Shown piece after piece: positions 1 to 64,000 of a DNA stretch of 64,000 nt. The notes under the pieces are model-generated. The model made no database searches. It was given only the letters and a program-made list of their open reading frames with translations, and had not been told where the DNA came from. Position numbers and translations under genes: made by a program. Source of the DNA: Octopus sinensis. Taxonomy: Eukaryota. The stretch's first letter is position 1. Each line of letters starts with the position of its first letter. The DNA lies in contig NC_042999.1 in assembly GCF_006345805.1 (NCBI RefSeq), positions 118,668,001 to 118,732,000 of the forward strand. The letters are read 5' to 3'.

Positions 1-264
1 ATTGTCCTACTTTTTTGATTTTCTTTTTGTAATGGTAGAGTGCGATTCAAGTGAGATTTTTCTGTTGTTGTTAGCTGGTTGAACCGCAATGAAAAAATTT
101 TTAAGTAACAGATTTTTTAGGGTTTTTTTTTATATGTAGTATAATTATAGCTCACAAATGATACAAGAGTAGAGTAAATTATCATTTTTGTTGTACTCCT
201 GTTGTTGATATGAGTGAGATGTGTCTCTTCAGCATAGCTACACTTGATAGATTGAGGTAAAGCA

Positions 265-730
265 CAAGTGGTGGTATATGAAACCTTGATATTAGTTTCA
301 AATTTTATCTCTGGGCCAGCAGGTTTGAGGGAGGGACTAAGTCGATTACATCAATCTGTGTTCAACTGATACTTATTTAAGCCTTTAGCATTCAGATTAT
401 TCTGTTAAATATAATACTTATTTATGCATATTGTTTTGAATTAATCATGCATTATCTCATACCTTCGGGGTTTCGATGATATGATTGTTTTTATTCTCTA
501 AAGGCATTGTAGAGTAGGTGTGAGACGCTGGATCTGGCCAGTTTGAACCTAAAATATGTAGAATATTTGGGCCAAATATAGCTGGTTTAAATGCTAAAGG
601 GTTAAATGAACCTGAAAGGATGAAAGGCAAAGTCAACCTCAGTAGAATTAGAACTCAGAACATAAAGACAGATGAACTGCCACTAAGCATTTTGTCCAAT
701 GTGCTAATGATTCTGCCAGCTCACCCACCT
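265..730 (-). mobile_element. tRNA-derived SINE (family C), split by a MITE
   Basis: Reverse complement matches the SINE copies at 17233 and 23138 (GAGCTGGCAGAA...GTTCTGAGTTC...CTTTCATCCTTTC); interrupted at 381-601. Confidence 0.7.
381..601. mobile_element. piggyBac-type MITE
   Basis: TTAA at 377-380 and 602-605; terminal inverted repeats (G/C)CCTTTAGCATT ... AATGCTAAAGGG; non-coding. Confidence 0.75.
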
Positions 731-1489
731 CTATGAATCCTTGACATTAAACTGCATAGACATACACTGAAGTAACTAACTAGCTGCAGTTCTCATTTAA
801 CCAAATCTGTTATCACAAAAAAAGCAGATGAGTATATGCAATGCCATATTACCTTAAGAAATGCTTCTACTTATTTCTTTGCTTATTTTTATTTACTCAT
901 AAACAAACTCTGAATTGATAAGGAGATGAAATTTCTTTTATATCTGAAAAAACAAAACAATGAAGAGAAAAATATTTCACCATAACAATTTGCATGTGTT
1001 TTGAAATGATTACATAATTTTAAATGATTACTTTCTTTTTAGACAAATTTAATTTATTTAGAATGTAATAATGGCTATGATGGGAAGTGGGAATAATTGT
1101 GCAAAACAACAAAGTAAATTATACATGTAAACATGCTTTAGAAATTTTCATTGAGAACTTGCAATTGTAATAAAGATAGAGCAACTTTCAACAAGTATTC
1201 AATTAAAATAATTGAAAAACAAATTTCATAGAGTTATTTTCTTTTTGATTCAAAAATATCCCTAAAAAAATAATAAAATGTTTTTCAGAAAATACATTGT
1301 TCTTTTATAGTGCTTTGAAAATTAAAAAGCAAATAAATAAATAAATGAATGTATAAATAAATTTTTAAATGTGAGAGTTTTATTTTGGGATCTTAGGAAA
1401 TTGATTTCTCTAACAAAAAAGTTTTAAATTGATAGATTTCTTAAATTTTGATGCTTGACAGAAAATTTCTATTTTCTCCACTTTTCCAG

Positions 1490-1573
1490 GGAGACATGAT
1501 CTACGTAAAAGACTTGAAAATTAAACATTCTGATATGAAAAGTCGGCCTAAATTAATGAGCCATCTAAAATTG
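1490..1573 (+). CDS. Receptor guanylyl cyclase exon, kinase-homology domain (GDMIYVKDLKIKHSDMKSRPKLMSHLKL)
   Basis: ttttccag acceptor, GTAAGG donor, 84 nt phase 0/0; YVK resembles kinase subdomain II; joins in frame to exon 13686. Confidence 0.8.
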
Positions 1574-1684
1574 GTAAGGAACTATTAAAAGCATCATTTA
1601 TTTTGATATGCGAATGTTTGTTTTATGGCATGTGAAGGCAGGGGATCCCTGTTAATACATGGGATGGATTAATGTATATATTTT

Positions 1685-1860
1685 AATCATCACCCTCGTC
1701 ATCATTGTCATCATTAAACTTCCCATTTTCCAAGCTGGCATGGATTGGATGGTTTGACAAGTTCAGATGACCCAGAGGGATGCACCAGATTCTATGTGTA
1801 CTTTGGCATGGCTTCTAGAGCTGAATGACACCCGCTTAACAGAAAGTACAAGGTGCTTTT
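1685..1860 (-). mobile_element. Family D repeat (RTE 3'-tail-like), interrupted by a mariner and resuming at about 2997
   Basis: CATCAT tail and TTTTCCAAGCTGGCATGG motif as at 21250 and 47915; GGTGCTTTT|TA...TA|TGTGGCACTAGCAC rejoins across the mariner. Confidence 0.6.
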
Positions 1861-1862
1861 TA

Positions 1863-2994
1863 CGAGGGTGGGCTTAAGAGTTCATAACTGACTATGAAGG
1901 AGTGATGCTAGAGCTGTGAAGTCTTGTATGCATTAGTTTTAGCCCTTATTAATAACTACATTGTTTTTTTCCAGGTAGACTGACATCTGGCAGTTCAAAC
2001 AAGGCTCTAAATGTAACTAGTAGTGATTTCTCTTGAAAATAGACAACATTTAGCATCATGGCTTTATCAAATGCCTGTAGAAAATGGATTTAGACCCAAA
2101 CAACATTCATGGTTGCTACAGTAGGAGATGACAATCCAGCTTTATCAGTGATGCAAAAGGAGACAGCTGAATTAAGAAGGGGAAGGGAGAGTCTTGAAGA
2201 TGACCCAAGGTCTAGACATTCTAAAGTTGCTGCCATTGAGGAACATATTGATCATGCTTCCAATATGGTGATGGATAACAGGCAATGAATTATAATTCAA
2301 ATAGCCAATGCTATTAGCATATCCCATGAGAAAGTTGAGAATATTCTGCTCATTGAACTTGGCATGACGAAGGTTTCTGCTCAGTGACTGCTATATCTTG
2401 TGATACCAAATCAAAAGTGCACCAGCCTGATTACATCATGGGGAAATCTGACAGTGCTTGGGACAGATTAGCTGGTTTCTTTGAATGTTTCTGAACCCAG
2501 AATGAGTATTCAGTTCATCACTTTTAATCAGAGGACAAAGGCAATACATGCAGTGGAAACATGCCTCCTCATCTGCTCCAAAGAAGGCCAAGGTTGTTTC
2601 ATCAGCAGGGAATGGGATGACCTCAGGAAAACTGACAAAAAGGGTCTTGTTTCATCATGAAAATACTTCAGTACACAAGTCCTTGCTTTCAGTGGTTGCT
2701 GTACATGACTGTACCTTTGAACTGGCCGACCACCCTCCCTATTCTCCTGATCTGACCATCATTTGTTTCTCAACATGAAGAAACCTTTGGCTGGAAACCA
2801 GTATTGCCGTGATTATGTCATATCTGCTGTTAATGACATTTTTATCAACAGGATGAAAGCTTCTTCACCAATGGGATCCAAGCATTGCAGCACTGATGGA
2901 AAAAGTGTGTGAGCTATTTTAAAAAATAAATCTCAGTTGGTCAGATTTCACGAGAGTATCTTGGCCAGCTTATGAACTTATTTTCCAGCCCACT
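1863..2994 (+). mobile_element. Degenerate mariner transposon
   Basis: TA duplication (1861-62, 2995-96); imperfect TIRs (GGGTGGGCT..AGTTCATAA); ORF 2548-2778 carries QWKH..S.PKKAK and DHPPYSPDL mariner motifs; frameshifted. Confidence 0.9.
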
Positions 2995-3259
2995 TATGTG
3001 GCACTAGCACTGGTGAGGTTCTCAAGCACCTGCAAAGTAAGACTCCTCAACTGAACAGTGTATAGAATAGAGGGATTTTTAAAAATATCTAAAGATATTT
3101 AATATATTTAGATATTTTTTCTTCTGTATAGAATTGTATGTGTGTTTGGGTGCATGTTTTTGATCTTTGTATAAGTATGTGTGTGTGTGTGTGTTAAAAT
3201 AGACATCATCAAACAGATTCTTTTCTTGTATGAGATACACACACACACTCATGTATATG

Positions 3260-3579
3260 TATTTACGAGCAAAAGGCCCCCCCCCGTCCAATGGACAGTG
3301 CTGAGTTGTCAAACATTTAAACTAAATTTTCTCAAAACAACTTGTCTGATTGTCCCATTTTGTGGCATTATTTCAAGCCAGCCAGCTATTTTGCGCAAAC
3401 ACCACATGCATTTTTCTCACATATGTGTAGTATCGATCGCGACAGCTGATGTACTTGCATGTACAAATGCACGTCCTTACGGCTTTATCAGTCACATTCT
3501 CACCTGGACTTATATCAAATTTGAGCGCAATCAGATGGAGGATGCCCAAGATCCTAGAAGATACACACAGAATGGATTT

Positions 3580-3627
<48 letters not shown>
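3260..3627 (+). mobile_element. Possible non-autonomous Helitron/HINE-like element ending in (AT)n
   Basis: CAAATTTGAGCGCAATCAGATG and GATTTTATATA... 3' signature resemble Helentron-associated repeats; pattern recognition only. Confidence 0.3.
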
Positions 3628-3628
<1 letters not shown>

Positions 3629-4389
3629 AATGAATGTTTTTATATATAATGAACGTGAAATACAGGAAGGGACGAACACGGAACACAGACAAATCATTCG
3701 AAGCCTTCAATCTTCAGTCAGACACCGAATCATCATAGCAAATTTCGGCTGTTCAATTCTGATATTTGCTCCAACTCGGCCAGCCCCAAGAAAAAAAACT
3801 AAGCTGTAAGCATTAGATTTCTTGGTAGAAGACAGGAATGTGAACGCACAAGACGGATGTGAATACAAGAGACGAAAACGAAATTGAAAACAGTAATGAA
3901 TAAACAAAATATATATAACGGTGGTTGTCATACGACTTTAGACCAAATGAGACAAAAACAACAACAACAACATAGCTGGCGTAGAAATAATTACCGTTTC
4001 GGTAGCGGGGACACATGTTGGTCGAGATACGAAGGCCAACAGAATGGTTTAAGAAGCAGCAGGTCGCAGGAGAGAGAGAAAGAGAGACAGAGAGAGAGGG
4101 AATCAAAGAGGGTGGAAGGCAGGGGACAGAATCAGTGACCAAGAGAAAAGGAGAAAGAAGGGATTAAGGAGGATGGGAGGAAGAGGGGAGGAGGATGGGA
4201 GGAAGAGAGGGGAAGAATCAGAGGGCGCCAAAAAGTTTGGTGAAGAAGCAATAGGTACATACATACATGCATGTATGTATGTATCTGTAGCTGTAGGCAA
4301 ACTGCATAATGGGATGGCAACTAGAAGAGACCTAATAATTGGATGGTAGCAAAAGAAGCTGACATTTTACTGAAAACCATTAATATATA

Positions 4390-5414
4390 TTGGGTCATCC
4401 CATAAATAATGCAGTTTTTTTCAATTGCATGAATTAAAAGTTGATGGTGGACGGGATAAACTACCTGCATCAACTTGTTATAAAAACAGGTAGTAATTTG
4501 ACCTTGTCCTTATTCTTTGTGTAAGATTTAAAGATTCTAATAGTTATTTTTTCAAAGCTATAATGGAAGTGACAAAGGAGCATATTTGGCATATTTTGCT
4601 TTATTAATTCAATGCAATGGAAAGTGCAAGGAATATTAATGCAATATATGGGGATTGGACAATAAGCATAAGCCAGTGTCAACAGTGGTTCCAGAAATTC
4701 CAAGCCAGAAATTAAAGCCTAGAAGATGAGTCTCATCCTGGAAGATCTGTAGAGCTCAACGAGGACGTCCTACAAACCCAAGTGGAACAAAATCCCATTG
4801 TAACTGTTGAGGAACTAACAGAAAATCTTGGATTTGGTCATTCAACCATTCATCAACACCTTTCCGAGTCTAATCATGTGCAGAGAGTGAATGTGTGCTC
4901 TTCTTTGCTGTCACGTCTCACAAATGAACCTTTTTTTCTACTTTAAAACCTAAACCAAATGATAACAAAGGAGATCTACTGTGAGCAGCTTGAGTGCTAG
5001 AAGAAAAATGACCATCTTTGGTTTCAAGATGTAAGGTGTTCTTCCATCAAGATAATGCTCGGCCACATACAGAGAGGATGACATTTCAAAGGCTGGAACA
5101 ATTTTCAAAGGGAAATGATGCCCCACCCACCATATTCGCCAGACATTGCTCCATCTGATTATCATTTATTCCACAGTCTTCAAAATCATTTGGATAGAGA
5201 AAATATGAACTCTGTAGACAAGGTCAGAACAGTACTGGAGGAGAATTTTTCATCATGGACAAGTGAAGTTTGAAAGAGGGGCCTTGCCATATAGATGGAG
5301 AAACATTGTAGAAAAAGAAGAAGAGTAAATTTTAGATTAAAAAAAACTTTGTTTATCTTAATTTTTAAAAATAAAAGAAGTATATAAAAATGCATTATCT
5401 ATGGGATGACCCAA
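4390..5414 (+). mobile_element. Internally deleted mariner transposon (second family)
   Basis: TIRs TTGGGTCATCCCATAAATAATGCA / TGCATTATCTATGGGATGACCCAA with TA flanks; HQDNARPH and HPPYSPDIAPSDYHLF motifs. Confidence 0.92.
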
Positions 5415-5439
5415 TATATTCGAAAGCACTGTGGTAGGT

Positions 5440-7620
5440 CAAATTGACATACCAAATTGTCTTGATATAACACAGACAAATCTTGTAGCCTAGAGGGGAA
5501 TCACTGAGTTGGAAGAAAACTATCAGCCTGTTGCTTACCTAAACGCTATGTACAAACTGTACACAAACTGCCTCGACTAATTTATCCAAGATCATCCCTA
5601 GTCTTACAACACAGCTACTGATGAGCAGGCAGGAGGAAAGAAGAGAGAGTGGGGGTGCAACTTTTGATAAACAAAGCTATATTGTCTGAAGTGAAAAACA
5701 CTGTAGAAGCCTTGTAACAGCATAGCTTGATTTACAAAGGCATTCAACTCTATTTCCCCCTCATGAATGCTGAAGTGCCAACATTTGGCCTGCTACCTTA
5801 ATTGAAGCCAGTGAAAAATTTACAATGACCTGGGCGAAAATTTGTACACTTTAGAACTGAGGACAGAACAAGTGTCTCCAATCTTATAAATATTTTGAAA
5901 GGAATGTTCCAAGGAGATAGTCTCTCTTTGTAATTCTGTTCATTTTATATGTAACCCATAATTTCTTTGTAGATGACTACATGATTTATGCAGAAAATAT
6001 TAACAAAACCAAAAATCAGCTGGAATTAATAACATTTTCAACTGAGACATAAATGGAATTTGATCAAAAGAAATGTTCATATTTGATTGTTGAATGGTAA
6101 AAATCAGTCCCCAGACTCAAAACCTGTGCATCAATGGTCTCATTATCTCTCTTGTTCCACACAAAGAATGCTACATGCATGTCAGCATTGATGAAGATGT
6201 ATCATCGGAAGGTACTGTGAATAAAGATAGAGTGACCCAAGAATATTATGCCAAAGTTAGAAAAATATGGCAGTTGGATCTCTAAAGACAATATCCCACA
6301 ATGCATTTGCAGTACCAGTACTGATTCTAACATTTGGGATACTCGGCTGGTTTGTGGAAAAACCACTTCTTAGACGTTAAGCCTGCAAAGTACTGACATC
6401 AATTGGAAATCTCCACAAATATAGCAATATCAATAGGCTCTACCTAAGAAGAAATTAAGGAGGTAGAGGCTTGAGATCAGAGCAGAGAGCCTTCGAATTT
6501 TATATTGCCTCTCACAGACGACACTCAGTCAACACTTGCTAAACAACAACAGTAAAAATAAATACATTAACTTAGTGCTGAAAAGTGAAGAAAACAATAT
6601 TGTATATGCTGGAAGTGAGCTCCTCAGGAAGGACCCTCTTCATTATGACCACCCATACAACCCCAAAACAGCTGGACTAACATACCTCATAAAAGACCTG
6701 AAAGTGAAATGCTGAGCATACCAAAACTAGACTATGCTTGAGTATGTTACCTGAAGACTTGAAGAAGACAGTAATATTGATATGAAGCAAAACCTCTCTT
6801 GGACTTGTGGCTGTTACATCACATCACACTTCAAAACAATGTATTTTCAATCTAAGAACAGATTGCCACTAGATACCAATAAAAAATATGATAGTGAAGC
6901 CCTTGAGTGCCAAAGGCATCTGAAAATATAGATTATGTCATACCTCTGTGGAAGACATTATACATGTGATTAGTATACTGCTCAAAAATGTTATCAAGAT
7001 ATCATCTCCTTATGTGACATAAAACTGTTGCAAATACAATATACAATGCCATTAAAAAAAATGTCCTAGAATAAATATAGAGAATCCCTCTGTTATTGAA
7101 TATATACACAAACATCAATACACACAGAATACTGCTAGAACATTTCATATCAAAACATCTGTCAAATGTAAGCATGAGAGAATGGATATTGTTGTATGGG
7201 ACAGATAAGAAAAGAGTATAAAAAGTATGTACTGTCATAGAGGTCAGCTATCCTGCTGATGTGAATATCTATTTGAAAATCAAAGAGAAAGAAGATAATT
7301 ATGAACAACTGCTTTGAAACCTCTTGCTGTATCCAGATTATAAATTCACATTCATACCAATAATAATTGGTGCATTTGGTTTTGAGAATAAATGTCTAAC
7401 AGACAATCTGGATAAGTTAGGGTTTTCAGAAAAAGAAATCAACCAACTAACTCAAATATTACAAATACAATCTATAAGTGGAATAGTAAAAATCTGCAAG
7501 ACCTTTCTCATGTTTAAAATGAGATATTGTTTTTGTAATATACATTCAAAGATGGAATTTCAAAATTTTTGTTAGATATCAGCTCCTTCCTTAGAGGAAG
7601 AATTTAATTAATTAAAAATA
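5440..7620 (+). mobile_element. Degenerate R4/Dong-like non-LTR retrotransposon (RT plus restriction-like endonuclease)
   Basis: NYQPVAYLNAMYKLYT, GMFQGDSLS and C-terminal VIEVSYPADVN..KEKEDNY..FIPIIIGAFG remnants, many stops and frameshifts. Confidence 0.75.
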
Positions 7621-7784
7621 CAAATATATAATTTTGGAGACCATCAATAAGAGTGTCTTACATATACCTAAGCTATTTTATTGATAAACATAGATATGGA
7701 AGATAAAAGCCATAGCAAGATTTCTATAATACATTGTTCTAGAGTTTTGTCTCCAAAATATTAGATAAAACATTTATATTTCCT

Positions 7785-7960
7785 GGACGCATGGTCTAGT
7801 GGTTCGGGTATTGAACTTACAATTGTGAGATCATAGTTTCAATTCCTAGACTGGGTGTTGTATTATATTCTTAAACAAAACACGTCATCCCACATTAGTC
7901 TGTGATCACTTCAACACCTGACACATGGCAGGCTGTGCACATGCTCAGACAAAAATTCAA
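7785..7960 (+). mobile_element. tRNA-derived SINE (family F), 5' part
   Basis: TGGTCTAGTGGTT A box and TTCAATTCC B box; similar to 9490 and 38735. Confidence 0.6.
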
Positions 7961-8709
7961 ATTAGTATGGAAAAATTAATAAAGTTACAAGCAAATATTG
8001 TGGACACTCTTCTTGAACCTGAATAATTCCAAATAATGTGAACAAATAAGCATTACATTTTGATAGATTAATCTTAACACTAAAGAGTTAATAGAAAATG
8101 ATCTAATGTTCAACACATACATTTGATCATTATAAACAGATAATTTGTGTTTGGCAAAAAAGCTGAATACAAATATGTTGTCTTCAATGGGAGAGTCCAT
8201 CATTTGCTGGAAAGCTAATCTCAACATAATTTCTGCAGAATATTTATAAACTCTCAACAAGGCACATCTGCAACACTAGTATATCTAGTTGGGAAATTTT
8301 GCATCACTTCTGCATACCAACAATATCTGGTTGTAAAGTATTGCCTGGAAAGGCTTAGATTTTCTTAGACAGAATTGCTCTTCAGACACGATGTAAAGAC
8401 ATAGCCTTCAGCAATGATTCAATGACATTAAGTGGTGGAAAATTTCATTTCAAGTGACATCTAAAACATAATTTTTGTTTCTTTGTCTTATAGAGCCATA
8501 CTAATTGTATGGCTTTATGTTAATTAGTGTTTACTGAGGCAAATTTTAAACTTTTAAACATATTTTCTTCATGGATAGTGATATATCATCATCACCACCC
8601 ACATCATCATCATCAACCTCCTCTTCTTCCTCCTCCCATCCTTCTCTTCTTTCAACCCCTCCTTCTCTTCCTGTTACCTTGGAAGGGTGCTCTCCATCAA
8701 ATGCAATTC

Positions 8710-9110
8710 TGAGCTAAATGTAGAACGATGAACTGAATCAGTTTACAGAACTATTGGTAAACTAACAAAACTTATGTTCAAAAACAGAGACATAACTTTG
8801 AAGACAAAGATTATGATCTACCAAGCTGTTGTTATATCTATGCTCCTATATGATTGTGAAACTTGAACGTTGTATGATTGCAACATCAAAACACTTGTAC
8901 ATTTTCATTAACTGAAACTTCAACATCAAGTGGTTTGACTATGTCTCAAATACCTCTGTGACGGAAAGAGCAAATATCCACAGACTTGAATCCCTGCTCA
9001 TCAAATATCACCTTCAATGGGCTGGTTGATGGGCTGGCAATCAGGAAAAGACAAAGAGGAGCCATTTTTTGACACTGCAAGGATTAGCTAAAGTCAAATC
9101 TGAAGCAGAC
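8710..9110 (+). mobile_element. RTE-clade LINE 3' fragment
   Basis: RDITLKTKIMIYQAVVISMLLYDCET remnant, typical of the post-RT region of RTE elements. Confidence 0.7.
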
Positions 9111-9489
9111 AAGCTTCGACCCCCTTGCTTTTGAGATGTTCATAACCAACGTTCTTGACTACCAACAAAACATAAACGATAATGTAACATTGCTTGAAAG
9201 TGAAATAATAAAAAAAAGAAGGGACGACAATGAGAAGCCAGACAGCAGTGACCACAACCAACTCTGACATACACATGTAGCCAATGCAATCATGTATTCT
9301 ACACAAAGTTTGACTCCATTAACCACATATATAACCAGCATTAACAGTACAAATATTAGAGAAATAAAACCTCAGATTCAAGGGATGAGCCAATGACAAT
9401 ATATATATATGAACACACACACACACACACACATACACATACACACACATAAATATACATATGTGTATGTGTGTATTTATAGGCATGAA

Positions 9490-9805
9490 TGCACGTGGCT
9501 TAGTGGTTAGGGCATCTGGCTCAAGATCATAAGGTCATGAGTTCAAGTCCCAGCAACACATTGAGTCCTTGAGCAAGACACTTTATTTCACGTTGCTCCA
9601 GTTCACTCAGCTGACAAAAATGAGTAGTACCTGTATTTCAAAAGGCTAACCTTGTCACACTGTGTCATGCTGAATCTCTCTGAAAACTATGTTAAGGGTA
9701 CATGTGTCTGTGCGGTGCTCAGCCATTTGCATGTTAATTTCATGAGCAAGCTGTTTTGTTGATCGTATCAGCTGGAACCTTTGTCATCGTAACTAACGGA
9801 GTGTC
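9490..9805 (+). mobile_element. tRNA-derived SINE (family F)
   Basis: A/B boxes (TGGCTTAGTGG, GTTCAAGTCC) plus core GTCCTTGAGCAAGACACTTTATTTCAC. Confidence 0.75.
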
Positions 9806-10179
9806 TCTTCTTCATTTATAGGCCCCAATAAATCTCCAACACCATCTATTTCTCTCTCTCTCCCTGTCTTTCTCTTTAACCCTCTCCCACCTTTCCCTCC
9901 CTCCTTGTCCCACTAAGGTAGTCAAATATTTCCTCCATAATAAGAGAACTGTTTCTTTCATTCAATTATATTCTAACCTCTTGCCTACCACACAGCCACT
10001 TCCTTTGGGTCTACCTCCTCTCTCAACTGAGATGTCTCTGTCTTGCAAGCTACTTGGCAACCCCACTGGTGCTGGTGTTATGTAAAAAACACCTGTGCTG
10101 GTATCACACAAAAGTACCCACATATGGCATTTAAATTTAAATACAAAGTAAATAAATAAGTAAACACCACAATATGCAT

Positions 10180-10214
<35 letters not shown>

Positions 10215-10274
10215 TACACACACACATACATATATATATTCTCATATATTCTTAATCTAAGATGAAGGTTGTGC

Positions 10275-10440
10275 AGGCACGTGGCTTAGTGGTTAGAGTG
10301 TTGGACTCATGATTGTAAGATTGTGGTTTTGTTTCCTGGACAAGGCAACATATGTTCTAAAGGAAAACACTTCATTTGTTATTGCTCCAGTCCATTAAGT
10401 TGGCAAAACTGAGTAATCTGGCAATTGACCAGTGTTTGTA
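10275..10440 (+). mobile_element. SINE family F, truncated
   Basis: Head GGCACGTGGCTTAGTGGTTAG and AAACACTTCATTT..TTGCTCCAGTCCA core. Confidence 0.6.
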
Positions 10441-10948
10441 AAGTATTGGCAGAATATCTGTTACTATCATTGGAAAGTCTTCTTATTAGAAAGCTGAACC
10501 TTTTCAGTTTCTTCCTTCTTAATGCATTATGTATGTATATCAATAATAGAAAGTATATGCTTATCATTAATACATTATGTAGGTATGTTATGTAAATAAT
10601 TTTACAAACATATGCATATATATACACATGCATGCATATGCACATGCATGTTTACATATGTACATATATACATACAAATATGCATATTGTGTAGCTATAT
10701 TTTTCAAACCTTATCATCTACTTTACATTAGCAAAGTGCCAATTATATCAAAGCAAAAGTCAAGCTTTTCATCTATGTTTTCATTTTTTCCTTCAGACTC
10801 GTATATGTTATTAGAAATCCATCTACTCTAATCCTTTGTTTTTGAATCAATTTCCCATTGCAATATTACTTATTTATTATTTTTTTATACTATTATCTTT
10901 CTGTAATCATTGATATTATTATACTATTTGAATGTCAGTGCCTGAGTA

Positions 10949-12163
10949 TGAGGCTGGGCAAGGTACTCAAATGGAACGTGACTAACAGAGGTTTATTTTT
11001 CAACATAGTCCCCCTTGTGATCCACACAGTTCTTCCATCAAAGTTGTGATGCTTGGATCTCATTGGTGAAGATGCTTTCCTTCTGTTGATTAAAAAATGT
11101 TATCAACAGTAGATATGACATCATCATCATTGTGATACAAGTTCCTTGCCAAGTGTTTTACCATGTTGGAGAACAAATGATAGATGAAGCCAAATCAAGA
11201 AAATAGGAAGGGTGATCAACCAGTTCAAAGAGACAGTCATGCATAGCAGCCATTGAAAGTAAGATTTTGCATGTTGGAGCATTCTTCTGATGAAACAAGA
11301 CCCTTTTCGTCAGTTTTCATGGGTATTTGTTCTTTGCAGTAATTTGTAACTGCTTCTGCAAGTTAGTATAGAACTCTCAAGTGATGGCGTGGCCCTTTTC
11401 AAGATAATCAGTGAACACAATGCCTTTTGCATCCCTCAAAAGTGAAGCCATCACATTCCCTGCAGGTGAGGATGGATATTTCCATTGCATAGATTATCTC
11501 TTTGTCTTTGGCTCAAACTGATGAAGCCAACACATATCTTGGAATAGGCAACGTTCAATGAAACTAGCTGGATCTTTTTCAAACAATGTCAAATTTTCTC
11601 ATGATGTGATCAACTTGGAGCATTTTTGATCAGGTATAGCACCCACTGAGCAGAAACCTTCATCATGCCAAGTTCATTGTGCAGAACATTCTCAACTCTC
11701 GTAATATGCTAATTAACATTGGATACTTGATTTATAGTCAATAGTCTGTCATGAATTGTCATGTGTTGAACACAATCTGTGCTTTCCTTGGTGGTGGCAG
11801 TTGCAGGATGTCCAAATTTTGGGCCATTGTCAAGACTCTCCCTCACCTACTAAATTCAGCTGTCCACTTTTGCACTGTTGATTAATTTAAACTGTCATCC
11901 CCAAATGTAGCAAACATGTCAGCATGTATGTCCTTTGGGGCTAAATCCTTTTTCTGCTAGTACTTGATAAAACCATGATGCCAAATTTTGTCCATTTTCA
12001 AGAGAAGTTCCTACTAGTTATTTTTGAAGTCTTCGTTTGAACAATTAGATGTCGGTTTACCTGGAAAGAAACAATGAAGGAGTTGAAATTAATACATGTA
12101 AGACTGCACAGCTCTAGCATCACTCTTTCATAGTCAGCCTATGAACTATTCACTGAATCCATG
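10949..12163 (-). mobile_element. Degenerate mariner, same family as 1863-2994, opposite orientation
   Basis: Reverse complement of 12110-12165 matches 1861-1920; AAGGGTCTTGTTTCATCA shared; TA flanks. Confidence 0.85.
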
Positions 12164-13685
12164 TAATGAGCAACAGCAACAAGGAGACATTATGGATATC
12201 TGAAATTGTAACAAGAAATTAAAGTTCTTTTACCAGTCAAATAAGGAGTTCAAGTACCTAGGTATAAAATTCATTTTAAAGTCTCTTAATTGAATAGATT
12301 AATATAAAAAAAAAAAATGACAAAGAGTATTGAATTATATTTTCTTGAAAGTATTTAAATGCTGCTGGCTCCCCTCCAAAAAAACTGTTGTCATTATGGG
12401 AATTAAGTGTAGGATACTTCAGTTAAATCAAACATTGATATATAATTTTCTGATTCCACAAGTCTGCATTAAATTATCTCTAAAGAATTATATATATTCA
12501 TCAGAAAGGAAATGTGAAAATAAATACAATATAAAGTAGCAAAACTTCCATTGTGATAGATTAGAGTGCTATCTAACTTCAAGTATCATAGAAATACCAA
12601 GAAAAATGTTCTAAAAAAAGACAAGACAAATCATTCTGAAGAGTTATGAATTACTATCTTGGATTGGAAGCCTATTGTTGTCACTTAAATTAGGATATTT
12701 TTATCACAATAATGCCAGTTTAGTGATTATTTTGAATTTGTAAAATATGACTTTATCAAATGTTTACTGAATGATATTGTAAACTATTTACATAAAAGAC
12801 TGATATTGCAAAGTTTTTGACAAAACTTTTGTTGCATTATGATTCTTATTTTGTTTAATTTTCATTTCTAAATTGTTAAAAATACTGCAGAAATGAGCTC
12901 CATGTGCAAAAAAATGTATTTTTATAAATAGAATGAGAATCTTGCAGTTTTATTGCCAAAAGACAGACTAAAAGATTTTATAGTTTACTAAATTGCATAC
13001 ATATTGTCAGTTTGCTATGCAACGTTTGGTTTACTCCTCCTCATAGTAAGAAAATTCTGTCTTATAAATGCTGGAGGTAAAATAGTTCAAACTCACTTGG
13101 AGGCAAAATTTGTAATGTTCTGAACTTGTCAATAGTATCTATTAATTACAATTCCTGTGCTTCTGAGTTAATCAAACAACTGAAATTAATTTTTCAATGT
13201 TGAATACTTGGATAACAAATTACAGTACCCCCCCCCCCACTCACTATGTACTGCAGAGAATTTGATATTAAGAAAAGCATTCTATGGTAAAAACAAAACG
13301 GCTTTTCTGAGCATTCAGTTCAATCCCTATAGGCCTGTAAATTATGGATTCATTTCTTTAAATTGTGATAAAGTGCATATATGTCTGAAAAGCTGTTGCT
13401 TGAGAACAATATATTTGGGTTTATTGGAATACAAAACTGATGCAACAAATATATTTGGCTGCAAAATCATTGAACATATTAAAAAAAGTAACGTGCATTT
13501 ATGCTATGAATACTGTTAAACTTCAAGAATCCAAGGTTTTTGTTTCCATGAATATTGATCATTGGAAATGAAAACAACTGGGTAAAAACTCATTTTGCTA
13601 ACAACTTATTGTTTACATTATATTATTTATCATTGTTAAATTAAAAGTTGATTGAATTCCTTTTAAACTTTCTCTTCTTTTGAAG

Positions 13686-13790
13686 CTCCGAGAACTTCGA
13701 CATGAAAATTTAAATCCATTTATTGGGTTTTTAAATGATCCAGCAAGACCTTCATTTATCACAGAATATTGTACAAGAGGAAGTTTGGAG
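13686..13790 (+). CDS. Receptor guanylyl cyclase exon (LRELRHENLNPFIGFLNDPARPSFITEYCTRGSLE)
   Basis: Polypyrimidine tract + AG, GTAAAT donor, 105 nt phase 0/0; RHENL.PFIG and EYC.RGSL motifs of the kinase-homology domain. Confidence 0.95.
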
Positions 13791-14044
13791 GTAAATGTTT
13801 TCTTCTTAGTTAAAAGTTTTCAGACAGAGTCGATATAGTTGGTTATTTGACTTCTTGTAAATACGTGGAACAAGTACTTTCTCCCTCTTTCTCCCTCACA
13901 CACACACACAGAGTCAGTGACTCACATACACACATATACTCTTACTCTTTCTCTCTCTCTCTCTCTCTCAGTTCTATTCACATATGCACAAAACTATGGG
14001 ATATTAATGAAAATTAAGATACATATGCAAAAAAACTTCTATGT

Positions 14045-14202
14045 TGTTGTAGGGAATTAGTAATAATGGTACACCCTCCCATGTGACAAATGAAATAACC
14101 TAGTCACTATAAATAAAGAGAAGTACATGATGTACCAAAGTACATAGTAGGTGATCAGAGATAGTTGTATCATTACTGGTTTTACTTTTAAGGATTATAA
14201 CA
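14045..14202 (+). repeat. 5' LTR (158 bp)
   Basis: Direct repeat of 16683-16879 with a ~40-bp gap. Confidence 0.85.
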
Positions 14203-16682
14203 GTGGCGACGTGGATTTTATCAGCTCACAAGGAGTTAACAAACTCAAAAAAGTTTTTGTTGTGAGAATTTTATGAAAAGAAAATCGTGAAATTATGGAA
14301 AATTTGTTGGCCAGTTTGCTTGAGTTGCAAAAACAGTAGCAATAGCAGCTAAAACTGCAAGAACAACAGCTGAAGCAACAACAATACCATGACCAACAAC
14401 AACAACAATTACTACTACAGCCACAAATGCTGCAATTAACAAAGTCATTAGGAAATTCAGAAAAAGTGTTCTCGCTGACTATGTTGTGAATTCCATAATA
14501 GAGTTCAAATACGATCTTGACAAAGGAGTTACCTTTGAAGCATACTACAGAAAATATTAACAAATCTTTGAGAAAGAATGTAAAGATAGAGACGACGAGA
14601 TGAAAATGTGCTTAATCTTGAGAAAACTAATGGCAACAGAACATGAAAGATACAGTAATTATGTACGCCCAAGAAAACCTTTAGACAAACTTTAATGACA
14701 CAATAGATATATTGTGTAAAATTTTCTGTGAAAAAGGCTCATTGTTCAACACATGTTGGAAATATCTGAACATAGATAAAAACAATGAGGACTACATCAC
14801 ATATGCTGGTAGAGGAAACAGGGAATGTGAGAAGTTTAAGCTGGATGAATTAATGCCAGATATGTTCAAAGGCCTGATTTTTACACAGGGGCTTATTACT
14901 GAAAAGGATGCAGAAGTTAGAACTAGAATTCTTGCAAAGCTGGAACAAAACAAGTGTCAGAAGGATATGAAAGGATAGTCAAATTAAGACACAACATACA
15001 GGAAGCTGAATGTAAAGATTGTTTCCAAGTAAAGCAAGTGTGAAATAGTCAGAACAGAGATAAGATGTTTTCAAAAAACATGACAAAAATCAGGAAATAA
15101 ACCCATGTTTTGCATGTGGAGGTATATATCTGAGGAAGGAATTGCCCTTTTAAAAAAGTGGAGTACTTTCATTGTGGAAATATAGGACATATAAAGATAC
15201 ACTGTAGAATGAAGATCATAAAACATCAGAACAAAGGAAAAAGAATGAATAGTATATCATTGAAAGAAATTGGTATCACAACGATGAGGAAGTTTGGTGA
15301 AAATCAGAAATCCAAGTGTTAAAATGCAGTTGGACATTGGTAATAACATCACCATTATAAACGAAAAAACAGGGAAATATGTTGATAAGCCAAAATTAAT
15401 TAAATCTAAAAAGGTAGTAATGGTGTTATGGGAGAAAGATTATATTTTTTTGGGTGAATTCGTGTGTAGTGTATCATTTCGAGGTCAAACGAAAAAGGCA
15501 AAGATATATGTGTTAAAAAGTTCACATAAATTATTTGGCACAGAGTGGATGGAAGTGTTCAAAGTATAGAGTACACCCATGAATGTTTTGTGTGGAAGTA
15601 TAGTCGGTTCAATCAAAGGTTCGAATGCAGCTGAGGGACTGAAAAATTGCAGTAAAACAGAGTGGAGTACTTGTATGTAAACCAAAACAAAATTAAAAAA
15701 TGCCCAGAATACAAAGTAAACATTGTTCAAAAGTAGATGTTCCACGGTCGAGACTACACATTGATTTCACTGGTCCTTTAAACAGTTCTTACTACTTAGT
15801 GGTAGTTGATAGTTTTTAGAAATGACCTGAAAATTGTGAGGGTAAAAAATCAACCTCTTCAACAGTGATAAATTTTTTACACAAATTGTTTGCAAAATTT
15901 GGTATCCCAGACAAGATAGGGTCTGACAATGGAACACAATTTGTGTCTAGCAAATTTTAAAAATTTTGTGAAATGTTTGCAGTAGAACACTTAACTGTAG
16001 TGTCCCAACAGCCCAGATCTAGTGGACACACAGAATGCTTTGTTGATACCTTCAAAAGAACCTTTAGAAAACCGAATAAGGAAGTCACAGGTGAGGTAGC
16101 TGTACAACAATTTTTAAGAGTGCACTGTGTAATACCAAATCTAAATGCACCAGTAAGTAGATCACAAGCAAAGCTGATGTTTTCAAAGTAAGTAAAATCA
16201 GTCTTTAGTAAATTGCTACCTGGCAAGAAAAGAAAAATTACCAGGGAAGACATAGCAAGACACTTTAAAGTTGGTGGAAAGGTGTATATGAGGGCATACA
16301 AGAATGGAAAGCAGAGTTGGAAGATGGCTTAATTACCAAATGCATATGTAAAATGATGTATTGGGTAAAAAGTAGAAAAGGCATATATAAGAGACACATG
16401 AACAAACTGAAAAAAAGATTTATGGAGAGTGAACCCAAGAGGTTGGAGGAACTGATGGAATGGTTGTATAATATGTTCCAAGTACCAATGCCACTGCAGG
16501 TGATTGAACCTAAGCATAGAAGTGAGTGGAAAAGAAAACATAGAGTTCCTGAAAATAGATGCCAAGTGCAAAACATGTTAAATTGTATGGAAAAAAATAG
16601 TCAAAGAAGGGAGGTGGGTAGGAATAAAAAAGATTATTGCTAAATAAAATGACACTTCCTAAGAAAAACTTAAACGGGGAGA

Positions 16683-16879
16683 TGTTATAGCTAATTAATA
16701 ATGGCACACCCTCCCATGTGACAAATGGCATAACCTAGTCACTATAAGTAAAGAGAAATATGTGAAATACCAGAGTATGTAGTAAGCAGTTAGAGATAGT
16801 CATGTCTTTACTGTTTTACTAAGTATACTGTATACTAAGGTGGGTGCTATGTCAATCTATCATTTTAAGGATTATAACA
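16683..16879 (+). repeat. 3' LTR (197 bp)
   Basis: TGTTATAG...TTAAGGATTATAACA; shares CACCCTCCCATGTGACAAATG with the 5' LTR. Confidence 0.85.
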
Positions 16880-17232
16880 TATTTAAATGAGCAAAACTAA
16901 TATATATAGATGTTAATATTCATCAATAATATAAACTCATAAATAAAAATATGTGCAATATGTCTGTGCGTATTGTGTGTGTTTTGTATGAGTGGTGAGA
17001 GTGTTGTGTGGATATATATATATATATATATATAGATAGATAGATAGATAGATATGAGTGTGTGCATGTAAAATCAAGTATATTCATGCACTTCAAAATA
17101 ATGTAAAATTCTTTGGACCAAAGTAGTATGTGTGTGTGTGTGTGTGTGTGTGTAAGTTTGTATTTGTGTGTGCAAGTATTCTTATTTTGTAAGTTTGTTG
17201 ACCCCATACATTAATGACTTTGTTATCTGGAT

Positions 17233-17450
17233 AGGCGGTGAGCTGGCAGAAACGTTAGCATGCTGGGCGAAATGCGTAGCTGTATTTTGTCTGCCGTTAC
17301 GTTCTGAGTTCAAATTCCGCCGAGGTCGACTTTGTCTTTCATCCTTTTGGGGTCGATAAATTAAGTACCAGTTATGCACTGGGGTCGATGTAATCGACTT
17401 AATCCGTTTGTCCCCTCTGTGTTTAGCCCCTTGTGGGTAGTAAAGAAATA
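17233..17450 (+). mobile_element. SINE family C, full length
   Basis: tRNA-like head; 13-bp direct repeat TATCTGGATAGGC at 17224-17236 and 17451-17463. Confidence 0.85.
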
Positions 17451-19227
17451 TATCTGGATAGGCATTAAGAAAATCTAGACTGCAAAAGAAAGTCTGTTTA
17501 AATTTAATTATTTACTAATGAAGCTGACATATATTTATTTTCAAAATAAATGGAAAGAGTCAGAGTTGTAGTAACATGCTATCTTATGCAACAATCAACC
17601 TGCTTGTATGGATTGAACTTACAAGGTCTTAACAGCTCAGCTGTCAACAACTATTAATATGAAACAATAAAATAAACAGATTGCCCACTCTTTTAAATGA
17701 ATTAAATTTTGGTATGTTCTTTGCATTTTTGCTTTACATTTCCCAATACATAGGCATTTTCTGACTATAAGATGTTTTAAAAACTTTTTTATTCATATGA
17801 ATTATATTCTTATTTATTCTGGATTACCTTGTTTCATTTGATGGCTAGTTGTATCTTGAAGCATCCTAAACTCATATATCCTTCGATGTTTATATCTTAT
17901 CATGCAGTGATAATTATAATAAACATCAGTATGTCTATTCTAGACTGCAAAGATAATGCTTTTAGGTAACATTCCGTTTAAATTGCCTTTCAATAATTCA
18001 GTGAAATAGCTATCATCATGCAAACAAGTTAGATATACATCACTGATAATAAACTGAATTTAACAATTCAGGACACTGGGCAAATATAACAATGAAATGC
18101 TCTTAAGCTTCTTGAGGGGAACTAATGTAATTTGTTCAATAAGACAAGTAATAATATCATCTCGGTTTATAATGTTAAAAATCACTAGCTTACTTTCTTT
18201 TGTAAAAGTTCACCAATATTTGCAATATTCTTCACTGAGGTCATTTTAATTCACCAAACTATATAATACTATTTTGCAATGGCAATTTCCAAGAACAGTA
18301 AATAAAGTATAGTATAACAGTACATTCTTCACTTAGTAGTCATAAAATAAGATTTTATTTCATTTGATTGATCAGGTAAGGTAGTTTTTGTAATTTAATT
18401 ATCAATTAGCATATCAAACTCTTGACTTTTGTATTGCTTATTCTCATCTATTACAATGAGCTATTTCATCTGAAAAGTGCACAATTTATTAAATTCTACA
18501 ATAGATTTCTATAGCTTTTACAAAATTTCTCCCCTATTTTTGCAACATTTATGATAATCTATAATTTTCACTCTATAACATTGCAAATATATTACTTCAA
18601 GCATTGTCCATAACAGTACTGACATATTGATTGGTATTAATTCAGTTTGGAGATCAACAAATTCAATAATATTTTAGATACACTTCAGCTACTCTTAAAG
18701 TTTTCCACTTATTGTACTATTATTTCAAAGATAACTGTAATATTGATACAGAGACATAGTATGCTGAATACTAGAATTGTGTAAACTTCAGCAGTCTTTG
18801 ACAAATGTAATTTTTTAATGGTACTATGTATCCATAAATAGAGCAGAAACTGAAATAAATAGAAATAGTTGAAAAGTATATTGGTTGCACACTTTTAATA
18901 TACATCTGTACTATTATATAGGTAAACAGATAAAATAAAGGGGTATGTCTTGTTTTTATGTTGAAAAAAAATCTAATGTCTCATCTTTGCATTAATTCCA
19001 AGTATATGAATGCTACATCTACTATGAGTACAAAGTAAACCTTTTAATATCCTTTGATCTAACTGGGATAAAAATAAAGGCACAGAGTTTCTAGCAAATA
19101 CTTTTTTTAATATTGAGCTTATCAATGTTTGATATTTTCATACAAATTCATGTGTCAGCTTTGTGGTGGGATGTCAAGTGACTGGTGTATTTGCAATACT
19201 GCTGTATACTAACTATAATTGCATCTG

Positions 19228-19600
19228 TTTTACTCTTTTACTTGTTTCAATCATTTGACTGCAGCCATACTGGAGCACCGCCTTTAGTCAAGCAAATCGA
19301 CTGCAGGACTTATTCTTTGTAAGCCCAGTACTTATTCTATCGGTCTCTTATGCCAAACCGCTAAGTTACAGGGATGTAAACACACCAGCATCGGTTGTCT
19401 AGAGATGTTGGGGTGACAAACACAGATGCACATACTTATATATATAAATATATATATTATCCAAATATATATAACCACATGGCTCCGGATTCAGACCCAC
19501 TGAATGGCACCTTGGGCAAGTGTTTTCTACTATAGCCTCAGGCCGACCAAAGCCATGTGGGTGGATTTGGTAGATGGAAACTGAAAGAAGCCCATTGTAC

Positions 19601-19656
<56 letters not shown>

Positions 19657-19869
19657 GTACATAGTAATATATATATATATAATATATATATATATATATA
19701 AATGTACAATGGGCTTCTTTCAGTTTCCATCAACCAAATCCACCCACAAGGCTTTGGTCGGCCTGAGGCTATAGTAGAAAACACTTGCCCAAGGTGCCAT
19801 TCAGTGGGTCTGAACCCGGAACCATGTGGTTGGTAAGCAAGCTACTTACATCACAGCCACTCCTGAGCC
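19228..19869 (-). mobile_element. SINE family A with internal inverted duplication of its head
   Basis: Head GGAGTGGCTGTG..GTAAGTAGC at 19869 downward, tail GAAACAAGTAAAAGAG; 19473-19605 is the inverse of 19699-19831. Confidence 0.85.
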
Positions 19870-20169
19870 TATGTCTAGAAAGTTAGAGGAAGTTATGAAG
19901 AATCTTCATTTGATAGTAATATTTGCTGGCTTATATATAGGGCCTCTGTCAGTCAATTCACACATAAAGTTACCTACACACACAGGCATACACATATATG
20001 CAGATGCACCCAAATACACATACACATATACACTCATAAACAAATACCCCACCTCTAGCATTATGCCATATAGCAACCAAACATCTCAAGTTACTACTAT
20101 ATACCAGCACATACACATCACTCGGACTCTGAAAGACAATTGCATATGGACACATATATGTTTGCTTTC

Positions 20170-20750
20170 ATGAATACAATGATAGATTATCCAAATAGTT
20201 TATGTTGGTCAATAAAGACTGCATGTTTGTAGGTGTACTTTGTTCACGGTCATGCATTTTGGAGGAAGGTATAGTGTGGCATGTATCTAAGAACGTTGCT
20301 CTAGGCATCATATATCCTTGACCTGCCATGTTCAAGCCAGTTGATGCACAAAGTAATCCCTTGTCATGCACCATATTGCATATAATAGAAGCACTTTAAT
20401 CAAGTATTCCACACAATATTGTTGATATAAACGAACTTGGAGTATCTATACTGGCAGATAGGTTGTTACAATGTCAATTTGAATGTCAGAAGTGAAGTAG
20501 CATATCTCATTGTAATTTATGTATTTTCTGATTCAGTAATTTTAGAATGCTTGGCTTTCTTGTGTGTACAATTTATAAATGTAATGGAGGCTCTTGTTGG
20601 GTTTATAGTATGGATAAGTGTAATTTCAAAACTTTAATCTAATTGAAACCTAATCTAAAAAGTTAGCCCAATTGCTGCTCTCATTGAAAGAGATTTAGTG
20701 ATTGAAGTTCCTGAAGAAAATGTAATGAGTAAGAATGTTCAACTATGGCA
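20170..20750 (-). mobile_element. Possible CR1/L2-type LINE 3' remnant
   Basis: Decayed NNIVWN and FLDTCHTIP..QSLL motifs resemble CR1/L2 C-termini; weak. Confidence 0.35.
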
Positions 20751-21249
20751 GTTGAACATCAAAATTACCAGGTCAGAAACCTCCTTAGAGTACAAATAAT
20801 AGAGAATGATAAAATAATTACAAGATTGAAATAAATCCTAGGATTGACTGGACAAGATTTAGTAAACTCTTGAAGTCAGAACTACATTATGGCTGTAGTC
20901 CAATGACTGAAACCTACAAAAGAATAAAAGAATAGTAAAAGTTTATCAGAATTCATTATTATAGTTTCAGAGGTAATAATTTCAGCAGAGTTGTTAAAGC
21001 TTTGAAAAGAATACTTCATGGTATTCATTCTTAATTTCTACTTTCGTCCTTTGTTGGGGAACATCAATAAAATACACTAACAGACCAGAATGATGGATTG
21101 ATGGCATTGATAGAGTGTCAGACAAGATGTCTTGTTTGTAGTATTGTTTTGACACTACTTTCAGAGTTCAAGTTTTGCTGGTGACTAGGTCTAAGAACTT
21201 GACCACAACAGCACACAATCATGATCATGATGATCATGATGATAATGAT

Positions 21250-21640
21250 CATCATCATCATCATTTAACATCCGTTTTTCCTGCCGGCATGAGTTGGATA
21301 GTTTATTCAGTGTTGGCAAGCCAGAGAGCTGCACTAGGAATCTAACTGATTTGGTCTGGTTTCCATGGCTGGATGCCCTTCCTAATGCCAACCACTTTAC
21401 AGAGTGTGCTGAGTGTTTTTAACATGACACCATGCAAGCAATGCATGTGACACCAGCACAAATGCATTTTATGTGGAACCAGCACAAGCGCATTTTATGT
21501 GGCACCAGCATGAGTGCATTTTATGTGGCACCAGCACTGAACTCTTGCAGGTCAATCCTCTTCACCAAGTAGATGTGGCCTTCCAACCTGTAATTGGTCT
21601 GCAAGGATAGGTAGGTCTACATCCAGCATGAAAATAGTCA
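21250..21640 (-). mobile_element. Family D repeat with 24-bp internal tandem units
   Basis: CATCATCATTTAACATCCGTTTT tail; about four GCATTTTATGTGGCACCAGCA-type units at 21420-21540. Confidence 0.65.
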
Positions 21641-21959
21641 GCAATGACTTTCTGCACAAAAAATACCTACAAGTAGATTGTTAATGGATGTGTGGAGTAG
21701 AAACTACAATAACTTCATATAGGAAAATACTTGCTGCTCAAGTAAACATCTGACTTATTGAAATTATTCTTTAATTTTTACTTTCTTTTTCTAAGTCATT
21801 ATTTTCTCAAATGTTACCATCTCTAAATGGCAAACTCTATTAGAATCTCTAAATGGTGAACTCTTTGAGTGCTTTAATGGCATTTTAACTGAATTCTTTC
21901 TGATGGTTATGTTTACTGCCTTTTGCTGCAACAATTATTTTTTTCTGGTTGCTACTCCT

Positions 21960-21987
21960 GCTGTTATTGCTGCTGCTGCTGCTGCTG

Positions 21988-22032
<45 letters not shown>
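21960..22032. repeat. (GCT)n/(CTA)n trinucleotide microsatellite
   Basis: Seen directly. Confidence 0.95.
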
Positions 22033-22839
22033 AGACAACGAAGTATATAGTGTATTCCATAAATATTGGGAACAGGTGAATAATTTGTGATCATGCTGTG
22101 TTTAAGCTATTAGTAGATTTGACCAATTCTCCTTTTCTTGAGAGAAGAACTTAATGGTCCCTAGTCTAGACTTAATACAGTATCTGTAATAAGAACTGTC
22201 TACTAATAAAACATTCGTTATTATATGTACCATTAGATCCTGGGGTTAAACCATCATTTATTCACAGTGAAAATTAATATGTATTTACTAAATATACGTG
22301 GTTGTTACTCTCTTTAAAAGTTTAATCTCAAATACTCTGTGTTGGTGTGAAAATTAATCTAATTTATGTATGTATTTATATATGTATGTTTATACAGGTG
22401 TTACTCTCTCTCTGTTTGTGTTTGTGTATGTATTACTCTTTTACTTGTTTCAGTCATTTGAGCACTGCCTTTAGTCAAGCAAATCGACCCCAAAATGAAG
22501 TGCATAGTCTATTAAAAGTAAATTGTTTAGTGACATAATTATACAATACAAAAGATTTATCATATGCAGGAAAGAAATTAAACATAAAGATGTATATGGA
22601 AACTGAGATAAAATATGCATTAAAAAATAATGCAAAAATAAATAAATTTTATTTTAAATTCAGATGATAAAAGAAAATAACTGATTCTAAGTGATGCAGT
22701 ATAAATACAAACTCTGAATAGAAATAAACATAAGGATAAGAAAACAATCACAAACTAAAAATTATGTTAATAAAATTTTTTAAACAATTTCCACATAGAA
22801 TTAATTAGTAGAAATAAATGAAAGGGACAAAGAGAGAAT

Positions 22840-22888
<49 letters not shown>

Positions 22889-23137
22889 AAGAGAGGAGCA
22901 AGAGACTAGATCACAAATTAAGACAAATAATTATATTCATAATTTGTGTGGTATGTGTGTATGTGTGTTTTGAAGCAATTAGCTTAATTATTAATAATTT
23001 GTGTAGAGCAATTGTTAAGTTTATATTCACATGGAAAGTAAATTTTTATCAGAGAAAAATATATTTTCCAAGCAATTATTATAGAAAAAAAGGTGAGATC
23101 ACAATGTTGCATTCAATATATATTGAATGCAATGTAT

Positions 23138-23345
23138 TAAGGTCGCGAGCTGGCAGAAAGATTAGCAAGCTTAGCAGTATTTCGTCTGTCTTTACGTTCC
23201 AAGTTCAAATTCCACCGAGGTTGACTATGCTTTTCATCCTTTCAGGGTCGATAAATTAAGTACCAGTTGCATACTGGGGTCGATCTAATCGACAGCCCCC
23301 TTCCCTCAAAATTTCGGGCCTTGTGCCTAGAGTACAAAAGAATAT
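23138..23345 (+). mobile_element. SINE family C
   Basis: GAGCTGGCAGAA head and GGGTCGATAAATTAAGTACCAGTT core as at 17233. Confidence 0.8.
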
Positions 23346-23840
23346 ATATTTCTCCTAATATTGAATGCAGTATATATTACATCTGATATGAGGACATTTA
23401 TCATTATTTTTACATTTATTTTCTCCAAGTTGGTAAGAGGCTGCACAAATATTTTGAGGCAGTATTCTATGACTGGATGTCCTTTCTGCAGCTAATCTTT
23501 ACTTGTTTTTTTTTTAATTAAGGACATTATACAAGGGTGGGTGGAAAGTCATGCACAAAATAAGTTCAATACACTATAGAATTGCTAAAGACCTACTCTA
23601 ATTTCCACATGTGTTCTTTCTGTCCTACCCTTGATTAATATATATATATATATTTAAATAGGTGAATGAATTATCCTATGTTTATCGTCAGCATGGAAAA
23701 TTCATTTAACCGAAACCTGGGTAGCAAATTCACATCAGAAATATGGTTGAAGTGACCTGTCCAAGGGTAGAAACTCCGGGTTCATGTGTTGTATATGAAT
23801 AAATGAAAGAATGGAGTCGAATGAAGATGTTAACAAAATT

Positions 23841-23933
23841 CCTTTACTCTCGACATATGTTTCAAAGACAACATGGTTTCATTCCAAAGGAATAAAGGGT
23901 GCATTATGCAATCTTCTCATCAGGAAAGAAAGG
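23841..23933 (-). ncRNA. Type I hammerhead ribozyme motif (mirror copy)
   Basis: Minus strand reads CCTTTCTTTC-CUGAUGA-stem II-GAAA-CAUAUG-UC-GAGAG(U)AAAGG. Confidence 0.7.
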
Positions 23934-24081
23934 GAGCCTCTCTCTTTAACCCTTCTCTTCCTACTATCTATCTTTGACGTCAATTCTTCTAATGGTTTTT
24001 TTAAAAAACACTCATTATCGTTTTGTTTACCATGTAGGCAGTCATCGAAATTTTTGTTTGTCTTGTTGTTGAGAGAGGCTC

Positions 24082-24174
24082 CCTTTCTTTCCTGATGAGA
24101 AGATTGCATAATGCACCCTTTATTCCTTTTGAATGAAACCATGTTGTCTTTGAAACATATGTCGAGAGTAAAGG
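24082..24174 (+). ncRNA. Type I hammerhead ribozyme motif, long stem II
   Basis: Stem I CCTTTCTTTC/GAGAG-T-AAAGG; CTGATGA 24092-98; stem II GAAGATTGCAT/ATGTTGTCTTT; GAAA 24152-55; palindromic CATATG; GUC, cleavage predicted after 24163. Confidence 0.72.
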
Positions 24175-25235
24175 AATTTTGTTAACATCTTCGTTCGATT
24201 CCATTCTTTGATTTATTATATATATATATATATATGTATAATTAAATAAGGGTAGAAATTGATATTAATCAATTAAAACCAGTGGCCTAGCATATTTTAA
24301 AAATATCTGAAGATTAAAAATTTTTATACATACAAAATTTAGAGGAAAGACCTTATTTTTACACTTTGGTTTTTTGCGGAATTTTTTCTTGAGAACACAT
24401 TCTTCGTGGTAAATGTGAGTTTGACGTCTATTTCTAGCATACAGGCTGTCCACTATTAGTGGTCATTCCTCTAAATTTTGTATATATATATATGTATGTA
24501 TGTATGTATGTATCTGTGTATGTATGTATATGTGTGTGTTTGTGTGTGTTTGTGTGTATGTGTGTGTGTATGTATAAGATGGAAAGATGGATGTGGAAAT
24601 TGAACAGAAGTTCAAGACATTTCAATTTAAGAAGGAATTTAATAAAAATGATTTTAAAATTTATATAAAGAAAATATTACTGGTTCCGATGAATCTCATT
24701 TTATGAAATATCAGTGAAAATTTATATATTTATATATTTGTATGCATGTATGTATGTAAGTATGTATGTTTATGTGTGAGAGTGTGAATGTGTGTATATT
24801 TGTTTCCATGTCTTGACATCACATTATTCTTGTAAATGAGCATCACTATCATCTATAAAGTGTCATTCATTTCAAATATTCTACAAGAAAATGTCTGGCC
24901 AAGGGAAAATAGTATGTTGTTCAAAAACATATAACATTTGATGATAAGAAGACAATCTAGTCAAATCTGCTTCAATGAACTCTGTCTGATCCATGCGAAC
25001 ATGGAAAAGTGTATGTTAAAATTAAGATGGTAGAATAAAGATTCACACACATTTATAACAGTTCTCTGTGTGTGTGTGTGCGTGCATGCACATGCATGTG
25101 ATGTATATGTGTGTGTGTGTGCATGTGTGCGTGTGTGTGTGTGTATAAGAGTTAAGTTAGTGTAAATAAAAAGAACACCAAACAGAGAAATCTGTGGGAA
25201 GAGGATAAACCTGGTTAACATAACAAAAGTAACAT

Positions 25236-25640
25236 AGGTGCAGGAGTGGGTGTATGGTAAGTAGCTTGCTTACGAACCACATGGTTCCGGGTTCAGTCCC
25301 ACTGTGTGGCATCTTGGGCTAGTGTATTCCACTATAACATCGGGCTGACCAAAGCCTTGTGAGTAGATTTGGTAGACAGAAATTGAAAGAAGCCTGTTGT
25401 ATAAATGTATATATAAATGTGTGTGTGTTTGTATGTTTGTGTGTCTGTGTTTGTTCTCCCCACTCCCGACATTATTTGACAACCGATGCTGGTGTGTTTA
25501 TGTCCCCATAACTTAATGGTTCGGCAAAAGAGATCGATAGAATAAGTACTAGGCTTACAAGTCCTGGGGTCGATTTGCTTGACTAAAAGGCGGTGCTCTA
25601 GCATGGCCACAATCAAATGATTGACACAAGTAAAAGAGTA
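25236..25640 (+). mobile_element. SINE family A, full length
   Basis: tRNA head, internal (TG)n/(TA)n, tail CAAGTAAAAGAG. Confidence 0.85.
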
Positions 25641-26505
25641 CACAAAGACTGAAAATGAAAAATTGAAAACAAAATAGAAACAATGGTACAAAAGTTTCGG
25701 TTAAAAAGCAACACAGGAATCAAAAGAAACCATTTTATCTTTGAGTAGTGTACTTAATATATAATAGTGGAAGTAACAGCTGAAGGTCACTACAGCAATA
25801 TGCTACATCCCATAACAAATAAAAATTTGACTGAGCAAGCCATTGGTTTGCAACTCAGAGCTTGGTCATTAACCCTGTAATGCTTCTGACTACTTAACAC
25901 AAATTGCTTGCATAATCCAGGTTCCTGGAACTCTTGATGTCAATCTTTGGCTTTGTTGTAGGTATGGTTCTTCATGCAATATATATGTGAATAATTACTT
26001 CTCCAAAAGAAATTATATACACATTTCTATAAAATATATATGTGCATATATATATCTCTATCTATTTATCTATCTGTCTATTTTCTCTCTCTCCCTTCAT
26101 AAATATATATAAATATATGTGCCTTTATATATATACATACATATATATGTGTGTGTGTGTGTGTGTGTATGTTTTATTATGTGTGTCTGTGAATATGTAT
26201 ATGTGTATGTGTGTATGTTATATATATATATATGTAGCAAGTGTGTGCATGTGTGTGTGTGATACAAATGTCTTGGTGTTAAAGATATCACATATGCTTC
26301 AAACACAAACATGAATGAATGAATGTTTGTTGCATGAAAATAAATGACACGAGAACAAAAAATTATGTAATGAACTTCATCAGCTAACGGCTGTTACCTG
26401 TTTCTGCTATAAAATACAATGCACTCATAAGTGACAGGTTGACTTTCATCTTATAGCTTCATTGGAGTTTCAAAAATGAAGTGCAATTTTATTTGGGAAG
26501 GCATT

Positions 26506-26555
<50 letters not shown>

Positions 26556-26877
26556 CATATATATATGTGTGTATATATGTTTGTATGTTAAGAGAGAGAG
26601 AGAGAGAAAAAATCACTGTCGCAAAAGTCTTACTTTGTATATATATATATTTCATCCTTTCAGGTTCGATTAGATAAGTACCAGTTACGCACAGGGGTTG
26701 ATGTAATCGACTTAATCTTTTTGTCTGCCCTTGTTTGTTCCTTCTATGTTTAGCCCCTTGTGAGCAATAAAGAATTTATATATATATATATAAATACAGT
26801 GTACATTAAAACAGTGTACATTAAGAGGCTTCCATCATAAGAATCCTTCACACTAGAAAGAACAGTTAAAGTTATAC

Positions 26878-27288
26878 TCTTTACTCTTACTCTTTTACTC
26901 TTTTACTTGTTTCAGTAATTTGACTGTGGCCATGCTGGAGCACCACCTTTAATCAAGCAAGTCGACCCCAGGACTTATTCTTTTTGTAAGCCCAGTACTT
27001 ATTCTATCGGTCTCTTTTGCCGAACCGCTAAGTAACAGGGACATAAACACACCAGCATCGGTTGTCAAACAATGCTAGGAGGACAAACACAAACACACAC
27101 ACACATATATATATATACATACATACGACGGGCTTCTTTCAGTTTCCGTCTACCAAATCCACTCACAAGGCATTGGTCGGCCCGAGGCTATAGTAGAAGA
27201 CACTTACCCAAGGTGCCACGCAGTGGGATTGAACCCGGAACCATGTGGTTGGTAGACAAGCTACTTACCACACAGCCACTCCTGCACC
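26878..27288 (-). mobile_element. SINE family A (first of tandem pair)
   Basis: Reverse complement of 25236-25640. Confidence 0.85.
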
Positions 27289-27304
27289 ATATATATACTC
27301 TTTC

Positions 27305-27719
27305 TTTTTCTTTTTACTCTTTTTACTTGTTTCAGTCATTTGACTGCGGCCATGCTGGAGCACCGCCTTTAGTCGAGCAAATCGACCCCGGAACTTATTC
27401 TTTGTAAGCCCAGTACTTATTCTATCGGTCTCTTTTGCCGAATCGCTAAGTTACGGGGACGTAAACACACCAGCATCGGTTGTCAAGCAATGCTAGGGGA
27501 ACAAACACAGACACACAAACATATTCACACACACTTATATATATATACATATATACGACAGGCTTCTTTCAGTTTCCGTCTACCAAATCCACTCACAAGA
27601 AATTGGTCGGCCCGGGGCTATAGCAGAAGACACTTGCCCAAGATGTCACGCAGTGGGACTGAACCCGGAACCATGTGGTTGGGTAGCAAGCTACTTACCA
27701 AACAGCCACTCCTGCACCT
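27305..27719 (-). mobile_element. SINE family A (second of tandem pair)
   Basis: Head-to-tail near copy of 26878-27288. Confidence 0.85.
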
Positions 27720-27750
27720 ATATATATATATATTAAAATAACAGTATCTT

Positions 27751-27856
27751 AGAAATACCACCATGCTAGAGATAACAGTAAAAACTTGAGTCTAAAATCA
27801 CTTCAGTGTATTTAAAGTCAAGTTTTGACTGCTATCTCTAGCATGGTAGTATCTCT
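27751..27856. mobile_element. Short hairpin MITE-like element
   Basis: 39-bp inverted arms 27751-27789 / 27818-27856 with 4 mismatches. Confidence 0.6.
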
Positions 27857-27956
27857 TAGATACCCCTAATTATAATTTTAATAATAATACCTATAAGGTT
27901 TTTATTCCCATGGTGGTCACTTGATATGATTGGCATTTTAAATAACGGTTTATCCT

Positions 27957-28012
<56 letters not shown>

Positions 28013-28066
28013 TTAGTGAAGGGAAGAAATGGAGCTGAACGAAGATTCTACAAAATTCCTTTTATT

Positions 28067-28152
28067 ATTTTCTACACATGTTTCAAAGGCTGCAAATTTC
28101 CAAATTCGGATTGAATAAGGAGACCATTTTGCAGCTTTCTCTTCAGGAAAAT
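28067..28152 (-). ncRNA. Type I hammerhead ribozyme motif, long stem II
   Basis: Minus strand: ATTTTC-CUGAAGA-GAAAGCTGCAAA...TTTGCAGCCTTT-GAAA-CAUGUG-UA-GAAAAT; perfect 6-bp stem I, 11/12 stem II, GUA site. Confidence 0.75.
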
Positions 28153-28285
28153 CCAGGAATTTAAATCTCCAAAACAAATGCGCAGCAAGCTATTCGAACA
28201 AAACGCTCCCTAGGAGCCCATGGTATGGCACAAATTTTGAATAATCCGTAACAAGATAATTCATTTATCCATTTCAATAAACATA

Positions 28286-28316
<31 letters not shown>

Positions 28317-28384
28317 GAATATATGTATATAAACTTACATATATATATATACATATATGTATATACACTTACATATACATATGC

Positions 28385-28410
<26 letters not shown>

Positions 28411-28416
<6 letters not shown>

Positions 28417-28703
28417 ATCACATGACCGACCAGGCTATCAGATGTTGCTACACATCGCTGGTCACCATGCGCTTTGCATTGTTTTAGCCTTCAAATGATG
28501 CCACCCCGTTGGTTAACAGAAGAAAGAGTGAGAGAAAGTTGCAGCAAAAGAGTACAGCAGGAATCGCCACCAACCCCTGCCGGAGCCTCGTGGAGCTTTA
28601 GGTGTTTTCGCTCAATAAACTCTCACAACACCCGGTCTGGGAATCGAAACCACGATCCTACGCCCGCTAGTCTACTGCCCTAACCACTGGGCCATTGCGC
28701 CTC

Positions 28704-28706
<3 letters not shown>
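28411..28706 (-). mobile_element. tRNA-derived SINE (family B variant)
   Basis: Head GTGGAGGCGCAATGGCCCAGTGGTTAG and GTTTCGATTCCC B box; tail shared with 35843-35962. Confidence 0.8.
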
Positions 28707-28739
<33 letters not shown>

Positions 28740-28974
28740 CCAACTAAGGAAAAACTTCCTTCAGAGAGGTGTGTGAAGCATCCAGTTCACTTGTACGTCA
28801 GTTGAATACCAAATAAATATGGGTATAATGCAAATTACAACTATAAAATTAAATAGAGAGATACAATTGATAATCCAATAATTTATTTATAACAAAATAT
28901 ACTATGGATATAATATAGCATAACATAAGATATGCATTTTTTGATATATAAACGATTTCCTTGTATATAAGTCT

Positions 28975-29600
28975 CTACATGGGCAGAGTTTAAAGAAAGA
29001 CAACATTCCATGTGAAAGGATGGCTAGATTGTAAAACATTAATTCAAATGCCTATGTATTATGAGCATGAGTGTTAACTATTCAATTACATATCAATTAC
29101 AATTAAAAAATGACAAAAAATTATAATGGACAAAATAATTAAGTGGAATCTACAACTATCGAAATATATTTCTATCTATCTAAAAAGACATCTTGCAAAG
29201 AACTTGCGCATGCAAGTGCTACCAGTCAAAAACTCCACATACCAGAAGCCAGTAAGTGTATGGGGTCATTAGGTGAGAATGGGCACCGTTTTGGGGCCTA
29301 CCTCTTGACAGCATCAATGCACACCAGCTCCCCTCACTGATATGAGGCCCACTTTCTAGATCAACTGATTATCAAATAAAGCTCAATATTCTTCTAGCCA
29401 TCACTCATCGTCTCTTTTTAACCAAATCCAGTGGCTAGCCTTCTCCACTGTAGTTTGGATATCGGTCATGGTGGTACTGACTTTATGATGAGTAAGGCCT
29501 AACGATAACAACAGTGTCTCACACTGTGTCCAACAAACCCTCTACATCCAACTTCGATTGGAAAATACTCCGCTTTCCAGCTTGCATCTTCACGTTCTTT
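28975..29600 (-). mobile_element. Possible Tc1/maT-like transposase remnant
   Basis: Decayed PFSPNDPIHLLASGMW resembles WPPxSPDLNPxDxxLWG; weak. Confidence 0.35.
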
Positions 29601-30223
29601 GAGGCTAAACATTCCCTATGAACGGGTTTGGTACATGGAAACTGCATGGAAACATACATAGTTTCAAACACACACACAAAACCACGTGCACACACACACA
29701 CACACACACACACATGCACACACACACACAGAGACACACACACGTTTATCAAGTAAACACATATATTAATCCAAACTTGTTTATGTCTAAGAGAATCTTT
29801 CGCTATTGTGATATACAACAATAATATATATGTGTATATAATTAAGTATTAGGATCTTGCTTTATCTAGAACTGAAATGTGTAAAGAAAATATAGAACTG
29901 AAATGTGTAAAGAAAATATAAATGATAATTATATCTTAAATATACAATAAGTCTATTTATTTAAAGCCATTGATATAAAAGTATTTTGGTTAAAGTGACT
30001 AATAAGAATGTTCTATAATTATTGTTTATAATAATTTATATTGTTTACAGAAGGAATAATTCCATAATAGATATGAATAGAAATCTAATAAAAAAAATTT
30101 CTTTGTTTACTTAATTTATTGCAGGGAGAATTCCATAATAAATATGAAAGTAAACATATGGCTGTAAACACTATAACCTAAATACCCTATAGATACAGAT
30201 TCATCTTCGACAACAGTATCCAT

Positions 30224-30299
<76 letters not shown>

Positions 30300-30682
30300 T
30301 ATTCTTTCAGCAGAAACAATTAAGATTCAAGTGAATTCCAATGAATTCAAATGAATATGGTACTTAACTTAGATGCACCAGAATTGTTTATGGTATTAAC
30401 CATAAAATAATGTGGGGTGATTATAACCAAGAAAAAACTGTGCATCATTAGAAAGCAATTTGAGTCTGCTTATAATTTGACTTTAAATTTCATAGAACTC
30501 ATTCCTAATACTTCATGAGGATAGACACACTCTCTAGGATGTCTGGAAAACATATATGTGATTTAGCTGATGAATACTGGACATTTGTATTTGCTGCAAT
30601 ACTTGCAGCTTTAAATAAAATTGTCCTTGGTATGAAACAATTGTACTAAACTACTAATCCATTCTTGTTGCTTTTTTCTTGG

Positions 30683-30715
<33 letters not shown>

Positions 30716-30729
30716 AATGTAACAACAAA

Positions 30730-30930
30730 AGAATGAGACCTCAATATTAGAGAAATAGAGGATTATTTATATATGTTATAAATTAGAATAAAAGGTAAAA
30801 GGTTTTCATTATATGTTGCCATTAATATCCACTGAGAATGTATCATAGCTCTTTGCTCTGGCATTCGAAACTCTGAGTACTATAATGACAACCTTTTATT
30901 GTTTGTTCTAATTTATAACATATATATATA
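30730..30930 (+). mobile_element. Short inverted-repeat element containing a degenerate hammerhead
   Basis: IR TATGTTATAAATTAGAA / TTCTAATTTATAACATA; CTGA-GAATG...CATTC-GAAAC-TCTGA-GTA; 5' end GAGACCTCAATATT shared with 55165. Confidence 0.45.
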
Positions 30931-31511
30931 TTTGTGATATATATTTGGTGAGAGATTATCCATTGGCTGATAGCTTGATCTCTGACAGAATACTACTCAA
31001 AAAATCATTGTTGCTGTGAACTGGGAGAGATCTGGATTCTACACTTGTAATTCCTTTTGGTAGGGAGCCAAAAGGATTGGGTGTTGTTTGAAAGGCAAGA
31101 CAACTTGAAGGTTGTATGACGCATGACATTATCTTTTGTGGTTTGGATACTGGTCTTGTAAATGTCATATTGTTAGGTAAATGCTACACAGTTTTAGGAG
31201 TGGGTGAGTTTTCCCTGACATTGTAGACCAAACATGGGCCACATGAAACAACACATCATTGGAAAAAATGCACTACTAAGAAAATTCAAGGTAATTTTTC
31301 TTTGGCATGTCCTTCAGAAAGTCCCATGAGATGCAGTTTACTCATGACTGTCGTAGACCTTGCTTTTTACTTGAACAGCTTAAACGCAAATATGAGTGAA
31401 CCACTTGTGGGACATGAGGCAATGAATTTTTATTGTGTGGAATGTGAAAGGACTTGCTAAAAAGCATGGTTTCACTCACTCACCTAGCTGTTTCCAAATG
31501 GCCAGAAGCCA

Positions 31512-31580
<69 letters not shown>

Positions 31581-33129
31581 ACAGAAGCAGGGATATACAT
31601 ACAGATATTTAAAAATGCATAGAAACACACATAGGGCCAGTAATTCTCTCTTTCCCCAAAATACCCTTTCCACATTACCTTATCTCTGTAATTATTTGTC
31701 TTTCTATAAACTCTAGTGTTTCTGTATTTCTTGTAATAGAAAATCTCTAAGATGATATTAGATTTTATAAGGATAGATTTGAGAGAAAAAAAAAGAAGTG
31801 CCAATCAAAGTAAGGGTTTATTATTAAGAGTTATGGACTCTCATTCTTTACCATATCAAAAAAAAAAAAATTCATTTCGAAATCTATTTTACATCAGTGT
31901 ATTTTCATAGGGATGAAGTGATTGCTTGCAAAAGATGGGAAAAGAGATTCCATACCAGGATAATAACCCTTAAAACCTATTTCTTTTCCTTTTCCCAAAT
32001 ATGTGCTTATATAATCTAGTATCGCATAAGTGATATTTAGTTTATGAAAAACAGAGTTTATTGAAAGATAAAGCAATAGAGTGAAGGTAATGAAAAACGA
32101 GTGAGAGAAGTAGGGAGAAAGGGGGGAGAGAGAAAGAGAGAGAGAGACTATGATTTTACAACTATCTCTATAACATTTTTCTTCAATAAGTTGTTGTGTT
32201 TTGCTTGCAAGACCCTCTGTCACTCCCACTATAAACTTTTTAACAGATTATATTATGGAATCAATTTTTCTCTCATCACCCACTTCATTCTCTGTATTGC
32301 TTGGCATTTTTATGACATATGGTTCTCCTGGTTAGGTGTAGGCATGGCTGTATAAATAGAGCATTTGTTTCATAATTATGTGGTTCTGAAAGTCCTTCTC
32401 ACTACATGGTATCATGATATGTTTGGAAAGTGTTGTCTACAGTGGCCACAAACTAAACATTCCCTATGAACGGATTTGGTAGATGGAAACTGCATGGAAA
32501 CACACATAGTTTCAAACACACACACATTTATCAAGCAAACACATATTTATAAAATCTTCATCATATAATTTCTCATGAGCAGGAGGGCTGCATCAAACTC
32601 TCACCTCCTTTGGTATGGTTTTAGGGTAGAATGTCCTTCTTAGTACCAACCATTTTTATGGAGTGTTACTGATATTTTTTATGACGCTGGTACTACTGAG
32701 GTTTCTAAGTAATTTGCAAGACAAAAGAAAATGGAATAAGGTCCCTTGATTGAATGGAGATGTAATGGAGAAGGAAGCAGCTTTACATACACCATGTGTT
32801 GAAAGATAGAAGGGCATGGACTTTGTTATAGAGGAGATATATAGTTATCCTGCATTATATGAGGAAGGGTGGCTGGGAAAAAAGAGTTATAAAGATAATT
32901 GTGAAGAGTTGTCAGGAAATACTTTCAAAGTTCAAGAAATTGAGTTCAAGAGAGAATAGGTACAGAGAGTCAGAAAAAATGGTTGAGTAAGTTCGTACAA
33001 AAATGAGACAAGGAAAACTTGTGATTAGGGATGGAGGTAGAGGTGAATATAATGAATGGTGAAGAAAGAGGGAGGTGTAATTGGTGGTAATATATTTTAT
33101 GGCACTCCATCGGTTATGACCACAAGTGT

Positions 33130-33405
33130 TCTGGTTGATCCAACCAACGTAACAGCCAGCTTGTGAAATTAACATGCACTCTACAAACACATGTACACTT
33201 AATGTAGTTCTCAGAGAGATTCAGCATGGCACAGAGTGTGACAAAGCTGACCCTTTGAAATTCAGGTACAACCAATTTTTGCTAGCTGAGTGGACTAGAG
33301 CAACATAAAATAAAGTGACTTGCTCAAGGAAACAACACATTGCTGAAAATTGAACTCATGATCATAAGCTGAATACCCTAACCACTAGACCACACACCTT
33401 CACGA
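33130..33405 (-). mobile_element. SINE family F
   Basis: Reverse complement of 9490-9805. Confidence 0.75.
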
Positions 33406-33415
33406 TGGTGATGTA

Positions 33416-33454
<39 letters not shown>

Positions 33455-33457
<3 letters not shown>

Positions 33458-33700
33458 ATCCAAACAAGAAAGCACAAAAAAAAACACAACAACGCAAGGA
33501 CGTGGAACAAATATAGTATTATTGGACGCTCAGGAAAGAAGGAAAGAACGAGGGTTTAACTTTTCGAGCGGAGCTCTTCGTCGGAAACATAGGAGAAGGA
33601 AAGATCCATAGAAGGGAAGACAGAGGAAAAAAATCGCCAACAGTACAGAGAGAGAGAGTTCACGAAAAAAACAAAAGACGAAGACAGGTGGTGAAAAGCT
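33455..33700. mobile_element. Short repeat with hammerhead-like hairpin (Penelope-like?)
   Basis: Minus strand GTTT-CCGACGA-AGAGCTCCGCTC-GAAA-AGTT-AAAC; AAAAGACGAAGACAGGTGGTG shared with 62015-62035. Confidence 0.4.
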
Positions 33701-34199
33701 GGAACAAACACTGCATGTCATTTTATCTGGCATTCTAATAGTTCTGTTAAAACAAGGAAAGAAATTTAGGGTTGATTATATCAAACCTCAGTATTTGACT
33801 GCTACTATATTTTATCAACACCAAAAGGATGATATGCAAAGACCTCAGAGTACATAGAAACCAAAACTAAGTGTGATAAGACATTTTCTCTGACACTCTA
33901 ACAATACTGTCAAACTAGAGACAATTATACTAACCTGGTATAAATGTTATCAATTTTCAAAAAATTCAAAGCAAATTAACCATGTCAAGATTTGAACCCA
34001 ATATATAACTAAATACTAGAAAGTAATAACTTCTGTAACATGTTCAGTACATGATTTTACAATTTTATCAATTCTGGAAGGTACCCAGAATGTAGAAAGG
34101 GTAAAAATATCATGTAGTTCAGCTCGTTATCATTTTTACCATTCCATACAATCAAGAAAAACTCCTGTAAATTGTTATACTTACACAAGCATATGTATA

Positions 34200-34415
34200 C
34201 ATGAGTGGCTGTGTGGTAAGAAGCTTACTTCCCAACTACATGATTCTGGGTTCAGTCCCACTGCATGGCACCTTAGGCAAGTGTCTTCTACTATAGCTGA
34301 ACAGCCCTTCAGCTGGTCAGCTCCTGTCAAACTGTGCAACCCTTTCCAGCATGGAAAACAGACATTAAACGATGATGATGACGACGACGATGATGACGAC
34401 GATAATGATGATGAT
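34200..34415 (+). mobile_element. SINE with family A head and family D tail
   Basis: GAGTGGCTGTGTGGTAAGAAGC head joined to CCAGCATGGAAAACAGACATTAAACGATGATG tail. Confidence 0.65.
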
Positions 34416-35021
34416 GGCACTTTTTATTACTCTTTGTATCAATGACTGTTGCATCAACTAAAATGCTATATAAGAGAAAATGGTACACGTTCTAGGTACA
34501 ATGGAATGGCAGATCTCTGGGAAGAAGTTTTGAGACATTTGACTTCTCTTTCTATTGTTACATGAGTTTTAGCAGATGCTATTGTCTCACCAGTTTCACC
34601 AATGTAGAATAGATGGTAGAATTTAAACTAGCAGATCACTGATAAAGCAATTTCTCCTTTATTTTCTTCATAATTCTTAACAGAAACTGAACATCTTTTA
34701 AAATCACTTCAAATATAAAGTGATGTTTCTATTTCTTATCTGCATATTTATTTTTCAGCCTAAATGCTTATAAATATTCATATATTGATATAAATTATTA
34801 ATGAGTGGGTGGTTACAGAATGTTCATCAATTTCAAATTATTCAAAATGATCAAAGCCATTTATCAAAGAGATCCCAATAATAGTAGTGTTTAAACTTTT
34901 AGCCTATACACGCAATTACATAACTTAATATTTCAGCCATATTTGATGAATACATCTATGAATTTATTTGAACATATTGCTGAAATGTACTTAAATGATA
35001 TCATTTTATGTTTATTTCCAG

Positions 35022-35093
35022 GATGTTATATGTAACTTCGATATCAAGCTTGACTGGGAATTTAAACTTTCTTTGTTAACAGATCTTGTCAGG
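35022..35093 (+). CDS. Receptor guanylyl cyclase exon (DVICNFDIKLDWEFKLSLLTDLVR)
   Basis: tttccag acceptor, GTGAGT donor, 72 nt phase 0/0; DIKLDW.FK.SLL.DL motif characteristic of membrane guanylyl cyclases. Confidence 0.95.
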
Positions 35094-35842
35094 GTGAGTG
35101 ATTGTTTTTAATTATTTCTTCAAAATTTTCTGCTATAAAATTCTTAATGTTTTTGGATTCACACTGAATTTCTTTCACTGCCATTTTTATGACTTCCCAA
35201 CATGGTTTTTGGGATATACAGGATATATCACTACATTATGTACATGTACCATAATATAACACTTAAACATAGAACTCTTAATTGTGAGCATTAGGTCAAT
35301 GCTATAGAATAGACAAGGCAATTTATTTCTCTCACTCAAACCCTGTTCTAAAAATCTCTTTGTGTGTATAGTTATTGATTTAGCTAAAACTTCTTTCCAT
35401 GCTCTTTCTTCATGCTTTCTTGATGTTATTGATTCAAAGAAATTTTATATTAAGACATTTTAATAAAAGCTACAAAATGTTTTGGAGTGTGATATCATAA
35501 CCCATCATACCATACAGTTTCACATAATTGAAATGGTATCTATATTTTAGTTAAAATCTATCTTTGTAGTTACTATAGATGGAAGAGATATTTGTACAAG
35601 TGGAGTTGGTAAACCTTTGAGCATGTTCTATTATCATTGCATAAAATACTGCAGGTCTTTTATAGATAAATATCTGATTAAACCAAGACGGCTAATTTCG
35701 AGCATTAAAATATCACATAGTTATTATATTCTCAATACTTTTCAATAGAAATTTTAATTTAGTCAGTTGAAGATTTTCATAACATGATTCACAAGATATA
35801 TTTTCCACCCATTTTCTGCTTATTATTTTTTCATAATATACA

Positions 35843-35962
35843 CTGGCCTGCTTGCTTAGCCAGCGGGATGGCATCATTCAAAGGCTAAAACAATGCAAAC
35901 ACATTGTGACCAGCGATGTGTAACAACATCTTATGGTCTTGTCGGTCACATGATCACGTGAT
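35843..35962 (+). mobile_element. 3' tail fragment of SINE family B variant
   Basis: Reverse complement of 28411-28515. Confidence 0.7.
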
Positions 35963-36369
35963 ATATACACACACACACTAGCCTACCTGTGACATGTTGG
36001 GTCATCAATAGTTCAAGGTACTCGAAAAAAACCATGTCTCAGGAATCCGTGGTTCAATTTACATGAAACTTGTTATTCCGTGTGTATTCACTTTTCAATA
36101 ATACCTTACTTTCAAAGCATTTTCCCTATAATATGCCAGTTTGGCTATTTATAAAGATACCCAAAAACCCACATATCTCAGTAACCCATGGTCTGATTTA
36201 CACAAAACTTGTTTTATTCCATTTGTAGTCACCATACACTCAGCCCTCCAAGTATCCGATTCCTTACCTCTCCTGCTTCTGTCTCTTTCCCTCTGTTCTG
36301 CCAGATGCTCAGCCCTTGCTTTATCAGTCTCATCGATCCTTTTATTTGCATGCCTGTCCTGTTCTTGGA

Positions 36370-36878
36370 TAAATATTTCATAAAGGACCTGTTTGTACTT
36401 TGGTGTGAAATGATTTTTTCCCTCAGGTTTTTTTCAAGGGCATTCAATGTATCTTACTTCCAGACCCACCACAAGCCACTTTCTTCCAGAAAAGAAAGGG
36501 GGGAAGGGTTGTAGGGACCTCAGAGTTTTCAGGGGAAACTCTGAGTTTCCTACCAACAGTGTTTTGTTTCATGAGATTTTTCTTTTCCAGTTTATTTCAT
36601 ATGCTTTCAACATATGTGACATTGAAATCACCTGTAAATAGCCTCCTTTCCCCAGCAAAAGAAAGATTTGGCTGCTATTTCTTGTATGCCCTGCTACCTC
36701 ATAACAGCTATTTCAGGTCCTTTATCACAAATAGCTGTTACAGGGTAGCAGGGCATGCTAGAAATAGCAGCCAAATCTTTGGAGGTGAGATACGTTGAAT
36801 GCACTCAAAAAGAAAAAAACTTATGGAAGAAAATTATCTCACACTGAGATTGTGAACAGGTCTTTTATGAAATATTTA
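36370..36878. repeat. Nested inverted repeat (foldback)
   Basis: Outer arms 36370-36457 / 36785-36878; inner 52-bp arms 36662-36713 / 36729-36780 (47/52). Confidence 0.8.
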
Positions 36879-38109
36879 CCGTATTCTTAAAGTCATTTTC
36901 AATTAAAAATATTTTAAAAATATGCCAACAAAGATTTTTGTAATGTATTCACTTGAAAATAATTTTAAAAGACAGTAAAATATTGTCTGTTTAAAGAAAG
37001 CTAAAATATAAATACTTACTGTACAAACAATTTACATTTTTGAAATCACATTCACTTAAGGATATTTCTAAATGATTAAAATATTGTGTTCAACAAAAGT
37101 AAAAATAGAAACATTTACTGTAAAAAACAACTGCATTTTTTCGTTGTCAAGTTAAAGTCAATAATGTGTCTAATTGAAAGGTTAGAGTTTCTTCCCTTTC
37201 AGGGTTATTTTCGGAGTATTTTCCCATTATACACAGTTTTGGGTATTTATACTCCAAAACACCTAATATCTCAAAAAACAGTTGTCCGATTTACACGAAA
37301 CTTGTTCTAGTCTGTTTGTATTCACATTTCAAGGGAACTTTAATTCATGGTATTTTCTCATTATGTGCCAGTATAGCTGTGAAACATTGCAAGCAAGCAA
37401 GATTGAAGTTCATTTTTAATATATTGTGTGTGCGTGCGCATGCGTGCCTGTGTGTATGTGAAGAAAGTGCATAGCTGCATGGCTTAGTGATTAGGGTTTT
37501 GGGATCAGGATCATAAGATTGTGAGTTCGATTCCCAGTGGCACATTGCTTTAGTCCACTCAGAAGGCAAAAATAAGTTGTACCACTAATTCAAAGAGCCA
37601 CCTTTGTCTTCTTAAAGATGAGTGTTTCTCCTGGTCTGAGACATTCAGTTTTCTTTAACAATTGGCACATGTAGAGATCTTTCTCAGGACACTATCCTGC
37701 AGCAAATTGCTGTACAGACAAAATACATACACTATCTATGTACAACTAATGATGTTTACATTATCAGAGTTGTTTTTAATTTGAAATTTAATTTTGTTTC
37801 ATTGGTGCTATTTCACAGCACATCAGCAAATAAGCTTCACACTATTTACATATATGTCCCAGGCCAGCTACACATTTTGGTTTAAGGTGTGTTGAGTACA
37901 TAGTACCAAAGGCCTACAATAATAAGGAAATATGGATATTTATCACTCTTGTGAGTTGCCTCATACTCTGAGACATTCAGTGTTCTTTAACACCCAGTGT
38001 CATGTAGGGACCTTTCCCAGGATGCCATCCTGCAGCAAATTATTATATAAATAAAATGCATAGACTAAGTATGTACGACCAATAATGTTTATATATATAT
38101 ATCTATATC

Positions 38110-38149
<40 letters not shown>

Positions 38150-38160
38150 TATGTATAATA

Positions 38161-38373
38161 AAAATTAATGAAAGGACATACTAAGTATGTCCTATTGGTG
38201 ACTTAAGTATTGTGACTTAAATAAAAGTATGTCCAATTGATTTTGATTGTTATTTCCAGAAACAACAGTCAAAACTTTTATTTAAGTCACCAATATTCTG
38301 CAAGATTTAAATAAGAGTTTTGACTGTTATTTCCTGCAGGTAGACATACTTGGTATGTCCTTTCATTAATTTT
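38161..38373. mobile_element. MITE-like palindromic element
   Basis: 31-bp TIR (30/31) AAAATTAATGAAAGGACATACYAAGTATGTC; internal IR with GTTTTGACTG as at 27823. Confidence 0.7.
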
Positions 38374-38734
38374 AGTACTTCATCTATCTAATGTTTTTTG
38401 GGGCCTGCAATTACCTATATTATTGGTTCTGTTATTACCAGTTTTAAATTGTTACACGAGATAGTAATAGAGTCAATGATATCTTTGCAAATATTTGCTC
38501 CGAATATATATATATACATACATATAATTGACTGTTAGTAAAATGTGATGAAGGATTCAGGGAGCACCAATATTGGTAGAAATAAGAGTCAAAGAACTCT
38601 TTAACCACAAAAAGCACAATGACTCTTATTTCTAGCAATGTTGGTGCTCCCTGCACCCTTCGTCACATTTTAGAGATCGTGAATTATTTCTTTTGGGGTT
38701 TTGAATTGTGTCTAGCAGCCTTCATTATTTTATA

Positions 38735-39000
38735 TATAGTGGTTAGGGTGTTGCACTCGTGACTGCAAGATTGTGGGTTCAATTCCTAGACTGGGTGTTG
38801 TGTTATGTTCTTGAGCAAAACACTTCATTTCACGTTGCTCTGTGATCATTTTGTCATCTGACATGTGGCACAAGGTGCACCTGTACAGGTAATATCAAGT
38901 TGATGGATGGAGTGAGCTTATGTGAACACAAACATTTTATCCCTATAGATAAATAATCTGTGTGGTTGTCTGGCAAGAAATTCCTGAACCCTCATATGAG
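38735..39000 (+). mobile_element. SINE family F
   Basis: GTGGTTAGGG A box, GGTTCAATTCC B box, CTTGAGCAAAACACTTCATTTCACGTTGCTC core. Confidence 0.7.
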
Positions 39001-40047
39001 GCGTGTATGAAAAGTCTTGAACCTCAAAATAACAAAATATGGTACAAGACTTCTGATGAAGGTACAAGACATCAAGGCTAAAAACGTTTCATACACCCCT
39101 TGTATGTCATCTAATGAGGGGAGAGTTCATGATATACATGTGTCTTTTGAGGCTTCAGTTAGATTTGCAGACTGCATATGTGTGTGCGAACGTGCATGTG
39201 TGTATAGGCAGACAGAAGGACAGACAGATACACACACACACATACTCATAGAAGTACATATACATATGCATAGGTGCTTATATATACATATACATATGTG
39301 TGTACTTTGTATTGTATGATAAATAAGCTAGCATCTTGTACATTTTAAGTAATGTTTATCATTGTGCAAATATTTAAAAAAAAATTCTCTTCAAATGGAT
39401 TTTATATTTTTTCATTCTTGTATGCTTGAATACACAAACAAATTGATTATTCTGAAGTTAGCTTTTTGAGTTTTATTAAAATTTGACTTAGTTTACTAAA
39501 ACTACTATTTATATCATTATTTTGTTTTCCAAATGAATTTTTTTTCTTAATGTAAAAAGAAATTAAACTTTGGAACTGGAATTCATTTGTGATCTGAAAT
39601 GATCCGTATTTGAGTTAAAATGGGAAATCGTAAACAACTCTTTCCTGGAAGCATATCACAACATTCTAAGTAATTTTATCTCTTTCAAATAAGTCAAAGT
39701 AAGATATCAGCTGACAATAACTACTATTCTGATATAATTAAAGTAGCAGTTGCATTGATATATCTCCCCAAACTGCTCCATATTTAATTAAGTAAATTGA
39801 AGCCAAATCAATTGATCTGGCCACATGCATAATCAGTCATCTAATTCATTAAACTCACTCGAGCATTTCCTCACTTCTAAGCAGAACCTTTGTTCTAATA
39901 TTTCTGTTTTCTCTCTTATATGCTGTACTGCAATTATTATCTACTGACAAGTGGCAAATGGTAGCAAGAGAATTTCTAATTTAACCATGTTAGAATGTTA
40001 AACTTATATATATATACACACACATGTACATACACAAGAGTGCATGC

Positions 40048-40090
<43 letters not shown>

Positions 40091-40119
40091 CATACATGCA
40101 TTTATGTATATATCATTAT

Positions 40120-40370
40120 CATAGTCATCTTTTTAATGTTTGTTTTCCATGCTGTCATGGTCTAGACAGTTTGACAGTTGTTGGTAACCTGAAGGGCTGC
40201 ATCAGGTTCCAGTAATTTCTTTTGGTAAAGTTTCTACATCTGGATGCCCTTCTTAATGCCAACCACTTTACAGAGTGTACTGGGTGCTTTTTACATGCTG
40301 CTAGCATGAGTACTTTTATGTGATGCCAGCACAAGTGCTTTTTACATGGCACCAGCACCTATGAGGTTGT
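40120..40370 (-). mobile_element. Family D repeat
   Basis: TTTTCCATGCTG..ATGG, GGATGCCCTTCTTAATGCCAACCACTTTACAGAGTG as at 21370. Confidence 0.65.
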
Positions 40371-40789
40371 CAAAGGAGATACTTGGCTATCTCAGTAGGA
40401 CAAGGAAGTGGATGGAGGTGGGAGAAAGAGAGAAAGACAGAGACAGTTGTAGTGAGAGAAAGAGAGAGAGAGAGAGAGACGGAGAGGGAAAGAGGGAGAG
40501 AGAGGGTCTGCTCTCAAGGAAGAGTGGCTGGGTATAAGTAATGCAGAGGTGATAGATATGTTATAAGGAGAGATATATAGAGATAGCAAATAATGGTGAG
40601 AGGAACTAGGGGCATGCAGTGGGTGCTTGGGATTTTGGAGAGCTGGGTTGTGGTGAGTTTTGCCAGAGGACAGAATTATGTTTGTGTGTCCGTGTGTCAG
40701 GAGAAATGGGAGTTGTGGCTGTAAAGGATATTCCTGTATGTGTGGATGACCATGATTTTATTTAGCTTGGTATTTCTTCTGAAGCACAG

Positions 40790-41720
40790 CAAATCACTTG
40801 AAGTCTTGGTCCCTTGTCATCTCCTTTGTGAGGTTCAACCTCTGAAGATCATTTCTCTCCACTTCATTCCATTTTTTCCTGGGTCTACCCCTTCCACAGG
40901 TTTCCTCCAAAGTTAGAGGTCAGTATTTCTTTATGGAGCTGTTCTCATAGCTAGAGAGTTGCACTTATTTATGAAGCTGTCCTTCTTTGACAAGAAGAGT
41001 CGGACAAATGCTTCTCAGACATTTGAGGATACAGTAAAGCATGAACTGAAATGCTTGAGAAACTATCACCCAATCAATACCTGTCACCATTTGAAGAGGA
41101 ACTGTGTAAAATTATATAAATATAAAATTTAAGAAATATCCAAAATGGCATAACCAGTGCCAACAAAAGCTTAGAAAAAGAACACCAAGCAACTTAGTAC
41201 TGGTTGATAAAACTGTGATTTGTGTTGTTGATACCACACTCTTTAAAAAACTAATCACAAAGAACTTCATAGTAAATATAAACATGCACCTAGATATACA
41301 TGAACTAATACGAAATAGTAAAGGCTTTTAAGTAGTTTCTGGACTAGGAAAAGAAGATAAAACTGAACTATAAGTTCCCAGAAAATCTAGAATTAATTTT
41401 GACATTGACTCTACTGTTAGACTAATATGCCCCTCCAAATCAGATGTAGTTAGGATCACAAAAGATATTATTGATAGAATACTACTGAATCTTAGATCTA
41501 AGATTAAACATGCAGTATGATCAGATACACTAGGGATTATTGGATGGTTCAAAAGATTAGAGAGGAACGATAGTTGCAAATTCCTACAAGCTGATAAATC
41601 AAATTATTATTCTACTATTAATCCAGTACTACTTTATAAGGCTCTAATTTTTGCTATGTGCAATTCCAATTTATCTAGGTCAGATATAGCTATGATATCA
41701 GCTGATAAAGTTCAATAATA
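40790..41720 (-). mobile_element. Degenerate LINE (RTE-like) remnants
   Basis: GRGRPRKKW-like stretch at about 40870-40900 and RT-like SADIIAISDLDKL at about 41660-41710; heavily decayed. Confidence 0.4.
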
Positions 41721-41859
41721 AACTGTGGATGAGATCTGACAGGGTTGACTATCTCAACACAGCAATGGGATCAAGACACTCAGTGCAATCACTCATCAAA
41801 ATGTATACCCTGTTTCTGTCTCTCTGTCTCACTATAACTTTTCATCATCCAACACAAGA

Positions 41860-42215
41860 TCACCTCCTCCAATGCCACTTCCCCTCTCAAAAGAGTTTTT
41901 TTTTGTTTTGCAAGTACTTGATGACCCTGTCAGTGCAGGTGGCTCTTAAAAGCACACTGTAAAGTGGTTGGCATTTGGAAGGGCATCCAGCTGTAAAATC
42001 TTTGCCAAAACTGAACTTGCTCATGTTTGTGCCATGTAAAAAGCACTAAATCCACTCTACTGAGTGGTTGGTGTTAGGAAGGGCATCCAACTGTAATATT
42101 CCTGTCAAAACAGTTACAGAAGTCTGGTACAGGCTTCTACCTGGCCAGCTCTTGTCAAACCGTCCCACCCATGCCAGCATGGAAGACAGTCTTTAAATGA
42201 TGATGATGATGATAT
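41860..42215 (+). mobile_element. Family D repeat
   Basis: TGGTTGG..TTAGGAAGGGCATCC (twice) and CCCATGCCAGCATGGAAGAC..(ATG)n tail. Confidence 0.65.
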
Positions 42216-44653
42216 ATATATTACCACTTGGTTGACAACTGATGGAGAATTAAGGGACCTTCTGTATCTGTCTCCTGTCTGGTTGTACACTCAGTATACG
42301 TATATGTTTTTTTATCTGTCGTTGTTTATTTACAATGCAGATTTTTATTTATTAACTATGCAATGCACTCCCTACTTTTATGTATATATGTATATATATA
42401 TTTGTGTGTGTGTGTGTGTGTATACAAACACACATATATATACACATATATATTTATACACATACATACACAGACATAAATACACACACAGGCACAAACA
42501 CACACACACTCATATATGTATAGTCAACAGGTAAGATCTAGAGATACTCAATATATAGGAAACACATAGTAGTGCTCAGATGATTTAAATGTAAACTCCA
42601 GAGTCTTTATTGAGGAGTAGGTGTATTACTAGTACAGAAATGTCAAGATGATAGAGATGCTAGATTATCTCAGTTGTTTATATATACTAATGAGCTTTAT
42701 ATTAGTACCTATGAAATTCATTGATTGCTAGATTTACAACTATATCTGAAACCAGGTGATTACAACAATAATACCATCGTTAGTTTACTTTAATCCATTT
42801 TCAATTTGATTCTAATTTTCCTTTCTCATGCATGGCATGGGATGAACTTAATCTTCTTACATTACTTCCATCTCATATACTTTCCTTTTTTTTATGCCTA
42901 AATTTGCCAAGTATAGGAAGTATTCTGCTTTCTCAACTGAAAGAAATTGTTCCACTAAGCTTTCTGAACAATATAATTTAATACATTATACTCAACAATC
43001 TCGAAGACCATTTCTCAAACATTATGGACATTACTTCTTGCCTTTCAAACAAAGGCAATTAACTTCTCTAATTATTCTACTGATCAAATATCTTTACATG
43101 AAATACATCCCATGCAATAAATATTGAGGATAATCACCAACAGAAATTGAACTTGAATCTCATTTTATTCAGAAAATTACAGAATAAAAGAATAGAATCA
43201 ATCACCCTTGACTACCACTCAAATGTTATATCACAATGAACCCCAGCTCAAAAGATAATCTAGTGAAAGTAATATTTTCTTCACATGACTCTGAAAAGCT
43301 TTGATGAAATTTAACATGATAATTTCCTAACTACAAGGAAAGGCCTCAATGTAACCTACTGGAATGAGATATTTAAAAATAATATCATTAACTGATTGAC
43401 ACCTTTCATCCCAAGTTTTCCTAAATCACTATTCTATCTGCAAAATGTTTTCAATATATTCCTTCCAATATGACAGAAATTAGTTCTGCTTCATTAAATT
43501 TGCTAAATATTTTGAAGGTTTTGCTTGGAAATTATTGTCATATTGCTAATGAAGAATGAATGAACTGGTTGAGAATATGATGGGCTGTGATGTGGCTTTT
43601 GCCAGTATGAGGATGTTATACATAAATAAATGGAAGAAAAGAATGTTGAAAGTCAGTTTTGATAAGTGAAAAACCCAGCTGGTATAATAATTACAAATAG
43701 AAGTTTAAGTGATTCAAAATTATGAAGTATTTCATTATAGGTATTAAAAGTGTAAGAGCTATAAAAGCATGATTAAGCTTTTGGCCTATTATAATGTATA
43801 TCATAATGTATATCACTTAAGAGAGTAAATCAAGAAATGGGTCTAGAGCTTTTACTGATATCAGTACGAATGACAATCATTGTTGATTGGATACTTGCTT
43901 ACATTTAAAATGTCATGCCACCTTATATGGAATTATTTCTTTTCCTTCTTTCTCTCATTGTTTACTACTTGTACAACTGTTACTTCACCTCCTATACAAC
44001 TATAACTAATAATTTGTCAACTCTGTCATTGCTTTCCACTATTACTACTTCTCTGACTTATTCTCTGCCTTTTCCTTTCCCTCCTATTATTTCTACTACT
44101 TTCACCACAACCTATTCTTTGGATGCAATGTTTCCATTTGAAAGTAATGCTTGGAATATGATGAATATCCACACTGAGTGGTGAGCCTTGTAGCAATCTG
44201 CAAGACATAGCAGTGGGTCTTTTGTTCTCCTTATTCCAAATTATAGCTCCTAGCGAAAACCACATCCATATAAGGAAGCAACAGACATAGTAGCTTTGTA
44301 TATACACATATTGATACTCTGTCCATACACACACACAACTCACATACACAACTCACATAGAGAAAGAGAGAGACATAAAGAGAGAGAAAGAGAAGATACA
44401 TGGCAGAAAATGTATAGTAAAATTTAAAAAAAACAATATCACTCAGGGAGTGTATTCAATGAAAATTAACATGCAAACTGGAGAGAAATGGAAAAAGATC
44501 AAATATTTGGGATTATGGCTTTTATGAAAGAAAAATAAAAGAAGCGGGGAAAGAAATGGAAATAATATCAGATTACTAACGTCTGTTTACATCGAAGGCA
44601 TGGTAGTAAAAGCTTGTTTGTTTCCTATGGTTCTATTTCTGTTGTTACATTAA

Positions 44654-46089
44654 CAGGGTGCTCTTGCTAAATTTGATAGCTTGCATAAAAGGAAAAAAAC
44701 AACAACACGATATCCTATTCAAAAATAAAATTTAAAAAAAAGCAAAAATTATCAAATATATTATAACTCAGAGATAAAAGTTTACTCAAAGTAGCCACCT
44801 TTGGCTTCTACCATGGGTTCAAAATAGCTCCAGAAACTGGTGAATGCATTTTCCTTTGTCACTGAGTAGATCTTCAAACACCTCCTTGATCTTAGCCACC
44901 AGTTTGACCTTAGTGTTGCTCACAGAACTGTTAGAGTCTTTCTCAACCACACTCCAGTCATATTCCTCAATGGGATTACAATTGGGAAAATAAGTTATAA
45001 AAATTCTCCAGCAATCACGTTTCACTTTTTCTGGAGGTATGGCAAGGAGCTGAATCCTGCTACTACACATCTGGCCTTCCAGCAAATAACCCTCTCCAAC
45101 TAAGCTTTGATCACAGTCTCCAGCAGCTCCACATATCTGTCTGAATTAAGCCTAAGGCCCTTCTCAAAGATATGGGGTGGCATGATATCTCTCTCACTGG
45201 AGATATACCCAAAGACCATTACAATTTGTAGGGAATTTAGTTTTTATGATACACAAAACATCACAGATTGTTGGCAAGCTTTTACAGTGGTCACAGATCA
45301 TTGAGTAGCAGTCATGATGTTGGCATTTTGATACCTGGTGTAGCCCATCATGATACAGTTACCTTGTTTGCAATATTCAGATTTCTTCAAGTCCTCCATG
45401 TCAGCTCAGTTTTTCTCAACTGCAACTTTAATCTTTATGCTCTCCAATGCCATTGACTAGTGGAGGCACATGGCCTGAGCAGTGGTCGAGGGATCGTGAG
45501 TTTGAATCTCAGACCGGGCGATGCGTATGTTTATGAGCGAAACGCCTAAGCTCCATGCGGCTCCAGCAGAAGGTAATGGCGAACTTCTGCTGACTCTTTC
45601 ACCACAACTTTCTCTCACTCTTTCCTCCTGCATCTTGCAGCTCACCTGCGATGGACTGGCGTCCCATCCAGGTGGGAAACCTATACGCCAAAGAAACTGG
45701 GAAACCGGCCCCTATGAGTAAGGCATGGCTCAAGAAGGTACAAAAGAAAAAAAAAAATGCCATTGCCTGTTCACTCAACAAATCAAGCTGTTCCTGAGAA
45801 AAAAGGAGACACAAGAAAATTACTGCAAAGCTCCATGATAGTGTTGTCAGACATGGCATGCAGACCATCATATAACTTGTTTTATTCTTCTCTTCCATTT
45901 TATTTTGACATGTACATTGTATTTTTATTTTTCTTCCATTTTACGAATTCAGTATGCACATGTGCATTGCATGCAAGTACTTCTTTATATCAAAACTGTT
46001 TACAGATCACACAAACCTGCATTCATGAGGAGTGCTTCGTGCTCCAATGGTTGCGAAAGAAAATCAACAGATATAACCCAAATACCCTG
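44654..46089 (-). mobile_element. Degenerate Tc1/maT-like DNA transposon, split by a SINE
   Basis: CAGGGTG ... TACCCTG termini, TA at the right flank; minus-strand QDSA..HTS and PNCNPIEEYDWSVVE remnants. Confidence 0.7.
45456..45755 (+). mobile_element. SINE family B (core resembles MetaSINE/V-type domain)
   Basis: 10-bp TSD AATGCCATTG (45446-55, 45756-65); tRNA head; CTGCGATGGACTGGCGTCCCATCCAGG core; A-rich tail. Confidence 0.85.
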
Positions 46090-46351
46090 TAGATTGCATT
46101 AGGCTGATTGTATAGACTAAGGGTGGTATAGGGTGCCCTGAATTTGCACCACAGGCCAGTGACTCAATGTAGGTTACAAGCACTCAAGGTAATATTGCTT
46201 CAATTGTAGGGGTAGACATCTCCATCGGGTTGAGTCTATAAACCAGAAAGCAATAGACACACATACATATAAGCATGATAGTCTATATCTTTTTGTGTCT
46301 TGGCAGGGACATTATGCAAATTCATGTGTTTCAACATTCACACACACACAC

Positions 46352-46875
46352 AGATGCAGGTGTGGCTGTTGGGTAAGACGCTTGCTTCTCAACTACGTGG
46401 TTCTGGGTTCAGTCCCACTGCATGGCACTTTGGACAAGTGGCTTCTACTATAGCCTCAGGCTGGATTTGATAGACAGAAACTGAAAGGAGCTCCTCATAT
46501 ATATACATACACACACACACCACACACATACACACACACACACCACACACACACACACCACACACATACACACACACCACACACACACACACACACATAT
46601 GTATGTATGTATGTATTTATTTATGTATGTATGTATGTATGTATTACTACATCTATGTGTGTATGTCTTTGTGTTTGTTTCCCTATCACGACTTGACAAC
46701 AGGTGTTGATATGTTTACGTCCCTGTAACTTAGCAGTTTGCCAGAAGAGACCAATAGAATTAAATACTAGGTTTAAAAAATAACAAAGTCCTGGAGTCAA
46801 TTTGTTCAACTAAAAACCATTCAAAGCATTGCTCCAGCATGGCTGCAGTCACATGACTGAAACAAGTAAAAGAAT
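46352..46875 (+). mobile_element. SINE family A with expanded (CA)n/(TATG)n
   Basis: Head and tail match 25236-25640. Confidence 0.8.
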
Positions 46876-47377
46876 ATATATGGAGCGACAAAGAAAGAGA
46901 GAGAGATTACAATATATATAGTATAGTGACTAAGATAAAGTTATATAAATATGTATATGTGTGTGAAAAGAGAGTATATTAAATATCATCATCATTGTAA
47001 GTATTAATAATATTCATTTTTGGTTGCTTGGTCACATAAATATGCTATTTCATTTGAAATTAATCAATATGTTTCAGCTGTAATTAATTGATAGGTAAAC
47101 ACTCTTATTGTTATTGATAACATAAATTTGCTTTAATTTTCTTTTAATTCAATAAACATTTATATTTTGAAAATTACATTCTTTTTATTACTTTATATTT
47201 GCATCATGAAATTTGAAAAAAGGTTAATTTAAAGTTATTACACCAATAATTAATTTCTCACAATGACAAAAGTATATTTTTGTCATGCTGATGGGTAACA
47301 ATGTAATATAATAGAAATTCCTGAAAGGAAAATATTTTAAATTTTGTGTCTGCAGATCATTATTAGTTATCTACAAA

Positions 47378-47590
47378 GGTGATGAGCTGGCAGAATCTTC
47401 ATTGTACTGGACAGAATACTCAGCAGCATTTCATTGGTCTTCATGTTCTGAGTTCAAATGTCACCAATGTTAACTTCACCTGCCATCCTTTCGAGGTTGA
47501 TAAAATGATTACGGGGTCGATGTAGTCGATTTGACCCCCCCCCCACCCTTCCACAAAATTTCTGGCCTTGTGTCTAATGTAAAAAAGATT
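47378..47590 (+). mobile_element. SINE family C
   Basis: AAGGTGATGAGCTGGCAGAA head; GTTCTGAGTTCAAAT B box. Confidence 0.75.
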
Positions 47591-47914
47591 ATTTGTTATC
47601 TGCATCAAATTAAAAATTGTAGAACTGGTGGTTAGCAAACATCTAAATAAGAATCAGTGAAGTGATAGTGTCAGTAATATTTCAAGCAGATAGCAATTAA
47701 AAAGTTTCATGAATATTTAATAGACTTGAAAACTGCTTAACAGCTCTTTAGATAAATTATGAATGATTTAACATTCATATATTTTTGAAACATATCTTCA
47801 ACCCTGATGTGTAAATGGATCTTTTTGTTTAACCATGGTGGCTCTCTAGGAAGAATCTGAGAACAGCTCTGTTAGTTTAGACTTGCTGTTGACATTGTAT
47901 CCAGGGTGCCTACT

Positions 47915-48430
47915 GAATGTCATCATCGTCATCATTATCCTTCTCATCATCTTCTAACATCTGTTTTCCATGCTGGCATGGGTTAGACACTTTGACTGGA
48001 ACAGGTAAGCTGAAGAGCTGCACCAAGTTCCAGTTTGATCAGGCGTGGTTCCTATGGCTGGATACCCTTCTAAATGCCAACCACTTCAGGAGTGTAATGG
48101 GTACTTTTTACATGCCACCAGCAAGGGTGCTTTTACATACCACCAGCTACAGTTACATGTGCCAGTTACATGACACCAACATCGACCATGACTATGATTT
48201 CACTGGCTTGACGAGTCTTCTCGAGTACAGCATATCTCCAAAGGTTTCAGTCACTTGTCATTGCCTCTGTAAAGCCCAATGTTTGAAGATCATGCTTCAC
48301 TACCTTGTCCCATGTCTTCTTGGGTCTACTTCCTACCCAGGTTCCCTTCACAGTTAGAGATCAGTGCTTCTGTACACAGTTGTCCTCATCCATATGCAAC
48401 ACATGACTATACCAGTTGACACATATGAAA
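47915..48430 (-). mobile_element. RTE LINE 3' end contiguous with the family D tail
   Basis: Minus-strand WYSHVLHMDED..LTVKGTWVGSRPKKTWDKVVKHDLQTLG remnant, followed by D tail and (ATG)n. Confidence 0.65.
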
Positions 48431-49119
48431 TTTTTCTCAATTACCTACTCATGTGGTAATATACTAGTAAGTTTATTTCCTTGGAAAACTTTTAAGCCTA
48501 CTATTTTAACTTACATATGATACAGGATCTAAAATGATCATCAGCATTTTAACATCCATTTTCTATACTCACATGGGTCAAACAAGGTTTCCTTGAGGCA
48601 GATTTTCTACAGCTTGATGCTCTTCCTGTCACTAACTAACCTTTATTTGTTTCCAAGCAAGTTGATTTCTTCCCATTACCGGACATGTGTTCATATAAAA
48701 GATTTGAAGTAAATGACATTGCTTGTGTGGCAGTGATACTCATTTACATCTAACAATTGACGACAAGTTTGGGAGGCACAAACACACAAGCATGCACATA
48801 CACACACATATATATACATATACATACGCACATACATACATGCATACATACATACATACATACATAAATACATACATACATACATACATACATGATAGCT
48901 GCCCCTTCGTTATCGAGTATGGCCATTGCATGAAGCTTAACTGTTACTGGTGCTGTGATCGAAAGTGACTTTTTAGCCCAGCTAAAGATCTACAATGTCT
49001 TGTACAGAATAAGCAGCTAAAACATTTACCGGTAATAGCCGGCTGTAGTTGTAACCGGGCTTCATGTACCTTTGCATGTCGTTTAAGTCCCCCTGCTGAA
49101 TTACACTCTCTTCCACATG

Positions 49120-49161
49120 CCTATACATACATACATGCATGCATGCATGCAAGCATCCATC

Positions 49162-49193
<32 letters not shown>

Positions 49194-49466
49194 CATACAT
49201 ATATATATACATATATATATATATACATATGTATGTATATATGTATATATATATATGTATATATGTATATATATATGTATATATATATTATATATATGTA
49301 TATAGTATATATATATATATATGTATATATGTATATATATATGTTATATGTATATATGTATATATATATATATGTATATATGTATATATATCTATATATA
49401 TATATATATATATATGTATATAGTATATATATATATATATATATATGTATATGTATATATATCTAT

Positions 49467-49509
<43 letters not shown>

Positions 49510-49514
49510 ATATA

Positions 49515-49567
<53 letters not shown>

Positions 49568-49611
49568 ATATATATATGTATATATATATATGTATATATA
49601 TATATATTATG

Positions 49612-49683
<72 letters not shown>

Positions 49684-49685
49684 CA
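49120..49685. repeat. Long compound (TACA)n/(TA)n microsatellite
   Basis: Seen directly; source of the Y/I-rich spurious ORFs. Confidence 0.95.
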
Positions 49686-49687
49686 TT

Positions 49688-49904
49688 CATATAAGGAGTT
49701 GCTGAAAAGTTTCTGGCTTGGATAACAGAAAATACAAGAAGATTAATTAATTATGATTTTATTCAACATTTGTCTCCTTAGATTCACTCACTTAAAGCAG
49801 CAGTTCTTCAGTTTTCTAAGCCCTGTAAAAGAACTCACAAGTTTGGGGCTCCAACCAGGAATTTTGTAATACCCTTAAAGCCAGGAACTTTTCAGAACCC
49901 CCTC

Positions 49905-49907
<3 letters not shown>
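49688..49907. mobile_element. Mariner-derived MITE
   Basis: TIR GCTGAAAAGTTTCTGGCTT / AAGCCAGGAACTTTTCAG with TA flanks. Confidence 0.7.
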
Positions 49908-49939
<32 letters not shown>

Positions 49940-51057
49940 TTTATTTATTTATATATATACATACATACATACACATAGAGACTTCTTTCTGTTTCCATCC
50001 ACCAAGTCTATTGAGAAAGCTTTTGGATAACTTAACAGAAAATTCAAAGCCACTTTTGGTCCCAAAACTATGTGGTTGGGAAGCAAACTACATGACCACA
50101 ACCTCTTTGTATGAAATTTTAATATCAATTTTTCCTAAATCTCCATTTCATTACATAAATTTCATTTTGCTATACAATTTATATGCTTTTTGGTAATAAA
50201 AAAAAGCGTTATAGTTAATCAGAGATAATTTGAAAAAAATTGTCTGTTGCAGAATGTTTCATATTAAACACCAAAATGTTAATCCTTGAGGGTTTTTCAA
50301 TTTTACTTCCTAATTTTAATTTCCTTGTTTCAATTTTTTTACATAAAAATTGAAGTGATTTGCATTTGTAAACTTGAGTATAATAATATTGTTAAACTTC
50401 GACATAAAAATGATCTTATCAGATGAAATCATACTGCCATTCTGCATATTTTAGTACTAGTATTAACTTGTATAGCACAGTAGTAAAATTTTATTTTTAC
50501 CTTTTAAACAAAACCAAATTTCCTTAAATAATTTTTTCTGGGTTGTTATTTGAGAAGTGAACAATTTTATAACTCGCTTCTTTTAGATGGAAATTTCTTT
50601 TCTTTCTCTTTAATTTCATTAATTCTATTTTACATTGAAGTTATTCTATTTTGAATTCTCTCTTTGATTTTAATCAAATTTTAAGGAAATTCCCTTATTT
50701 AAATTATTTTTAATATATTTTGCCTTGATGTGTTTCAAAACTAGCTATTTATTAGATTTTATTTCTCTTCAACTTTCTCTCTTCTTCTCTCCATCTAAGA
50801 TCTTGTTATATTTTCTTCTGAAAATGCCCTTAGTTATTTCTTCAGGTGAAAAAGAAATACAAAGAAATAAAAAAATATATATTGCGTGATTGCTGTCAGT
50901 ATTGTTAATGCCAAGTTGGATATTTCTATGCTTAGATACAATAAGATGATATGAAAGGATACATCAGGCTAGTTTATCCTATTTGGGTCAGTTACGTAAA
51001 TCATAGAATTCTAAATAAAGTCCAGTCTACTTTATTTTCAAATTATATTTTGCTTCA

Positions 51058-51465
51058 AGCAGGTGCAAGTGTGGCTGTGTGGTAAGAAGCTTTCCTCAGA
51101 AACCACATGGTTCAGGATTTGGGTACCACAGTGTAGCATCTTGGGCAAGTGTCTTCTACTATAGCATTGGGCTGACTAAAGCCTTGTAAGTGGATTTGAT
51201 AGATGCAAATTGAAAGAAGCCCATCATACGTGTGTGTGTGTGTGTGCATCTTTGTGTCTGTGCATGTCCTGCACCACCACTTGACAACAGGTTTTGGAGT
51301 GTTTACATCCCCATAACTTAGTAGTTCAGCAAAAAAGAAACCGATAGAATAACGACCAGGCTTAACACAAAGTAAGTACTGGGGTTGATTAGTTCAACTA
51401 AACCTTTCAAGATAGTGCCCCAGCATGGCCGCAATATAATGAATGAAACAAATTAAAGATAGACA
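51058..51465 (+). mobile_element. SINE family A
   Basis: AGGTGCAAGTGTGGCTGTGTGGTAAGAAGC head; CAGCATGGCCGCA..TGAAACAA tail. Confidence 0.8.
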
Positions 51466-52689
51466 ATAAAAGCATTTTATCAGCCATTTTCCAACTCAGA
51501 TTTTTACATTCATATTGTTAACACATCTAAAGGACATGGGTGAATGAGACGCAAATGCATAATGGACTTGAAACCCATATATAGAATATGAAAATATGTT
51601 AATTTATTACAATAACACTTTGCTAAATTGTGTTACAAAGAAAAAAAGGCAAGGTATATATTCATCTTTTGAACGAGATGCCTTTGAACATAGGCTTTTC
51701 TTGTCTCAATGACATTAATCTAGCTGTGTATCATTGAAGCAGACTTCAAATAATTATGAATTATTATTTTAATTTTTCAAATTTCTTTTCAAGAATCAAC
51801 AAAGATTCATTAGCTTTATTTCTTGAATTCCACCAAAATTAAAGAAAATCTGAATTTTGTATTATATACAGAAACAAATATTGGATATGAAATAAATTAC
51901 ATCATTCTCTCTTTAATATTTCTAGTTATTAATTCTAATATTTTAATATGAAGGGAACTGAAAATAAACTATACAATAGAAAACCAACTTCAATGAATTA
52001 CTGTATTTAGTTTTGACTTTGTAGTTTCTGAATTCAAATCCTGTTGAGATTGGTTTTGCCTTTTGTTGAAGGCCTTCAATGACTAATTCTCCTTTCCTGA
52101 GCCAGAAACTTTATCTCTGAAAAGCTACTTATGCTGCATATGAAACAGCTGCACTTCATACTAGAGTACTATGTATATATTTCAAGTTAACGAAATAGTC
52201 TCTATGTGGTTTCTCAGCCCACAACAAATAAGAGGGCTGATTGGGGTTTTAAACAATGTTGATTTTGATATTTGTGAGGAAGCGTCTGTTGCATATTAAC
52301 ATTCTGTTCCAGTAATGACTTGAGAGGGTGTTGTCCGAGGTATTTACTACAGGACTCAGCACTATTTAAAAATATGAAAGTACCAAATTAGAGGGAGCTA
52401 AGCCTTATATTACAAGTACAAGGTATAGTTGTGTGTGGGTAACATTAAATTACGCTGTGCAACAAAACTGTGTTTGTCTTTAGTCAGTAAGTGTCATTTC
52501 TTATATACTTTTATCTAGAAATCAAAGGAAATGACTATTATTCCCTTCAAACTTTGCTTTTGTGACCTTGACATCAATGTTTTGAAATTGACCTGTATTC
52601 CATTACATTTCAGACAGATTCAGTACTGAGTTGTTGAAACAGAAATATCATTGTAGCAAATACTCTGCTCAATAACACAAATTTGCTTG

Positions 52690-53189
52690 TCAATTGCTTG
52701 ACCATAACCACTTGAGCATGTCCCTTCGTAGCTGACAATATGCACACCTCTGATCATGAGTAGGAATAGTTGAGAGGGATTCTTTGAGGTTTGAATAAAT
52801 ATGATAACAAAAGCAAAGTTTAGCTATTTTCATATTTTCTAGGGGTAAGAAAACAAGAAATAACAGTTGCTAGCCAAGGACAAAACTCGTGTTATAGTGT
52901 TATCTAATACACATATCAATGAAAACAGCCTTCCACATTCAGTCAGTTTTATGATCCACATTTCTAAGCTTGCTTGAGTCAGAAGAAATTTTTAGAGGCA
53001 GATTTATATGGCTGGATACCCTTCCTGTCACCAAACCCCACTTGTTTCCATGTAAGGTAACATTTCCCCATGACTGGACATATTTAAACAGACAACAGGA
53101 AATAAAGATCACCATTTTTATGATAATGCCACTTGTTTAACAACTGTCATGCAATGTCAAAACAAAGTGGGATGGACACACATGCACAT

Positions 53190-53233
<44 letters not shown>

Positions 53234-54005
53234 AAGGCTTCTCCCAGCTTCAGTCTACCAAATCCAGGACAGTTGTAGAAGACATTTGCCTAAGGTACCA
53301 TGCTGTGAGCATGAACCTGAAATGATTGAGAAGTGAATTTCTTAACCAAATAGCTATTAGCAAGTGCAGTGGTGGGGGGTAACATGGTTAATTTGGCTAT
53401 CCCTCACCAATGTTCTAGATAACATAGAGAAGAAAATGTCATCCTGTTCACTATCAAAATAAAATCATTAGCAAACAGTTGCTAACCTAAACCTCTCTCT
53501 CCTTCCTCTGGTTCTTCTATTAATACTACAAGCTTTACTGCACTTATGAATTTGCAAGTTATTATGTACTATTTTCAGTAAACATATATGCTTCACTAAC
53601 TTCATTCGTGATTGCTAGAAAGTCATTCACCTCCATTACTAAATTTGTTACTTTTCATCACTTTGTTCAAACAATTATTATCTGAACTATGGTTCTCTAG
53701 GAACAACCAATAATGTTTCTTGGCTCCAAGCAGAGGTTTTGCTAAATATTTACTACTTTACTCTCACACGTTTGAGAGGATCTGCAAAAGTATGAGTAAC
53801 GTACTTCCAACTTAGATCTAAATAATAAAAAATAATACTCAAGTTAATGAGTTTTTATGCAGCCACTCAGCTTAATAAAAATTAGTTTGTCAGTTGCTTA
53901 ACCATAACCGCTTGAGCATGTCCCTTAGTAGCTGACAATATGTGCATCATTGATCATGAACAGGAGTAGTTGGGGACTATGATAGCCACATGTTGAGAGG
54001 GGTTT
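52690..54005. repeat. Two copies of an interspersed repeat (about 52690-52800 and 53890-54005)
   Basis: Shared ACCATAACC.CTTGAGCATGTCCCTT.GTAGCTGACAATATG. Confidence 0.6.
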
Positions 54006-54484
54006 CATTAGGGTTTGAATAAAGGTCCCTCAATTCAAACTTGGACCCCTTTAAACTAAGAAGGTTACGCTAGAGAAAGTAGTAGGTGATTGTTATGGAT
54101 AGAGTGTCTTGTTCACTGGTTTGCTCAGTCAGAACTGGTCAACGGCTAAACAACAACACCATAGAATTTACTAAGGATTGTATAAAACTGGCTGCCTTTT
54201 CAAATAAACTTACTGGAAACTATATATGAACAAAGACACTGAATACAAGATATTCTCAACTATACACATTCGTAAGCAGATGATATGTGTATGGTGTAGT
54301 GTGGTGGTGGTGGTGGTGTGTGTGTGTATCTATCTACCTCTCTCTCTTTTTCTCTTTCTGTCACTATACATTATTTATATATGTATGTATACACACACAC
54401 ACACACACATACACATAAATATAAGTATGTAGATAGATATATAAATACCTTAATATACATATCTTAACATATGTGTATATTTTA

Positions 54485-54549
<65 letters not shown>

Positions 54550-55197
54550 ATCAGTCCAATCATATGATGACTATAAATGACTATAAATGTCACAACAAAT
54601 TAGTTATCAGAAACACAGCATCTCCAGACAGTCTTGTTTATAAATAGATATCTGTAAGCCTTAGTGTTAATAATTTTATGATCATTTTTCACTTCATTTT
54701 CATTCTATCTTTGATATGAAGCTGATAGTTCTTTCTCTTACATTTAGAATTTGAAAACAGAAAGTACAATATTTACCAACATGAATGATGCTTTCTCATT
54801 TGTTGTGCATGGTTCACACAATATGTTATCCATGCTGAGAAGCACAACTTTCTTCAGGATAATGATATATTATACGTTTTATGACCATACAACTTGTCAG
54901 TTTAAGCACTATCGTTTATGTTTTACTTGTTTCAGTCATTAGACTGTGACCATGCTGGGGCAGTGTTAAGGCACTGCCCCAGCATGGCCACAGAAATTTT
55001 AGTCGAATGAATTGACTACAGTACTTTATTTTGTTATGCCTGCCAGTTTCTTTTGCGAAATCACACCAACATTGCTTGTTAAGTGGTGGTGTGAGACAAA
55101 CACACACACACACACAGATATATATAATATATATTGATAAAAATGGCAAAACAACAAAAGGATGAAAGAGACCTCGATATTATGTAAATAGAGAAAT

Positions 55198-55289
55198 TTA
55201 TCTGTAAATATAATATGTGACAATTATTCCGAAACATGGAGTTTTATCATGGCTACCGAATAATTGTCACATATTATATTTACAGATAA
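55198..55289. repeat. Perfect 32-bp inverted repeat
   Basis: 55198-55229 / 55258-55289, 28-nt loop. Confidence 0.9.
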
Positions 55290-55349
55290 TATATATATGT
55301 GTGTGTGTACAGGCTATATTAAATCTCTGAGCAAGAGATAACCAGATTA

Positions 55350-55789
55350 TTCAAGATCATTGACAGTTTGTTGCTGGAAAAAGCATATAGTATTTTGTGA
55401 GTGGAATGAGTTTCCATTACTAGCTGGTAATTAACACATGCTGAGGACGGGTAACCACCCAGAAACTTGAGTCCATGTGTATCATATAAGGCTAGAGATG
55501 GGAGCAATGACCTCCCCATGCAAATACTAATCGAACACAGAATTTGTGTCATTAGCCAGCTGGAAGAGATGTCTTACTGGAACTATAAACACCAGTAGCA
55601 CCGTCCTGTATAGGACGCTACACTTGGTTGGCAATTACATGTTGCGATTCCGTGTTGCTACTGTTTATATCTTGCTCAAAGATTTAATATTGCTTATTTC
55701 CCCTTTTTCAAGATCAGTGACAGTTTGTCATTGGAAAAGGCATATAGTATTTTGCAAGTGAAATGAGTTTTCATCACTAGCTGGTGATT
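55350..55789 (+). repeat. Retrozyme-like tandem repeat: unit 1 (55350-55706) plus first 83 bp of unit 2
   Basis: TTCAAGATCA.TGACAGTTTG recurs at 55350 and 55707 (period 357); unit 2 continues at 61756 after the LINE insertions. Confidence 0.8.
55434..55480 (+). ncRNA. Compact type I hammerhead ribozyme
   Basis: ACACATG-CUGAGGA-CGGGT/ACCCA-GAAAC-TTGA-GUC-CATGTGT; perfect 7-bp stem I; cleavage predicted after 55473. Confidence 0.85.
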
Positions 55790-57721
55790 GTCTCTTGATG
55801 TGAGTTACGGCTTTTTATTTGAATTACTGAATTGTTGAATTACAGAATTGGTGATTTGATGTACAGTTGAATTATTGAATTGTTGAATATTGTGTTGCAT
55901 TTGTGAAATTGTTGAAGATTTTGTTTGGCTTCCCCATTTATGGATGAAGCAGTGAATGACAGAAATATGAATTCATAGGTCCAGACAGGCAGTTATGTTG
56001 TGGGGACAGGCAAAAGCCTGACAACGGAGCTACTGCAGATACAGCAACTGGAAGTGAAAGACATAGACAAGAAATTTAATAACCTGTTGAAGAAGCAAAG
56101 AGGCTGCCTAAGACTGACACTCCCAAAGAAGTAGCAGAAGAATCGGAAAGAAAAATAATTACACTGAATATAGGGACAAGAAAAGTAGAAATAGCAGGCG
56201 TTGAAGAGATAGAGGAATGTTTAAAGGAAGTAAAGGAAGTAACGACATTCTATAACAGAGTATGAAAGTTTCGAATGGTGGAGGTGTGCTTCGTTACTGA
56301 GAATGAAGCAAAGAAGTACTTACTCCACTGTAGTCTTGAAATCAGCATAGTGGGCACTCTTTTTTGTTCCTTCTTGAGCCATGCCTGGCTCATAAGGGCC
56401 GGTTTCCTTGGCGTATAGGTTCCCCATCTGGACAGGACGCCGGTCCGTCGCAGGTGAGCTGCAAGGTGCAGGAGGAAAGAGTGAGAGAAAGTTGTGGCGA
56501 AAGAGTCAGCAGAAGTTCACCATTACCTTCTGCCAGAGCCGCATGGAGCTTAGGTGTTTCGCTCATAAACACACACATCGCCTGGTCTGAGATTCGAACC
56601 CATGATCTCTTGACAGCGAGTGCGCTGCTCTAACCACTAGGCCATGTGCCTCCAGTGGGCACTCTTACCTACTTACTGTGACAGATGCACAGCCAAAGTA
56701 AGGATAGGGAGAATGCCACCCAAATTTAACGAGGAGTAGCTTGTGGCAGCCATCCTCTACAATACAGAGGAGAAAGCAGAGATACTGAAAATGTCAAAGA
56801 CAGCGGAGGTCAACTGGTGGGGTTATGGCCTTGAAGTGGTGGTACATATCAGCCTACCTGACCTTCACAAAATTGTGGAAGAGATAATCCTACCCAACGA
56901 AACCAGATTGAGAATCATGTTGGAGGGTAGACCGCCAATATGCTTCGAATGTGGAGTAAGGGGGCACATAAAGGCAAAGTGTTCCCAGAAACACGAACAG
57001 GAGGTGGTGGAGGAGGAGTGCCAGGAAGAAGTAAATGCAATAACAGAGAAAGAAGCAGAGTTCACTGAGGTAGAGAGGAGAGAAAATAGTGAATCCCCTC
57101 CAAAAAAGAAAAGAAAAGCAGAGAAAAAGGAAAAAAGAAAAAATGAAGAAATAGGAGATCGAACACAGGAACCGGAGCCTTCAACAAGTAAGGAAGAGGA
57201 GAGACGGAAGGAACTGGAAGACGAGCAACAGAGCGAAATAGAAATGCCAGCACTAATGACAGAAAATGAAGAGAGAAGACCACCTAAAGGAAAACACGAA
57301 AGAGTGACGGTGGTGCATGAGAAAAGTGTAGAAATAGAAAAATGAATTGCAAGAATGAAAGGCGTAATAAGAGTGAGAATGGCAGAAGGAGGCGTAAAAG
57401 CAGTGTTGTTACAGGATGAAAGGGCAGCTAGACTGAGGGAGGTGTTTGGAAGTAGAGGGGAGAGCACACCGTTCCAATTTTGATATGATAATTACCACCT
57501 CTGGTAGAATTTGAAGAGGTAATGACTTTTTGTTATAAATACAATATAAGATGAATTGTAAATATGGTAAAATGGAACTTTCTTCTTTGGGGAGTAGGAA
57601 GCCATTTCATTACCATAATTTTTCATACCTCATAATTCATTTGTAAATCATTCTATGTACCCAACGTTTGTCCTTGTAATGTCCTTTCTATATAAGGTTT
57701 TATGCCTATAATAATGAGAAA
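55790..57721 (+). mobile_element. Tx1/L1-like element 1, ORF1 only (HAL1-like), degenerate
   Basis: Starts GTCTC after the target motif; ORF 56743-57345 has CFECGVRGHIKAKC zinc knuckle and E/K-rich tail; no ORF2; TGTAATGTCC near the 3' end as in element 2. Confidence 0.75.
56362..56653 (-). mobile_element. SINE family B inserted in LINE ORF1
   Basis: 13-bp TSD AGTGGGCACTCTT (56349-61, 56654-66); reverse complement of 45456-45755. Confidence 0.9.
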
Positions 57722-57732
57722 AGCTGATGATT

Positions 57733-60700
57733 GTCTCCACCTTTTTGATTGCCCTCATATGTGAATTCGTTTTGGGATTGTTTTATGTTATTTTACAAAT
57801 TGCTGAATTGAGTTATTTTTTAATTCGAACTGTTGTTACCTTGTTAACTGTAATTTTCGCCCTGCGGGGAGAAAATACTGTTTAAAAAGTATTTTGTTTG
57901 AGAAACTTCTGTGAAAAATTAATTTTTGCCCTGTCCTGGGCGTTGTGTTGTTTTTTTTTGCCATTATGGCAAATACTGAAAATATGAATATCAATTTGGA
58001 TTCTCAAAAGGAATTCCCTGCTATGGGAAAAGAAAGTGATTCGTCTAAGGATAACAAAGTAAAAACCAGTTTTTTATTTGCTGCAGTCGGTGGGAAGGAA
58101 ATAGGAATGATTTTTAAAATGGAACAACTGTTCAGTTACTGCAATATGGTGAAGCAAGTCGACGGTGAGACCAAATTAATTCCGCTGCCAGAAACAGTGG
58201 TGGAAATAAATGCCAGAACTGTGATATATAAAATATATAGTACAAAGGAAGAAAAAAATATGGAAGCGAAGAATGAGATAGTGGAGAGGTACTTGGCACC
58301 TATCTGGAACAAAATATGCTATGTTAGCTGAGGAATACGTAGTGCAACTGTGGAAGTACAGTTCCAGTCGGCCAACATAGCAAAAGAAATAGCTACCAGA
58401 ACACTGAAAAATGAGGAGATACTGCTGCTACCCACCTATCTGGGTCACTTGACGGCCAAAATTGTAGTGGAGGAAATACCTGTAGGCTACGAACTGTTGT
58501 GGGTAGCAACGGCAATTATATTCAATGCTGAGAATGAGGTAGACATCTTGCAGATGTTGAGAAAGGACACCCAAAATTGGAAAGGTCAGACACTGCAGAT
58601 GGTGGTACAACTAAACTTTGGAGAAGTTGCCCGATAGGATTTTGTAGGGGAGGGGCACATGATACGTGTGTCGGTGGAAGGACATAGGCCCAGATGCTTC
58701 AAATGTGGGCAGATCGTACTTAGATAGGGTATTCGTTAGACAAGATAGGAATACTTTTAGTCGTCCACATTTTTTTGTTGTGCCTTACACGGATCACAAA
58801 TTTGTGACGTGTGAGGTGCATCTAGATAAATGTCATAGACAGGGTCCTGGGTATGGAAGATGAACAAGTCTATCGTGACTTGTGAAGCCTTTTGTACCTG
58901 GATTAAGGAATTAGTACAGAGGGCATTATGTGGCACCATCATTAATAAAAGATGGTGGCATGCCCTCAAAAGAGCCATCCATTTAAAGTTCATTAGATTT
59001 AGCAAACAGCTAAGTTTAGATAGGACTAGAATAGAGGGTGAATTAGTTAAGAACCTAGACAAGGCTGTGGAATCTGGTTCTGCATCTGGAGTGCTAGCGG
59101 CGAGAGCGGTCTTGCATCGTCACCTCAATGCCAAACATGAAGGTTGCAGTCAGAGCTAAGCTACGTGCAGGAAACGAGAAGGTATCAACGTTGCTGGATG
59201 GGCATGCCGAGTGGAGTGTCAGAGAGGTAAAAATGCCTCCATTAAGTCTTTAACTGATGAACAGGGGTGCAAGATCTATGGACAGGAGGAGATGCAGAAG
59301 GTCTTCTACCAGTATTTCACACGGTTGTTTGGGGAAAGTGGTTTGCTTGAGCACGGGGAAGTCTTAAAAAACTTCCTAGCTGGTGGACCGCGACTTTCGG
59401 CAAGTGAGGTGGGGTGCTGTGAAGGACCAATCTCTCCCATAGAGGTTAAAGAGGTGTTGGCCGAGTCTGCCAGGGAAAGTCGCCAGAGCTGGATAGTCGG
59501 CCCTATGAGTTTTACCATAGTATGCCGGCTTTGTTCGAGGATATACTGGCCAGCGTCTATACAAACTGGCAACAGAATGGGAGAATTCCCACTGCGGTGA
59601 GCCAGGGAGTGGTGACGCTGATCCAGAAAGACCTAAGCAAGGGGGATAGTATTAGTAACTTCCGGCCCATAACTCTACTTAATGTAGAGTTAAAAATTTT
59701 GGCCAATGTGCTGTCGTGGAGAAACTTGTCCGGAAAGCACAGACATGGGCAATACTCGGCAGGTCGATCCAGGACAATCTTCACCTTATCCGCTACACAT
59801 TAGACAGGGTGGGTAAATTAGCCAGCAAAGGTGGAACAATGGTCCATTTAGACCATTTGATAGGGTTGACCCTCAGTACCTGGTGGTGGTTCTTGAAGAG
59901 GCTGGGTTGGGCCCGGTCTTCCGTGGGTGGATCTCCACTATGTACAGAGGCATCAAGCCCACAGTCCAGATAAACGGTTACCTGATGGAGCCATTTTCTA
60001 TCAAACACTCAGTTCGTCAAGGGTGCCCCTTGTCTTCACTTCTGTATGTGTTGGCTCTTGAGCCATTGCTGTGGAAGTTGGAGAGGTTGGGAGGTAACCC
60101 TGATGAAATCTGAGGTGGTAAGTCTGTTTCTACTTAGGTGGACGACGTCACCTTCATCATGTCCAACAAAGCACAGCTACCTCATGTAGAAGATGCTATC
60201 AGAGGATATGAGGCGGTGGCTGGAGCAAAAGTTAACAAGGACAAGTCGATCGGCTTGTGCCTCGGCATCTGAAGGAACAAGTCGATATTGTCCGGTGTCA
60301 TGGGTCACTGGACATATGGTCCTGTTAACTCCTGCTTGGAGTTTGGTTTGGACTGGTCTCCCAGACGAAGAAGAATTGGAGCAAGGTGGCAAACAAGGTG
60401 GAGGCACTAGCCCTGACTTGGTCCGGAAGACCGCTGTCATTGAAAGGAAGGGTGGAGGTGGTGCAGGTGTTTATTGCATCAGTAATCACCTACCACCTGA
60501 CCGTTTTCCCTTGCCCCGATTCATGGATAAGCAAGTTGGAATGACTCCTTTTCTGCTTTTTGGGGAAGTGGGGGAAAGCCACTTGTGAGGCACCCCGTTT
60601 GCTGCCAGGAACCATTAAAGGGTGGGTTGGGGATGCCTTGGTTAATGATACACAGACATGTGTTGAGGCTGAGACATCTCTGGTGCCACCTGGAAGGTGA

Positions 60701-61735
60701 TAAGGTGTGGAGCCTGCTGGCAGAGGGATTCTTCCCGCGACTGACCACTATGGTAAGATTTAAGCCCGGTTTTATAAAAAGACGAAATCTGATTGAATGG
60801 CAAAAGGAGTGCCGACAGGCACTCATGCTTATCCACAAGGCAGGCAAAGCCAGCAGTGGAAATACTATCTCGAGGTTCTATAGAGGGCTGGTGGAGTTTA
60901 GAAATGATGTCGTCTTAGGAGGGGCTCTGGAGTTCGATGAGAACCAACCCGCCAACCTGTTTAGTAGGACTGTTAGACCGAGGTATTTGAATAATAAGCA
61001 AAAATCCCTGGCCTGACAGTGCTATAGAAATGCTCTACCTGTTCACATAAAGTTATCCAGGCATGAAGTTTCAGTGTCACCAACTTGCCCAAGATGCGTG
61101 CTGGACGACGAAACCGTCCAGCACGCTTTTGTACAATGTCGGGAGCTTTCGAGCTTGATGGTTTTCGTGGAACATGAGTTGTTGCATCTGGGAAGAGTAT
61201 GGCTATCAGCTGGATCTATAATAAAGATGGTACCACCAGCCAGACTCTCAAAGGAAGGTGAGGCATGTTCTCTCTGTACGGTTGCAGTACTGAAAGAATG
61301 CATATGGAAACCAAGAATGGAAGGTGTCGCGACAGGATCCTTCATCTCTGACCCCGGTTTGCTAAATTACTTCAGGTACCATCTGAAGAGCAGGATGGGG
61401 CTGGAGAGGAAAACCCTGTCATGTAGGGTATATGAGCAAAGATGGAAGGATGTGATGAGAAAGGTGGATGTGAGTAACTCAGCTTAATCATTGATGAAAG
61501 GAAAATAGATAGTCGCTGGGCCTTACAGGCTGCCAGGTGAATCTGCCCAATTTCATTTTAAATTTAAGTAAAAAAAAGGTGGTATCAAAAAGGAAAAAGA
61601 ACAAAATCAGTTAATTGTAAATAAATGAATGTCATCTGTAAATATACTCATCTGAACTCAGATATCATTTTTGTGTGTTTGTAATGTCCTGTAATGTCCC
61701 TCTCTGTGTTTGATTGTATAATCATAGTAAAAATA
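57733..61735 (+). mobile_element. Tx1/L1-clade LINE element 2 (ORF1 + internally deleted ORF2), degenerate
   Basis: ORF1 LLPTYLG..EGHRPRCFKCGQ; APE end YLDRVFV..DHKFV; GPGY.KMN; RT NFRPITLLN, GRSIQDN, SVRQGCPLS, VDDVT; C-terminal CPRC..ETVQHAFVQC. Confidence 0.9.
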
Positions 61736-61928
61736 TTCATTACTAGGTGGTGATTAACACACGCTGAGGATGGGTAAACATCCAGAAACTCGAGTCCATA
61801 TGTATCATGTAAGGCTAGAGATGGGAGTGATGACCTCCCCTCGCAAATATTAGTTGGACACAGAATGTGTGTCATTAGTCAGCTGGAAGAGATATCTTCC
61901 TGGAGCAATAAACGTCAGTAGCACCATC

Positions 61929-61932
<4 letters not shown>
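61736..61932 (+). repeat. TSD plus remainder of retrozyme-like unit 2
   Basis: Aligns with 55413-55610; ends at (AT)n. Confidence 0.85.
61757..61803 (+). ncRNA. Compact type I hammerhead ribozyme (second copy)
   Basis: ACACACG-CUGAGGA-TGGGT/ATCCA-GAAAC-TCGA-GUC-CATATGT; palindromic TCGA loop; stem I has 2 mismatches. Confidence 0.7.
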
Positions 61933-61966
<34 letters not shown>

Positions 61967-62169
61967 ATGATGATGATATATATATAGGGAGAGTTTACAA
62001 AAAAAAACAAACCAAAAGACGAAGACAGGTGGTGTATAAAACAAACAGATGTATTAGTATAACGTTCAGGAATAGAAAAAGTCTTTTACGTTTTGAGCCT
62101 ATGCTCTTCTACAGAAAGGGACACAGAAAAAACAAGGAGAGAAAAAGTGTGTAATGGCTAACGATCTAT

Positions 62170-62330
62170 CATATGATGGGTTTCTTTCAGTTTCTGTCTT
62201 CCAAATCCACTCACAAGGCTTTGATCAGCCCAAGGCTATAGTAGAATATACTTGCACAAGCTGCCATGCATGGGACTGAACCTGGAATCATGTGATTGAA
62301 AGCAAGCTTTTTACCACACAACCTCACCTG
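62170..62330 (-). mobile_element. SINE family A head fragment
   Basis: Reverse complement of the 25240-25390 region. Confidence 0.7.
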
Positions 62331-63234
62331 ATTATTATTTCAAAGTCCTTACTCTAATAAGAATTTTCTTGAAGATTTCATGATTCGATTAGACAACAAT
62401 CAGAAACACATTTAGCACAGCTTCTTTACAGGACTATTATCAATTGAAAGTAACGCAACCTTTTAGCTTATTTCATTGTCATAACACAGTCCATTATTGC
62501 TATCTCTAGTTATATAGCAGGTCAATGTTGAAGCTTTGTGAGAGAGAATTGGAATTGATGTAATGCAATTTGTTCCCTCCGAGAACTGATCATATAATAA
62601 TATTAATAATAACTTTTGACTGGTATGAGACAGATTGTTGATAAGAGATAAGAGAGAAGTGAGATGCCAACTTGGTCAGTATTATCATTAAATCTTGAAC
62701 ATGTGCTGAATTTTTTATTAGAGCAAATGTACTTCTGTATTCTGTGTTGATACCAATATAGTAAATAGTAATTAGTTTATTTAATTTTTTAAATTAATTC
62801 CTTCGATCTCACAGAAATACTTATGAAAGAATCATTCACAATCAAGGAAAATAATTAACTTGGTAGACATTTTTAATTTATCTAAGAGGTTTATTGTAGT
62901 AAATAAAGAATGAAGCCATTCTAAATGACAGTCGAAATGATGCCTGTCTTATTCACTGATGACTTACAATCACAGCAAAAGTCAACAACAATGTCACTTG
63001 TGATCAATAACATTAACTCAAAACTCATAATGATGGTAATGTCTCATTGTTTTAAAACTGATTGTGATGCCAAAAATGATACTGGTGATGAGAATGGTGA
63101 AGATCACAACAATGATGATGATATTAATGATGACTTTTCCTTGTCTGGAGACTAATATATAAATAAGTATGCTATAAGTGAAACTGTATTATTAATGATG
63201 TAGAAATAAAATGAAATATCGTTTGTTTTTCCAG

Positions 63235-63391
63235 GGCCTACGTTACATTCAAAGTTGTCCACTGAGGTATCATGGTAATTTGAAGTCTCGGAATTGTGTT
63301 ATTGATAGCCGCTGGGTGTTAAAGATCACAGATTATGGTATCCCCGGCATGCTAGAAGGTGGGAAGGCTGACAGGAATCTCACAGCAGAAG
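63235..63391 (+). CDS. Receptor guanylyl cyclase exon (GLRYIQSCPLRYHGNLKSRNCVIDSRWVLKITDYGIPGMLEGGKADRNLTAE+1 nt)
   Basis: tttttccag acceptor phase 0; HGNLKSRNC and LKITDYG pseudokinase motifs; 3' end placed at the AG|GCAAGT GC donor (less certain than the 5' end). Confidence 0.9.
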
Positions 63392-63849
63392 GCAAGTGCT
63401 ATTTTAAAAATCATTTTCTTATCATAATACAAAGAACACTTATTGTATTAATATATAAAATATTGAAATATATAGATTCATGAGCAAACATATACACACA
63501 TTTCCATATGTGTGTGTATGTACATATGCATGTGAGTGTGTGTATGTCTGTATGTTTGTGTGTGTGTGATGTAAATGTGTGTATACATACATACATATAT
63601 ATTAGAGGTGAAATTCTTGGATAGTAGCAAGATATACTGCTTCAACAGAATGTGGTACGTTTTCCTCAATCAAGAACAAATGTTGGAGGCTATATAAATA
63701 TATATATATATATAATTTAGGAGCCCTTAATTGTATAACTACATGAATAATATTTTTCTATATGAATAATATTTTTGTCTTATGACTAATTCGTCTTTTG
63801 TGCTGGGCACCTGGTAGTAAATAATATTACTACCCTTCTTGTTTATATT

Positions 63850-63880
<31 letters not shown>

Positions 63881-63904
63881 TATAACTGTATAATAATATA
63901 TCCT

Positions 63905-64000
63905 TTTATTTGTTTCAGTCATTTGACTGCAGCCATGCTGGAACACTGCCTTTAGTCGAACAAATTGACTCCAGGACATATTCTTTGCAAGCCTAGTACT
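63905..64000 (-). mobile_element. SINE family A tail (runs off the window)
   Basis: TTGTTTCAGTCATTTGACTGCAGCCATGCTGG as at 19240 and 27325. Confidence 0.75.

What the first reader, a model, noticed from the sequence alone, without database searches (positions are those of the whole stretch)
55770..61803. Two divergent Tx1-like LINEs inserted in tandem at one site beside a hammerhead ribozyme: candidate retrozyme-targeting LINE lineage
Seen: a 20-bp duplication TTCATYACTAGSTGGTGATT (55770-89 and 61736-55, 18/20) brackets about 6 kb. Removing the insert restores repeat unit 2, and the HHR stem I starts 1 nt after the TSD. A third partial target copy, AGCTGATGATT (57722-32), sits between the two LINEs, and both LINEs begin with GTCTC right after the motif. 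Their ORF1s are homologous but divergent (LPTY..TAK, EG..P.CF.CG), so they are separate families. Known: the Tx1 clade includes sequence-specific families that target multicopy repeats (U2 snRNA, tRNA arrays, transposons), and site-specific LINEs can pile up in tandem. Inference: this lineage targets an HHR retrozyme repeat, a target class I do not know to be described.
Basis: partly seen in the sequence, partly recalled or inferred. Interest (0 to 1): 0.92.

Follow-up and report, generated by a model that had tools for sequence, protein, structure and literature searches.

The report
LINEs targeting a hammerhead-ribozyme repeat
Two dead LINE retrotransposons lie head to tail just upstream of a hammerhead ribozyme inside a short repeat, and related LINEs occupy the same spot in two other octopus genomes, so this LINE lineage appears to aim at that repeat.

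Summary
A 20-bp duplication (55770-89 / 61736-55, 18/20) brackets 5.9 kb. Joining the flanks restores repeat unit 2, which aligns to unit 1 at 86% over 266 ungapped bp. A type-I hammerhead starts 2 nt after the duplication.

The insert has two parts. E2 (57733-61735) is an L1/Tx1-type LINE with a 1.37-kb internal deletion and many frameshifts. E1 (55795-57721) is an ORF1-only relative that also carries a SINE.

Correction: E1's own duplication is 16 bp, AGCTGRTGATTGTCTC, and includes E2's first 5 nt. E2 therefore inserted first, and E1 then entered the left copy of the duplicated target. This explains why both appear to start with GTCTC.

The main new evidence comes from E2-like LINEs found only through ORF1 protein homology.
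- In Octopus sinensis, one copy has a perfect 18-bp duplication.
- In O. bimaculoides, two tandem copies sandwich a perfect 19-bp duplication.
- Both loci sit at the homologous position of diverged copies of the same repeat, in the same orientation.

Duplications are identical within a locus and differ between loci, so the insertions are independent.

This is site-specific TPRT of the known Tx1 kind, aimed at a target class I found no report of. Rfam does not call the ribozyme, Tx1-clade placement is untested, and the sample is five events.

The parts
55313..55345 (-). Inverted partial copy of the repeat's tail segment. It forms a Penelope-like 5' inverted fragment at the left edge of the repeat, next to (TA)n(TG)n.
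   Evidence: 33-nt inverted repeat with 55661-55693, 88% complementary. nhmmer hit on the minus strand.
55346..55702 (+). Hammerhead repeat unit 1, uninterrupted. The period is 357 bp.
   Evidence: Direct repeat D3 with spacing 357. nhmmer E 2e-113. 86% identical to the rejoined unit 2.
55413..55432 (+). Unoccupied target site in unit 1 (TCCATTACTAGCTGGTAATT).
   Evidence: 2 mismatches to the duplicated 20-mer.
55434..55480 (+). Type-I hammerhead ribozyme of unit 1: ACACAUG CUGAGGA CGGGUAACCACCCA GAAAC UUGA GUC^CAUGUGU. Predicted cleavage is after 55473.
   Evidence: Descriptor scan. Covariation in stems I and II across 4 copies. Not found by Rfam.
55703..55789 (+). Left part of repeat unit 2, up to the insertion point.
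55770..55789 (+). Left copy of E2's 20-bp target-site duplication (TTCATCACTAGCTGGTGATT).
55779..55794 (+). Left copy of E1's 16-bp target-site duplication (AGCTGGTGATTGTCTC). It consists of 11 nt of target plus a copy of the first 5 nt of E2.
   Evidence: 15/16 with 57722-57737.
55795..57721 (+). E1, an ORF1-only LINE relative. It has a 5' UTR, a degraded ORF1 (RRM-like region plus CCHC knuckle plus charged tail, about 55940-57483), and a 3' UTR whose last ~90 nt are homologous to E2-type 3' ends. No ORF2 is present.
   Evidence: Translations. ORF1 alignment. 43-52% identity to O. bimaculoides P0123/P0124 and no ORF2 hit. 3' end alignment.
56360..56654 (-). tRNA-derived SINE inserted into E1's ORF1, flanked by the 10-bp duplication GTGGGCACTC (56350-59 / 56655-64).
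   Evidence: Sequence read. Other copies at 45485-45745 and 28519-28705.
57722..57737 (+). Right copy of E1's duplication (AGCTGATGATTGTCTC). 57722-32 is the remnant of the target between the two elements, and 57733-37 is E2's true 5' end.
57733..61735 (+). E2, a dead L1/Tx1-type LINE.
- 5' UTR with a conserved hairpin (57853-76).
- ORF1 at 57966 to about 58715.
- A 1.37-kb internal deletion that removed the ORF1 C-terminal half and about 190 aa of the APE endonuclease.
- ORF2 remnant (APE C-terminal end, linker, RT, zf-RVT) at about 58716-61487, with many frameshifts and stops.
- 3' UTR ending ...ATAGTAAAAATA.
   Evidence: 82% nt identity over 2874 bp to the near-intact O. sinensis copy, with the deletion mapped to L004 10741-12110. 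tblastn.
61736..61755 (+). Right copy of E2's 20-bp target-site duplication (TTCATTACTAGGTGGTGATT).
61756..61935 (+). Right part of repeat unit 2, ending in a (TA)n microsatellite.
61757..61803 (+). Hammerhead of unit 2: ACACACG CUGAGGA UGGGUAAACAUCCA GAAAC UCGA GUC^CAUAUGU. The core is intact and stem I has 2 mismatches. Predicted cleavage is after 61796, which is 61 nt past E2's 3' end.

Best explanation
What the target is:
- A short non-coding repeat with a 357-bp period, present as 1.75 units plus an inverted 5' fragment and set between microsatellites.
- Each unit carries a minimal type-I hammerhead ribozyme.
- This matches an animal 'non-LTR retrozyme', meaning a non-autonomous derivative of Penelope-like elements.

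How insertion works:
- An octopus lineage of L1/Tx1-type LINEs integrates sequence-specifically into a ~20-bp site of this repeat (TTTCATNNCTASCTGGTG), immediately 5' of the ribozyme and on the ribozyme's sense strand.
- The element's APE endonuclease nicks the bottom strand at the start of the T-run, and reverse transcription is primed there.
- The top strand is cut 14-20 nt downstream, giving a 16-20-bp target-site duplication.
- The recognised sequence lies inside the duplicated stretch, so each insertion leaves a usable target on both sides. Later insertions then stack head to tail with a target copy between them.

Order of events in this window:
- E2 inserted first.
- E1 then entered the left target copy. 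E1 is an ORF1-only relative that shares the 3'-terminal sequence, so it was presumably mobilised in trans.
- Both copies have since decayed.

Status of each step:
- Shown: the structures, the duplications, homologous insertion sites in three genomes, and the independence of the events.
- Inferred: that the endonuclease supplies the specificity, that E1 is trans-mobilised, and that the repeat is a PLE-derived retrozyme.
For: 1. Empty-site restoration and the 20-bp duplication.
2. O. sinensis L004.
- The LINE at 9747-15272 has an intact 506-aa ORF1 and an ORF2 with one frameshift.
- It is flanked by a perfect 18-bp TTTCATCGCTACCTGGTG at 9729-46 and 15273-90.
- A homologous repeat and hammerhead follow it.
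3. O. bimaculoides L005.
- Two different E2-like LINEs lie in tandem.
- A perfect 19-bp TTTTTCAAACAGCTGGTCG lies upstream (9764-82) and between them (15393-411).
- The upstream flank is homologous to the window repeat right up to AGCTGGT, with local score 24 against 9.9+-2.0 and 0/500 shuffles reaching it.
- An inverted repeat fragment sits just upstream (E 3e-10).
4. L004 and L005 were retrieved by ORF1 protein homology alone, so their flanks were not selected for.
5. Duplications are identical within a locus but differ between loci, as do the repeat subfamilies. The insertions are therefore independent events into already diverged targets.
6. LINE-free repeat copies exist: window unit 1 and L004 39371-39967.
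7. The window's E1 duplication overlaps E2's first 5 nt, which fits sequential insertion.
8. The protein architecture is APE + RT + zf-RVT, with an ORF1 carrying a CCHC knuckle. The best solved relative is human L1 ORF2p, collinear from APE through RT.
9. Precedent: Tx1-clade families target specific transposons, and tandem insertions sandwiching a duplication are read as sequential insertions (PMC4494074).
10. Hammerhead support.
- All core nucleotides are present in both window copies.
- 86.5% of cells are paired, and 5 pairs have changes on both sides; 0/500 shuffles reach that.
- Slid controls give 10-54% paired.
- Stem III plus its loop is self-complementary in every copy (ACUUGAGU, ACUCGAGU, ACUGGU, ACCUAGGU), as expected for dimer-acting minimal hammerheads.
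Against: - The sample is small: 3 loci and 5 events, and the window locus was picked because of this feature. There is no genome-wide census.
- Nick positions wander by 1-3 nt between loci. E1's first-strand nick is 9 nt from the others.
- The three occupied targets differ at several positions (CTAGCTGGTGATT, CTACCTGGTGGTT, ACAGCTGGTCG), so the recognised bases are undefined.
- The downstream flank in L005 is hidden by an assembly gap.
- Rfam's hammerhead models give no hit.
- The hammerhead departs from the canonical core in places: 10.1-11.1 is U-A or C.A in the window copies instead of G-C, and the O. sinensis copies carry core substitutions (C3U; C3U plus G8A).
- Tx1-clade placement by RT phylogeny was not possible.
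- More distant relatives do not sit in hammerhead repeats (L006, Argonauta L008). The specificity is therefore a property of the Octopus families and not of the whole lineage.
Confidence: 0.8

Rival explanations
1. Composite element. The LINE and the surrounding hammerhead repeat travel together as one unit, by 5'/3' transduction or as a retrozyme with a LINE cargo. The shared flanks would then be inherited and would not have been chosen by the LINE each time.
For: - Non-coding parts of the LINEs and the repeat flanks have diverged to a similar degree between loci. blastn aligns only the ORF2 region.
- LINE and ribozyme are always on the same strand.
Against: - Within each locus the two duplication copies are identical or nearly so (18/18, 19/19, 18/20). 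Between loci they differ at many positions. Inherited duplications in a composite that diverged this far should also differ from each other within a locus.
- LINE-free units exist (window unit 1; L004 39371-39967).
- Different LINE families (E1, E2, L005 copy 2) occupy the same site.
- No outer duplication flanks a LINE-plus-repeat unit. The repeats end in microsatellites, with a Penelope-like inverted fragment.
Confidence: 0.05
2. Hot spot without real sequence recognition. The LINE endonuclease has only a loose preference, for example for a T-run or for DNA structure near the palindromic ribozyme region, or for open and transcribed repeat chromatin. An abundant repeat would then collect insertions.
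For: - The nick position varies by 1-3 nt, and by 9 nt for E1.
- The target sequence is not identical between loci.
- Hammerhead repeats appear common in these genomes: two unrelated copies lie within 44 kb of L004.
Against: - In all three genomes the insertion falls within +-3 nt of one homologous position in a ~357-bp unit, always in one orientation.
- In L005 the same two nick positions were used twice.
- A loose preference would scatter insertions along the unit and across the genome.
Confidence: 0.1
3. Chance nesting followed by local rearrangement. Two unrelated LINE fragments ended up adjacent by ordinary nested insertion or unequal crossing-over, and the short repeats are coincidental.
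For: Old, decayed TE-rich octopus sequence contains many nested elements. A SINE is nested in E1, for example.
Against: - The 20-mer and the 16-mer are far above chance (0.04 and 0.07 expected).
- The empty site is restored exactly.
- The same arrangement recurs in two other genomes.
- E1 and E2 are different families, so unequal crossing-over cannot have produced the pair.
Confidence: 0.01

Closest known systems
Target-specific Tx1-clade LINEs that insert into other transposons: Tx1L in the Tx1D DNA transposon of Xenopus, and Tx1-Mar with SINEU-3 in Mariner-N4_AMi of crocodilians (PMC4494074).
   Same: - APE-type L1-group LINE with an RRM/CCHC-type ORF1.
- Insertion at one defined site of a multicopy mobile element, with a 14-20-bp target-site duplication.
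- Tandem copies sandwiching a duplication, read as sequential insertions.
- A non-autonomous partner (E1 here, SINEU there) shares the target.
   Different: - The target here is a hammerhead-ribozyme-bearing, Penelope-like or retrozyme-type repeat. I did not find this target class in the papers searched.
- The site abuts a ribozyme.
- Clade placement with Tx1 was not tested.
R2 and R1 elements of arthropod rDNA.
   Same: - Strict site specificity for a multicopy target.
- Expression by co-transcription with the target.
- R2 uses a self-cleaving ribozyme (HDV-like) to free its RNA from the co-transcript (background knowledge; also cited in PMC4494074).
- Read-through target sequence helps precise priming in R1.
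   Different: - R2 has a restriction-like endonuclease and a single ORF, and its ribozyme is encoded by the element itself at its 5' end.
- Here the ribozyme belongs to the target, lies 3' of the LINE, and any use of it by the LINE is unproven.
Animal non-LTR retrozymes and Penelope-like element pLTR hammerheads (PMC7229834; PMC4209133; bioRxiv 10.64898/2026.07.22.740005).
   Same: This comparison concerns the target, not the LINE.
- 170-400-bp tandem units with a type-I hammerhead and GC below 45% (40% here).
- A minimal stem III with a palindromic loop, implying action as a dimer.
- A partial-tandem plus inverted-5'-copy architecture and microsatellite flanks, as described for PLEs (PMC8557442).
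   Different: - Only 1.3-1.75 units are present per locus.
- Expression, circular RNA and self-cleavage are untested.
- No autonomous PLE with a matching pLTR was identified.
HAL1 (half-L1), the ORF1-only L1 derivatives of mammals.
   Same: E1 keeps a 5' UTR, ORF1 and the LINE 3' end but has no ORF2. O. bimaculoides proteins P0123 and P0124 show that this ORF1 type exists elsewhere.
   Different: Whether E1 represents an ORF1-only family or a single internally deleted copy is unknown.

Membership tests
APE-type non-LTR retrotransposon, L1 group (L1/Tx1) | ORF2 with an N-terminal apurinic/apyrimidinic-like endonuclease, followed by a reverse transcriptase and a C-terminal zinc-binding domain. 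| tested here: met
   - O. sinensis copy: Exo_endo_phos 6.5e-12, RVT_1 2.6e-32, zf-RVT 4.1e-10.
- Window E2 keeps only the APE C-terminal end, plus weak RVT_1 and zf-RVT hits below the Pfam cut-offs because of decay.
- E2 is 63-80% aa identical to the O. sinensis ORF2.
APE-type non-LTR retrotransposon, L1 group (L1/Tx1) | Closest relatives are L1-group RTs and not R2, CR1 or RTE. | tested here: inconclusive
   - Among solved structures, human L1 ORF2p is best (E 8e-42) and collinear from APE to RT. R2 is next at 2e-25.
- No CR1, RTE or Tx1 references were available, so this is not a phylogeny.
APE-type non-LTR retrotransposon, L1 group (L1/Tx1) | Target-site duplication flanking the insertion, with the 3' end of the element at the junction. 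| tested here: met
   Duplications of 20, 16, 18 and 19 bp. The 3' ends are homologous and end ...ATAATAAARAAAA.
Tx1 clade | RT domain clusters with Tx1 references in a phylogeny. | not testable with these tools
   - No Repbase or Tx1 reference sequences could be obtained, and database hits carry no clade names.
- RepeatMasker-type annotation does report 13 recently active L1-Tx1 families in O. vulgaris (PMC13282606).
Tx1 clade | ORF1 of the RRM plus CCHC zinc-knuckle type (a Type I variant). | tested here: inconclusive
   - The CCHC knuckle is present but just under the Pfam cut-off (20.0 against 20.8 bits in L004; 17.2 in E1).
- No RRM model matched.
- The arrangement is described as consistent with Tx1 (PMC5203782).
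Tx1 clade | Sequence-specific insertion into a multicopy target. | tested here: met
   Same position and orientation in homologous repeats at 3 loci in 3 genomes, 5 events in all. The sample is small.
Hammerhead ribozyme, type I | Conserved core CUGANGA ... GAAA ... UH cleavage triplet, in the type-I order. | tested here: met
   - Both window copies have CUGAGGA, GAAA and GUC.
- The O. sinensis copies carry core substitutions: UUGACGA and UUGAUAA.
Hammerhead ribozyme, type I | Three helices around the core, supported by covariation. | tested here: met
   - Four copies give 86.5% of cells paired.
- 5 pairs have changes on both sides; 0/500 shuffles reach that.
- Slid controls give 10-54% paired.
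- Only 4 sequences were available.
Hammerhead ribozyme, type I | Match to the curated Rfam hammerhead covariance models. | tested here: not met
   No hit at the gathering threshold or at E<=10, even on 111 nt. The likely reasons are the 2-bp stem III and the non-canonical 10.1-11.1 pair.
Hammerhead ribozyme, type I | Self-cleavage. | not testable with these tools
   Needs in vitro transcription of monomer and dimer constructs.
Animal non-LTR retrozyme / non-autonomous Penelope-like element | Tandem non-coding units of about 170-400 bp, each with a type-I hammerhead, and low GC. | tested here: met
   357-bp period, 1.75 units with 2 hammerheads, GC 40%, and no supported ORF.
Animal non-LTR retrozyme / non-autonomous Penelope-like element | PLE-style insertion architecture: partial tandem, adjacent inverted 5' fragment, microsatellite target. 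| tested here: met
   - Window: inverted fragment 55313-45, with (TG)n/(TA)n on both sides.
- L004: inverted fragment 9494-9553.
- L004 second copy: embedded in (TA)n.
- The features are as described in PMC8557442.
Animal non-LTR retrozyme / non-autonomous Penelope-like element | Expression as linear and circular monomer RNA, and homology to the pLTR of an autonomous PLE. | not tested
   No transcript data and no PLE sequences were examined. The circular monomer fold is modestly more stable than shuffles (z -2.4).

The most novel reading that the evidence does not exclude
The position beside the ribozyme is functional. The LINE would be transcribed as part of the repeat's transcript and would use the target's own hammerhead to cut its read-through RNA 61 nt past the LINE's 3' end. 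In multi-unit repeats the upstream unit's hammerhead would cut ~315 nt before its 5' end.

The resulting 3' tail of 20 nt of target plus 41 nt of ribozyme is exactly complementary to the nicked bottom strand. That would align the primer on the last LINE base.

Two observations fit this:
- The primer's 3' end (...GATGAAA-3') cannot pair with the LINE's A-rich end, but it pairs perfectly with read-through target RNA.
- LINE and ribozyme are always on the same strand, and the insertion never disrupts the ribozyme.

In the extreme version, a LINE-containing monomer with 5'-OH and cyclic-phosphate ends could be circularised like a retrozyme RNA.
Probability: 0.12. Interest if true: 0.85.

Novelty: new variant of a known kind. 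Interest (0 to 1): 0.6.

Why it matters
- Site-specific LINEs show how a retrotransposon endonuclease reads DNA, and they are studied as models for targeted gene insertion. Each new target helps define the recognition rules.
- Here the target is itself a mobile, ribozyme-bearing RNA element. This would be one retroelement specialising on another of a different class, with APE/TPRT machinery landing in a Penelope-derived retrozyme.
- It gives a concrete system in Octopus, including a near-intact copy in O. sinensis, for asking two questions. One is whether a LINE can borrow a host element's promoter and self-cleaving ribozyme. The other is how such specialisation tracks the diversification of repeat subfamilies.
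- It also explains a class of head-to-tail LINE pile-ups in cephalopod assemblies that repeat annotation would otherwise mis-merge.

Tried and rejected
- Rfam at the gathering threshold on the whole window and on three loci, at E<=10 on 6.7 kb, and at E<=10 on 111 nt: no hammerhead and no other family. I did not take this as disproof, because the core and the covariation are present.
- ARAGORN on 54-64 kb found nothing. The SINE head is too diverged.
- Exact look-ups of the window's 200-aa ORF and of P0123 found nothing on record.
- ORF2 homology search: the best hit is only 47% identical and sits on a 3-kb contig without flanks. Octopus ORF2 copies are not in the protein collection.
- I examined distant relatives for hammerhead targets and found none.
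  - ENA tandem arrays L002, L003 and L007.
  - Solitary copy L006, with a 14-bp duplication.
  - Argonauta L008, with an (ATCT)n tail.
  - Sources.
  - So I do not claim the specificity beyond Octopus.
- blastn failed to link the repeat subfamilies between species. A 3-sequence nhmmer profile did link them.
- I rejected the idea that both elements share a GTCTC 5' terminus, in favour of a 16-bp duplication for E1. The O. sinensis and O. bimaculoides copies start differently.
- I rejected 'E1 inserted first'. E2's right-hand duplication contains TTCATTACT, which is absent from E1's 3' end.
- I did not run the metagenome, viral or prokaryote collection scans, because they cannot contain cephalopod chromosomes.

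Full report
OBSERVATION

The 20-mer TTCATYACTAGSTGGTGATT occurs three times in the window, against 0.04 expected:
- 55770-89
- 61736-55
- 55413-32, with 2 mismatches, in the neighbouring uninterrupted repeat unit

Joining 55789 to 61756 produces a sequence that aligns without gaps to unit 1 (55347-55612) at 230/266 identity, straight across the junction. The 5.9 kb in between is therefore an insertion into unit 2 of a repeat with a 357-bp period.

THE REPEAT AND ITS RIBOZYME

The repeat consists of:
- a 33-nt inverted fragment of its own tail (55313-45)
- unit 1 (55346-55702)
- three quarters of unit 2, ending in (TA)n, with (TA)n(TG)n on the left

Each unit has a type-I hammerhead layout.
- Unit 1: ACACAUG-CUGAGGA-CGGGUAACCACCCA-GAAAC-UUGA-GUC^CAUGUGU (55434-55480).
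- Unit 2 has the same core (61757-61803) with two mismatches in stem I.
- Stem I starts 2 nt after the duplication.

Rfam does not report the motif at any threshold, even on a 111-nt slice. I tested it another way.
- An nhmmer profile of the repeat found homologous but much diverged copies in O. sinensis. One is next to a LINE, and one is LINE-free inside (TA)n at L004 39371-39967.
- Across the four hammerhead regions, 86.5% of cells are paired under the hammerhead structure.
- Five pairs change on both sides. Stem I reads ACACAUG/CAUGUGU, CGCCCG/CGAGCG and CCACACG/CGUGUG. In stem II, U-A swaps with G-C and G-C with A-U.
- No shuffle in 500 reached this, and slid controls gave 10-54% paired.
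- Stem III is only 2 bp, but stem plus loop is self-complementary in every copy (ACUUGAGU, ACUCGAGU, ACUGGU, ACCUAGGU). This is the signature of minimal hammerheads that act as dimers, as in Penelope-like elements and amphibian retrozymes (PMC7229834).

Other features fit animal non-LTR retrozymes, now argued to be non-autonomous Penelope-like elements:
- unit size
- 40% GC
- partial-tandem architecture with an inverted 5' fragment
- microsatellite flanks

Expression and cleavage are untested.

THE INSERT

E2 (57733-61735):
- It has a 5' UTR and an ORF1 from 57966.
- Directly after the ORF1 zinc knuckle comes the last ~40 residues of an APE endonuclease, followed by the linker, RT and zf-RVT regions of an L1-type ORF2. 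These carry many frameshifts.
- Against a near-intact O. sinensis copy it is 82% identical over 2874 bp and lacks the equivalent of L004 10741-12110.

E1 (55795-57721):
- It has a 5' UTR and a decayed ORF1 that is 29% identical to E2's.
- That ORF1 is 43-52% identical to two O. bimaculoides proteins.
- Its 3' UTR ends in ~90 nt homologous to the E2-type 3' end.
- It has no trace of ORF2.
- It carries a SINE at 56360-56654 with its own 10-bp duplication.

E1 and E2 are therefore different families. E1 is an ORF1-only element.

ORDER OF EVENTS

The sequence between the elements, AGCTGATGATT, continues to match the left junction for 5 more bases. AGCTGGTGATTGTCTC (55779-94) matches AGCTGATGATTGTCTC (57722-37) at 15/16, with 2 hits against 0.07 expected. 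The simplest reading:
- E2 inserted first, with a 20-bp duplication.
- E1 then inserted into the left copy of that duplication, with a 16-bp duplication of its own that reaches 5 nt into E2.

This removes the need for both elements to 'begin with GTCTC'. The O. sinensis and O. bimaculoides copies begin differently. The reverse order is excluded, because E2's right-hand duplication contains TTCATTACT, which E1's 3' end lacks.

OTHER COPIES

The protein collection holds no close ORF2 relatives. An ORF1 profile found two annotated octopus proteins, and I fetched their loci without knowing the flanks.

O. sinensis (L004):
- A 5.5-kb LINE lies at 9747-15272.
- ORF1 is intact at 506 aa, and ORF2 is broken by one frameshift.
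- It is flanked by a perfect 18-bp TTTCATCGCTACCTGGTG.
- It sits in 1.3 units of a diverged member of the same repeat family.
- The hammerhead follows 5 nt after the duplication.

O. bimaculoides (L005):
- Two different E2-like LINEs lie head to tail.
- A perfect 19-bp TTTTTCAAACAGCTGGTCG lies before the first and between the two.
- The upstream flank is homologous to the window repeat right up to AGCTGGT.
- An inverted repeat fragment lies just upstream.
- The far end is lost in an assembly gap.

In all three genomes the LINE sense strand is the ribozyme sense strand. Bottom-strand nicks fall at the start of the T-run (+-1 nt). Top-strand nicks fall after GGTG(ATT), within +-3 nt.

The duplications are identical within each locus but differ between loci, and the repeat subfamilies differ too. 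These are therefore independent insertions and not copies of one composite element.

Excluding the window, which was chosen for this feature, 3 of 3 events are at the site. That is strong qualitatively but is not a census.

WHAT KIND OF LINE

- The O. sinensis ORF2 has Exo_endo_phos, RVT_1 and zf-RVT domains.
- The best solved relative is human L1 ORF2p, collinear from endonuclease through RT (E 7e-12 and 8e-42). R2 proteins are well behind.
- ORF1 has a CCHC knuckle.
- This places the lineage in the L1 group. An ORF1 of this type and site specificity are typical of the Tx1 subgroup, and L1-Tx1 families are annotated in O. vulgaris.
- I could not run a phylogeny against Tx1 references, so 'Tx1' remains a likely label and not a tested one.

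MECHANISM

The best explanation is ordinary site-specific target-primed reverse transcription. The recognised sequence lies within the stretch that becomes duplicated, so each insertion regenerates targets on both sides and later insertions stack with a target copy between them. Exactly this has been described for Tx1-Mar and SINEU-3 in a crocodilian Mariner (PMC4494074).

- E1's insertion next to E2's 5' end shows that the downstream ribozyme sequence is not required for recognition.
- E1's shared 3' tail suggests trans-mobilisation by an E2-like or E1-family ORF2.
- These two points and the role of the endonuclease are inferences.

RELATIVES FURTHER OUT

- At about 35% identity, two ENA assemblies hold relatives in near-perfect head-to-tail arrays.
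- A solitary copy there has a 14-bp duplication and no hammerhead.
- An Argonauta hians relative (43-63% aa identity to the O. sinensis copy) is also tandem, but each copy ends in (ATCT)n plus the same ~170-bp flank.

Tandem stacking and target choice look like lineage habits. The hammerhead repeat is the Octopus families' particular target.

NOVELTY

Tx1-clade families are known to target snRNA and 5S rRNA genes, microsatellites, satellites, DNA transposons and LTR elements. Five literature searches found no report of a LINE targeting a hammerhead, retrozyme or Penelope-type repeat, within the limits of the library. I rate this a new variant of a known kind.

The more novel reading is that the LINE exploits the repeat's transcription and ribozyme to define its RNA 3' end.
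- It fits the constant orientation and the untouched ribozyme.
- It also fits the fact that the DNA primer (...GATGAAA-3') pairs with read-through target RNA but not with the LINE's A-rich end.
- Nothing here tests it, and the AATAAA-like 3' end suggests ordinary polyadenylation is at least possible. I give it about 0.12.

Noticed in passing
window 56360-56654 (minus strand); also 45485-45745, 28519-28705; L004 41740-41932: A tRNA-derived SINE is nested in E1's ORF1, with a 10-bp duplication GTGGGCACTC. Other copies at 78-90% identity lie elsewhere in the window and in O. sinensis.
   Followed up: partly
window 57853-57876; L004 ~9877-9900; L005 ~9900-9923 and ~15543-15566: A conserved 5'-UTR hairpin, UUUUCGCCCUNNGGGGNAGAAAAU, is shared by all four E2-like LINEs and absent from E1. 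It folds better than shuffles (z -2.2 to -4.2). Its function is unknown; it could be a promoter or an RNA-protein recognition element.
   Followed up: partly
L002/L003 (ENA ERZ21867824 ctg88761c) and L007 (ENA ERZ25071366 ctg14421c): LINEs ~35% identical in ORF2 form near-perfect head-to-tail arrays: period 6821 bp at 99.9% identity, and period 6508 bp at 99.3%. The contigs are named as circular. One ORF2 cluster has 732 member sequences. The host organism is unknown.
   Followed up: partly
L006 2668-2681 and 9163-9176: A solitary copy of the same distant family has a 14-bp duplication, GCAGCTGTAGTAAG. The flank reads AGCTGGTAGAG...GCAGCTGTAG, loosely reminiscent of the AGCTGGTG in the octopus target. 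No hammerhead is nearby.
   Followed up: no
L008 (Argonauta hians BAAFZT010000021.1) 9761-12790 and 13400-18860: Two related LINEs lie in tandem. Each 3' end, GGCTAATAAAGAAA, is followed by (ATCT)n and the same ~170-bp sequence. This suggests a different target, possibly a microsatellite, in another octopod.
   Followed up: partly
L004 39371-39967: A LINE-free 1.7-unit hammerhead repeat of another subfamily is embedded in (TA)n.
- The core reads UUGAUAA (C3U, G8A), so it is probably inactive.
- Stem I and the stem III palindrome (ACCUAGGU) are maintained.
- Its target region, TTCATCGAGAAGCGATG, lacks CTGGTG.
   Followed up: partly
window 55198-55229 / 55258-55289: A perfect 32-nt inverted repeat with a 28-nt loop lies between (CA)n and (TA)n(TG)n, just left of the hammerhead repeat. 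It is not matched by the repeat profile. It may be another small element or part of a complex Penelope-type insertion.
   Followed up: no
window ~63211-63390: A likely host exon encodes a protein-kinase-like segment (PK_Tyr_Ser-Thr 3e-4, below the cut-off). The repeat and LINEs therefore probably lie in an intron or close to a gene.
   Followed up: no
window E2 against L004: ORF1 evolves much faster than ORF2 in this lineage. E2 and the O. sinensis copy are 63-80% identical in ORF2 but only 47% identical in ORF1.
   Followed up: no
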